NCBI RefSeq assembly: GCF_963921235.1
Contig: NC_086097.1
Coordinates: 109,122,001 to 109,186,000, forward strand
Source of the DNA: Mobula hypostoma
Taxonomy: Eukaryota
Reading direction: 5' to 3'
DNA length: 64,000 nucleotides
Part shown: positions 1 to 64,000 of the stretch, piece by piece
Layout: the number at the start of each line of letters is the position of its first letter
How positions within the stretch are numbered: position 1 is the first letter of the stretch
Made by a program: the position numbers and the translations under genes
The notes under the pieces: model-generated
The model's database searches: none
What the model saw: only the letters and a program-made list of their open reading frames with translations
What the model was told of the DNA's origin: nothing

Positions 1-255
1 CCTGAAGCCTTCCCCATGAGTGGGTATAGCCGCAAGTCAGTGGAAGTTTAAGATCAGAGTTTTCCTTGTCTTAGATGAGCTGCCAACCACAACTGCTTGA
101 AGTGATGATTTAAGGACCCAGTAACCCACCTTTGCTCCTTCTCCTATCTGTAGAAACGTTTCTGTCAGGCTCAGTAGCTAAGCTACACGTGAAGGCCAGC
201 AGCTGGACTTGGTTGTCAGAAGCTATATGAGGCGCACGCCATTGGAAGCATTTAA
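1..255 (-). repeat. Probable RTE/Expander-type LINE 5' UTR-like repeat fragment
   Basis: Contains cagagttttccttgtcttagatgagctgccaacc, which resembles (reverse strand) the ...ctaggagaaggaaaactctg motif of RTE-clade 5' regions. Recognised by eye. Confidence 0.35.
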
Positions 256-271
256 TATTTTATATATATAG

Positions 272-3016
272 TGCAACGCTGGGGGGCATGGTCGATTATT
301 GGCGGGAGGGGGGAGTTCCACTTCATTTATTGTTACGCTTTAACTTGGGTTATACAGTTATAGCTTGTATATTTGTGGGTCACCCTGACTGTAACTGGGG
401 TGTATGATGGTCACCTCCCCCATCTGGAGAGACTGGTTGGGTTCACTCTCCCAGTCATGGTGCCCAGTCTGTTTGTGTTTATCACAATAAAACGGTTGCT
501 GAGTTCAACGAGCTTCCTCGTCCGTTATTATGGACCAAATATTCGCCACATTGGTGTCAGGAATGGAATGTGGGAGATTGAACAGCTACGACGTCGGACA
601 GAGAGCCTTAAACCCGGGTAATAAGACGAGGGACCGAGCAGTATGTCTCCCCACACACCCACAGGCAGGGCTCAAGCAGACGAGACCCGGAGGGAGGACC
701 TGGGAACCGAGCGTTGTGCCTTCCCAGGGAGCCCCAATGGAGCGAGTGTACCCAGGCTCCTCAACCCGGGGGACAGAGCGGAACCTCACCTGGCGCATGA
801 CACAACGGGTGGAGCCCCACCGAGACAGCGGTGCACCGTGCCCCAGCACTGGAACGAGATGCCCTGTGGGCCCTCCTCGACCTAACGCCGGCGGAGCTGC
901 GTGACTACAGGGCCCTCGTAGTGGTGTTGGAGCGGCGTTTCGAGCAGAGGCCGTTGGCGGAAGCAATGAGGGAAGAACTGTGGAGCAGACGGCGCCGTAT
1001 GGGAGGAAGCCTGGGGGCACTAGCAGCTGATCTCCGCCACTGTGCTCGGCATGACCACCCCGGCCCTAGTTCCCTCCCGCGGCCCAGGAAGAACTTTCCC
1101 TCCACGCCTTTGTAAAGGCGCTGACGCCAAAGCACCTTCGGCAGCATGTTCGCCTGACGTCGCCATCATCGCTGGACGAGGCGGAGAGGGAGGGCAGAAG
1201 CAATTTTAGCCTCTCAAGGTGTTTCAGCGTCGCCCCCCACCAGCGAGCCCGGGCTTGTGTCACCGAGGCTGAGGAGGAGCCCGTCAGACAAGTCCGACTA
1301 GCGCCGCGGGCTATGAAATGATCTCTGCTACCGGTGTGGTGAGGCCGGTCATTTGGCCCGGGACGACCCCGCCCCAGCACCACGCCACAGCTCAGAAGCA
1401 GCAGAACCCCTCCGGGCGGGCCGTTTGGGTGAAGAGCAAGGCTTACACGTTGATGCCTGCGTGCTGGAGGGCATCAGGTGCCGTATGTTGGTGGACACGG
1501 GGTCAACCATCACTACCATCTGTCCCGGTGTCCTCCCCAGCACGGACCAGCCATCCCCGCCTCGGTGGACAACGGCAGCGGTCCGTGACTGTGCGGCGAT
1601 GTGAGGGAAGAGGAGGTTGTGCATCGCAGTGGACACGAGGTGTGACTCGCCGACATCCGAGAGTCCTGACTCATCGGCCTGGACCTGCTGTCCCACTAGA
1701 GGCCCGTGTGGATGTGTCCGGGGCAACACTCTACCTCGGTGCTGAAACCGTGGCTCTTCGGCGGGGCAGCTCCGGGAAGCGGTCCCAGTGGGAGCAGTAA
1801 CCACACCGGTTTCACAGCAGCCCGGGGCAGGGCAGTACACCCGGCAGCGGCCCAACGCAACACCGCTGAACCAGGAGCAAGTGACGGTGACGCCGGCGAC
1901 CACCTCCCCACCACGGACCAGCAGTGCGCAGCGAACAGGTGAGCGATCCGATGTTGGCCCGGGTGAGGGAATGGCTGAGTGTGGGACGACGGCCGGAGTG
2001 GGCAGAGGTCTTTGCCCTGGACCCAGAGACCAAAGCCCTGTACTTGCAGTGGGGAACGCTGGAGGTCCCCGACGGATTGCTGTTCAGGTGGTGGCAGTTG
2101 TCCGATGGTGACCGACATCTCCTGAAGCTGGTCTCCCAGGGGTTCTGCGTCATGGTGCTGCTGTCGGTGGACGGGCTGGTGGGGCCCGGCCATTTCGGGG
2201 TCACAAAGACGCTGGGGCAGGCTGCATGAACGCTTCTACTGGCCTGGGTACAGGCAGGACGTTGCGACGCTTCCACATTCCAGAAAGGGCTGGGCCGCCG
2301 GTCTAGGGTGCCAATGCAGCAGTTCCTGGTCAGGGCCCAGCATGGATCTACTGCCCCTCCCGGAAGAAGGGACTAACCCCCGGGCTTGGAAGCCACTGGA
2401 AGGGGCCGGGAGAGGAGCTCGACCGCATCTCCGATGTGGTATATCGGGTGCTGTTGCCTGAGCGGCGGAAGGCCGTCGTGCTATACTGGGACCCACTGGT
2501 ACCGTGTCAGCCCTTGGCCACCACTAACCCGGCGATGCTGAAGGAAGGAAGTGATACTGGGTGTCCTGCCTCTTGCCTCACACAAACAGGCGGCAGTGTC
2601 GACACCCACCGGAACTTTAGGACTTTGTTGTGGACTCTGGGGTTCCCGGGTATAGGTGACCCCTTGTGTGGGGGTAGTGTGACGCCCTGAGGGGAGGGGT
2701 CATGGTCGACAGCCTACCACTGCATTTTTAATGACCAGTATTGTTTATTGTTCTTGTGTTAAAATGCTTCTGTGGGATTATGGTGGGAGTTCCTGTTCAT
2801 TTATTGTTACATTTTAGCTTGGATTATACAGTTATTCGCTTGTATATTTGTGGGTCACCCTGATTGTAACTGGGGTGTGTGATGGTCACCTCCCCCATCT
2901 GGAGAGACTGGTTGAGTTCACTCTCCCAGTCATGGTGCCTGTCTGTTTGTGTTTATAATAAAAAAGCCGTTGTTGAGTTCAACAAGCTTCCTCGTCTGTG
3001 GGCCCAATGCTTACCA
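272..3016 (+). mobile_element. Internally deleted Gypsy/Ty3 LTR retrotransposon (gag-protease-partial integrase, no RT/RNase H)
   Basis: 5' LTR about 272-550 and 3' LTR about 2678-3016 share a long block and have TG...CA ends. PBS tggtgtcaggaatggaat at 552 (tRNA-Leu-like); purine tract before 2678. Gag remnant 831-1115, knuckle CYRCGEAGHLARD near 1327, protease MLVDTGS near 1486, integrase N-terminal region EQVSDPML...GHFGVTKT..RFYWPG at 1924-2260. Confidence 0.88.
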
Positions 3017-3109
3017 ATATATATACTATATAAATAAAAAATAATATGTAACATAATTTAATGAGCCTGTCCCCATTACCACCCCGGCCATAACAACCTT
3101 AAGGAACCA

Positions 3110-3276
3110 AAGACCATAAGATATAGGAGCAGAATTAAGCCATTTGGCCCATTGATCCTGCTCCCTCATTTCATCATGGCCAATCCAATTTTCCTCTTGG
3201 CCCCAATCTCCTACCTTCTCCCCATATTCCTTCTTGCCCTGACCAATCCAGAATCTATCAACCTCTGCCTTAAGTG
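3110..3276 (-). repeat. CR1 LINE 3' end fragment
   Basis: gaccataagatataggagcagaattaagccat... is the reverse complement of the CR1 3' UTR and tail seen at other copies (for example 25032 and 61981). Confidence 0.7.
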
Positions 3277-3278
3277 TA

Positions 3279-4115
3279 CAGTAGCGTGCAAAAATTTGGG
3301 CACCCCGGTCAAAATTTCTGTTACTGTGAATAGCTAAGCGAGTAAAAGATGAACTAATTTCCAGAAGGCCTAAAGTTAAAGATGACACATTTCTTTAATA
3401 TTTTAAGCAAGAAAACATTCTTATTTCCATCTTTTACAGTTTCAAAATAACAAAAAGGGAAAAGGGCCTGAAGCAAAAGTTTGGGCACTGTATGGCAGTA
3501 CTTAGTAACACCCCCTTTGGCAGGTAGCACAGCTTGTAAACGCTTTTTGTACCCAGCTAAGAGTCTTTCAATTCTTGTTTGTGGGATTTTCACCCATTCT
3601 TCCTTGCAAAAGGCTTCTAGTTCTGTGAGATTCTTGGGCTGTCTTGCATGCATTGTTCTTTTGAAGTCTATCCACAAATTCTCGATGACATTTAGGTCAG
3701 GGGACTGTGAGGACCATGGCAAAACCTTCAGCTTGCGCCTCTTGAGATAGTCTATTGTGGATTTTGAGGCGTGTTTAGGTTCATAATCCTGTTGTAGACT
3801 CCATCGTCTTTTCACGTTTGGCTTTTTTACAGACGGTGTGAAGTTTGCTTCTAGAATTTGCTGGTATTTAATTGAATTCATTCTTCCCTCTATCAGTAAA
3901 TGTTCCCCGTGCTACTGGCTACAACACAAGCCCAAAGCATGATCAATCCACCCTCATGCTTAACAGTTGGAGAGGGGTTCTTTTCATGAAATTCTGCAAC
4001 CTTTTTTCTCCAAACATACCTTTGCTTATTGCAGCCAAAAAGTTCTAGTTTAACTTCATTGGTCCACAGGAGTTGTTTCCAAAATGCATCAGACTTGTTT
4101 AAATGTTCCTTTGAA
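3279..4115 (-). mobile_element. Tc1/mariner DNA transposon, truncated, with transposase C-terminal remnant
   Basis: TA then CAGT terminus at 3279; aaa(a/g)tttgggcac repeated near 3290 and 3476 (IR/DR structure). ORF 3354-3881(-) has QQDYEPKH and WSSQSPDLNVIENLW of the DD34E catalytic domain. Confidence 0.9.
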
Positions 4116-5159
4116 CCTTTTGAATAGAATGGTTTGGAAGTGAAATTGACCTGGATGGTTCTTTTTCTGCAACTATTGTTGATTTCTGCTTTAAACTTAC
4201 AAGATTTAACATAGGAAGAAAAATTTACTTTGCAAACTTTATTCCACTCATTGCTGGTGTAGCCAGTGCATTTGGTATTTAGGTCTAAGGTAGGAGCTGG
4301 GCACAGGAGTGCAGATGGAACAAGGGGACAGGAATGCGGTTAGATGCAACGATGGAGTTGGGCCCTGGAATGGTTAGTTTTTTGACTAGAGCTGAAGTCA
4401 GGGACTAGGAACACAGTTTGTCAAAGAGCCAGAGCTGGGAACTGGAGAATGTGATTAGTTGTGCAGCAAGAGTGGGTGATATCCTTGGGTGTGCAGCCAG
4501 AACCAAGAACTGGGAATGTAGTTGTGGGTGCTATCAAATTGGGGTCAGAGATGAGGTTAAGTGTGCAGACAGATAAAGGTTGAGGATGTGGTTTGATGTG
4601 TGTTCAGAGTTGGGAGTCGGGAAAGGGATAATGTATGGAGGAGGAACCAGGGATTGACATGTGTCTGGATGCTGGGGTTGGCAACCTTAGCAGAGCTGGG
4701 CGCGTGTGCAGGAAGGTGGTGAGATGCCAGGAGGAAGGAGTGGCAAGTGCTGCCATACTTGAACCCACATGTGTGTGGATGAGTGAACAAGAGTGCACAT
4801 ACCAGGCAGCACCTAATCACATAAACACTAATGTGTGAGCAGAGCCACATGACTCTGGTAATCTACACCATGACAACAACCAATGACTGCTGGACTGATC
4901 CCTGTCTAATTCATTCTGTACTTTACTTAAACCTGGCCCTACAATTGAATCATTCACTGTGAAGAGTGTGTCAAACAAGGTCGTGTCTTTTACCTCCAGT
5001 TCATCTTTATTGTTGCAATTTCTCCTTCAACAAACATTCAGCATTCCCTCTGTGGTGACTGGACTCCTGGACAAAGGTGGCCTAAACCTCAGTGGTTGAG
5101 CTACAGTTTGCAGACCACATGTTGAATGTATACACACACAGGCTCACTTTCATGCTGTC

Positions 5160-5405
5160 TCTCACATTTTCACAAAAGCTTATAGAAAAGTGGGCCTTAC
5201 ATTTAGTGCCCACAAGACCAGAGTCATCTATCAACCTGTACCACACTGCCATCCAACAATGAAGGTTCCCAGCAAAACCTTGAAGAACATAGGCCATTTC
5301 CCATATCTCAGGAGCAACCTCTTAGCTAAAGCAGATATTTATGATGAAATCCACCAACTCAGCTTTTGATCAACTGAGATCAAGGTTATTTGAAGATCAA
5401 GATCA
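5160..5405 (+). mobile_element. RTE-clade LINE RT fragment (decayed)
   Basis: Translates FTKAYRKVGLTFSAHKTRVIYQP...HFPYLRSNLLAKADIYDEIHQ, typical of the RTE RT domain 6-7/thumb region. Confidence 0.65.
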
Positions 5406-5810
5406 CACGCTGGAGTGGAAGGATGGAAGTCATCGTCTACTTGCAGATTTTTGCGGTTTAAACAGTGAATGAGCACAACTCAAGTAATATCTTTGGTTAC
5501 TTGTATTCACCATCAGAGTTGAATCAAGGGTATTATAACTATAACTAAAGTGCAAAAGAAACATTTTATATGCAAAGAAACATGCATTTTTTAAATATTT
5601 AACAGGAAAAATACAGACAATAGATTAATGTTATTATTTACTTCTGTACCTTTGACCAGAATTGGATTGATTTTCCACTCATTGAATCCATGATTTGTGT
5701 TCTCATCATCAATCTAAAATTCATCACAATTTACATAACTTGTATTCTTTAATTGGTGACTTGGCAGCCTTCTGCAGCCTATAACTCTTGGCATCATGTC
5801 GATTTTGCAG

Positions 5811-5931
5811 GATTGATAAGCCAAAGGCCCTGTCACTTTTGCTGCACACAGCTGACATTAGCCATCCTGCTAAAACTTGGGACATGCATTATCGCTGGAC
5901 AATGGCTTTGTTGGAGGAGTTCTTCAGACAG
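5811..5931 (+). CDS. PDE1C: PDE1C-like phosphodiesterase internal coding exon (catalytic domain)
   Basis: ttttgcag acceptor, gtact donor, 121 nt. Translates (G)IDKPKALSLLLHTADISHPAKTWDMHYRWTMALLEEFFRQ, the PDE1 segment with the metal-binding Asp of HxADISHP. HTAD and LLEEFFRQ fit PDE1C best. Confidence 0.93.
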
Positions 5932-6157
5932 GTACTAATTCAGCTGAGGTTACTCTAATGAACTGTTGTTCTTTGATTTGAATGCCCTTGGGTGTGATTT
6001 TGACATATGCATGGATCCCCCAAAGGACAATTATTGTTTTTAAATAGTGACCATATTTAATGACTCTGATACGGGATTCTGGTACCAAATGATCCATATG
6101 ACATATATACTCTGCATAGTTAGAGGGTGAACAAAGGCTTTGAAAACCTTTGGTACT

Positions 6158-7355
6158 TGAATCAGAATCAGGTTTAATATCACTGGCATATGTCATGAAA
6201 ATTGTTGTTTTGCAGCACATTGCAATACATAATAAAACACTATAAATTACAAAAAGTATATGTAAATATTAAGTTGTGCAAAAAGAGAGGGAAAATATTG
6301 AGGTAGTGCTCATGGATTCATTGTCCATTCAGGAATCTGATAGTGGAGAGGAAGAAGCTGGTCCTAAAACACTGAGTGTGAGTCTTCAGGCTCTCCTTCT
6401 TGATGGTAGCAATGAGAAAAGGGCATTCCTGGGTGATGGATGCCACCTTTTTGAAGTATCACCTTTTGAAGGAGTCCTTAATGCGGGTGCTCTTCAAGGA
6501 GCTGGCTGAGTTTACAACTTGCTGCAGCTTATTTCAATCCCCTGCAGTGCCCACCCACCACACCAGACAGTGATACGGCCAGACAGAATGCTCTCCACAG
6601 TACATCCGTAGAAATTTGCAAGTATCATTGGTAACATACCAAATCTCCTCAAAAACCTAATGAAATATAGCCATTATTGTGTCTTCTTTGCAACTGCATC
6701 AATATGTTGGGCCCAGGATAGATGTTCAGAGATGTGGACGCCTAGGAACTTGAAACTGCTCACCTTTTCCACTGCTGATCCCTTGATGAAAACTGGTGTG
6801 TCATTGGCAGATTTATAAACTGCTTTTGAGCTGTACCTAGCCGCACTGTCGTGGGTGTAGAGAGAAAAGAGCAGCGGGCTAAGCACGCATCCCTGAGGTG
6901 CGCCAGTGTTGATTGTCAGTGAGGAGGAGGTTTTATTTCTGATTCGTATAGACTGTGGTCTCCTGGTGAGGAAGTCAAGGAAGTTGCAGAAGCCCAGGTT
7001 TTGGAGCTTGTTGATTGCAAGTATGATTGTAATGAACGCTGTAGTTATTAAACGGCAGTCTGACGTAGGTATAACTATTGTCCACGTAATCCAAGGCTGA
7101 GTACTGAGCAGTGCAATTGGATCCACTCTAGACCTGTTGTGGTGGTAGGCAAATTGCAGTGGGCAGGAGTTAATTCTGACCATGAGCAACCTCTCAATGC
7201 ACTTCATCACAGTAGATGTGTGCTGCTGGGTGATAGTAGTTGAGGCCTGCCCTTTATGGGCACTGGTAGAATTGTTGCCCTTTTGAAGCCAGTGGGAACC
7301 TACGACTGCAGCAGTGAGAGACTGAAGATGTCTTTGAACACTGCCGCCAGTTGAA
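6158..7355 (-). mobile_element. Rex1/Babar LINE, 5'-truncated and decayed
   Basis: ORF 6674-7210(-) has PLQFAY, TGAPQGCVLSPLLFSLYTHD and FKFLGVHISEHLSW; the (GAATCA)n tail is at 6160. Confidence 0.88.
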
Positions 7356-7359
7356 CTCC

Positions 7360-7470
7360 CTCCATACGGTCAGAGGGACAATGTGCAAACTCCACGCAGA
7401 CCACACCTGGGGTCAGGACTGAATCTGCCTCCCTGGTGATGTGAGACAGCAGTTCCATGAGTTATCCAGT
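7360..7470 (-). repeat. tRNA-derived SINE head fragment
   Basis: tgtgcaaactccacgcagac...ggtcaggactgaatctg is the reverse of a B-box-containing SINE head; similar copy at 19990-20090. Confidence 0.55.
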
Positions 7471-7954
7471 ACGCCATCTCAGTGCTTTAAATAGTGCAGC
7501 ATGGTGTGTTCCGTCAATATTAACCCTTCTGCAGAACGATGCAGAGCGCAAAGGCCAAGGTACCATGGAGCATGTGTCAGGCCTGTATGGTCTATGTGCA
7601 AAGAAAAGCGTGTAGGTTATGACTGGTAGCCATAGAGGAGGAGCACGGTAGTCATGGCATTGGTCAGGAACTTGAGGGGCTAGTAAGATCAGGGGCGATG
7701 GATAAAGTCAGCTGATTGGGGAGGTTTTCGGCAGTTGAAGCAAGATTTCAGCAAGAAATACATTTTGGAGACTGGATGTTTAATTAAATTTAAGGGTGTG
7801 AGTTGAACTAGCAATCAACTTCTAGGGGTAAGTGCTGTGTTAATAACTGAGTTAGCAGGTTAATCATGGGAAGGTGCTAGTAACAGCTGGAGGTGCCATC
7901 GGGGTCCTGTGGGCCCATGAACGTGAGCTTATCTATCTAGATAGATAAATACTG

Positions 7955-8330
7955 CAGATACTTTATTGATCCCTAAGGAAATTACGATGTCACAGAGCAT
8001 AACAAGTGCACAGATATACAAATATTAGAAGAGAAGTAAGAAAAAATAAAAAAAATGATCTCAAACAGTCTAACAGAAGGGGGGGGGGTCATCACTTTCT
8101 CAGCTATAGGTTGATTCATTCTAGAGCCTAGTGGCTGAGGGTAAGAATGACCTCATATAGTGCTCTTTGGAGCAGCACAGTTGCCTTAGTCTGTTAATAA
8201 AAGTGCTTCTCTGTTCAGCCAATGTGGCATGCAGAGGGTGAGATATGTTGTCCAGAATTGCCAGGATTTTCCACAGGGTCCTTTGCCTCCGGTTTGTCCA
8301 GTTCGACTCCTGTAACAGAGCCAGTTTTGC
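7955..8330 (-). mobile_element. Rex1/Babar LINE 3' fragment
   Basis: ILDNISHPLH...RSFLPSATRL C-terminal motif in ORF 8121-8417(-). Confidence 0.75.
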
Positions 8331-8899
8331 ACTATTGTAATCAAAATACAAGATTGAATGAAGTATCCCAAGAACCAGAAGGATGATGAAAATGTCCTTA
8401 AACAGATTAATGTCCATTGTTATTTCACAGTATTGCTAGCCAGTACAAAAAATAAATGAAAGGAACATGGTATATAGCGTTAAGACAAACAAACACACGG
8501 AGCTACTATAACGTGCTGCCACCTCACCGCACGGCACACACACAGTCCTGGGCTTGTTCTCAGTGACTTGAGTCAAGTCTGGTCTGCTGCTGTGTGGGTG
8601 CATGTGCTGCTACCGGTAGACAATAGATAATAGGTGCAGAAGTAGACCACTTGGCCCCTCGAGCCTGCACCGCCATTCTGAGATCATGGTTGATCATCTA
8701 GTGAACATCACTGGTAGAGCGGCAGGCCATGAATATAATGCTCTCATGGAATGGCACTGTGCACATCTCAGTATCCCACAGAGTGGTGCAAAAGTCACAT
8801 AGAGACACTCCTATGATAACTTCCTGATTTTTTTTTCCTTGAACCGAAACTTTTTTTCATAGAAATTGAAAAATGAGACGTTGAAACTTTGCAATTGTA

Positions 8900-9136
8900 T
8901 GGCACAGTAGTGCAGTGGTTAGTGTGCCATTATCACAATGCCAGCATCCTGGGTTCATTTCCCGCTGCTGTACCTTCTCCCCATGACCTGGTGAGTTTCC
9001 TATGGCAGTTCTGGCTTCCTCCCACATTCCGAAGATGTACGGGTTCCAGGGTTAATTAGTCACATGGATGTTATTGGGAAGCAAAGGCTCATTGGGCCGA
9101 AAGGGCCAGATGCTGTGCTGTATTTCTAAAATAAAA
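8900..9136 (+). repeat. tRNA-derived SINE (V-SINE/HE1-like)
   Basis: A-box-like ggcacagtagtgcagtggttag, B-box-like ggttcatttccc, core ggcttcctcccacattccgaagatgtac, CR1-like tail gggccgaaagggcc...tgtgctgtatttctaaaataaaat. Confidence 0.75.
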
Positions 9137-9236
9137 TATGAACAATATTTCTGGAGTAGGGGTGATTCCAGAGTTTAATTTTGCATTTACATTACAGACC
9201 ATCATTTCTTGATTGTATTTTTTTTGTCATATCCAG

Positions 9237-9318
9237 GGTGACAAAGAGGCTGAATTGGGACTTCCGTTTTCTCCACTCTGTGATCGTAATTCAACCATGG
9301 TGGCCCAGTCCCAAATAG
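9237..9318 (+). CDS. PDE1C: PDE1C-like coding exon (catalytic domain, substrate-binding Gln region)
   Basis: Polypyrimidine tract then atccag acceptor, gtaag donor, 82 nt. GDKEAELGLPFSPLCDRNSTMVAQSQI(G), joined in phase 0 to the previous exon. Confidence 0.95.
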
Positions 9319-9452
9319 GTAAGACTCTCAAGTTCAGTGGTGTTTTTGTACGGCAGAGGGGTCATCCAACAAGTTATGGGCTAATTACAGTGTATGGAGC
9401 AGCTTCTTCAAGGTCTAAAATATTGCCAATAATTTATAACATAACTTAGTCT

Positions 9453-9532
9453 CGGCCCGAAACGTTGACTGTACCTCTTCCTAGAGATGCTGCCTGGCCT
9501 GCTGCGTTCACCAGCAACTTTGATGTGTGTTG
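9453..9532 (+). mobile_element. Short 3' fragment of a young Penelope-like element
   Basis: Near-identical to the 3' end of the 39975-40532 copy; flanked by cttagtct at 9445-9452 and 9533-9540. Confidence 0.8.
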
Positions 9533-10349
9533 CTTAGTCTGCTAACATTAGCTTTCTCCACCAGTGCAGTACCTAAATGATTGTGCGGTCCCCAAGGATC
9601 AGGTGCACAATCGACAGCTGAATATGGAATTGGTATTTTGATTTAAGTCTCCCAGCTCCGGAGAATGGACCTATAAACAGTTCATATTCTCCTCACAGTA
9701 CCCTGAAAGGTGAAACTGGTTGTTTCAAAGGTATCTAGAGTAGCAATGGAAAAATCCACAAAAATCAGATTTAATATGTACATTTGTGGTTGGCGACCTG
9801 TGTTAAGACTTTACTGGACAGAAATTCTTTAAATGCTCACTGTTTCATTCAGCCATTGTAGGAATTTTTGTAGAATTTGTTTGGAACTTATATTTTCTTT
9901 ACATTGGTAAATGCAGTGGGATCATCTTGCATCTGCCTCACTGCTGTTAAATATGTTTGTGAAGGTGAGAAGTAAGAACTATTGCTTTGTGACAAGTGAA
10001 CAAAAGATCTGTGGAGTTAATGGCACACAATTGTAAATATCATCCAATTTACTTCCAGTGCTGAGAATTGGCAATGAAGGAACGTTATGGGAATCCTGCA
10101 CATATTTTTTGCCCATTCATTTTCGAGGATGAGGATTCACAGAGTGCCTCAAAATTGTTCCACTCGGAAGTATTTCTGTGATACACTTGCCACTGTTTTC
10201 CAGACTAAGTTTAAACTTAGCTTATTCACATTCTTTAGTAGGAACCGTTTGACTGAAGTTGGCCAGGCCCTCGGTGAGAATGCCCTGCACACCAGCTTGG
10301 TTTTCTATACATGAGTAGATCTCCAAGATATGGAGGGTTTGGGAGGGGG

Positions 10350-11010
10350 GAATTACCAGGATGCTGCTGGATTAGAGGACATGTTCTATAAGGAGAAGCT
10401 GGACAAACTTGTTTTTTTTTCTTTCTGAAACAGCAGAGGCTGAGTGGAAACCTGATGGAAGTTTTATCAGATTATGAGAGGGACAGATAGAGTAGACAGC
10501 GGTATTTTTCTCCCACAACATTGTGGGCCAAAGGGTGTATTCCTGTACCTGTGTTCTATGTTCCAAGTTCTTTTGTGGGTGGGACGTTGAAGTGAGTAGA
10601 GCCATCCACAACCAAGGCACACCTGTGATAAACTTGATAGTATGCTGCGCCCCTTGAGTTAGCAGCTGTCAAACACAGTGAATGTTTCTGACATTGGTGG
10701 GAGAGTCTAAAACCAGAGGATACAGCCTCAGAATAGAACAACATCCATTTAGAATGGAGATGGCGAGGAATTTCTTTAGCCAGAGTATGGTGAATCTGTG
10801 GAATTTGCTGCCTTAGGCAGCTGTAGAGGCCAAGTTATTGGGTGTATTTAACGCAGAAATTGATAGATTCTCAATTAGTCAGGGCATGAAGGGACGTGGT
10901 GAGAAGGCAGGAGATTGGAGCTGAGAGAGAATTGGATCAGCCATGATGAAGAGACAGAGCGGACTCACTGGGTCAAATGGCCTCATTCTGCTGCTATATC
11001 TGATGGTCTT
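10350..11010 (+). mobile_element. CR1 LINE 3' fragments (composite)
   Basis: CR1 C-terminal coding remnants (...gaatttctttagccagagtatggtgaatctgtggaat = NFFSQSMVNLWN) and CR1 3' UTR, interrupted by unrelated sequence at about 10515-10680. Confidence 0.7.
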
Positions 11011-11254
11011 AAATATTCATGATAATCCACATTAGAACAAATCTGAAGATTAGTTTAAAATACTGTATTTAAAAATAGAAATAAACAAAAAACCTTAAAT
11101 TAACACCAATTTTATTATATCCTGAAATAGTACCACGTTAACTATCTACCTCCACTAAATCCTACTGGATTCCATGTCAAATCCAATGTTAGAATGTAGT
11201 TCTCAAAAATTCACTTGTCAGGAGATATGGCACTTCTGCACTTGTACCTGCATG

Positions 11255-11497
11255 TTCTGAAACACACACTCAAGATTTTAGGAACAGCTTCTTCCCACTG
11301 CCGTCAGATTTCTGAATGGTGCATGAACTCGTGAACACTGCTTCACTATTTTTGCACTAACAGATTTTTAAATATACACAGACACTTCTTTTTGTGATTT
11401 GTAGTATATTTTATCTATTGCACTATACTGCTGACACAGAACTACAGATTCCACACACATGCCAGTGATAATAAACCTGATTCTGATTCAGATTCTG
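11255..11497 (+). repeat. Rex1-type LINE 3' end
   Basis: ttttaggaacagcttcttccc...gtgataataaacctgattctgattc tail, matching copies at 15120-15505 and 20280-20532. Confidence 0.7.
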
Positions 11498-12035
11498 TAT
11501 TTGTGAAAATCCCAAACTTCCTGGCACTTACATAAAGAAATACAGCAGCTGCAGACAGAGCTAATGATATTTTTAATAAAAATGCAACCATTCCACACCT
11601 TTATTACACATTCTCAGGTGTAAATTATTAGTGCCAAATATACCTTTCCCTTTTCCAATGCGTAGACAATTATGACACAGCCAAATTCATTTCTGCCCTC
11701 CAATTGGAACTAGAAGTGAGGCCATGGACACACAGCACAGAATCTGATTTCTTAACATTCATTTTCAGGACCTGGAGACCATTTCATGGACACCTCCAAA
11801 TGGTCTTGAAATGTGGTGGAATGTCTCTGGTTGTACTGGTGCAGTCTTATTGGTGAAGGTCCAGTGGGTGTAGTTGGATGTGGAGTTCCAAGGACTTCGA
11901 ACAACAAAGTGCTGGAGGAGTTCTATCCATGAGGGAAAGAATTGTTGACATTTTTGGTGAAAAGCTTCCATGGGGTTCAAGAGTGAAGAGGGGAGCTCTT
12001 TAGTATGAAGAGGAGAGGGGTGTGGTGATAAAAAG

Positions 12036-12420
12036 ATTCAAAGTACATTTATTATCAAAGTATGCGTGCAATAATACAACTCTGAGCTTGTCTTCCCTCA
12101 GAGAGCCATGAAACAAAGAAAACCATGGATCACGTTCAAAGAAAAACAAAAACATCAAACCCCCAATCATGCAAAAGGCAAAAGAAAACAAGTGATGAAC
12201 ACAGAATATAAAACATTAAACCACAAAGTCAACAAAAGACCCCAGGAATGTTCAGTTTCAGCTCAGTTCAGTTCAGTTCAATCTAGCGCTGTGTCGCTGG
12301 TTTGATCCACAGAGCCAGTCTGCCCCGATCAAAGTCACACAAAATAGCAACATAATAAAAGAGCAACCAGAAACCAGAAACACAGCATAACATAAACTAT
12401 ACAGTTGATTAAACTTTGTG
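12036..12420 (-). repeat. Non-coding interspersed repeat with Rex1-like (CTTTGAA) tail
   Basis: ttcaaagtacatttattatcaaagtatg... is homologous to 15563-16365; both share gcaaccagaaaccagaaacacag-like blocks. Confidence 0.55.
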
Positions 12421-12844
12421 TGGGGGGGGGGGAGAGAGAGAGGGAGAGACATCTGGTGGACTGCAGAGGGGTGGAAGATGGTGGGCAGATTGAACAATGA
12501 AGATGTGGTGGAGGGGTAAGTGAGAACAGATGATACATAGAGGTAGACTATAAAAAGAGGCAGGTGGGACCAGCTAGAGGGAGGGACATGAAGGTGGGGA
12601 CAGCTAGGAGAGTGATAAGCAGGAACATGAAAGGGCTACCGGTGCTAGAATCTGATAAGTAAGGAAAGAGATAATAAGAACCATTAGGGGAGACTTGAAT
12701 GGCAGATGGAATCAAAACTAGATGGGGGAGGGGGATGCCAGTGTGTGAAATGCTTTCCTACTATAGATGCTGCTCAGAAAACTGAGTTCCTCCAGCAGAT
12801 TGTTTGTTGCTCCAGATTCCAGAATTTGCTGTTTGTGTCTCATA

Positions 12845-13272
12845 TAGTCATAGAGCACCACAGCATTGAAACAGGTCCTTCAGCCCATCTAGTCTATGTG
12901 GAACTGTTACTCTGCCTAGTCCCTGTTGCCTACACCTGGACAATAGCCCTCCATATCTTCCCATCCATGTACTTAACCGAACTTCTTAAATGTTGCAATC
13001 GATCCTGCATCCAACACTTCCACTGGCAGCTCATTCCACAAGTGCACCACTCTCTGAGCGAAGAAGTTTCCCCACAGGTTCCCCTTTAATATTTCACCTC
13101 TCACCCTTAACCTAAGACCTCTAGCTCTATTCTCACTCAACCTCAGTGGAAAAGGCCTGCTTGCATTTACCCTATCTATACCCCTCATAAGTTTGCATAC
13201 CTCTATCAAATCTCAGCTCATTTTCATATACTCCAGGGAATGAAATCCTAACCTGTTCAACCTCTCCCTAAA
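12845..13272 (-). mobile_element. CR1 LINE 3' fragment
   Basis: ORF 12973-13209(-) MRGIDRV...GNFFAQRVVHLWNELP. Confidence 0.85.
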
Positions 13273-15119
13273 TATCATGAGAAACTGGATGAACCTCAAC
13301 AGGAATGAGAGACTGCACTCCAGTTGGGGTGCACCAGTTCATGCTATACAGCACATTGGATGTGAAATGGGACCACATCATTTAAAAACCGTTTATGTGT
13401 AGAATTAGTGCCCAAATATACCTTTCCCTTTTAATGATGTCTGGCAGCGCTGTGCAGCAAACACCCAGCATTCCTCCATTAACACGCTGTATATCTGAGC
13501 TGCAGCCCTTAAAATGTATATCTCAATCACCCTACAGTATTACCGAGTGCGTTGGTGGGGTCTCAGTTGAATTGGCTGCAAGGGAAACTGTTCAAGGAAG
13601 GAAATGTAAAACCCACGCGCTATCCTTGCTTTATGGACATGACCTTCACACTTCTGTGATTGAGATTGAGAGAAGGAAACATTATCTCATCAGCAGGAAC
13701 CCTGAACCAAGGTGGAGGCGTTGGCAACAGAGTGGTAAAACATGGAACTATCCAGTTTGACTTGCCACAATGCAGGATGAAAGTCCATAACTTCACTCTA
13801 GTGTTTAGAACTGTAGTTCACAAACACAGACTTTAAGCAGTCTCCATTGTGCCACTCACACACCTAGATTTTCACCCCATGTGCATGAACATCAATGCCA
13901 CTGTGACAACCATTTCTTCACTCTCCTAACTGAGTTACAGCTCTGATCAATTCATAGAATTGAAAGCACACACTTATCACACAGCCTGTTGCAGCTGAAT
14001 TGTGACAGCCACCCATACTGCGTAACTCTTATGACAATGATACCTTTAGTTGCAGCAGGGATTTAGTTGCAGCACTGACGCTGGGGTGACACTGGTTATA
14101 ACCCCTTTGCAATAGAGAATGTCATGGGCATAGTATCTACTGGACCTTTAACTGGCCCCCTTGCCCCACTGCAATGAATGTTCTGCTAGAGATCATCCAC
14201 ATGTCCTCCACAGACTTCCGAAGCACATCATTGTCATGCTCTTGTTCTTAATTTCACAATTTCTGCTGCTATCTATTACCAACCTCCACTCCCTCACCAA
14301 ACAGGAGATTCTGGTCAAAGGAGGTGAAACACAATGTCTCCTTGTGTCTGACAACAGTCAGCACAAACTCAGCTATTGGTACCACAAGGATTCAAGAGAC
14401 CACATTAGAAGCTTGAGTTTCAGTTGAAGAGACACCCAACTCTACAGGTTGCAAGGAGGCCAGAAAGATTGGAAAGCCATGTGCCAGCCTTTCAGAGAGC
14501 TAAGTTTGTACTGTAGATCACTTCTGGTAAGAGGATTGGGGAAGGATACAAAGAATACTGGGGAGATTGATGTGGGCCACATGAAAATGATTGAAACAGA
14601 GTCCTGTCTAGATGACAAGAAGTGTGAGATGTCTCTAACTTCTCACAAGAACTTTTCTGCAGCTAAGTGTATTTCTCTCCTGGTATACGTGTAGCCTGTG
14701 CTAGCTGCCATTGGCACTTTATGGTGGAATGGCACATGTAAAGACCTGTGGAACAGCATCTGCCTCTTTGAAACACAGATGAAGGCTACTTGGAGCCTTT
14801 GTGCTTTAGTGGAGTGATAAGCCACTGCAGTTAGTGGTCTTATCTCTCAGACTACCACTCTGCAATCTCCATTGATTCAGAGTATAAAACCAATCCCTTT
14901 ACCACACTGATCTGTGCCAAATGCACCCATTTTACATTAATCCCATTTTCCTCATAGTCCCACCAATTCCTCACCAGATTCTACCACTCATCTATTCACT
15001 ATGGACGATGCACAGTGGTTAATTAACCTACAAACTCACTGGCCTTTGGGACATGAGATGAAACTGGAGAACCTGGAGGAAACATCTGTGATCACGGAGA
15101 AACACAGCAAGCTAGCTGG

Positions 15120-15505
15120 TTAGTGCCCATGGCGGGTCAGCCAGCTCCATCGTGGGCACTAGCCACCCACTATCGATGACATCTTCAAGAAGGAGGCATC
15201 CACCATTAAGGATTCTCACCATCCAGGACATGCCGTCGTCTTGTTACCACCGCTGGGGAGGAGGTAGAGGAGGCTAAAGATGCACACTCATTGTTTTAGG
15301 AACAGCTTCTTCCTCCCCACCATCAGATTCTGAACGGTCCATGAGCCCATTAACGCTCAGCCTCACTGTTCTGCTCTCTTTTTGCACTACTCATTTATTT
15401 TTAATGTATTTCTTACTATAACGTATAATTATTTTGTATGTAGTGCTGCCACAAAACAACGAATTTCACGTCATATGTCAGTGACAATAAACCTGATTCT
15501 GAACT
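15120..15505 (+). repeat. Rex1-type LINE 3' fragment
   Basis: attaaggattctcaccatccaggacatg (IKDSHHPGH), then aggaacagcttcttcc and the aataaacctgattctga tail. Confidence 0.7.
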
Positions 15506-15562
15506 CTACTCAAATAGCACCGGAGGTCTGGATTGAAATCACAGTGCTAGAGCTGCAAAGCT

Positions 15563-16365
15563 TCCAAGTGCATTTATTATCAAAGTATTTATGCAGTATA
15601 CAACCCTGAGATTCGTCTTCCCCACAACAACCACGAAACAAAGTAAAAACATGGAACAGCCCCTGAGCCAAAAAAATAAATCATGCAAAGGACAACAAAA
15701 GAAAAGAGCGAAAAGCACAGAATTTAAAACACAAAATCGAAGAAAGAGTCCAGGCATGTTCAATTCACCTCAGTGTTCATTATTTGCAGTGACCCTGATT
15801 CTAAGTTGCCCAAAATAGCAACAAAAAAAGGAGTGATCAGAAAGCAGAAACACAGAGTCAATCCATAAACCATATCGATTAAATCTTGCCCAAGTTCCAG
15901 AACTCTAGCACCATCCTCTGACACCATCGTGCGAAAGAGAGACCATTCGAATACAGGGACTCTCCTCCGGGAACATGGGGCGGGGGGGCAGGAGGAGGGA
16001 GGGAGAGAGAGAGAAGATGGTAGAGGGCACTGAACACCTGCTCACCCTGATGATGTCAATCTTCAATCTTCCTCGGCGCTTTAATCGGCAATTTTGGCAA
16101 GAAATGGAGTGCATCGTGAGCTTGTGCCCTGACTCCTGGCTTCCTGGCCTTGACGCCGTGCGCTTCACAGAAATCCCTTGGAGACAGCAAAATGCTAGAT
16201 CACTCAACAGGCACAAAAACACACCATCAAACTGTAGATCACAGTCTCCAACAGTAGCAGAACCAAATTTGAAAGGAAAAGATGTAAAAGAAGTGGAAGT
16301 AGTTTCGTCAACTGTCTGAAGGATGTTGCCCTTGGTCATGTTGTTTGCTGGCGCCCTCTTCTTCC
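15563..16365 (-). repeat. Longer copy of the non-coding repeat also at 12036-12420
   Basis: Shared 3' block catttattatcaaagta...ctgagattcgtcttccc; no credible protein similarity. Confidence 0.5.
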
Positions 16366-17290
16366 AGTAGTACTTCTATTACCTTTGACATTGTACCACA
16401 TGTAGTCAAGATCCCTCATCTGCAAATTGAAATGTTCCTCAGGCTTTCATCATGTACTCATGCAGACAAAAGGGAAGATTGAGAGATTATTTACGGTGAA
16501 CTGAATGGCCCATTGCTTGATTTAGTAAAGGGTTAGGGTCCTAGAAAACATTGCATCAGGTGAAATGGTGTAAGTCAAAAACGCTTGGCAAGTTGTATAA
16601 TGGGCATTTTTAAACAGTGTAATTCTCTACAGTAAATGGTGTACCATTCCTAATAGTAAACAATAACTTCATGAACTGAAATCTAGCATCAAAAGATTTA
16701 GCAGCATTAGAGTGAGTATTTGAAGCTTGAATGTTCCTGAACTGAGGAGTTGCTATACAGCAACCCGGTAAAAATTGTTAAAGAGCAGGCATGCAAGTAA
16801 GAGAGAAAGGCGATGCAAAATCAAAGCAAATTAGAGTATAGATTATAGAAAAGATTAAGAAGAAAAAATATTAGGGGCCAAAAAAGTTGCACGTGTTCTT
16901 GAATGAGATGGGGAGGCAGTGTGGAGAAATGGGGTGGAAAACAATGAGAGTGTTGAGTTAGCATGCAATATATTGTTTGAGTATATCAAAAAAGAAAAAT
17001 ATTAAAGGTGTTAGCATATTTGAGAATAATAAATTACTAGAACCAGATGAAATATATCCCAGGCTGTTAAAGGAAGCAAGGCAAGACATTACAGTGGCTC
17101 CGGTCATTACTTTTCAACATCCCTGAATACAGGATGAAAGGCAGTATACGTTACAGTGGTGCTTAAAAAGACATAAACCAAGTAAGTCAAAGCCAGTTGG
17201 TGTAGCCTGAGATCCAATCTAACAGCTGGCGCCCAGTAAAACTCTCTTATTCTATGTTCCCTAATTCAATCATACACACAGACCATTATT

Positions 17291-17828
17291 GCTTCACTGA
17301 GCACCACCACTCCATCCCCCTCAAGCAGAACTTCCCAGTGGCCAAGCATTTTAATTCTGATTCCCATTCCTGTTCCAACATGTCAGTCTATGGCCTCCTC
17401 TTGTGACAAGATGAGGCTGCCCTCAGGGTGGAGGAGCAACATCTCATATTTTGTCTGGGTAGCCTCTAACCTGATGGCATGAATATTGATTTCCCCTTCC
17501 CCCTGTCTCTTCCTCTATTTCCCACATTAACCTTTTACCTCTTCTCACCTTCCTATCCCCTCCTCCTCCCCTTTTTCCTATGGTCCACTCTCCTGTCATA
17601 TCAGATTCCTCCTCCTCCAGCGCTTGACCTTTCCCACCCACCTGTCTTCACCTACCAGTTAGCCTCCTTCTGCCGCGCCCCCCCCCCCACCATTGTATTT
17701 TATTCTGGTAACTTCCCCCTTCCTTTGCAGTCCTGAAGAAGGGTCACGGCCCAGAGTGCTGACTGTTTATTCATGTTTTAGATTCTGCCTGACCAGCTGA
17801 GTTCCTCCAGCATTTTGTGTGTATTGCA
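17291..17828 (+). mobile_element. Penelope-like element 3' part (GIY-YIG C-terminus, pyrimidine-rich UTR, decayed hammerhead motif)
   Basis: PVAKHFNSDSHS...LRVEEQHLIFCLGSL*PDGMNIDF; cagtcctgaagaagggtcacggccc at 17728. Confidence 0.8.
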
Positions 17829-19409
17829 GTGCATACCAGAACACAGTTTTATTTGGTGGGTCCCACTGGTCTGACAACAGCAAAGTTTCCAAAGGTCTGC
17901 GGAATAGGGGAACAGCTTGCTGACCAATTTGGACACTTAGTTAGTTACTACTAGTTAGTTGTTTGCCTCCCGCTACTAATGCTGCAAGCTGTTCCTAATT
18001 CAACACTAGTGAACGGTACAGAATATTTCACAGCTTTATCAAACTAAGTGTAATTACTGGAAAAAATGAAATCACTTCCTCTGTTAATCATAAAAAAAGA
18101 CTTCAGGAGGTTTCGAGACTGCTGCAGAAGCTTCTAATAGTCCTGTCATTTACTAACATGTGAATAAGGAAAAAGACTGAGAATTAATTACACGAATTGA
18201 GATATCACATTGTGTTATTGCCATTTACTCACTGGGCTTGTGTCTATAATCCAGGCAACAACTAACTGAGATCATCTGATTAATGATAATTGTTTAGTGA
18301 AATAATTATTTGATGTTTCTCATTGGAAAAAAATATATCACCCTGGATTATGTAGAGTAATGATACTCATGCAGGTGTGTACAATTACAGAAATGCTAAC
18401 TTTGCTAACAGCAATTCACCATGAGCCAACAGGGTGCATTTTGAAACTGTAGACTCATCATAGAGTTTGCTTAGGCAGTGGCAACTTGGACTATTATTAT
18501 TAATCGTGTTTAGTATTTGCACAGTTTGTTTTTTGCACATTGGTTTATTTGTCAGTGTTTGTGTGTAGCTTTTCATTGATTCTTTTGTATTTCTTTGTAC
18601 TATTGTGAATGCCTGCAAAAAATTGGTGACATATACGTACTTTGAAAATCAATTTACTTTGAACTTTGAATTAGTTACTCAAATTTTATAATAAGAACCT
18701 ACCACATAATTTTATGCCAGGTTTGAGGTTGCTCACTGTGTTCTCTTAATGATCTGAATGAAAGGGAATTGGCATTTAAAAATATCAGGTAAGGGTTTGG
18801 TCATTTAGATAGACCTTCAAGTAGGTTATTTAAAAGTCCTTATTAAAATTTTCCAAGAACATTTAATAACATCTCTAATGGCTTGTTAATTTAGAATTTG
18901 AGATGCTTAAATGTATTTTATAGTATTTGGAGCTGTTTAAAATATATTTGATGGTTTTAGAATGTTCTTAGTTTTCAAGTTTTTGGACATGACAGAAATA
19001 TTTGAATTGTCTTCTAAATATTAGAAATTGGGTTTTTGCAGTTAAATTGGTGGGGGGAAAAACACTTTGTGTCATACTAACACTTTCTTGAAGTCCTATT
19101 TAACAGCTCAGACCTCAACTGAAAGATGCCTCGAATGGCATTGTCAGATTTCCCTGTGAAGTATTCCACTGTCTCCGCAACAACATTCACAATGTTTGCC
19201 CAGTTGCAAATTCAAACAGTACCTACACACAATGCTAGAAGATATCAAGTTCATGCACAAAGAACAATTCTCCTAGATACTGTTCTTCATCATCATGTCC
19301 AGGCATGTCTGATTTCCCATTGATACACTCTCCCATCCCCAACACTCCTCTGTTCATTGGAGCATATATTCATTCAGTAGAAACATCATTCAGTAGTTGA
19401 AAGCTATGG

Positions 19410-19770
19410 TTCGTTATGTGCCGTGTTGCATGATATAGGTAATTATGGTCTTCCCATGACCATGATTGTTCTTGGAAAATTTTTCTACAGAAGTGGCTTG
19501 CCATTACCTTTTTCTGGGCAGTGTCTTTTCAAGATGGGTGACCCCAGTCGTTATCAGTACTCTTCAGAGATTGCCTGCGTGGCGTCATTAGTCGGGTAAC
19601 CAGGAGTGGTGATGTGCACTAGTTGCACAAACGACCGTCCACTTTCTACTCCTATGGCTTCACCCGCCCCTGATCAGGAGGCTAAGCAGGTGCTAAAACT
19701 TGCCCAGGGTGACCTGTAGGCTAGTGGACCTTACCCCTCCTTTGGTAGAGATGCATCTCCCCACTCCCAT
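19410..19770 (-). repeat. SINE with RTE-like tail (family also at 34275-34463/37140-37278 and 52113-52520)
   Basis: Shared blocks ttcttgg(c/a)aaatttttctacagaagtggcttgccatt and ggctaagcaggtgcta...gggtgacctg in all copies. Confidence 0.65.
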
Positions 19771-19802
19771 TGAAAGAGCGTTGATTACATTGATATATTG
19801 AG

Positions 19803-20095
19803 ATATACAGCAGAGAAATAGGCCTGCTGAGGATGAGCCATCTACACTACTGCATTAATTCCATTCTTTTATTCTTTTCACACTCATCACTTTCCCACAG
19901 ATTCCATCACTCACCTACACGTTATGGGGAAAATTGCAGTGGCTAGTTAACCTGCACATCTCTGGGATGTGGGAGGAGACCCAGAGCACCTGGGGAGAAT
20001 GTGCAAGTTATACAGAGACACACCTGGGGTCAGGATTGAACTCTGGACTTCAGCGCTGAGAGGCAGTAGCTCGACAGCTGTGCCACTACCCTGCC
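19803..20095 (-). repeat. tRNA-derived SINE
   Basis: tctgggatgtgggaggagacccagagcacc and tgtgcaagttatacagagacacacctggggtcaggattgaac are a reverse V-SINE-like core and head. Confidence 0.65.
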
Positions 20096-20279
20096 CAAGT
20101 AGTAAAGGAAGTACTGGCTTTCAGGATTACACCCGGTGTGCCTGAGTGCTTGCAGGCAGTGACGAAAGTCACTATGAAATTATCAAAGTCAGTTTCAGCA
20201 CTATTTTACACAATGGTGTTCTTCTGTGAATCTCACAAAGGAAAATGCTCCTTACGCAAAAAACGTTGGTGACATCCGT

Positions 20280-20532
20280 AACACTCAGTGATTCAGGAAC
20301 AGCTTCTTTCCCTCTGCCATCCGATTCCTAAATGGACTTTGAACCCATGAACACTACCTCACATTTTTTATATATATTCTTTTCTTCATAATTTTTAATC
20401 TATTCAATACACATATATTGTAATTTATTTATTTAATTTTCTTCTATATTATGTATTGCATTGAACTGCTGCTGCTCAGTTAACACATTTCATGACACAT
20501 GCCAGTGATTATAAACCTGATTCTGATTCTGA
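20280..20532 (+). repeat. Rex1-type LINE 3' end
   Basis: ttcaggaacagcttctttccctctgccatccg...ataaacctgattctgattctga. Confidence 0.7.
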
Positions 20533-21015
20533 CCTTTTATGTTGTTAAAGGGCAGTAAGATAGTAATGCAATTTCTAGACTCTGGTTGGTGATATGCAAT
20601 CACATTGTTCTTCTCTCAGTCCAGTTTTCAACTGCATGTCATGTTTTTAATGAAATTGTGTGAAGGAATGTCTAAGTGTATGATTGTGACACTTCCAGTG
20701 GACCTGGCCTTTGCCAGCCATCAAAGTTTTGTATATCTAACGGAGGTGTAAACATTTGCCTTTCAACATGCTCTTATTTCCTGTTGTGCCCGAATGATAT
20801 GAAAGGCTTTGCTGTGGGGAATCTTCCTAAAGTTTTCAGCCATTCAGGTAGGAGCTTGTAAAATACAGGGTCATAAGTTTTAACCGATATTTATGGATGC
20901 GTCCATTGCTTACAGCATCTGCAGCAGTACATTTTTGTATATACGGCTAATAGAAGGGTTGTTAACATTGCAACATTTGTTCATTGTAAGGTAATTGCCA
21001 TAACTTTTTTTTTAG

Positions 21016-21136
21016 GCTTCATTGATTTTATTGTGGAGCCAACATTTTCGGTTCTGACTGATATATCTGAAAAGATTGTAACTCCTCTTATTGATGAAGC
21101 GTCCCGCCCTGGTGCTTGTGGATTTCGACCTTGCAG
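21016..21136 (+). CDS. PDE1C: PDE1C-like coding exon (end of catalytic domain)
   Basis: T-run then ag acceptor, gttggt donor, 121 nt. (G)FIDFIVEPTFSVLTDISEKIVTPLIDEASRPGACGFRPC(S); the phase-1 join G+GC gives Gly. Confidence 0.94.
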
Positions 21137-21906
21137 GTTGGTGTTTGAGGTCAAGACACCTCATCTCCCTGAATGTAACTCATTTTCATTTATGGTGACG
21201 TGGTTCCTCCTGTTTTTAATTTTCTAATTCCCATCACTCTCCGAAATGACTGCTGAAGGGATAATTGGCAGCTGATAGCCCTGTCCTGACCCAGCTCTTC
21301 CAGGGAGAAGTTGATGGAGACTGACCAATGACAGAGATGGGAAATGATAAAGATGAAGTCTATACTTCCAGTCATTCTCAGACCTCCCCCACCTTGATCT
21401 GACTGGCTCCTAAGTTTAGCTGTAGATGGCCACCAGTACAGTCCTGTGTAAATAAGCAGATTAGGTTCCAGTAATAACAATGTGACCTCTGTCTGAATTT
21501 ATTCCGCTCCTTGAAATGTAAATTTGATTGTCTAGGTAGGAAATTGAAAGTATTTTATAATTTTTTGGGCTTTTGGTAAGTAGGAGGAGCAGGAGTCTAA
21601 GCTGATCATTTCAAAAGGTCGCAGGAGCCAAAAGCTATCTGCTTTGGGAGGCACTCTATACATCAGCATGCATCATGGCCCTCTCCAACCTCAAAAATGC
21701 AAGGATGTGTGCTGCTGTTTCATTCTGCCCACTAATGATGTTGTTTATTTGGTAGGATCTCTCTGCCCCTCAGCTTTATGGGTTCTTGAACCATTTAATG
21801 ACTAAGCACAACATAGCCCATCCCATCTCCCTGTCAGTGTCCGAGCCACTGTGTTTACTTGTTTCTGCTGTTTTACTGTGAATCTATTTATTTTCCTTGT
21901 CTCCAG

Positions 21907-22082
21907 TCTGAATAGTATTCCATCTACTGATGTGAAACATTCAAAGCTGAAGCATACAGGGGCTGAAGGATGTTCCTCAATAAACTCTTCCCTGCTTACT
22001 GTGGATTTGAAGAACTTTAAAAGTAGCTGGAATGAAATATTACAACAAAACCGTGAGAAATGGAAGGCACTGCATGCGAAAG
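21907..22082 (+). CDS. PDE1C: PDE1C-like coding exon (post-catalytic region)
   Basis: ttgtctccag acceptor, gtcagt donor, 176 nt. (S)LNSIPSTDVKHSKLKHTGAEGCSSINSSLLTVDLKNFKSSWNEILQQNREKWKALHAK resembles PDE1C SLNSI...NRERW; the join AG+T gives Ser. Confidence 0.9.
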
Positions 22083-22439
22083 GTCAGTGAATCATTATGT
22101 CCGAGGCGATACATGTCTCTCAATTCATTTTATGTAATTTATATAATGTGCAATTGAAATGGCATATTAGTGAAGATTAATTTATCAACATTTTAGTGAT
22201 TTACTTTCTCAAAGCTATTTTGTCTCTGTAAGATCCACAAGTCCTGAGCTAATTAACACTTCAGTCAGTGACAAACCTATTTGTCCATTTGGTGCATTTA
22301 TCTAGGGTTTTGCCAAGAGGTAACAGTAATTATGCTGCCTCACAGTAAGGTTGGTTATAGACTTCCTGCCAAAATAGGCAAGAGGAGAGTTCCAGCAGTT
22401 TATTGCGTTAAAATCAGTGTCCAATTTATCAATAAATCC

Positions 22440-23340
22440 TAGTCAAGTTTATTGTTATTTAACTATATACATGTGTACCGTCAGACGAGACAATGTTTCT
22501 CTGGACCAGGGAGTAAAGCACAGTAGTACACATAATACACAATAACTTAGGAAAGTAAGAATTAAATCTACAAATGAAATAAGCTTAGATAAACAAAGTA
22601 AAGAGCATAAATTAAATATTGTTGGGTACAGAACCAATTATGCAGAGACACTTTGAATATGATTTGGCTGGAAGTTCAGAATCCTGATGGCCTGAGGGAA
22701 GAAGCTGTTTCCCATTCTGACCGTTCTTGTCTTTGTGCGTCGGAGTCTCCTGCCTGATGGTAGAAAGTCAAAGAGGATGCTAGATGGATGGGTGGGATCC
22801 TTAATAATACTAAAGGCCCTGCCTACACAGTGCTCCTGATAAATGCCCCAGATGGATGGTAGGGAGATGCCTATGATCCATTTGGCTGTTCTGAGAGTCT
22901 TTTGTAGGGATTCCGGTCCGATGCTCTGCTGCTCTCGTACCAGATGGAGGTGCAGCTTGTCACGGTCAGTGGTGCTCCTGTAAAATTCAGCTGAGGTGGC
23001 AGGGAAATAGCCTTGTTTGCCTCAATCTCTTCAGGAAGTGGAGGCATTACTGTTTCTTCTTATTCAACTTCCAGGAGCTTGGTGCACTTACCTCTGTCTA
23101 TAAAGGAGCCATGTCTGCACAGAGGGGGATGCTTCATCTGCACCTTCCTAAAGCCCACAATCATTTCCTTGGTCTACTTCACTCTCAGACCTAGGTTGTT
23201 GTTCTCACACCAGTCCACCAGCTGCTCCACTTCCTCTCTGTACTCCGACTTATCACTGTTGTTGATGAGGCCAACCACTGCCTGCAAACTTGATGGCACG
23301 GTTTGAGCTGAATCCTGCCACAGAGTCATGTGTCAACATA
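22440..23340 (-). mobile_element. Rex1/Babar LINE 3' fragment
   Basis: The reverse strand has the RT domain 5-7 remnant (ccatcaagtttgcagg..., gtggtgtgagaacaacaacct) and the C-terminal ...gaacagcttcttccctcaggccatcagg. Confidence 0.75.
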
Positions 23341-23845
23341 TGAAGATATCTCAATGATTTTTCACAAAATCAAAGAAAAAGTGCTTTTTATTGTAATTTG
23401 AAATTTATATTGTTGCAGTGCTATAGGTATCTATGGAGATAACACTTTTACTGTGCATGGTAAACACTTTGCTAGCATACAATTAATTCCTAAAATCATA
23501 CAAGGGTAGTTGAACCGGACCAGAACCGTCTCACCTTTGCTGTGAAGAAGATGCTGCTCTCTGCTCAGTGTCTCTCCGCAAAGAATATCCAGCTCAAGGA
23601 CTCAAACACATTTCACGCGGCACGTTGGTGCATTATAGCCTTCAAGTGATGAAGCATTCTGGACCAAATACCTGGCATTGTAGCACATTTGTGGATCTAA
23701 TTGGTTTACTACCTCCTTTTAATTGGTGGGCAGCAATTGTATACTTCTGGCTCACTAATGCTATCCAGACAAATGTGAAAAATACAGGTGGCTGGTATAT
23801 ATTCTGTCTTTGCATCAGCAAATATGGGTCCTGAGATAAAGACAA

Positions 23846-24210
23846 GAAAATCTATAGATGCTGGAAATCCAAAGGATCACACACAAAATGCTGGAGGAAC
23901 TCAGCAGGTCAGGCAACATCCATGGAAATGAATAAACAGTCAACATTTCAGGCCAAGATCCTCCTCCAGGACTGAAATGGAAGGAGAAAGCTGTCAGAAT
24001 AAAGAAGGGGAAGGAGGAGACCTAGAATGTGATAGATGAAGCCAAGTGGGTGGGAAAGGTAAAGGGCCGGAGAAGCAGGAATCTGATAGGAGAGCAGAGT
24101 GAACCATCAGAGAAAGGGAAGGAGGAGGGGGCCTGGGGAGGAGTGAGAGGCAGGTGAGAAGAGGCAACGGGCCAGAGTGGGGAATAGAAGAAAAGGGGAG
24201 GAGGAGGGGA
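23846..24210 (-). mobile_element. Penelope-like element 3' part
   Basis: Reverse complement of the 17500-17828/42880-43150 type sequence, with a decayed hammerhead motif at about 23937-23974. Confidence 0.75.
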
Positions 24211-25031
24211 AAATGCCATCTTTAAATGGTAGAGGCTGTCTACCAAAGACAGCCAATACTATAATCAGCTGCACTAAGTAAAATGTAGCAATATTTCCTA
24301 TTATCAAAGTTTGTGAAATTTATTAACACAGAATGCGGAGCCAGAGGCATGGAAGGTTTCGGTTAATGTCTTTTCATAACATCGAAAGTCTGAACATACT
24401 GTACATATACTCACAAGCAAGCAGGGTTACTCAGACATTTTGAAGGGATCGTTAACATTTTATTGCTGTTTGATCGCTATCTACTGTCATAAGAACACAG
24501 TCACATTCAGCCTTTAGCAGTTATTTCAAGTTACTAAAATTCCATGGGAATTGCCATAACAGTAAGCACAGTATCCCAGTTGTCCCATGGATGCTGTCTG
24601 TGCGGAATTTGAATTTTCTTTTTATGACAGCGTGGTGTTCACATGGCGCCCCAGTTTTCACTCACGCTCCAAAGACTGGCAGTTTAGTTAGCCCCTGTAA
24701 ATTGTTGGAGGGTGGTAGGACAAACAAATTGGAGGAAATGTACACGTGAAGGAGACTAACCTACAGGGAAGTAAGTGGTGAGCAGGGTTGCTCTGAAACT
24801 AGCAGAAACTCTATTAACCAAGTGGCCTTCTTCTATGAAAGGTAGAACAGTGAGGCTTCTGAACAAATGTGTTGTTCTCTGGTTTGGGTGTATTTGTAAG
24901 CAGTTCCTTATGCAATGCACTAAAACTGCCATAACAAGCATGGAGAGGAGCAATGGACCAGATCAGGCCATCGTGCTGTTCGGCTAGTTCTCTGACTATC
25001 AGGAAAAAGCAACACATGCACTGTTATTTTA

Positions 25032-25425
25032 CCATAAGATGTAGGAGCAGAATTAAGCCATATAACCCATCGAGTCTGCTCCGCCATTCCATCATCGTTG
25101 ATTTATAATCCCTCTCAACTCCACTCCTATGGCTTCTCCCCATAACCATTGACACCCTGACTAATCAAGAACCTATCAAGCTCTACTCTAAATATACCCA
25201 ATGACTTGGCCCCCACTGCTACCTGTGGCAATAAATTCCACAGTTTCAGTACTACCCTCTGGCTAAAGAAATTCCTTCTCATCTCTGTTCTATGGGGACA
25301 TCCTTCAATTCTGAGGCTGGGCCCTCTGGTCCTCGTCTCATCCACGATAGGAAACATCCACTCTACTGAGACCTTTCAATATTTAATAGGTTTCAATGAG
25401 ATCCCCCCTCACTCTTCTAAACTAG
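25032..25425 (-). mobile_element. CR1 LINE 3' fragment
   Basis: ORF 25127-25357(-) MFPIVDETRTRGPSLRIEG...NFFSQRVV.LWNLLP. Confidence 0.85.
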
Positions 25426-25718
25426 GCTAGACCAGGGAGATTGCAAACATCTTGCTGCTTGCTGTCTGCTGCTGGGTAATGGAACTCACTGAGGCTCCCT
25501 TCTCATAGTAAATTAATTATATTTGATTCTCTCAATAGAGACCAACTGGTGGTTAAAGGAAGGGTTTTTTTGAATCCAATGTTGCAGTGTTGTTAGGCCT
25601 GTATAGGTAGGCATCTACCAGTCTCCACCCAGTTAACTGAAGTCACCTGCCACTCGTTTCCAATTCATCACCTGCAGCCCACTTAAACCCAGCTCCAGTT
25701 CACGGTTCTTGTTCCCTC

Positions 25719-26574
25719 TGTTACGTATCCCATAACTGGGTTGTCAAACCAGCAGAAGTGGAACACTCGTTGGAGTCTGTGATTACTAGAAACTAATAAA
25801 GTTTTATTTAAAAAAAAAGTAATACAGTACACTAACCGCAAGGATATAAATGTAACAGGTTAGCAATGATAATACACACATATACACAGAAATAGGGTAA
25901 TAGGAATCAACCAAGCTCTATTGCAGTCTAGGGGTAAAATAATTGGTCTTAAGGTGAAGCAGGGTTCAGTTCAGTCTAGTGTAGTTCGAAGTAGTCGCTG
26001 TTGTACCATTGGAGAGAGAGAGAGAGAGTGAGAGATACAGTTGAGGTTTCAGGCAAACCTTTCGAGGCCTTCTGATCCTGTTGTGGTCACCGACTGTGAC
26101 CCCTCTGTTCCGGATACGATCATTCTTCCGTGGTGAACCCGGCACCCAGGCAAGGGCGGACACACAACAGGTTCCCACTGGTCGTACCTTTATACCCTGT
26201 GAGTCTCTGACCGATTCCTGCGAATCGGTCCTCCAAACTCCTGCCAACTTGTGGGGCACAATGCTCTTTCCAGGGTCTCGTGGTGTGTGTCCTGTGCCTT
26301 AGCAAACCCACTATTTTATCCCCCACCCCTGATGGGGTATCACCTGTCCATCAAACTTCACACTTCCTATTGCCTCAGCAGGATTGTTAATGAACAGTTC
26401 AGGTTCACAGCAAACTGTCTGTGGCAGACGCCAACATACTGAGTTATGTGTCTCTCTCTCATTATCTCTCTCTTCTCTCTTATTAGCATTTTGAATGGCT
26501 CTCCTTTGTCTCTCGTTATCTCTCTCTCATTAACAGCATCCGTTCTGCAGCTCTGCTTGGCCTCACACATGACA
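25719..26574 (-). mobile_element. Solo LTR inserted in the chromovirus 5' LTR
   Basis: TGTTA...TGACA termini; 4-bp TSD cctc at 25715-25718 and 26575-26578; the host LTR resumes on both sides when compared with the 3' LTR. Confidence 0.85.
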
Positions 26575-29126
26575 CCTCATACTTCTTTACTTGTATGAAC
26601 CAGCGAGCCTCAATCTGTTGCTCCTAGCCTTCAGTTGCCTTGTATGTTAAGTATCTGTACTCTCTTGTTTTGTGGCCTCTCATGGCTTGTTATTTTGCAG
26701 TTTATTAGTGAAATATCATCCACTGCTGAATCTCCTCCATTGCTCTGTTTTTGGGTCAAATGTTCTGTACATTTTCTGACTGGATGAGTGTAGCAACGAT
26801 TGACCCAGCAGAGTATTATCACCTAAAAGAAGCCACATGATTCTGAAGCAGCAGTAAAACATTGACCATCTGCTCCCCACTCTTAGCCAACTCTGTCTTG
26901 ATACTGCAATCCAAAGAGACTCTTGACCTCACCAAACTCCCACAGGAATACCACAACTTAGTCATTGCCTTCAGTAAAAGGGAAGCCAGCACTCTGCCAC
27001 CCCACAGACCACACGACTGCTGGATCGACCTCCTTATGGGCACTACCCTTCCATGTGATCATCTGTTCTCCCTCTCTCCTCTTGAGCCCCAAGCCAATAA
27101 TGACTACATCGCTGAAGCGCCACAGCACAGCTTAATTCGACCATCCCAGTCCCCATTTGGTGCAGGATTCTTCTTTGTCCAAAAGATAGATGGGGGTCTT
27201 TGTCCTTGCATCGATGACTAAGGACTCAACAAAATCACCTTAAGAACGCTGCCTTCTCCCCGATGGATAGCAAATTCACAGCTCTCCTTGGAGCCCTGAT
27301 CTTCACCAAACTGGATCTACGAAGCACATATAACCTGATCCGCATCTGCCAGGGGGATGAGTGGAAGGTGGCATTCATAACGCCCCCTGGCCAATATGAA
27401 TACCTGGTGGTGCCTTTTGGACTTTCCAACAGTCAAACCATTTTCCAAGCCTTCATCAGTGAGATCCTCTGAAACATACTACACAGGTATGTGTTTGTCA
27501 ACCTTGATGATGTCCTCATCTTCTCTATGGAGCCCCAAAACCATGTCTGCCATGTCAATTCAGTCCTTCAGCATCTCATTGAAAACCAGCTGTACTGCAC
27601 TTGGAGAAATGCCAGTTCCACACCTCAGTCATTTGCTTCTGGGTTACATCCTTTCAACCCAAGGTATAACCATGGACTCAGAGAAAGTGCATGCCTTTAA
27701 TGAATGGCCCCGACCATGCTCCCTGAAACAGCTCCAGCACTTCTTGGCTTCTGCAACTTCTACTGCTGTTTCATCTAAATCTACAACTGAGTTGTTGCTC
27801 TATCACCACCCTCACCAAATTACCTACCTCATAGATAACCTGGTCAGCTGCCATGGATCATGTTTTCAAAGAGCTCAAGGGACACTTCACCACTGCCCCC
27901 ATTCTCCGCCATCCAAATCTCTCCAGATCTTTTGTGGTAGAGGTGGATGCATTTGACATGGCTGCTGGAGCCATCTTCGCCCAGTGAATGGGAAGACACA
28001 TTCTTGTGCCGCCTTCTTGTGAAAGCTCAACTCTACGCAGTGCTAGTAAGGAGCAGGACATAAGGAGCTACTCACCATTAAATGGGCCTTGGAGGAATGG
28101 AGATGTTCACTGACTGGAAACATCAAGCCCTTCCTGATCTGGACTGACCACCAGAAACTCATATCCATAGAACAGACCCATCATCTCGACCCATGTCAGG
28201 CTCGCCGGGCCCCATCTTTTTAGTATTTCAACTTCACCATCTCCTACCGACCCGGATCCAAGAACGCTAAGGCGGACACCCTGTCAAGACAGTTTGATCC
28301 AGCTGAAGCAGATTGTCATTTCGTCCATCGTTCCATCCTCCCAGATCCTTGCCCCAATCATCTGAGACCTTCAGAACCCGATCCACCAAGCCCTGCAGCA
28401 TGAGCCTGCTCCGGACCACACACCTGACAATAGTATGTATGTGTTTGTGGGCATGCACTCCAAGGCCCTCCCGTGGGCCCACTGCTCATCCCTCTCCACC
28501 CATTCAGGTGCACGACGGACCCTAGATTTTTTTGCAACACTGGTTCTGGTGACCCACCATGATCACAGATGTATGTCAGTTTGTCACTGCCTGCCCACAA
28601 TGTGCCCAGTTCAAATTCTCCAAATAATGCCCCTCTGCGCTCCTATATAACCATATAACAAATACAGCACGGAAACAGGCCATCTTGGCCCTTCTAGTCC
28701 ATGCCGAACCCTTACTCTCACCTAGTCCCACCGACCTGCACTCAGCCCATAACCCTCCATTCCTTTCCTGTCCATATATCTATCCAATTTAACTTTAAAT
28801 GACAACATCAAACCTGCCTCAACCACTTCTGCTGGAAGCTCGTTTCACACAGCTACCATTCTCCTGAGTAAAGAAGTTCCCCCTCATGTTACCCCTAAAC
28901 TTTTGTCCTTTAACTCTCAACTCATGGCCTCTTGTTTGAATCTTCCCCACTCTCAATAGAAAAAGCCTATCCAAGTCAACTCTATCAATCCCCTTCATAA
29001 TTTTAAACACCTCTATCAAGTCCCCCCTCAACCTTCTATGCTCCAAAGAATAAAGACCAACTTGTTCAACCTTTCTCTAACTTAGGAGATGAAACCCAGG
29101 CAACATTTTAGTAAACCTTCTCTGTA

Positions 29127-30896
29127 TTATGGGGAGCAAGGACATGGCAGACCAATTGAATAATTACTTTGGTTCTGTCTTCACTAAGGAGGACATAAAT
29201 AATCTTCCAGAAATAGTAAGGGACAGAGGGTCCAGTGAGATGGAGGAACTGAGCGAAATACATGTTAGTAGGGAAGTGGTGTTAGGTAAATTGAAGGGAT
29301 TGAAGGCAGATAAATCCCCAGGGCCAGATGGTCTGCATCCCAGAGTGCTTAAGGAAGTGGCCCAAGAAATAGTGGATGCATTAGTGATAATTTTTCAAAA
29401 CTCGTTAGATTCTGGACTAGTTCCTGAGGATTGGAGGGTGGCTAATGTAACCCCACTTTTTAAAAAAGGAGGGAGAGAGAAACCGGGGAATTATAGGCCG
29501 GTTAGCCTAACGTCGGTGGTGGGGAAACTGCTGGAGTCAGTTATCAAGGATGTGATAACAGCACATTTGGAAAGCGGTGAAATGATCGGACAAAGTCAGC
29601 ATGGATTTGTGAAAGGAAAATCATGTCTGACGAATCTAATAGAATTTTTTGAGGATGTAACTAGTAGAGTGGATAGGGGAGAACCAGTGGATGTGGTATA
29701 TTTGGATTTTCAAAAGGCTTTTGACAAGGTCCCACATAGGAGATTAGTGTGCAAACTTAAAGCACACGGTATTGGGGGTAAGGTATTGGTGTGGGTGGAG
29801 AATTGGTTAGCAGACAGGAAGCAAAGAGTGGGAATAAACGGGACCTTTTCAGAATGGCAGGCGGTGACTAGTGGGGTACCGCAAGGCTCAGTGCTGGGAC
29901 CCCAGTTGTTTACAATATATATTAATGACTTGGATGAGGGAATTAAATGCAGCATCTCCAAGTTTGCGGATGACACGAAGCTGGGTGGCAGTGTTAGCAG
30001 TGAGGAGGATGCTAAGAGGATGCAGGGTGACTTGGATAGGTTGGGTGAGTGGGCAAACTCATGGCAGATGCAATTTAATGTGGATAAATGTGAAGTTATC
30101 CACTTTGGTGGCAAAAATAGGAAAACAGATTATTATCTGAATGGTGGCCGATTAGGAAAAGGGGAGGTGCAACGAGACCTGGGTGTCATTATACACCAGT
30201 CATTGAAAGTGGGCATGCAGGTACAGCAGGCGGTGAAAAAGGCGAACGGTATGCTGGCATTTATAGCGAGAGGATTCGAGTACAGGAGCAGGGAGGTACT
30301 ACTGCAGTTGTACAAGGCCTTGGTGAGACCACACCTGGAGTATTGTGTGCAGTTTTGGTCCCCTAATCTGAGGAAAGACATCTTTGCCATAGAGGGAGTA
30401 CAAAGAAGGTTCACCAGATTGATTCCTGGGATGGCAGGTCTTTCATATGAAGAAAGACTGGATGAACTGGGCTTGTACTCGTTGGAATTTAGAAGATTGA
30501 GGGGGGATCTGATTGAAACGTATAAGATCCTAAAGGGATTGGACAGGCTAGATGCAGGAAGATTGTTCCCGATGTTGGGGAGGTCTAGAACGAGGGGTCA
30601 CAGTTTGAGGATAGAGGGGAAGCCTTTTAGGACCGAGGTTAGGAAAAACTTCTTCACACAGAGAGTGGTGAATCTGTGGAATTCTCTGCCACAGCAAACT
30701 GTTGAGGCCAGTTCATTAGCTATGTTTAAAAGGAAGTTAGATATGGCCCTTGTGGCTACAGGGGTCAGGGGGTATGGAGGGAAGGCTGGGTTCTGAGTTG
30801 GATGATCAGCCATGATCATAATAAATGGCGGTGCAGGCTCGAAGGGCCGAATGGCCTACTCCTGCACCTATTTTCTATGTTTCTATGTTTCTATGT
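29127..30896 (+). mobile_element. Young 5'-truncated CR1 LINE
   Basis: Unbroken ORF2 3' part, 3' UTR and (TTTCTATG)3 tail at about 30872-30896; the flanks rejoin as the older CR1 (ctctgta|ctctct). Confidence 0.95.
29129..30796 (+). CDS. CR1 ORF2 reverse transcriptase, 555-aa open frame lacking the APE endonuclease
   Basis: KSPGPDGLHP, NYRPVSLTSVVGK, YLDFQKAFDKVPH, GVPQGSVLGP, KFADDTKL, LVRPHLEYCVQFWSP, FFTQRVVNLWNSLP; no stops or frameshifts. Confidence 0.9.
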   Translation: MGSKDMADQLNNYFGSVFTKEDINNLPEIVRDRGSSEMEELSEIHVSREVVLGKLKGLKADKSPGPDGLHPRVLKEVAQEIVDALVIIFQNSLDSGLVPEDWRVANVTPLFKKGGREKPGNYRPVSLTSVVGKLLESVIKDVITAHLESGEMIGQSQHGFVKGKSCLTNLIEFFEDVTSRVDRGEPVDVVYLDFQKAFDKVPHRRLVCKLKAHGIGGKVLVWVENWLADRKQRVGINGTFSEWQAVTSGVPQGSVLGPQLFTIYINDLDEGIKCSISKFADDTKLGGSVSSEEDAKRMQGDLDRLGEWANSWQMQFNVDKCEVIHFGGKNRKTDYYLNGGRLGKGEVQRDLGVIIHQSLKVGMQVQQAVKKANGMLAFIARGFEYRSREVLLQLYKALVRPHLEYCVQFWSPNLRKDIFAIEGVQRRFTRLIPGMAGLSYEERLDELGLYSLEFRRLRGDLIETYKILKGLDRLDAGRLFPMLGRSRTRGHSLRIEGKPFRTEVRKNFFTQRVVNLWNSLPQQTVEASSLAMFKRKLDMALVATGVRGYGGKAGF

Positions 30897-33800
30897 ACTC
30901 TCTGAATTTTATTGACATCTTTCCTATAATTCGGTGACCAGAATTGTACACAATACTCCAAATTTGGCCTTACCAATGCCCTATACAATTTCAACATTAC
31001 ATCCCAACTCCTATACTCAATGCTCTGATTAATAAAAGCCAGCATACCAAACGCTTTCTTCACCACCCTATCCACATGAGATTCCACCTTCAGGGAACTA
31101 TGCACCATTATTCCTGGATCCCTCTGTTCTACAGCATTCTTCAATGCCCTACCATTTGCCATGTATGTCCTGTAGCCCCTACTCATCCCTTGATGACTGT
31201 GGTTCCACATCGCCACGGATTTCATCACAGGTTTGCCATCTTCCGATGATAACTGTGGTAGACCAGTTCTCCAAGGCGGCTCACTTCATTGCTTCCCCCA
31301 AACTTCCGTCAGCCATTGAGATGGTTCTCCAATATACAGTTTTCATCCACTGTTTCCCCCAGGCCATTGTGTTGGACCAGGGTCCACAATCTGTCACCCA
31401 CTTCTTATCCCTCCTCCACACCTCAGTGAGTTTATCCTCTGTCTATCATTTGCAGGCCAATGGTCAATCAGAAAGAGCCAATCAGCAAGTGGAGAAGTTT
31501 CTACGAGGCTTAAGTGCCTCTAGACTTCCCACATGGAAGACGTATCTGCTGTTGGCTGAGCTGTCCCATAATCTACACTCCTTCACTGTCACAGTTATGT
31601 CTGAGATCACAGGTATGCTACTTTGAAGTCCTTCATGGCTACCAATCCCCCTGTTGTTTCCCACAGAGGAGCTACAGTATTAGTGAAGGTCCCATCTGTC
31701 AGGGCCCTGGTTTGCCAGTGCCAGAATGCTTGGAAGAGGGCACAAAGGGTTATCCTAGATGCCAACCACGCCTACTGCCTCCAGTCTAACTGTCTTTGGT
31801 GCCCAGCCAGACTACTCCGGCCTAAGGATCATACCTGGCTGTCCACCCGAGACTTCCGCCCTTTTCATGGACCACTGAACCCACCTGCACCTGCACCTCC
31901 AAAAGCAAGGAAGGTGGAAGATGGTCCAGTGTACACGGTTTGCAGGTCGATGAATTCACGTCAGTGTGGATGAGGTGTGCAGTTTCTAGTCAACTAGGAT
32001 GGGTATGGCTTGGAGGAGAGGTCTTGGGTGTTGTCCTGTTTCATCTTTGATCCATCGCTAATCAGAGTTCCAGTGGACCCACCTGGATTGACCTGGGCCA
32101 TCAGGTACTGGCTGTAGGGGAGGAAGGGCACGCTGTCAGGCCTGAACAGGCAGGCACCTCCCAGCTAACAGGAATCTCCTGCCACTCATTTCCAAACCAT
32201 CACCTGCAGCCTATTTAAACCCAGCTCTCATCCACGTCTTGTTCACTCACATGAACCAGCCAGCCTCAATCAGTTGTTCCAAGCCTTCAGTTACCTTGTC
32301 ATTTTAAGCATCTGTTCTTTCCTGTTTTGTGGCCCTTTGTGGCTTGTTATTTTGCAGTTCATTAGTTAAAGGGTTGTTTACTGCTAAATCATCTCTGCTA
32401 CTCTGTTTTTGGGTCAAGCCTCCTCAGCATTTCCTAACAAGTGTGCTACTGTTTCCATCCAATCCCCTTTGCAGGAGCTTCATCTTAACTTTATCCTTTA
32501 ACAAACAGAAGGTAGTCCAATGTGTAACAGCATACGGGAGTATGACCATAAGCTGTGAAGCATGCAGAACTGTGGTGTTGTGGCAGAGGTCGCTGTGTAT
32601 TTGTTCTTCAGCGATCCACGCGTGCTGCTACATTTGACACACCAGCACAAACTCATCAAATGCTTGATAGCTCTGGCGTCCCACTTATGCCACATGCAGA
32701 AAATGAGAGCTCTGTTGCAGCTCAAGCTATGATCAAACTAATAGCATTCTTAGCAAACCAGGTTGCTCTGAAAGAGCCGTAGTTGGCAGTGGTATCCTGC
32801 GGCCCTTTGCAGAACTTTTCCATCATGAAGATATCACGATTGCACCATTTAAGATAAGTTTGTATAAGTATATGGATGGGAGGCGTATGTGTGTCAAGTC
32901 AATGGGACAACAGCTCACATAGACTAGATGGGCTGAAGGGCCTGCTTCTGTGTTGTAGTACTCTACAACTCTATGAGGTCAATCCAGTAATCAGCAAACA
33001 ATCAGGATGAGAACAAATATTAAACGGAAGAGAAAAGACGATCTAAAGAGCCTCCTTCCAACTAATGTGTAATTTCAAAAATATTAACCAACAACAATAT
33101 GTTCACACTAAATTGAACACATTTCCAAATTGCCTGTCTATATTCTAATTGCAGTGGCACCCAATGGTTGGTGAAGGTGACGGACATCAACATTGTTTGG
33201 AGGTAAACCAGCAGACAGCATAGCCTGTGTGGAAATGGTCTGATATGACATCTGTCAGGCGATAGCCAGAGTATTGTAGAATATGGGAGAGAATGTTGCC
33301 TCCCAGGGATTGTATCAATATTCCTAGTAATTTGTTGTAAGGTATACTGGGGGATATCTTCTTTACACACTCGTATCACAGCAGAGGAACTTCCTTGATA
33401 GTTCATCAAACAGAAACATAGGCTGTTTCTCTTTCCACAAATGTTTCCTGACATGCTGAATATTTCTAAATAAAAAAAAAGGCTTTCGAGCATCCGCAGT
33501 TTTTCTTTTGATATTCAAGTTTACTTGGCAGTAATTTGAGGATCTTTTGCTGCCTCTGGGCATTGGATAACTTTTTTATGGAAGGTGTGGTATAGGTGAT
33601 AAACTTGTATCTTACTTGGGACCATATGCGCACAATGGAATTTGCTTTCGTTTCCCTTCTGGAAAGAGTGCCTCAAAGCTATCACAAAGGTCAATGTGCC
33701 TACTTTAGTTTTTTTCTCATTGAACACAGGATTTCTGGAAGACATTCCACTGCCCCACACATTCCATTATGCATATCCATTACACTCTTCCTGAAGTCTG

Positions 33801-34274
33801 CTCCTTCAACATCCTTGTGCAGGATATCCTTGGAACAGTTAAGGTGTACGGAAACATTTGAGCCATGAGTGTGTATAGTGTAGCGAAGTATCTGGATGTT
33901 TGAAATGAGTGGGTGATTCATGAAGATTTGGTGAATTGAGCTGTGTTAGAAGCCAGTGGTGCATTTAGAAGGATATGTTACTGACACTGATCAAGTGTGT
34001 CCGTTCAATGAATTTCGTGCTATATCATATCTTTGTACTTGTTGCTTGACTTCCTAGTATTAGTTGTCATGGCTCTCTGTCCCCATTGTCTGCTGAGCTT
34101 TTGTCTGGAAGGTTTCCTGTTACATTGCAGATTAGAGGCATCACTCCTCCTTCATATTTCCTTCACATTGCCATTTGGACAGCATCCAACCATTTCAGAA
34201 CAGCCCTCTCTGTTACTACATTTTACCATTCACACACTTGACAACTATCAGTCCCTCCAGGCAGAATATATTCA

Positions 34275-34463
34275 TTCATTATGTGTTGTGTTGTATGACG
34301 TAGGCGATCATGGTCTTTCCATGATCATAATGCTCTTGGCAAATTTTTCTACAGAAGTAGCTTGCCATTGCCTTCTTCTGGGCAGAGTCTTTATAAGACG
34401 AATGATCCCTGCCATTATTAATACTCCTTAGAGTTTGTCTGCCTGGCATCAGTGGTCACATAA
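34275..34463 (-). repeat. RTE-tailed SINE, tail half (other half at 37140-37278)
   Basis: Aligns by eye to 19410-19600; breaks at ggtcacataa. Confidence 0.65.
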
Positions 34464-34639
34464 TTAACATCAACATCAAAGTACATTTGTTATCAAATAA
34501 TATATAAATTATACTCCTTGCTTGTTTACAGGCAGCCACAAAGCAAGAACCCAATTTTTTAAAAAAAGAATGAGCATAACTACTGTGTAGACACAGAAGG
34601 GGAAAAAGAACCACCCAACATACAAACAGCAGGAGCAAA

Positions 34640-36968
34640 TGAATTGAATTGACTTTATTCTTACATCCTTCACATACATGAGTAAAAATCTTAACGTTAC
34701 ATCTCCATCTATGTGCAATCATAGTAATTTATAATAAAAAGTACAGTCAATGTAACACAGAAATACAGTTGTATCAGCATGAGTTAATCAATCTGATGGC
34801 CTGGTGGAAAAAGCTGTCCTGGAGCCTGTTGGTCCTGGCTTTTATGTTCCAGTACTGTTTCCTGGATGGTAGCAGCTGGAATAGATGGTGGTTGGGGTGA
34901 TTCAGGTCCCCAATGATCCTACGGGCCCTTTTCTCACACCTGTCTTTATAAATATCCTGAATCACGGGAAGTTCACAACTACAGATGTGCTGGGCTGTCC
35001 ACACCACTCACTGCAGAGTCCTGTGATTGAGGGAAATTCAGTTCCCATACCAGGCAGTGATGCAGCCAGTCAGGATGCTCTCAATTGTGCCCCTGTAGAA
35101 AATTCTTAGGATTTGGGGGCCCATACCAAACTTCCTCAACCGCCTGAGGTGAAAGAGGAGTTGTGCCTTTTTCACCACACAGCTGGTGTGTACAGATCAC
35201 GTGAAGTCCTCGGTGATGTGGATGCCCTCTCAACCCCAGCTCTATTGATGTCAATAGGGGTTAGCCCATCTCCATTCCTGCTGTAATCCACAACCAGCTC
35301 CTTTGTTTTTGTAACATTGAGGGAGAGGTTGTTTTCTTGACACCACTGTGTCAGTATAATGACTTCTTCCCTGTAGGCCACCTCATTATTGTTTGAGATA
35401 AGGCCAATCAAAGTAGTGTCGTCGGCAAATTTAATTAGCAGATTAGAGTTGTGGGTGGTGACACAGTCATGGGTATACAGGGAGTAAAGGAGGGGACTTA
35501 GTACACAGCCCTGAGGGGCTCCTGTGTTGACAGTCAGAGGGTTGGAGGTGAGGGAGCCCACTCTTACCACCTGCTGGCGACCTGACAGGAAGTCCAGGAT
35601 TCAGCTACACAAGGCAGGGTGAAGGCCGAGGTCTCTGAGCTTCTTGTCAAACCTGGATGGAATTACGGTGTTGAATGCTGAACTGTAGTCCATGAACAGC
35701 ATTCTCACATAAGCAACCTTCTTCTCCAGATGTGTAAGGATGGTGTGTAGAGCAGTGGCTGTTGCGTCATCTGTAGATCAGTTGTGTTGGTAGGAGAATT
35801 GTAGGGGGTCTAGTGTGGGTGGTAGCATGCTGCAGATGTAGTCCTTGACCAGCTTCTTAGTGTCATAAGGAGGTGGCTGGGAACGGACCCAAGTGCAAGA
35901 CACAGACACTGTAAGTACTAGGGACAGGACTAGGATACCAGGGTGAGAGCAAGGACATGGACACGAAAACCGGGAACCCAGAACAGGACTGGGCAAGTGA
36001 GCTAGGAGCCTGGGCTTGGACTCCGAGCCAGAGACTGGACAAGGACCCAGTAACTGGTCTTGCCTCTGGCTCGGACCCCAGAACTAGGCAAGGACGAAGC
36101 TTGGCAGGCAGGTAGGACGAGGCTGGAGTCTTCAGGCTTGAGGCTAGAGGCGAGGCTTGGCAGGAGGCTGGAGTCTTCAGGCTTGAGGTTAGAGGCTAGA
36201 GACGAAGCTTGGCAGGAGGCAGGAGGCAGGAGGCTGGAGTCTTCAGGCTTGAGGCTAGGCAGGATCCACCTGGGTAAGACGTGGGCAGGGCGCAGATCAC
36301 CACCCGACGGAGGCAAGGGACAGGAAGGGACAGAACCAACTGCAGGTAACGGCAAGATGGCCTGGCTTACCTGGGCGGAGGCAAGGGACAGGAAGGGAGC
36401 TAGGTACAGGGTGGCTCCAGGACAAGACTGCAGGTGAGATGAGGTGAGAGTTACCAGCAAGACCAGGCAAGGCTTCTGGCAAAGCAAGGCGAGACGAGAA
36501 CTTCAGGCAAGGTGAGAGTTACCGGCAAGACAAGGCAGGGCTTCAGGCATTGCAAGGCGAAACGAGAACTTCAGGTGAGGCGAGAGTTACCGGCAAGACA
36601 AGGCAGGGCTTCAGGTGAGGAAACAGAAGGCAGAGGAAGGGATACAAGGAGTAAGGACAAGAACAATCCAGCACCTGCGCCCTGGTCTTTGAAGGTATTT
36701 ATGCAGCCAGCCCCAACGAGCATCAGCTGACTCAATTAGAGCTCAACAAGAACAGAAACGGGGTAGACAGGAAAACCTGGAGCAAGGGTCAATGGACCGG
36801 ACCGTGAACTGGAATTTGGACTTCACAGACCGGACCATGACACTCAGAGCATTTGCTTATTATTGAGGTGAGTGTGATACGACACCAGTCGTTCAGACAT
36901 GTTACCTTGGTCTTTTTTGGTACAGGGACAATGTGGATAATTTGAAGTAGGAGGGCACTCTACACTGG
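34640..36968 (-). mobile_element. Rex1/Babar LINE split by a solo LTR
   Basis: ORFs 35172-35570(-) TGAPQGCVLSPLLYSLYTHD...KFADDT, 34774-35007(-) and LDPLQFSY at 35790; (GAATT)n tail at 34640; coding remnant resumes after 36847. Confidence 0.88.
35861..36842 (-). mobile_element. Solo LTR with internal tandem repeats
   Basis: TGTCAT...ATGACA termini; flanks cttag (35856-35860) and ctcag (36843-36847) form a 5-bp TSD with one mismatch; gaggctggagtcttcaggcttgagg x3 and gagagttacc(a/g)gcaagac x3 inside. Confidence 0.82.
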
Positions 36969-37139
36969 GACATCATTTTGAACCGGATTGAGTTCTTAGG
37001 TCTGGTCCCTGAAGCAGCCGGGGTAGTAGGCCCAAGCCTTGATCTCAGTTCATCATATTAGTGGGGCAAAAATGCTGCAAAACTCGCAGATGACCACCAC
37101 CAGAGAGAGGAATGAACATCGTGGGAGAGCATGTCATCT

Positions 37140-37278
37140 GCACCACCTGCTCCCATGGCTTCATGTGATCCTAATCAGGGGGCTAAGCAGGTGCTACACC
37201 ATGCCCAAAGGTGACCTGCGGGCTAACGGAGGGAAGGAGCACCTTACACCTCCTTTGGTCGAAATGTATCTCCACCCA
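37140..37278 (-). repeat. RTE-tailed SINE, head half
   Basis: ccacctgctcccatggcttca...ggctaagcaggtgctacacc...cctttggtcgaaatgtatctccaccc matches 19640-19765. Confidence 0.65.
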
Positions 37279-38264
37279 ATAAATTGCCTCTCTTAAAACA
37301 GGTGCAATTCAGGTTGAAGCAGTTCATAGTTGCTTTAACTGACGGTAGCCCCCTGTGAAAATGGCCATTGGCTTATTTGTCAGTTGAGCTCAATTAACAC
37401 TTTTATCCCCAGAGAAGGTTGTTGATTCCATTTCCAGTTCATAGGTCTAAATACAAGAATTAAGTGATGTGCTGCTGTAGTACTAAGAGAACATTGTCCC
37501 TGGGATAAGATATTAAATCCTCTGCCTCAGGTGAATATGAAGAAGAAATCCTCAGGCATTATTATGAAAAAGTACAAGGGTGTTTGCCGTGTAAACAAGA
37601 GGTCTAGAACTGGAGGGTGTGGTGTTATGGTAAAGGATGAAACATCAGAAAACAATACAGAGAAATTTCTTCTTTTGAAGGGTTGTGTCTCTGCAGAGCT
37701 CTTTGGATAGCTGATCCATTTAACATATTCAAAGAAGAGACAGAGCTTTGCACTATGAGGGAACCAAAACTCAGATGAGGAAGTACAAAAAGATCATCTC
37801 ACTATGATCAGACAGAAATTGTCAGCCTTGCGAGTCATTTAGCTTACAATATCTATTGTGTTCCTAGCAATGAAATATTCAAAATTCCCACCCATCCCAT
37901 GCATGACTTTGCTATGTCAAATTTCAGTCTTTATCTGATTTTTTTATTCATAAAAATGACTTGCCCTCAATAATAATTCATTGAGACCAATTTTCTTAAT
38001 ATGTTGCTCCCCCACAGAAAAGAATATTAGAGACTGATATATAGGAGAGTTATAGATGTAAAATAGAGAAAAACAACATAAATTCATTGGTAGGAAATGT
38101 ACTGTTAGAGTTAAAATGATATTTCTGTATGATATTTCAAATGAATTCATTATGCAGTGTGAATGAAAAACCCTCAAAATAGAACTCAGACTGAAGTTTT
38201 CCAGGACCTGCTGACAATGTGAAGTTCACCAATTTTCTAACAGCACTTTAATTTGTTTAATTAG

Positions 38265-38552
38265 ATGCTGAAGAAAAAGCAAAAAGAGAAGCTGTAGAAA
38301 AGGCTGAACAAGAGTCCAAGGAAGTTGCAAAGAATGAAAATACAGAGCAACATCATGTTAATAAAGAACAAAAAGCTGAACAAGAAAGGGGCAGTGATGA
38401 AGAAAAACGCGCAGAAGGTCATATTGCTAATATTAATCCTGTTCAGAACTCCAATAAAGACGCCAAGTCTAACGAGGAAGAAAGCCATTCTGAAACAGAG
38501 GAAAGTGCTGAAAAAGAAACTTCTGAAAGCAGAACACAGCCTATACAGAATT
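38265..38552 (+). CDS. PDE1C: PDE1C-like C-terminal charged/acidic exon
   Basis: ttaattag acceptor, gtaagt donor, 288 nt, open in the frame set by the previous exon. (D)AEEKAKREAVEKAEQESKEV...SESRTQPIQN echoes the PDE1C EEKAKKEAEEKA...QN exon. Confidence 0.85.
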
Positions 38553-39974
38553 GTAAGTCAATGCTTCATTACATTTACATGATAAATGTCTTTTTCACAG
38601 TATTTCTGACACTTCCTCTCTGTACCCATTTACCTTAGGGATACACAACACAGGAAAGTCATTCAACCAATAAACTTGATTCAAGTTTATTGCCACTTGC
38701 ATAAGTACAGAGAGGTATGGATACAGTGGAAACCATGGTTACAGCAGTATTACAGGCATCTAGATCCAGACAACATACAGTCACAGGACAGTATAATCAG
38801 GACAATGTTGCAGACTCAAAACATAGTCAGAGACAATCACATGATAATTTCAAGAGGAGGTTGATAGTGTTCTGTTGCTGATGTAAGATTAGGGCTGTGT
38901 GGATACCTGATGGCTGTATTCATTTCCAATCTGAAGCTGTATAGATGCACTTCAATTGACATACTCGACCTGATTTTTAATCTCAGATAGTGTGACCAGT
39001 CCTTATTAAAATCTTTCTTAATAACTTGCCTCAGGTATAGTGGAGATACGTTGGAAGTTCTACAGATCTGCAAATCATTTAAATAGTGCGGAGGTTTGCA
39101 CCCTGCAGAAAACAAAGGAGCTGAAATTGGCAGAATGGGCAGACACAGCAAATGAAATAAATGCATATTGTTAACATCTTGTCAGCCTCCTTTCTTCATG
39201 GGTTCATTACAACACATCTGAAATATTCAAAAGATATTTGATAACCGAAGGCATGGACTATATATTATTAATGTCTGGTGGAGATAACAGTTGCTTTTTT
39301 GGATTCTAATTCTGCCTTAAGTCCTGCGGTTGAAAACCTTGGCTTGTAGATTTAAAATGAAAGTTGAGTTTATTGTTAGTTACACAAGTCCATGTATGCA
39401 CAGGTGCAATGAAAAGCTTACTTACAGCAGCATCAGTGGCACGTAGCACCAGATAAGCAGCATTCCTAAGAAAAGAAGTATACATAAACTATATACACTT
39501 TTTATAAGTAAGAACACAATCAGAACAAAAGATGTTATATTGAATAAGGTGTGTTCATTTGGTGATATGCTTGAATGTACACTGATTCTTTAGCCCACAA
39601 GGACCAATATGATTAGATCTTGCACATTGTGAACTGAAAGGCCTTTATTGAACAAATGAATTTAGGGTCAAGCCACTGGGGGACTGTTAACGATGGGGCA
39701 ACAAGGATAGGATCAGCTTAGAGCTTGGTGGGGACGGAACACTATTGGTTTGGAGAAGTAACCTTGTGGCAGGGACCAGTGGCCATGGACGAAGGTCAGC
39801 CCAGTGGACAAGGAGGGGTACTGAACTTTCTGATTGGTTGTGTTCTGTGTTGTTCTACTGAGAATTGTAGGCATGCTGTATTAGTACTGGAATGTGTAGA
39901 CTGCCCCCAGCACATTCTTGGTTGGTTATTAATGTACACAATGCATTACATTATACATTTCAGTGTCAATAAAC

Positions 39975-40532
39975 ACATTTTAATTCCACATCCCATTCCC
40001 ATTCCGACATGTCTATCCACAGCCTCCTCTGCTGTAAAGATGAAACCACACTCAGGTTGGAGGAACAACACCTTATATTCCGTCTGGGTAGCCTCGAACC
40101 TGATGGCATGAACATCGACTTCTCTAACTTCCGCTAATGCCCCACCTCCCCCTCGTACCCCATCCGTTATTTATTTTTATACACACATTCTTTCTCTCAC
40201 TCTCCTTTTTCTCCCTCTGTCCCTCTGACTATACCCCTTGCCCATCCTCTGGGTTCCCCTCCCCCCTTTGTCTTTCTCCCTGGGCCTCCTATCCCATGAT
40301 TCTCTCATATCCCCTTTGCCAATCACCTGTCCAGGTCTTGGCTCCATCCCTCCCCCTCCTGTCTTCTCCTATCATTTTGGATCTCCCCCTCCCCCTCGCA
40401 CCTTCAAATCTCTTACCAACTTTTCCTTCAGTTAGTCCTGATGAAGGGTCTCGGCCTGAAACGTCGACTGTACCTCTTCCTAGAGATGCTGCCTGGCCCG
40501 CTGCGTTCACCAGCAACTTTGATGTGTGTTGC
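39975..40532 (+). mobile_element. Young Penelope-like element 3' part
   Basis: Open GIY-YIG C-terminus HFNSTSHSHSDMSIHSLLCCKDETTLRLEEQHLIFRLGSLEPDGMNIDFSNFR* ends at 40137, then a pyrimidine-rich UTR and hammerhead motif; atacatttcagtgt at 39953-39966 and 40533-40546 is a possible TSD. Confidence 0.87.
40433..40470 (+). ncRNA. Minimal type I hammerhead ribozyme motif (Penelope-associated), intact core
   Basis: UAGUC-CUGAUGA-A-GGGU(CUCG)GCCU-GAAA-C-GUC-GACUG. Stem I AGUC/GACU, conserved CUGANGA and GAAA boxes, stem II hairpin, loopless palindromic stem III (ACGU), GUC cleavage triplet at 40463-40465. Confidence 0.75.
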
Positions 40533-40802
40533 ATACATTTCAGTGTACATATATCTGTAGAAAGGAATGAACAGTCAATAATTCAGGTAACACTGTTCAT
40601 CAGGATTGAATCCTGATGAAGGGCCTCGACCTGAAACATCAAGTGTCCATTGCCCTCCATAGATGCAGATTAACACTCTGAGCATCTCCAGATCCTATTT
40701 GTTATAAGAGTAACCTGCTGTGAGTGTTAAGTGTGGAACTTGACCATTGTTCCCACCATCAGTTTCCATTGTCTTGAATCTGTAGCGGTATGTCTTCTTT
40801 AA

Positions 40803-41125
40803 AGCAACACATGCAAAATGCTGGAGGAACTCAGCAGGTCTGGCAGCATCTATGGAAGTGAACAAACAGTCAATGTTTCGGGCTGAGACCCTTCTTCAGG
40901 ACTGGAAAGGAAAGGGGAAGACATCAGAATAAAAAGGTGGAGGGAGAGGAAGGAGGATAGCTGGAGGGTGATAGGTGAAGCCAGGTGGGTAGTAAAGGTA
41001 AAGGGCTGGGGAAGGAGGAATCTGATAGGAAAGGAGAGTGGACTATAGAAGAAAGGAAGGAGGAGGGGACCCAGGGGTGGTGATAGGCAGGAGAGAAGAG
41101 GAAAGAGGCCAGAGTGGGGAACTGA
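40803..41125 (-). mobile_element. Penelope-like element 3' part with partly decayed hammerhead (40867-40904)
   Basis: Reverse strand reads cagtcctgaagaagggtctcagcccgaaacattgactg, then catagatgctgccagacctgctgagttcctccagcattttg. Confidence 0.78.
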
Positions 41126-42587
41126 AAAATTCTAGATTGGAATTCTCCAACCTTTGGTAACTCGCTCTTTCTGTATCAAAACTGGGCTTTTCTGCCAGCC
41201 ATCCATTTGGGAGGCTGGCTTAGTTTTCCTTTCTCCATTTATATAGGCTTACTTGATGGACATGCTCCTTAGCCCTGCCATCACCACTATATAACACAGA
41301 CAAAGGACATAATATGCTTCTCATTACCACATTAATTCATTTGGTCTCAGATTCAGATACACGTTTATCAAATGTACATGGACAGATGCAGTGAAATTTG
41401 TCATTTGCATTAACAAGCAACGTGCCTAAGGATGTGCTGGAGCAGTGGGCAAGAGTCGCCACATCTAGCATACCCACAATGCATCGCAGAACAACAGAAC
41501 ACAACAACATCAAAGTAAGTCCCTTACCTCCCGCTGTCCACCCACACTCACAGACAGTCCTCTAACTCCAGAACTTACTCTCAGACATAAGTATTTCTTT
41601 ATTCTACATATCCTCCCATACCTTCTTTTTGCAACAGAAACTCGATTTCAATGAAGGGTGTCGAACCAGAAATGTTAACTTGTTTTCTCCCACAGATGCG
41701 GTTTCACCATCTTACACTTAATTTCAGAACCTCCAACCTTTTTTTGATTCTCTTTCAAGTACTGTCAATGTGGGTCTCAGTTGTATATTGAGAGATATTT
41801 AATTTGATGGTGAGGGAAATGTGTGGTTTGATGACTTTTATTCAGATTAGCTGAAGGCTTGATTGGCTTTATTGATTCTGGAAGTGGGGATTTTGGATTC
41901 CTTCCCTAGCGATCTGTCAGTGGCGATGATAATTCCAGATATTTGCACCAGTTACACCTCCTCAGCTGTGTCATGACTGGAGGTGGCTTGCATGGCAATG
42001 TTAAAGTGAGGTCAGTTTGGATCTGGACTGCCGTGTTATTAACTCTGTTAAGGCCCATTTGACTTGCCTTAGAGGAGCTGGAATTGAGATTGATTGGATT
42101 GACTCTTAGGCTGAAAAGAGAGAATGACTAGAATGAACATACTTTTAATCTAATTAAAATCTGTTAGCACCACAGCTTTTTTGTTTCATGAACCTCAAGA
42201 TTGCTCACTATCCTTTCTCTTCTGGTTTCTTCGAGTTACTTGAAGATATCTGGTACTCCTCCACCTATCTGATGCTGTTTCTTCAATCTATATTGGAATC
42301 CATGTAGCTTTATTTGATGATCATTTTAGCATGATGCATCTCTTCATAACTGTTTTTCCTTTTTCAATAGCCACTTGTTTTTCAATTTCCTCTTTAATTT
42401 GCTTGCAAACAAGGTAGAGCTACCTTTGTATTGAACATAGAATCCTCAATGATACAGCACAGAAATAGACCTGTCGATTCACCACATCCATGCAACCCTG
42501 TTTGTTCATCTACAGCAATTGCATTTGCCCTTATCAGGACAGTATACTTCTGTGCCTTACCTGCTTAAGTGTCTAAAAGATAGTAAG

Positions 42588-43150
42588 TGCTTTGTCGAGC
42601 ACCTTGTTCCATTGGCCACAAGCAGAATTTCCCAGCGGCCTGATATTTTAATTCCAATTCCCACTCCTGTTCTGACATGTTGGTCCATGGTCTCCTCTTG
42701 TGTCAAGATGAGGTTACACTCAGGATGGAGGAGTAACCCATTACATTCCGTCTGGGTAGCCTTCAACTTATGGCATGAACATCGATTTCTCCTTCCGGTA
42801 AAAAAAATTCTCCCCCTCCATCCTCTATTCCCCAATCTAACCTTTCATCTCTTCCGATTATCTATCCCCCCCCCCCCGGTCCCCTTCTCCTGCCCTTTCT
42901 CCTATGGTCCACTCACCTCTCCTATCAGATTCCTTCTTCTTCAGCCCTTTATCTTTCCCGCTCACTTGGCTTCACCTATCACCTTCCAGCTATCCTCCTT
43001 CCCTTCCACCCACCTTTTTATTTTGGTGTCATCTCCCTTCCTTCTCAGTCCTGAAGAAGGGTCTTGGCCCGAAATATCGACTGTTTATTCATTTCCATAG
43101 ATGCTGCCTGACCTGCTGAGTACGTCCAGCATTTTGTGGGTGTTGTTTTG
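42588..43150 (+). mobile_element. Penelope-like element 3' part
   Basis: Frameshifted GIY-YIG C-terminus (FVEHL...FRLGSLQ), UTR and hammerhead motif at 43046-43083. Confidence 0.8.
43046..43083 (+). ncRNA. Minimal hammerhead ribozyme motif variant
   Basis: CAGUC-CUGAAGA-A-GGGU(CUUG)GCCC-GAAA-U-AUC-GACUG; perfect 5-bp stem I, palindromic AUAU stem III, AUC triplet. Confidence 0.6.
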
Positions 43151-43587
43151 TATCTGATCCCAGCTCTTCCTCTTACAGTGTGTTACAGATATCAATCATC
43201 TCTGTGCAAAAAAAACATATGCCTTAGACCCCTTTTATATCCCCTTGCTCTTACCTTAAACCTTTGGCCTCTAGTAAGGCATTTGTATGTTCTCCCCATG
43301 ACTGAATGGGTTTCCTCCCACATTCCAAAGACATACAGCTTAGAGCTAGTAAGTTGTGGGCACGTTATTTTGGTGCCAGAAACATGACAACACTTGTGGG
43401 CTGCCCCCAGTGCATCCACATATTGCTTTGGTCATTGATGCAAACCAAACATTTCAATGTAAGTATCGATGTACATTTGATATAATCTTTAATCCTTGGA
43501 GTTTCTCCAGTAATTTCCTATGCTGGCACAAGGCTCACAAGTTATCAAGCTTACCTATGTCCTTCTTAAATTAAAGAACAGTACTGC

Positions 43588-43690
43588 CTGTCCTGAAGAA
43601 GGATCTTGGCCTGAAAAGTCAACTGTTTATTCATTTCCATAGATGCTACTTGACCTGCTGAGTTCCTCCAGCATTTTGTTTGTGTTACTT
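43588..43690 (+). repeat. Short Penelope-like terminal fragment with decayed hammerhead
   Basis: gtcctgaagaaggatcttggcctgaaaagtcaactg...gacctgctgagttcctccagcattttg. Confidence 0.65.
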
Positions 43691-44349
43691 TGGCTGTCAC
43701 AGGAAGGATAAAATAGGATTAGACTTATGAATTTTCAATGAATACTCACTCGTCAGTACTCACTTGGGCCTATTTCTGTACACTATGACCCTATGAAAAC
43801 TTTGGCACTTCAATTTCTAGACACTGAGTAACTATGACATTTCATTTGCTCCACTAACCATGATCAACATTACTGGACTTTCCTCCGAAAGCAACTAGTG
43901 AGAGGGAGAGGAAGACAAGTCACACACAAGTAGATGGCGCCGAACATTCCCCCAATCCCCATCCTCCACTTTCGTACCCGTCAACTTCAAACTTGCTTGG
44001 CGCCTCAATCGGGGAAAACTAATAGAGTTGATCATGAGTTTTCTAAAAAAAAAACGGTATCATTTCTTTTTGCAAGTGATCTAATACCTAAGGAAAACCA
44101 CATGAGAGGTGGGGTTGGCTCGCCTTGCATCATACAGGGTATAATAATTAGGGTTAGTGAATTGGTATGCTAGTGATTGCTATCACACAGAAACCAGCAA
44201 TTTCACTGCCGGGGAAACCATGTACACTAAACTTCAGGACATGCACAAATATCAACTGAACGGCAGAGATTTTTCCTTACATTTTCCTTTGGATCACTTC
44301 CATGAGTAGAACAGAGGACAGAGGTCTTTAGTCTGCATTTCTACTATCA

Positions 44350-45585
44350 AAATCAGATTTAATATCACTGGCATATGTCATGAAATTTGTTGTTTTGCAG
44401 CAGCACTACACTGTAATACATAATAAAAAACTATAAATGACAATAAGAAATATATTTTAAAACATTAAATAGTGCAAAAAAAGAGAAAAGCAAGAAAAAA
44501 GTGAGATAGTGTACATGGGTTCAATGTCCTTTCAGAAATCTGATGGCCGAGGGGAAGAAGCTGTTCCTGAAATGTTGAGTGTGTCTCCAGGCTCCTGTAC
44601 CTCCTCTTTGATGATAACAATGGGAAGAAAGCATTACCCAAGTGCTGGCGGTCCTTAAAGATGGATGCTGCCTTCTGAAGATATCCTTGATGTTGGGAGG
44701 CTAGTGCCATGATGGAGCTGGCTGAGCTTGCAATTTTCTGCGGCCTTTTCTGATCCTCTGCGGTGGCCCCTCCGTCCTACACCAGACGGTGATGCAACCA
44801 GTTAAAATGCTTTTCATGATGCATCTGTAGAAATTTGAGTGTCTTTGGTGACATACCAAATCTCCTCAAACTCCTAATGAAATATAACCGCTGTTCTGCC
44901 TTCTTTGTAATCGCATCAATATGTTAGGCCCAGGATAGATCCTCAGAGATGTGGACACCCAGGAGCTTGAAAGTGCTCACCCTTGGCACTGCTCATCCCT
45001 TGATGAAGACTGGTTATGTGTTCTCTCGACTTCCCCTTCCTGAAGTCCACAATCAATTCCTTGGTCTTACTGACGTTGAGTGCAAGGTTGTTGTTGCAAT
45101 GCCATTCAACCAGCCAATCTATCTCGCTCCTATCACTTGCTCCTATCTCTATCACCACTCATCACCATCTGAAATTCTGCCAACAAAAGGCAAAAAGCAT
45201 GTGGACAACAGACTGAGTATCTGTTGTGTCATCATCAAATGTATTGATGGCATTTGAGCTGTGTCTAGCCAAACAGTTGTGGTTGTAGGGAGAGTAAAAT
45301 AGTGGGCTGAGCAAGCATTCTTGAGGTGCGCCAGAGCTGATTATCAGCGAGGAGGAGATGTTGTTTCCGATCTGCACTGACTGTGACTCTCCAGTCAAAG
45401 ATCCAGTTGCAGAAGGAGGTACAGAGGTTTTGAAGCTTGTTGATTAATACTGAGGGTATGATGGTGTTGAATGCTTAGCGGTAATCAGCAAACAGCAGCC
45501 TGACTTAATTATGGCTACCAGCCAGGTGATCCAAGGCCAAGTAAAGAGAGAGCCAGAGTGATTGTATCTGCTGTAGACCTATTAG
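44350..45585 (-). mobile_element. Rex1/Babar LINE, decayed
   Basis: ORFs 45162-45398, 44943-45158 and 44465-44710(-): SGAPQECLLSPLFYSPYNHN, WHCNNNLALNVSKTKELIVDFRK. Confidence 0.85.
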
Positions 45586-45914
45586 CTAAGCAAACTATTG
45601 AGCAAACTCTTCCCTTACAGTGCTGTGGAATGAGGACTGGATTCAAATCACATTCCACTTCAGTCCTTCTAGACTAAATGAAGGATCTCCACCTTTTTTC
45701 CTCCACAGATGCCTCATGACCCTTTGAGTTCCTCCAGCTCTTTTGTGTGTTGCCCCACATCCCAGCATTGGCAGTTCTTGTGTCTCCACTGTAGTCCTTT
45801 CCCAGGAAGGGTACAATTCTCATTTACCATAATAGGGAGCAGTTTTATAAGTCTTTGCCGGCAGGAAGAATCTGGACAGATCACTTTTCAGAAGGCTCAA
45901 GACCACAGGCAACT

Positions 45915-46840
45915 TAGAAACATAGCAACCCTACAGCACAATACAGGCCCTTCCACCCACAAAGCTGTGCCGAACATGTCCTTACCTTAGAAATTACCTA
46001 GGGTTACCCATAGCCCTCTATGTTTCTAAGCTCCATGTACCTATCCAGGAGTCTCTTAAAAGATCCTATCGTATCCTCCTCCACCACCGTCGCTGGCAGC
46101 CCATTCCACGCACTCACCACTCTCTGCATAAAAAAACTTACCCCTGACATCTCCTCTGTATCTACTTCCAAGTACCTTACAGCTATGCCCTCTCATGCTA
46201 GCCATTTCAGTCCTGTGAAACAGCCTTTGACTATCCACACAATCAATGCCTCTTGTCATCTTATACACCTCTATCAGGTCACCTCTCATCCTCTGTCACT
46301 CCAAGGAGAAAAGGCTGAGTTCACTCAACCTATTCTCATAAGGCATGCTCCCCAATCCAGGCAAAATCTCCTCTGCACACTTTCTATGGTTTCCATATCC
46401 TTTCTGTAGTGAGGCGACCAGAACTGAGCACAGTACTCCAAGTGGGGTCTGACCAGGATCTTGTATAGCGGCAACATTACCTCTCGGCTCCTAAACTCAA
46501 TCCCATGGTTGATGAAGGCCGATACACCGTATGCCTTCTTAACCACAGAGTCAACCCGTGCAGCGGCTTTGAGTGTCCTATGGACTTGGACCCCAAGATC
46601 CCTCTGGTCCTCCGCACTGCCAAGAGTCTAACCATTAATACTATATTCTGCCATCATATTTGACCTACCAAAATGAACTACCTCACACTTATCTGGGTTG
46701 AACTCCATCTGCCACTTCTCAGCCTAGTTTTGCGTCCTATCAATGTCTCACTGTAATCTCTGACAGCCCTCCACACTATCCACAACATTCCCAACCTTTG
46801 TGTCATCAGAAAATTTACTAACTCATCCCTCCACTTTCTT
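45915..46840 (-). mobile_element. CR1 LINE 3' fragment
   Basis: ORFs 46325-46546 and 46056-46289(-): LVRPHLEYCAQFWSPHYRKD, RGDLIEVYK. Confidence 0.88.
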
Positions 46841-47327
46841 GAGTGGAGTATCATAATTTAAATTTAGAATAAAATGTAGCAAAATGAGACTGCAGGCAGA
46901 GAACTGGTGCTATCCAAATTAAAATGAGCTGAGTACTTCTTTCTTTGTGTGAACAACAAATAAAGAAATACTCTACCTATCAACCACTGCTGAATAGTAA
47001 CAGAGGACAATATTGCACCTTGTGGAGGAAGAACTTAAAGCAATACAATCTCATATCTAAAATAAGTCAATCAAATCTGTTCAAGGAAACAAACATTGAA
47101 AATATTTTGAAGTAAATAAAGATTATGATGTTCTGTGGAGCAGTAATATGTTAACCAAACAACCACACTTCATTCCCAACCTGATACAGAATTCAGTTTC
47201 TTATTCATACTGTAATTCAACAGAAAAGATCTTGACTGACTGCTTGTTCTGAAAATCAGTGAGCCAACTTTCCTTCATTTTCTTGTCAGGCTGGAGATAC
47301 AAAATTTATCTGTACGTGTACAGCAGT

Positions 47328-47695
47328 AACTTGAATGTTGAAAGGTCTAGACAGAATGGATATGAAGAGGATGTTTCCTATAGTGCGGGAGTCTAGGACC
47401 AGAGGGCACAGTCTCAGAATAGAAGGATGTCCATTTAGAACAGAGATAAGGAAGAATTTATTTAGCCTGATGGTGGTGAATCTGTGGAATTCATTTCTAC
47501 AGACAGTTGTGGAGGCCAAGAAATATTTAAAGTGGAGCTTGATAACTTCTTCATTTGTCAGACCATCAAAGGTTACGGGGAGAAGACAGGAGAATGGGGT
47601 TGAGAGGGATCATAAATCAGCCATGATAGAATGGCAAAGCAGATTCGATAGGCTAAATGATGTAATGTTGCTCTTGTATCTTGCAGTTTTATGAT
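47328..47695 (+). mobile_element. CR1 LINE 3' fragment
   Basis: LKGLDRMDMKRMFPIVRESRTRGHSLRIEG...VVNLWNS. Confidence 0.85.
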
Positions 47696-48099
47696 CTATC
47701 TGTAAATGACCTTAAACTGCCAGTGAATCGCTCTAGCAGTCCTAGAAATTGAATGTCCACTTACATCAGGTACAGGATGCTTAAAGTCCAGAATTCTGAT
47801 TGAGCCACATGTCAGCTATGAAATTAAATCCCGCTGATTATCTCACATGTCATCGACAAGCAACTCGACAAGTTAGAGAGAAGTGTCCAACTCCAGATTA
47901 TTTATCAAATGAGATCACATTGCAGACCGTGCAATATAACTATATATTAATTTATCATTAAGTAACAGAGCAATTTAGTTTCAGAAGTAGAACACATCAT
48001 ATACCACCAATGAGCACAGCTACAAGGTGCACTGCCAAAAACAGGGAAAATTGTAAAGCATCAAAAGCTAAATATTCAATTTAGCAATTACATTCAAAA

Positions 48100-49768
48100 G
48101 CAGTTCAAAAGTATTCATCCCCCTTTGCTCAGTATTTAGTTGTACCACCTCTTGCAGCTGTTCTAACCAGTCATCTTTTTATTAGCTTTGCATAACATGA
48201 TGAATCAAGATTTGTCCATTCCTGGGATGGCAGGACTTTCATATGAAGAAAGACTGGATGAACTGGGATTAGAATTCCAATACTCGTTGGAACTTAGAAG
48301 ATTGAGGGGGGATCTGATTGAAACGTATAAAATCCTAAAGGGATTGGACAGGCTAGATGCAGGAAGATTGTTCCCGATGTTGGGGAAGTCCAGAACAAGG
48401 GGCCACAGTTTGAGGATAAAGGGGAAGCCTTTTAGGACCAAGATTAGGAAAAACTTCTTCACACAGAGAGTGGTGAATCTGTGGAATTCTCTGCCACAGG
48501 AAACAGTTGAGGCCAGTTCATTGGCTATATTTAAGAGGGAGTTAGATATGGCCCTTGTGGCTACGGGGATCAGGGGGTATGGAGGGAAGGCTGGGGCGGG
48601 GTTCTGAGTTGGATGATCGGCCATGATCATAATAAATGGCGGTGCAGGCTCGAAGGGCCAAATGGCCTACTCCTGCACCTATTTTCTATGTTTCTTGTAA
48701 AATTGCTCAAACTATGCCGGGTTAGTTGGGGAGTGGTGGTGGACAGCACTCTTACCAGAGATATTCGATCGGGTTAAGGTCAGGACTCTGGGCCACTGAA
48801 GGACATCGATTTTCTTCATTTGAAGCCACTCCATGGTTGCTCTGGCAGTGTGCTTTGGTCGTTGTCCTACTGAAAGACTAACTTCCTCCCTAGTTTAAGC
48901 TTTCTGGCAGAGGCTAGCAGGTTTTTATTCAGGAATTCTGTATTTATCAAGATTCATCTTTCCATGAATTTTGACCAGATTTTCAGGCCCTGCTGCTGAG
49001 AAGCATCCCCATAGCATGATGCTAACTCCACCATGCTTTTGAGGTAGGGGTAGTATTAACTGACGGAAGCGCAATATTAGATATGCACCACTTGTACCAC
49101 TTAGTGTTGAGGCCAAAAAGTTCCACTTTAGTGACATCTGACCACAACACCTTCTTTACAGTATTTTCTAAGTGACACTTTGCAAAGTCTTACAGGCTTT
49201 TTTTTTAAGTCAGCTTCTTCCTTGCCACTCTTACATAAATACCCTTATTGTGCAAGGCCTTAGAGATTGTGGAGCTGTGAATTTCATTTCCAGTTGCATC
49301 CACTGACTTCTACAGCTCACTCAGAGTGACTGTTGGCATCACAGTAGCCTGTCTTACAAATACCATTCTTCTCTGGCAGCTAAGTTTAGAGGGGGCAGCC
49401 TGACTTAAGCAATGTGGGTATAGTTTCATATTTTTTCCCACTTTTTCGTGATGGATTCCACTGAAGTCCAAGGTATGTTCAATACCTTTGAGATGGTCAT
49501 GTACCTTTCCTCAGATTTGTGCTTCTCTATTATCATTTCCCTGACTTGTTTTGAATGCTCTTTTGTCTTCATTTTGATTTGATCTGTTGAAAATCTACCA
49601 TACTGTTGGACCTTACACGGAGAGAGAGAGGATAGGGATGTATTCAGGTAATCCTCCAATTTTCTCCAACTTCTCCAATCCTCCAACTTCAATACATTTT
49701 TAAGTTAGAAAATGAAGCAGTAAAATATGGAAATGGGTTTGGGAGCTGAGTATTTTTTCAAGGCAATG
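48100..49768 (-). mobile_element. Tc1-family DNA transposon, decayed, interrupted by a CR1
   Basis: N-terminus MKTKEHSKQVREMIIEKHKS...ISKVLNIP (49426-49572); KHGGVSIMLWGCFSAAG (about 48990-49040); right end gagtattttttcaaggcaatg|TA is complementary to aaaagtattcatcccc at about 48107. Confidence 0.82.
48218..48694 (+). mobile_element. Young CR1 3' fragment of the same family as 29127-30896
   Basis: Near-identical to 30423-30880, including the 3' UTR and tttctatg tail. Confidence 0.92.
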
Positions 49769-50099
49769 TATACTTATCTTGATAATAAATTAACTTCGAA
49801 CTTTGATATAAGCTGTGTCAATCAGAGAAAAAGCAATATGCCGCAAGATTTTCAGAAAGTTTTAAGATGAACTCATGATTGCACTTCATCTTGTGTTATG
49901 AGGTAATTTGATTGTTATCGTACGGTCACCAATGGAAAGCTTTTTGACATTGCCTACGAAGGTTAATAAAGAATTATGCATACTTATTAAGGGAATAAAA
50001 GGGAAGTTCGTCATTGGGCGGAAAAGATCAATCATGTGACCATAACATAAACCCTGCTGGAAACATAACCAGTGTCCAGAGATACCCTATGAAACATGG

Positions 50100-50392
50100 C
50101 TTATTTATTTATTGATTGATCGATTGAGATACAGCACAGAATAGGCCCTTCCGGCCTTTCGATCCGCATAGCCTTGCAACCTCCAATTTAATCCTAGCCT
50201 ACTCACAGGACAATGTACAATGACCAATTAACCTACCAATGGGCATGTCTTTGGAATGTGGGAGGAAACTGGAGCACCTGGAGGAAACCCTCCTGATGTG
50301 GTCATGAGGAGAACATAGGCTGTGGCAGGAAATGAACCCGGGTTGCCAATACTGTAAAGGGTTGTGTTAACCAATAAGCTTCTATGCCGTCT
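50100..50392 (-). repeat. tRNA-derived SINE
   Basis: gtcttggaatgtgggaggaaactggagcacctggaggaaaccc...ggcaggaaatgaacccggg with a (TTTA)n/(TTGA)n tail. Confidence 0.7.
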
Positions 50393-51064
50393 CAGATTTA
50401 AATCTTGGTTATCAATTGTTTGTGATTATCAATGACAGTAGTTAGTTTCTAGTAAAAAAAGGCAAAATGCTGCTATTTGAAAGTTTGTTTCTTCCCTCCT
50501 ACGACTTGCCATTCCATAGGGTGGAGAGGCCTATCCTTTAATTGTTGATAATTTCAGAAAACTTGCAATCTATGTAGGCTTTACCATATTAAAATCGCAC
50601 CAATGATACAGAGATTTATATGACTATTAAGGGAATAATATGAACATTAAAGGAAAATTGGCCCATGCCCAAGAATTTCGATGGCTTCTTGCAAAACTAC
50701 TGAGCAACTACATTCAAAGATGGGCATTCCACCAAGTACACTCATTTTGGCAGTGTCAGCATACACTTCTTCAGAAGTGACCTGCCTTTTTATCACCATG
50801 TATGACTAACCCAGTGAAAAAGTATTCAAAGGCACTTACACAGAAACTTGTAAAATTTAGATCTAAGCCATTATAGAAACAGATCTTATACAACTGGACA
50901 GCTACAGTGTATAGGTAAGCAGGTAACTCCATTTGATGCTTAGCCACATTACGATCTTAGATCACAATATCATGTGAAGAACACAGGTCAAACATTCATG
51001 AAACTACCCACTATCATTTAATCTGGATTGTGAATCTCAAGCGCTCAGAAAAAAACAACTCTGT

Positions 51065-51480
51065 AGGAAAGAGTTATTAAACTGGAGAGAATCCATTAAT
51101 GATTTACGGGGAAGTTGTTCAGATTCATGGGACTATGTTATAGGGAGAAGCTGGACAGGCGAAGACATTTTTCTTTGGAATACGGGAAACAGAGAAGTGA
51201 TCTTATAGAGTTGTATAAGATCATGCAGAGTGAATATACTTATCGTTTCCCCAGGATTGTGGAATCACAAACCAGAGAACATGAGTTTAAGGTGAGGGGG
51301 GAAAAATTTTAACAGGAACCTGAGGGACAACCTTTTGTAACAGAGGGCATATGGAATTAACTACCAACATAAGGTTCTTGAGGCAGTTACAACAAAACCC
51401 TTGAAAAGACAATTGGACAGGTACAATGGATGTGAAATGTCCATGGGCTAAATAAGGCTAGCTTGGATAGGCAGCTTGAT
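51065..51480 (+). mobile_element. Old CR1 3' fragment
   Basis: GLCYREKLDR...RSDLIELYKIM...FKVRGEKF. Confidence 0.7.
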
Positions 51481-51739
51481 GACTGTAAAGCTTCAAATTG
51501 TCAAGCATTCACCATCATAGGAGTGGAAACCTGCCTCGTATCGAAATGATTTCGTAAGCATATTAAACAACAAGTAAAAAAGGAAAGGCTAAGAAATCAG
51601 AATTTATTTTTCCAGTTAAAGGATAGAATGTTATTATTGTGAATATCAATAAATTCCTAATTGTAAAAATTGTAATTTCTACATCTATATTTCTACATCG
51701 AAGTTACTTGTGCCTTTGCGCTGCTGAACATTCCACAAA

Positions 51740-51865
51740 CAGTCCTGATGAAGGGTCTCGGCCCAAAACATCGACTGTACTCTTTTCCACAGATACTGTC
51801 TGACCTGCTGAGCTCCTCCAGCATGTTGTGTGTGTGTTACTTGGATTTCCAGCACCTGCAGATTT
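51740..51865 (+). repeat. Short Penelope-like terminal fragment; hammerhead motif with GAAA changed to AAAA
   Basis: cagtcctgatgaagggtctcggcccaaaacatcgactg. Confidence 0.7.
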
Positions 51866-52112
51866 TTTTCATGTTTTTGGATTCCACAAACATGATGGAC
51901 AGCACTCTAGCATTTAACGGTCATAATTTCACAAAGTGATCTCTTGAGTGCTTTCAAAAATGACATGTTTATTGTAGTACTTCCCAATGTTTGCTCCCAT
52001 GTTAATATCTAAATATGCATATTGATCTCAGGAACATGGAAACATGGCTGCCTGGTTCTTACATCCTGCCACATGCTCCTAAATGCACATGGTTTTCTGC
52101 TATTCCATTCAC

Positions 52113-52520
52113 CGTCATCATTATGCGCTGTGTCGTATGACATCATCATTGTGTGCCATGTCATATGATGTCATTGTGTGCCATGTCATATGACATCATT
52201 ATGTGCCCTGTCATATGACGTGGATGATCATGGTCTTTGACCATGATTGTTCTTGGCAAATTTTTCTACAGAGGTCATTTGCTATTGCCTTCTTCTGGGC
52301 AGTGTCTTTACAAGACGAGTAATGTCAATACTCTTCAGAGACTGCCTGCCTGACGTCAGTGGTGGCACAACCAGGACGTGATATGCATCAGATGTTCCCG
52401 TGACTCCTGATTGGGAGGAGGGGGCTAAGCAGGCACTACTCGAGAGTGACCTGCAGGCTAGTGGAGTGAAGGAGCACCGTACATCTCCTTTGCTGGAGAT
52501 GCATTTCTACCCCGTCACAC
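52113..52520 (-). repeat. RTE-tailed SINE with tandemly expanded 3' tail
   Basis: Same family as 19410-19770; tcatt(a/g)tg(t/c)gc..tgtc(a/g)tatga x4 at 52117-52220. Confidence 0.7.
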
Positions 52521-53807
52521 TTCCATTCAGCCCACTTAATAATTTGTTGTTTCTGCTGCAGAGTGTTTAGATTACAGGCTGATCTTTATTGCACACTACT
52601 CCATCAAAAGCGTGGTTTAGAAAAAAAAATTCTGCTCAAATTCTTGAAGGCTCAGGATGAAAAATATTTAATAGGATCAGTTTATGTTATACTGCTTAAT
52701 GTAAGGGACTTGCAGAATTTGGGAGAAGCGTTCTCACTTTCCTCCAGTACTCTGTGACCATGTGTGGGAATATTGGTGAATGTTGTACTTGACCCATCAG
52801 ATTTGATGCAAGCTTTGCTACATCTGCATTAATAGTTGCGTGGCTCATTCTGTAAGTGTATGACAGGGATAAACAACAGGCTGTTTCAGTCCACTGTTAT
52901 CATGCAAGTTCTTAACTATTCTAATCCCCACGTCCTGCTCCTGGTCCATTACATCGATTTTATTAGTACTAAAATGTTATCAAATTGCCTATATCCACCA
53001 GCCTTTCAGTCAGTGTGTTCATATTTCAAATTCTCACTGTGTGAAAACAATGTTCCTCAAATCTTCTCTGTTTACTATTCCTGACTTTGAACCTACATTC
53101 TCCAGTTTAAAACTTAAAAAAAATTATTCACTCAGCTTTTTCCATAGATCCAGTCTCCCTTCATAGCTGAAATGCTTCATCCCAGCAACATCCTGGTGAA
53201 TTACATTTGTACCCCTTCCCCAGTGTATTTACATCTTTCAATGGTGTGACAAGAACTGTGCACAACACTGCAACTGTGGCCCAATTATTGTTTTATAAAT
53301 ACGTAGCATAATCTTTCTGTTCTTGTATTCTTTGCCTTGGCCAGGCTTGCTTACCTGTGCTACAGCCTTCACGAGTGTTTGGACTTGTGCACCAAAGTCC
53401 CTCTGTTCCTCAGTACTTCATAGTACTTTTGATTTTTCCTAGTCTTATTCATGCTTCTAAATTGCATCACTTCACAAATCTCAATTAAGTTTCATGTGCT
53501 ACTGCTCTGCTCATCTTGCTAGCTCATTGGTACCGTCTGTTGTTAAAGACAACTCTCCTCTCTTATTTTTCAGTCATCTTCAAACTTGTCAATCATAACT
53601 GCTACATTCACATCTAGACTGTTAGCATACCTAACAGACTATGTGTCTTGCTCCTGATCCCAGAAAGACCAGAGGGATGCGATTGCTGCTGGATTTGACT
53701 TGGAAGGCAGTGGTCTCCTGTGCCATAGCTGTTCTATTATTCTGTGATTCCATAAGTAGAACCTTTTTTTATGTAAGTTTCTTAATGTTTTGCATGTTTA
53801 ATTTTAG

Positions 53808-53885
53808 GTGAGTTAAGAAATGTCAAGGCTAAGTCAGAACAAATTAAGGATTCCAGTAGGGAAAGTAACCAATTGGAAGTAAAAG
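53808..53885 (+). CDS. PDE1C: PDE1C-like short C-terminal exon
   Basis: aattttag acceptor, gtaggt donor, 78 nt, phase 1-1. (C)ELRNVKAKSEQIKDSSRESNQLEVK; position and length fit the short basic/polar exon after the charged exon in PDE1C, but sequence similarity is weak. Confidence 0.7.
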
Positions 53886-54294
53886 GTAGGTTTGTGTTTT
53901 TGCACAAATTCATATTCTATTTTAACACCATATATCTTGTTTTCAGTAACTCAAGAAATACATTTTCAATATTTAAAACATACATCATCCACCTGGTTGT
54001 GTTACTTTATGGCGACGTTCTCCTCTACCTTGCTTAAAACTCCAAACAATCTACCTCTCTGAAATAAGCATTTGGATAAGCATTTTGTTACAGCAGCCTA
54101 TTTTGTTTCCTCATGCTTCAATGTTTTTGTTATGCATGGGGAGTTACAAAAATGCAGATAGAAGTTGTTGTTACCTTTATTTATTGCATTATCATCAAGA
54201 AGATATGAGAGTGGAAAGCAAAAAAAATTCAGTTAAAACATTGACATTTTTTGTAGCGGTCATAAATTTGAAATATTACAATTGTAAACACAAG

Positions 54295-54772
54295 ACTTTC
54301 TGCTTGTGCTGGAAACTTTGAGCAGCATACGGAATGGTTAGTTAGGCGGCATCTATGGACGGGAATAAGAGGTCAACATTTTGGGTAAAGACCCTTCATC
54401 AGGACTCAAAAGGATGGGGGCAGAAGCCAGAATAAGAAGGTGGGATGAGGGGAAGGTGTACACGTTGGCAGGTAATAAATGAAACCAGCCAAGGGGAAAG
54501 GTGGGTGAGTGAGTGGGGGGAGGTGGGAAGAAGTTAGAAGCTCGGAGGTGGTAGGTGGAAGAGGCAAAGGGCAAAATAAGAAAGAATCTGATAGGAGAGG
54601 ACAGTGCACCATGGATAGAAGGGGAATGAGGAGCGCCAGAAGGAGAAAATGGGCAGGTGAGCAGAAGAGAAAGGGTGAAAGTGGAAGCAGAATGGGGAAT
54701 GGGAAAAGAGAGAAGAGAAGGGGGGAGGGAGGGGTGAGGAAAATAATGGAAGTTGGAGAAACCCATGTTCAT
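54295..54772 (-). mobile_element. Penelope-like element 3' part, decayed
   Basis: gacccttcatcaggact at 54390 and ggaagttggagaaacccatgttcatg (reverse of MNMGFSNF). Confidence 0.72.
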
Positions 54773-54805
54773 GTTAGCTGGAATAATTGTGTCCAGATCT
54801 ATAAA

Positions 54806-55258
54806 AGTGGCCACTTCATTAGGTACAGAAATGAAACCCAGTGTGGTTTTCTGCTGCTGTAGCCCAGTCACCTCAAGGTTTGATGTGTTGTGCATTCAGA
54901 AATGCTCTTCTGTGTACCATTGTTGTAACACATGGTTATTTAAGTTGCGGTCGCCTTCCCCTCATCTTGAATCTGTCTGGCCATTCTCCTCTGACCTCTC
55001 TCATTAACTGGGTGTTTCACCCATAGAACTGCCACTTATTGGATTTTTTTTTTGTTTTTGCACCATTCTCTGTAAACTCTAGAGACTATTGTGTATGAAA
55101 ATCCCAGGAGATCAGCAGTTTCTGAGATCCTCAAACCACTCCGTCTGGCACCAACAATCATTACACGGTCAAAGTCACTTAGATCACATTTCCTCCCCAT
55201 TCTTTTGTTTGGTAAGAACAACGATTAAACCTCTTGACCATGTCTGCATGCTTTTATA
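54806..55258 (-). mobile_element. Tc1-derived internally deleted DNA transposon
   Basis: agtggccacttcattaggtaca terminal motif; MGRKCDLSDFDRVMIVGARRSGLRISETADLLGFSYTIVSRVYREW paired-like HTH. Confidence 0.8.
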
Positions 55259-55515
55259 CAGGGGTCCCCAACCTTTTTTGCACCACGGACCGGTTTAATA
55301 TTGACAATATTCTTGCGGACCGGCCGACTTACGGGGGGGGGTGGGTGTGTGGGGTGTTCAAGTAGGGTTAAACTCACCTCAACATGTCTTTTACAGTTAG
55401 GGTTGCCAACTTTCTCACTCCCAAACAAGGGACAAAAGTAGCAGTCAAATATGGGACACTTGTGTTTACCCCAAGAAAGACTAGCATGACCATGAAGCCT
55501 TGCGCGGGTACCTGT
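55259..55515 (+). mobile_element. hAT/Charlie-like DNA transposon left end, truncated
   Basis: CAGGGGTCCCCAACCTTTTT terminus preceded by cttttata, which resembles an AT-rich 8-bp Charlie target; no right TIR seen. Confidence 0.65.
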
Positions 55516-55552
55516 GTTTCCAACATGCTCAGTTTTTTATTATCCAACATCT

Positions 55553-56320
55553 ACAGCCACCTATTTTCAATTCTACTTCCTGTTCCCATTCCGACGTGTC
55601 AGTCCATGGCCTTCTCCACTGCCGTGAAGAGGCCACACTCAGTTTGGAGCAGCAACACCTTCAATTCCATCTGGGTAGCCTCCAACCTAATGGCACGAAT
55701 ATCAATTTTGAACATAGAACATAGAAAATATACAGCGCAATGCAGGCCCTTCAGCCCACAATGTTGTGTCGACTATATGTCCTACTCTAGAAGCTGCCTC
55801 AAATTTCCCTACTGCATAGCCCTCTATTTTTCTAAGCTCCATGTACGTATTTAAGAGTCTCTTAAAAGACCCTATTGTATCCGCCTCTACCACTGTCGCT
55901 GGCAGTGCACATTCCACGCTCCCACATTGAACTTCTAGGAATTGCTCCCCCTTCAACAATCCCTTTCCTGTTTCCATCTCTCACCTTATCTCCTTACCTG
56001 CCCATCACCTCCCTCTGGTGCTCCTCCCCCTTTGCTTTCTTCCATGGCCTTCTGTGCCCTCCTATCAGGTTCCCCCTTCCTCAGCTATTTATCTCTTTCA
56101 CCAATCAACTTTCCAGTTCTTTACTTCACACTCCTCCCCCTCTCCTGGTTTCACCTATCACCTACTACCTTGTACTTCTTTTTCCACTCCCCTTCTTAAT
56201 TTGGCTTCTTCTCTTTCTTTCCAGTCCTGATGAAGGGTCTTGGCTCGAAACAGCGATTGTTTACTCTTTTCCATAGATGCTGCCTGGCCTGCTGAGATCC
56301 TCCAGCATTTTGTGTGTGTG
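55553..56320 (+). mobile_element. Penelope-like element 3' part interrupted by a CR1 3' fragment (about 55711-55920, minus)
   Basis: HSDVSVHGLLHCREEATLSLEQQHLQFHLGSLQPNGTNINF, then the (aacatag)n CR1 tail; the UTR resumes with cagtcctgatgaagggtcttggctcgaaac at 56222. Confidence 0.78.
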
Positions 56321-56754
56321 TTGATATACCGCCTTTTGCTTATTTTCACTGTACAGAACAAGCTCAGATAGAACCGTGGTATGCTCTGGAGAATAAACCA
56401 TAAACACTGGAAATACATTTATCTATAGCCTTTGTTGTGGTCTGTGCTCTGAGTCACTTCTTGATATCAGAAGGGGTGAATAATGGCCTCAGTAAAAATG
56501 AATTCAAGAGATAGTTGATTGACTCCTCTGTTTCCAGATGGCTGCAAATTCTTCAGGCATGTGATTGTCACTTAAGTTGAGCTGTGGTACCACTGAGACA
56601 GAGAATATTATTGCCACCTCCTCCTCCAATAGTCATTTAATTCAACATCACCATTCATTGTAGGAAATGGCAAGCCTTTGGATATTTGAATTGATCTATT
56701 GGTTTTGGGATTATTTAGCTCTATTTCATTGCTACTTCTATTGTTTAGTTTGCA

Positions 56755-57082
56755 TGTTCCACTCCCATCAGGGAAGAAGCTACTCAGCACCCATGCCAGG
56801 AGCACTAGACTCGAAAACAGTTACTTCCCCCAAGCTGTCAGGCTGATCAAAGCCTCCACCCATTAACCCACTCCACCGCCACTACATGTACATCACCTTT
56901 GTATATAACAGTTACCTACAGGAATATATTTAGTTTTATAGGATTGCTCTTATATTTAGTTTTTTGTTTCTTTATGCTATTTGTGTTTTTTTTTTAATGT
57001 TGCATCAGGTTCAGAGTAACAATCATTTCTTTCTCCTTTACGCTTGTGTACTGAAGAGTGACAATAAACTATTCTGAATCTT
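56755..57082 (+). repeat. Rex1-type LINE 3' end
   Basis: ctcccatcagggaagaag...aaaacagttacttcccccaagctgtcaggctgatc...gacaataaac. Confidence 0.65.
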
Positions 57083-58193
57083 GAAGTTCACGTGTGGAAA
57101 ATTAGAAAACTAAGGATGCTGGAAATCTGCAGCAGTGACTGACGGTGCTTGCAGGGTTTCATTCTAGCCAATGTTGCAGAATCACAGGTTGATACCTCAT
57201 GTTTTTGTACATCTTGTTCTGCTATTGCCATGTTCTTCCTTACTCCTTGTTTATCAAGGATTAGTCTCCAAACTTGATCTTAATGGTAGAATGAGGGATA
57301 TGTTGGATCACCAGATTATAGATGGTGGAGGAATCCAGTTCTGGAGTTGCTGATGGCTCAGTGACCCAGAGATGGACAGGTGCACAAGACAGGATTCCTT
57401 TCTCCACAAGGTCTATTTGTGATCCCACTAGTACTGTCATGGACACCCACAGTAGATCTGTACAGGTAAATTGGAGAGGACACAGTGAAGCAGATTTAAG
57501 ATATTGGTTACATGTTGAATGTAGCTCTTTAGCTAAAACATATTTAAACTATTTGGAACTTTAAACTATGTAGAACTATTTAACTAAAAAGTATCGTCTG
57601 CATTTGCTTGTCGAACCCCTTCAAATGAGAGTTGGGATTATTTTGAAGTACTGCACAAAAGATTGCAGTTGAATGTGCCTAATGAATGAATCAGAGATTG
57701 AACCTCTCTATCACTGTTTGTATCATAGGTCAAATATGAGAGATTAATTGCAACAAGTATTTGGCTTATTAGCATTCAAATCACAGTACATTTCAAATCA
57801 GATATCCAAATCATGAAACATGAATGAATCTGAAGTTTAATCAGATGTAAAAGGATGGCCAAATAAACAGCAATGAATGGGTAATTAAATCATGTTGTTT
57901 TTTCCCTGCTGGTAAGTCCAAACTAATAAATACCGTTTAAAATAATTTTGGTTTGGATTCAGCTGGCGGAAAATATAGTTAGGAAGTAAACACACATAAA
58001 CATGAATGACAGGAGATAAATCAATGCATCAAGCCCCTTGCATTACAATTACAATATTGTTTACAATGTACGTCAAGAAGTGCCGAAGGCTCTGGGTACC
58101 ATGTATTTAGTAGAATCAGAATCAGGTTTACTATCACTGGCAGATGTTGTGAAATACATCAAAAAATAAATAAGCAGTACAATGAAAGTAGTT

Positions 58194-58308
58194 ACACACA
58201 TCAAAGTTGCTGGTGAACGCAGCAGGCCAGGCAGCATCTATAGGAAGAGGCGCAGTCGACGTTTCAGGCCGAGACCCTTCGTCAGGACTAACTGAAGGAA
58301 GAGTGAGT
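58194..58308 (-). mobile_element. Young Penelope-like terminal fragment with 9-bp TSD
   Basis: aaagtagtt at 58185-58193 and 58309-58317; near-identical to the reverse complement of about 40415-40530. Confidence 0.85.
58253..58290 (-). ncRNA. Minimal type I hammerhead ribozyme motif, intact core
   Basis: Reverse strand UAGUC-CUGACGA-A-GGGU(CUCG)GCCU-GAAA-C-GUC-GACUG differs from 40433-40470 only at the variable N7 position. Confidence 0.75.
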
Positions 58309-59539
58309 AAAGTAGTTCATCGGTTCAGTGTCCATTCAGAAATCTGATGGCAGAGGGGAAGAAGCTGTTCCTGAATCATTGAGTGTGCCTTCAGGCTCCC
58401 GTACCACCTCCTTGATGAGAAGAGGGCATGTCCTGTGTGATGGGGGTCCTTGATGATGGATGCTGCATTTTTGAGTCATTGCTCATTGAAGATGTCCTGA
58501 TTGCTATGGAGGCTAGTGCCCAGGATGGAGCTGACTGAGTTCACAACTTCCTGCAGCTTTTTAAGATCCTGTGCAGTGCCCCCTCACATCATACCAGGTG
58601 GTGTTGCACCCAATTAGAATGCTGTCCACAGTATATCTGTAGAAATTTGTGAGCACCTCTGGTGACATACCAAATCTCCTCAAACTCCGATTGAAATGTA
58701 GCCACTGGATAAATATATAACAGAGATAAAAAAAATACAGACATAGGAAATGAATGGGTGAACAAAATGTCTAGGAGTCTCTTGAAAAGTGTTGGTGTAT
58801 ACTTCAATATTTATACTACTCTGTATTTTAAAGATTTTAATTACTTAACATTGCCAAAGTAGGTTATCACATGAGTTTTCATGTGCAAATGCTCAATTTT
58901 TTTCTTACAGTACAGGAGGAGAATATTTGGCCCATCAAGGCTATGTTGCCTCTCTGGGAAATCTCATCATTTCCACTTCTCGACCAACCTATTCTCTCCT
59001 CTATTACCTTGATTTTCCTACACCTCCCCACCCCAAAACATACACACACAATGTAGGAGAAACCAGAGGACTGAGAGGAAACCTGTACATGCACAGGAAG
59101 AGCATGCAAATTCTATTAAGAATTAATTCCCTTTTGAAGGTGATGAATAATTTTGTCATCATCCATAAAAATAATAATTGTCAGATCAAAAGCACACTTT
59201 CTTATACTCCAACATTTTTAAAATCTATTTTTGAATTCCAGGATTACATAAGCTTTACTAACCAATTATCTAGTTTTCAAGCATTTATGAACTATATATA
59301 GGTCTGGGTCTGCGGGTCTGCCCGTCCACTGGGAAGTTGGAGACCTGTTATCTGCAAGTCTATTGGAGGCCTGTTCTGGGGTTGGTGGACTGTGTGTATG
59401 TGACTGGGTACAAGAGAGGAAAGGGGCTGGTTTTGTTGCTGTTGTGTTGCCTTTTGTGTTCTGTTTGTCATGTTCTGTGTTGTTCTGCTGAGCATTGTGG
59501 GCGTGCTATGTTGGTGTCACAATGTGTGGTACCCAGCTC

Positions 59540-60890
59540 TTCCCTAGTTTGTCCTCCAAAGTGCAGCACCTCACACTTGTCTGCAGTAAATTCAATCTGC
59601 CATTTTTCAGCCCATTTTTCTAGCTGATTCAGATCCAACTGCAAGCTTTGATAGCCTTCCACGCTGTCCACTACACCCCCAATCTTGGTGTCATCCTCAA
59701 ATTTGCTGATCTAATTTACCACATTCAGATCATTGATATAGATGACAAAACAACAGACCCAACACTGGTCCCTGCAGCACACTGCTAGTCACTGGCTTCC
59801 GGTCAGAGAGGCACCCATCTACCACCACACACAGGTTCTCCCAAGAAGCCAATGTTTAATCCAATTTACCACCTCATCTTGAATGCCAAGCAACTGAACC
59901 TACATGACCATCTACCCATCTGCGATATTGCCATAGGCCTTGCTAAAGTCCACTGCCTTTCCTTCATCAAATTTCCTGGTAACTTCCCTGAAAAACTGTA
60001 AATTTGGTTAGACATGACCTACCACGCGCAAAGCCATGTTGACTGTCCCTAATTAAGATCTATCCAAATGCTTATATATCCGGTCCAATAACTTTCCCAC
60101 TACTGATGTCAGGTTCACTGGTCTATAAATTCTCAGCTTATTCTTAAGAGCCTTTCTTAAACAATGGAACAATATTAGTTATCCTCAAATCCTCCGGCAC
60201 ATCACCCATGGCTAATTCCTTTTTAAATGCCTCCGCTGGTGCCCCTGTAATTTCTGCACTAACCTCCCACAAGGTCCAAGGGAAAACATTGTTGTCATGC
60301 TCGGTGGATTTATCTACCCTAACTTGCCTCAAAACAGCAAGCAATTCTTCCTTTGTATTCTGTGTATGGTCTGTGACCTCTCTGCTGCTTTGCCTCACTT
60401 CTATAGACCCTGTGTCTATCTCCCCAGTAAGCATAGCTGCAAAAAATCCATTTATAATCTCCTCCATCTCTTTTGGCTTCATGCATAGGTGACCATACTG
60501 AACTTCAAGAGGACCAATTTTGTTCCTTGCTATCTTTCGCTCTTAATATGTCTGCAGAAGCCCTTGGGATTTTTCTTCTCCTTATCTGCTAGAGCAATCT
60601 CATGCCTTCTTGTTGCCCTCCTGATCTCCTTATTGAGTGTTGTTTTGCATTTCTTATATTCCTCAAGTATCTCATTTACTCCTTGCTGCCTACACCTGCT
60701 GTGCACCTTTTCTAACTAGGGCCTCAATTATCTCTCCAAAACCAAGATTCCCATGAATCTGTTATCCTTGCTTTTTATTCTGATATGAACATGCAAACTC
60801 TGTGCTCTCAAACTTCCACTATTGAAGTCCTCCCACTTAGCAAGCACACTTTTTTCAGAAAGCATCCCGTCCCAATTCTTGCCAGATCTG
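59540..60890 (-). mobile_element. CR1 LINE ORF2 fragment, decayed
   Basis: ORFs 60144-60482(-) VPEDLRITNIVPLFKKGS and 59468-59671(-) WAEKWQIEFTADKCEVLHFG. Confidence 0.85.
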
Positions 60891-61614
60891 TTGTGTCCTG
60901 CAGTTTCTTGTATCTTTATTAGTAACAATCTGGCTGGTCTTGGGTCTTGTCACTCAGATTGCCTGTCCATTCTCACCAGACCTCTTCCTGACTTGTTTGC
61001 CGACACTATCCCTGAGGCTCACACAAATGAACTGAGCAAATATAATACTCAGCCTAAAGCTTTTCTTCATTGCTGTCTTCAAATTTCTCCCTCTGTGATG
61101 ACTATTTACGTATGTTACATTTGTTCCAGTAATATGTGCAAGAAGTGACTGGAAAATCTGTTAGGCCCGATCATGCTCAACCTGACCAGGTCTTCATTTG
61201 CTCCCTAAATCAGCCTTGGGAATACGTTTGCAACCCTGACTTGAGACCATGAGGTGACACATGCTGAGGCCCCATCCTTGGACTGCCTCTGTAAGCCTTT
61301 GACAGCCCTGATAATCAATTGGAAACAACTGAAATGGACCTAAACAACTCAGCAAGATAAAAATTACTTGTGTACTTTTCAAAATCTTCCATTTTTTTAA
61401 GCAAGCTTGCTAGATTGACTGTGACTGGACTCCATTTTATTTTTGAGGAGACTGATGAAGCCTCTGTGAGATTTGCAGTCTCCCACAAGTGAGGCTGGAA
61501 ATTGCTGATGGGGTAGTTGGGTGGGCAGTTTGTGAGGCAGTGCTTTCTGTCCACCACTTAAGCAGGGTTCAGTGTATTCCCAATGAATGGCATTGAGAGT
61601 CTTAATAAATGACT

Positions 61615-63290
61615 TTGAGTCATAGCGTTACACAGCAAAGAAACAGGCTCTTTGGGCAGCCTATCCATGCCAGCGAAGCTGCCTTCCTGAACTAGTCTTA
61701 TTTGCTCGCCTTAGGCCTCTACCTCTCTAAGCCTTCCCTATCCACAAATCTGTTCAAATGCTTTTTGTTCTAATTTGTACTTCCATCTACCACTTCCTCT
61801 CAAAGTCTATTCTACATACCTGTCAGCCTCTATCTGCAAAACTTGCCAGTTAAGTTCCCTTTATCTCCTTCCCCACTCTCTTTAAACCTATGCTGTCATG
61901 TTTTAACTTCCCTTCCTTGGAATAAAGGCTACGCCCAGTAACATTATTGCTGCTCATCATGACTTTATAAACCTCTATGAGAACATAAGACATAGGAGCA
62001 GAATTAGGCCATTCAGCCCATCAAGTCTTCTCTGACATTCCCTCATGGCAGATTAATTATTGCTTTCAACTCCATTCTCCGGCCTCGTAATCATTGAATA
62101 TAGAATTTATCAACCTCCATTTTATGTATACAGCACTCAATAACTCCATAGCCATTTGTGGCAATGAATTCCACAGATTCACCACACACTGGATAAAGAA
62201 ATTCCTCCTAATCTCTGTTCTAAAGGGACATCCTTTAATTTGGAGACTGTGACCTCTGGTCCTAGAGTCCCTCACTACAGGAAACATTCTCTCCACATCC
62301 ACTTTATCTAGGCCTTTCGACATCTGATAGATTTTAATGAGATCCCCTTTATTCTTCCAAACTCCAGTGAGTACAGATCCAGAGCCATCCAGCACTCCTC
62401 CTACATTAACCCTTTCATTCCTGTGACTATTGCCATGAACCCCCTCTGGACCCTCTCCAATGCAACCACATCCTTTTTTAGATAAGGTGCCCAGAACAAA
62501 TGCCCTTCCTTTGGACAACATTGGTGGCGTGGAGAGGGGAGACCTGCAGCATGGGCAACTGCTGGTCCTCCATACAACCGTGCCCAGGCCTGCGCCCTGG
62601 AAACCTCCCAAGGCGTAAATCCATGGTCTCGTCAGACTAACAGATGCCCAGAACCGCACATAATACTCCATACATGGTCTGACAAATGACTTATAAAACC
62701 TCAGCTTTACATCCTTGTTTTTATATTATTGTCCTCTCAAAATGAATGCTAACATTCCAATTGCTTTCCTTACCTTGGACTTAACTTGCAAGTTCAACTT
62801 CGGGGAATCCTGGACGAGGACTCCCAAGTATCTTTGTACCTCTGGTTTCTCAATTTTCTCCCCATTTAGAAAATCGTCCATACATTTATTCCTTCTACCA
62901 AAGTGCATGATCATAGACTTCCCTACACTATGTTCCATCTGCCTATTCTTCGAGTCTAGGTCTGGTACTGTCACCACTCAGTTTTCTTCACTCCAGGGAA
63001 AACAGTCCAGCTTATCCAGCCTTCCCTTCAATAGTCCAATAATCCTAGTAACATCCTTGTGAATCTCCTCCTGTGTGCACTCTAGATTAATCACATCCTT
63101 GCACAAAATATCCCACCAATGTCCTGTACAGCTGTAACATAATGTCTTGGCTCTTGTACCCATTGCCCAAAGCAATGAAGGCAAGCACAACACATCCTTT
63201 TTGCAACACCCTGTCTACCTCTTTAGGGAGCTATTTACTTGCACCCCTAGGTCTTTCTGAGCTACAACACTCCCCCACAGACATTTTACT
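61615..63290 (-). mobile_element. Cluster of CR1 LINE 3' fragments
   Basis: GDLIKIYQMSKGLDKVDVERMFP...VVNLWNSLP (62066-62360); VQRYLGVLVQDS (62726-62977); older pieces at 61615-61980 and 62975-63290. Confidence 0.8.
62498..62644 (+). repeat. Short retroposed insert (probable SINE 3' part) with 10-bp TSD inside CR1
   Basis: tgcccagaac at 62488-62497 and 62645-62654; CR1 coding sequence rejoins across it. Confidence 0.7.
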
Positions 63291-63409
63291 TACTGCTGGG
63301 AAGTCCAGCGTAGCAAATGGTGAGTCAGCATGGCTTTACTTATGGAGGTGTTTGAATTGGAGGATGTTGGCGTTGGTGTACCTATTGTTCCGGTTTTAAG
63401 TATTTTGTG

Positions 63410-64000
63410 CTAATAATATTGGTGGTATCCTTCCAATGCCTTGAGATGGCTGGGATAATGAGATCTCATAAGCATGGTGGCATGGGTTCTGTGCCAGGTC
63501 TGAAGATTGATCTGCAAATATCCATTCCTTCAGTTGACCAAAGGCCCTACCATCAGAATGAAGTCATCAGTCATAAAGTCTTATTCCCCTCGCCATAAGA
63601 TGCCTCCCATGACATGGGAGCAGGAGATTGTTCTTTGATGTCTCATCGTGAATCTTACTGGAGGATAGTGTGGTGAAATGAGGGCAGATTAGTGAAGGTT
63701 TTTCAGATGTTGAAAGATTGGTGAGTGATTTGGTGCTGTCTTAGGATTTGGCCTTTGAGATTGAATGAGTTTGTAACTCAATAGCATAATTTGGGCCTGG
63801 ACTGTAGTCACCATAGACGGAACAATTTTTCCATTAGTTCTGAAAAATAGCTTCACTCCCAATGGAAGTTTGGGAGATGTTTGGTATAACATTTTGGCAA
63901 GGAATACAGAGACAATGACCCTGGTGCAGCTTTTTCTAATGCCAGTCTTCACTGCAATCTGCTCTGTTTTACACCCAATCATTCACATCATGGTTTGCAT
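63410..64000 (-). mobile_element. RTE-clade LINE RT fragment, decayed
   Basis: IAVKTGIRKSC...SVFLAKML...KLPLGVKLFFRTNGK resembles the RTE VKTGVKQGC...GVELxYRTxGKLF motif. Confidence 0.65.

Follow-up and report, generated by a model that had tools for sequence, protein, structure and literature searches.

The window analysed here, a stretch of 64,000 nucleotides from Mobula hypostoma, carries part of a PDE1 gene on its + strand and, within one of the introns of this gene, a 5'-truncated Penelope-like retroelement with a hammerhead motif in its 3' terminal repeat (Table 1). Exons on the + strand that match the protein model P0006 start at positions 5812, 9234, 21012, 21893, 38264 and 53810, and agree with it at 97/97 and 40/40 residues in the two cleanest cases. 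P0006 is a PDE1 protein, carries a PDEase_I domain and is named 1A by NCBI. The intron that holds the element spans about 38555-53807, and the motif is sense to the host gene. Thus, the initial annotation, which had placed the motif in sense orientation to a PDE1C pre-mRNA, holds for the PDE1 gene, the strand and the intronic position, whereas the isoform differs from the NCBI name of the matching protein. The N-terminus of P0006 presumably resembles that of human PDE1C.

Table 1. Coordinates of the host exons, the element, its motif and related copies in the window.
Feature	Position	Strand	Basis or remark
Host PDE1 coding exon upstream of the element's intron	38264-38554	+	97/97 aa identical to P0006
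Next host PDE1 coding exon (models P0006 and P0018)	53810-53884	+	tblastn; sequence
Target-site duplication, left, 14 bp	39953-39966	+	exact repeat of 40533
5'-truncated Penelope-like retroelement, 566 nt, single 3' terminal repeat	39967-40532	+	14-bp duplication; empty site; loose ends before 39973
Last 54 codons with stop, RT/GIY-YIG ORF, C-terminal endonuclease part	39973-40137	+	homologs
Pyrimidine-rich 3' UTR / terminal repeat, holding CCUUCAG	40138-40432	+	sequence, folds; pyrimidine tract at end; CAG 40429-40431, TAG 40433-40435
Minimal type I hammerhead motif	40433-40470	+	sequence; descriptor; published consensus
Motif letters T; AGTC; CTGATGA; extra A	40433; 40434-40437; 40438-40444; 40445	+	sequence
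Motif letters GGGT; loop CTCG; GCCT	40446-40449; 40450-40453; 40454-40457	+	sequence
Motif letters GAAA; C; G; T; C (position 17); GACT; G	40458-40461; 40462; 40463; 40464; 40465; 40466-40469; 40470	+	sequence
Common 3' segment of the repeat, ending in TGTGTGTTGC	40471-40532	+	copy alignment
Target-site duplication, right, 14 bp	40533-40546	+	exact repeat of 39953; skipped-length match in X11 contig
Degenerate neighbour (40613 copy) lying 175 nt downstream, with preserved core boxes and damage in stems I and III	40608-40645	+	alignment, 6/10 stem I pairs with focal copy
Older-subfamily copy (43051 copy), palindrome AUAU, 2.6 kb downstream, same intron	43046-43083	+	only other sense copy passing descriptor
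Intact sister copy (58285 copy), 37/38 identical	58253-58290	- (antisense to host gene)	descriptor

Other features lie scattered over the window. An open reverse transcriptase frame of 567 aa at 29093-30796 (+; RVT_1, E 5e-34) is CR1-like by appearance, and fragments related to it are found at 48167-48666 and 62066-62725. Broken frames at 3357-4339 (-) resemble a Tc1/mariner transposase, and others at 26847-27953 and 31036-31970 (+) resemble Gypsy-type RT/RNase H and integrase, in both cases by appearance only, with no Pfam match on two of the latter. Short tandem arrays with periods of 7, 52 and 68 occupy 36086-36615.

The coding remnant of the element is short. Pfam gave no match on the 48-aa ORF end that precedes the stop codon at 40135-40137, and the first 6 nt of the element (39967 on) do not match the family. 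The ORF end does, however, match 5/9 of the longer proteins considered as candidates, whose names give Mobula hypostoma and Hypanus sabinus as sources. The best, P0001, shows 88% identity over 48 aa (E 6e-18); the matching part begins at 39973, and P0002 is identical at 44/54 residues and stops at the same residue. Among these homologs are found YIDD or YIDK motifs (YIDD in the reverse transcriptase of P0001), GIY-YIG domains scoring below the Pfam cutoff (in P0001 at 272-346, E 4.6e-4, 20.9 bits against a cutoff of 22.6) and, in P0001 and P0002, a C-x4-C-x2-C linker. The motif had been described as lying about 300 nt downstream of an open GIY-YIG C-terminus; the spacing is confirmed, the stop codon TAA standing 296 nt before AGUC, whereas the fragment does not include the GIY-YIG motif itself and owes its domain assignment to the homologs. 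Likewise, the CX2-5CxxC linker is read in the homologs and is absent from the window copy by truncation. According to the accessible part of PMC8557442, the Neptune and Nematis clades are recognised by a zinc-finger-like linker combined with an endonuclease at the C-terminus. The element is thus likely a member of Neptune, an assignment made from motifs in partial homologs, and the linker would also fit Nematis. A Hypanus protein named ATP synthase C3-like (P0003) ends in the same Penelope endonuclease C-terminus, as a gene model running into the family.

The history of the insertion can be followed at both of its ends. In run X11 (organism C), contig 9, of 422 nt, joins 39839-39953 to 40534-40827 unbroken; the 580 nt left out equal the 566-nt element and one copy of the duplication, and 27/422 letters differ from the window. 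This empty site, together with the 14-bp target duplication, shows that the locus received a 566-nt 3' fragment once its lineage had split from organism C, and makes the element a young, 5'-truncated insertion with a single terminal repeat. Two contigs of run X5 (organism B) differ from the window at 22 of 1808 letters, a contig of this run passes the left junction by 34 letters, and the insertion is probably older than the split from organism B. The focal copy is without a 3' extension of roughly 30 nt that is present on other copies, and loose contig ends of run X9 stand behind 40532 and before 40803. Such an optional 3' tail is described for Penelope-like elements in the available portions of PMC11167929 and PMC8557442.

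The motif itself, read directly at 40434-40469, is AGUC-CUGAUGAA-GGGU(CUCG)GCCU-GAAA-CGUC-GACU, which confirms the letters of the intact minimal hammerhead first proposed at 40433-40470. Both core boxes are present, CUGAUGA and GAAA, and the UH cleavage site is UC (40464-40465). Stem I is made of four Watson-Crick pairs closed by the wobble U40433-G40470, and stem II of the pairs G-U, G-C, G-C and U-G under the CUCG loop, with G10.1-U11.1 at its base. Between positions 9 and 10.1 stands one extra base, an A in 11/11 window copies. Positions 15.1-16.1 form the palindrome ACGU (40461-40464) without any loop; since the pair A15.1-U16.1 would enclose 2 nt, below the minimum of 3 nt, stem III cannot form in a monomer, just as had been claimed at the outset.

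How far such a motif could arise by chance depends on what is required of it. The two core boxes alone are weak and barely above chance, with 14 matches in the window against 6.67 +/- 2.93 in shuffles, one of 100 shuffles reaching that number. A strict descriptor that requires both boxes, stem II, complementary 15.2/16.2, UH and a stem I of at least 3 bp matches three times (40438+, 43051+ and 58285-) and not once in 300 block-wise dinucleotide shuffles. Other measures are silent. No Rfam model matched at the gathering threshold in the whole window, nor any hammerhead up to E = 10 in 39900-41000, a miss attributable to the limits of curated models, since the motif has no stem III. The 38-mer has an ordinary folding energy (z = -0.80), which does not by itself single the motif out. 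Covariation among the 11 window copies did not go beyond shuffles, with two cells of double change and 353/500 shuffles as high, and the fold therefore rests on its fit to a published class. A covariance model recovered its own 11 training copies and one weak match at 40572-40608 (E 9e-4), and thus provides no independent count. A search of metagenome contigs for the exact motif pattern gave 0 matches. The missing Rfam match, the ordinary energy and the lack of a covariation signal are what could be expected if the hammerhead likeness were a chance feature of the 3' end of the repeat. This explanation has a negligible probability, given the empty shuffles, the position in a terminal repeat, the agreement with the published consensus and the similarity between subfamilies, which starts at the first base of stem I. 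The descriptor, this consensus fit and the ORF homologs together support the identity proposed at the outset, and the motif is read as a minimal hammerhead of type I, set in the terminal repeat of a Penelope-like element of a ray-type family.

The relatives in the window, put at about a dozen by the initial annotation, amount to 12 strong copies in two nhmmer rounds, including the focal one, plus four to five degraded ones. The copy at 9449 is cut inside stem II, and the full 38-nt motif is present in 11 copies, of which seven are sense and four antisense to the gene, with therefore no sign of depletion. The motif is also found downstream of the ORF ends at 17293-17493, 42605-42766 and 55566-55712. 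The Penelope-like copy at 55566-56330 is broken by another repeat at 55712-55900 (+), just before its stop codon. Three more relatives lie less than 500 nt from the focal motif (40553-40645 and 40803-41121), namely degraded copies on both strands at 40608, and one in antisense at 40867-40904. The strict descriptor is passed by 3/11 full motifs; all 11 core bases are kept in 6/11, and G12 is lost in 3/11. The majority sequence of the 11 is a perfect minimal hammerhead with G10.1-C11.1 (the G-C pair itself occurring in 6/11), the palindrome and a cleavable GUC. In the copy at 43046-43083, AUAU stands for ACGU, a double change that keeps the palindrome and may be a compensatory variant or two hits of CpG-type decay. 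A further hairpin, GCUG...CAGC at 40497-40513 (+), keeps its arms in both subfamilies while its loop differs, and may be a protein-binding or reverse-transcription start signal.

The lesions in these copies are unevenly distributed. Across the 11 full motifs, with position 7 left out, differences fall in 31/88 cells at four CpGs (29 of them C>T or G>A) as opposed to 23/319 elsewhere (p = 5e-10), a pattern that suggests neutral decay of methylated DNA. The focal copy shares 32/38 letters of the motif with the majority of eight older copies, 73/195 in the upstream UTR, where low complexity makes the alignment poor, and 43/61 downstream. The sequence test proposed at the outset thus speaks partly in favour of the motif, which is better conserved than the poorly aligned upstream part, whereas the difference from the downstream part is not significant (p = 0.15). 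The edges of the motif stand out in another way: loose contig ends of three DNA-type runs pile up before 40434 and behind 40471, which indicates that the motif marks both the start and the end of what divergent copies have in common.

Read depth speaks for the very large genomic family that had been suspected. The summed contig depth of run X1 at 40457 is 14.3 million, compared with about 17-25 in most unique flank bins, a figure that reflects family size and not copy number. In the same run, at least 14 positions of the focal copy differ from more than 80% of the family depth, none of them in the motif among the positions listed. From a total of at least 14 private differences over the 566 nt, about one would be expected in the 38 nt of the motif, so that its intactness needs no selection. 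The base U11.1 is not private to the focal copy, C at 40457 making up 30%, 35%, 24% and 76% of the depth in runs X1, X5, X9 and X11, respectively.

The remaining question is what the motif does, for which the published class provides the frame. In the accessible text of Cervera and De la Pena 2014 (PMC4209133), monomers of such motifs do not cleave and dimers cleave at a low level; dimer cleavage is also covered by the review PMC6765202, which in the part available cites Lunse et al. 2016. In a designed double hammerhead (homodimer) of the ray motif, 4/4 stem III and 10/10 stem I pairs can be drawn. A nearest-neighbour model that leaves out the tertiary contacts of the core gives -11.5 kcal/mol for this homodimer, whereas two monomers reach -18.4 and the best cofold -26.7; these predicted energies do not support the dimer but would agree, weakly, with low activity. 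With at least 15 upstream nt, the predicted pairing probability of stems I and II is at most 0.02, and 6/8 copies folded in a 30/60-nt context stay at or below 0.01. The upstream CCUUCAG is predicted to pair with the core, at CUGAUGAAGG (40423-40447, +), and so to mask it; the same masking in the 58285 copy makes it a subfamily feature, and it possibly represents an off state.

Partners for the focal copy are few. The sole perfect one in the window is the 58285 copy, which is antisense, and no perfect sense partner exists there. A cis dimer with the neighbouring 40613 copy was rejected, as only 6/10 stem I pairs could form. The 43051 copy would pair at 10/10 positions of stem I and 3/4 of stem III and, the focal copy being intact, a low level of cleavage is conceivable from this modelled pairing. 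Activity of the focal copy in the host pre-mRNA is nevertheless unlikely. The broader proposal that it cuts the PDE1 pre-mRNA at C40465, with the 43051 copy as partner in cis or abundant family RNA in trans, and thereby alters host splicing or the choice of 3' end, could draw on the sense intronic position, on the intact cores of both copies, on family sequence being plentiful in run X9 (guessed to be RNA) and on the domesticated intronic hammerheads of amniotes described in the available sections of PMC6155905. We regard it as very unlikely, because the insertion is young and missing in organism C, its intactness is expected from its age, its stems are predicted to be masked in context, its sister copies decay at CpG, including G12, and the amniote examples are conserved across classes whereas the ray copy is not.

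A possible link to splicing comes from the gene models. The NCBI model P0018 (XP_062910808.1) of the host PDE1 gene takes its last 23 residues from 56224-56292 (+), in a sister copy that serves as an alternative last exon. Its acceptor is the AG of the stem I 5' strand (56223-56224), preceded by a pyrimidine tract, and the exon end AAAG is joined to UCCUGAUGA at the 56227 copy, regenerating AGUC. The same pyrimidine tract and AG precede 40436 in the focal copy. For Penelope of Drosophila virilis, the available portion of PMC4209133 reports an intron that ends where helix I starts on its 5' side. It could be imagined that this 3' splice site turns the sense copies of ray introns into ready alternative last exons and gates a dimer ribozyme, present in very many copies, that trims host transcripts once the masking tract has been swapped for an exon end able to rebuild stem I, a chain of events that we consider highly improbable. 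Against such gating, the 56227 copy has G for U16.1, P0018 is a prediction, and stem II did not recover when the upstream sequence was left out of the fold (0.18 and 0.0). A weak search for longer proteins with a frame starting at the stem I acceptor found none (one candidate, none scored), and the contig of run X9 over the upstream exon ends at 38553, which is uninformative on splicing into 40436. If the acceptor link were true, rays would have in this repeat a supply of alternative last exons across the whole genome.

The pyrimidine tract and AG before stem I, present in several copies and used as an acceptor at 56223-56224 by P0018, also bear on the proposal that the active element keeps the motif mainly as a protein-binding, folding or splice signal, without cleavage in vivo, the focal copy being equally a leftover. 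This is unlikely, even though the accessible parts of PMC11167929 report that insertion of the anole element in vitro is unaffected by hammerhead mutants and that no RNA-seq reads end at the cut site, and even though the low dimer cleavage in the founding paper (PMC4209133, as far as available) leaves room for functions other than cleavage. It is opposed by the majority of the 11 copies, in which the core bases are complete and both the palindrome and a cleavable GUC are retained, and by the anole motif itself, which, according to the same parts of PMC11167929, cleaves with protein in a manner dependent on C3 and G8.

The locus is thus very probably explained by a minimal hammerhead that belongs to the 3' terminal repeat of a Penelope-like element, truncated at its 5' end and likely of the Neptune clade, in a PDE1 intron; cleavage is predicted for the dimer only, and the motif is likely inert where it now lies. 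To judge from the published class, tandem copies of the parent element would place two motifs on one RNA, where the two ACGU palindromes would pair as a shared 4-bp stem III while stem I would form crosswise. Each core would then cut the partner strand 3' of C17, probably with the help of the element's own protein. The focal copy is likely silent, being a lone motif with no perfect sense partner in the window, with competing hairpins predicted in its context and with sister copies that lose core bases through ordinary CpG decay. For the field, a ray family of unusual size is added to the published class, and little else. The dated insertion with its empty site nevertheless offers a clean test case for two questions, whether cleavage by the minimal hammerheads of Penelope-like elements takes place in vivo, and whether the host pays any price for very many sense copies in its introns.

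The literature searched on Penelope/Neptune, hammerheads, sharks, skates and elasmobranchs yielded, by listing, no description of the ray family, and supplementary lists may hold chondrichthyan motifs. No shark, skate or chimaera is named in the accessible part of supplement file 2 of PMC4209133, and a term search of a shark and ray genome-size preprint gave no mention of Penelope. The closest counterpart is the class of Cervera and De la Pena 2014, whose motifs, in the accessible sections, have no helix III, hold a single base between 9 and 10.1, are palindromic at 15.2/16.2 and sit in terminal repeats. The ray motif shares with it CUGANGA plus the extra base, a stem II led by G10.1, GAAA, the loopless palindromic 15.2/16.2, UH and a short stem I, as well as the U-rich upstream sequence and the location in the 3' repeat of a 5'-truncated element. 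A Neptune row from the coral Acropora in the same source agrees with the ray motif in its stem II of 4 bp, in having a tetraloop and in C-G-U-C. The ray motif differs in its host, in a stem II of 4 bp that is at the short end of the range, and in position 11.1, where the focal copy, like much of the young subfamily, has U. Judged by sequence, all features of the published class are present except G10.1-C11.1, in place of which the focal copy has G-U, a pair that is also seen in published rows such as Xenopus (1) and cichlids. An effect of G10.1-U11.1 on the cleavage rate was not found in the literature searched.

The Neptune-clade elements, as described in the available text of PMC8557442, resemble the closest full homologs in the C-terminal GIY-YIG, the CX2-5CxxC linker and CCHH-type residues, and resemble the ray family in carrying a hammerhead in the terminal repeat and an optional tail of 30-40 nt. 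In contrast, the focal copy holds only the last 54 codons and no tail, and Nematis has the same linker. Poseidon of Anolis carolinensis, following the accessible part of PMC11167929, also has a terminal-repeat hammerhead and short and long 3' ends. It belongs to another clade, and its cleavage has been shown experimentally, whereas the ray motif is known from sequence; the anole cleavage requires the element protein and is dispensable for insertion in vitro.

More distant parallels are offered by hammerheads outside this setting. A preprint (10.64898/2026.07.22.740005, seen in part) describes hammerhead retrozymes in one chondrichthyan and Neptune and Poseidon in five vertebrate classes; of the frog retrozyme dimers, 1/9 cleaved. 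These non-LTR retrozymes contain type I hammerheads akin to those of Penelope-like terminal repeats, but are non-coding tandem arrays, in contrast to the solitary ray copy with its ORF remnant. A retrozyme array was accordingly rejected for this locus, which has no tandem array and does have an ORF remnant. A domesticated intronic hammerhead of the RECK type was rejected as well, given that the insertion is young and that its site is empty in organism C, a relative with about 6% divergence. The amniote RECK and CTCL hammerheads, in the sections of PMC6155905 available, share with the ray motif the type I architecture and the position in a host intron, but they resemble canonical type I motifs and are conserved across amniote lineages, whereas the ray copy is young and has no stem III loop.
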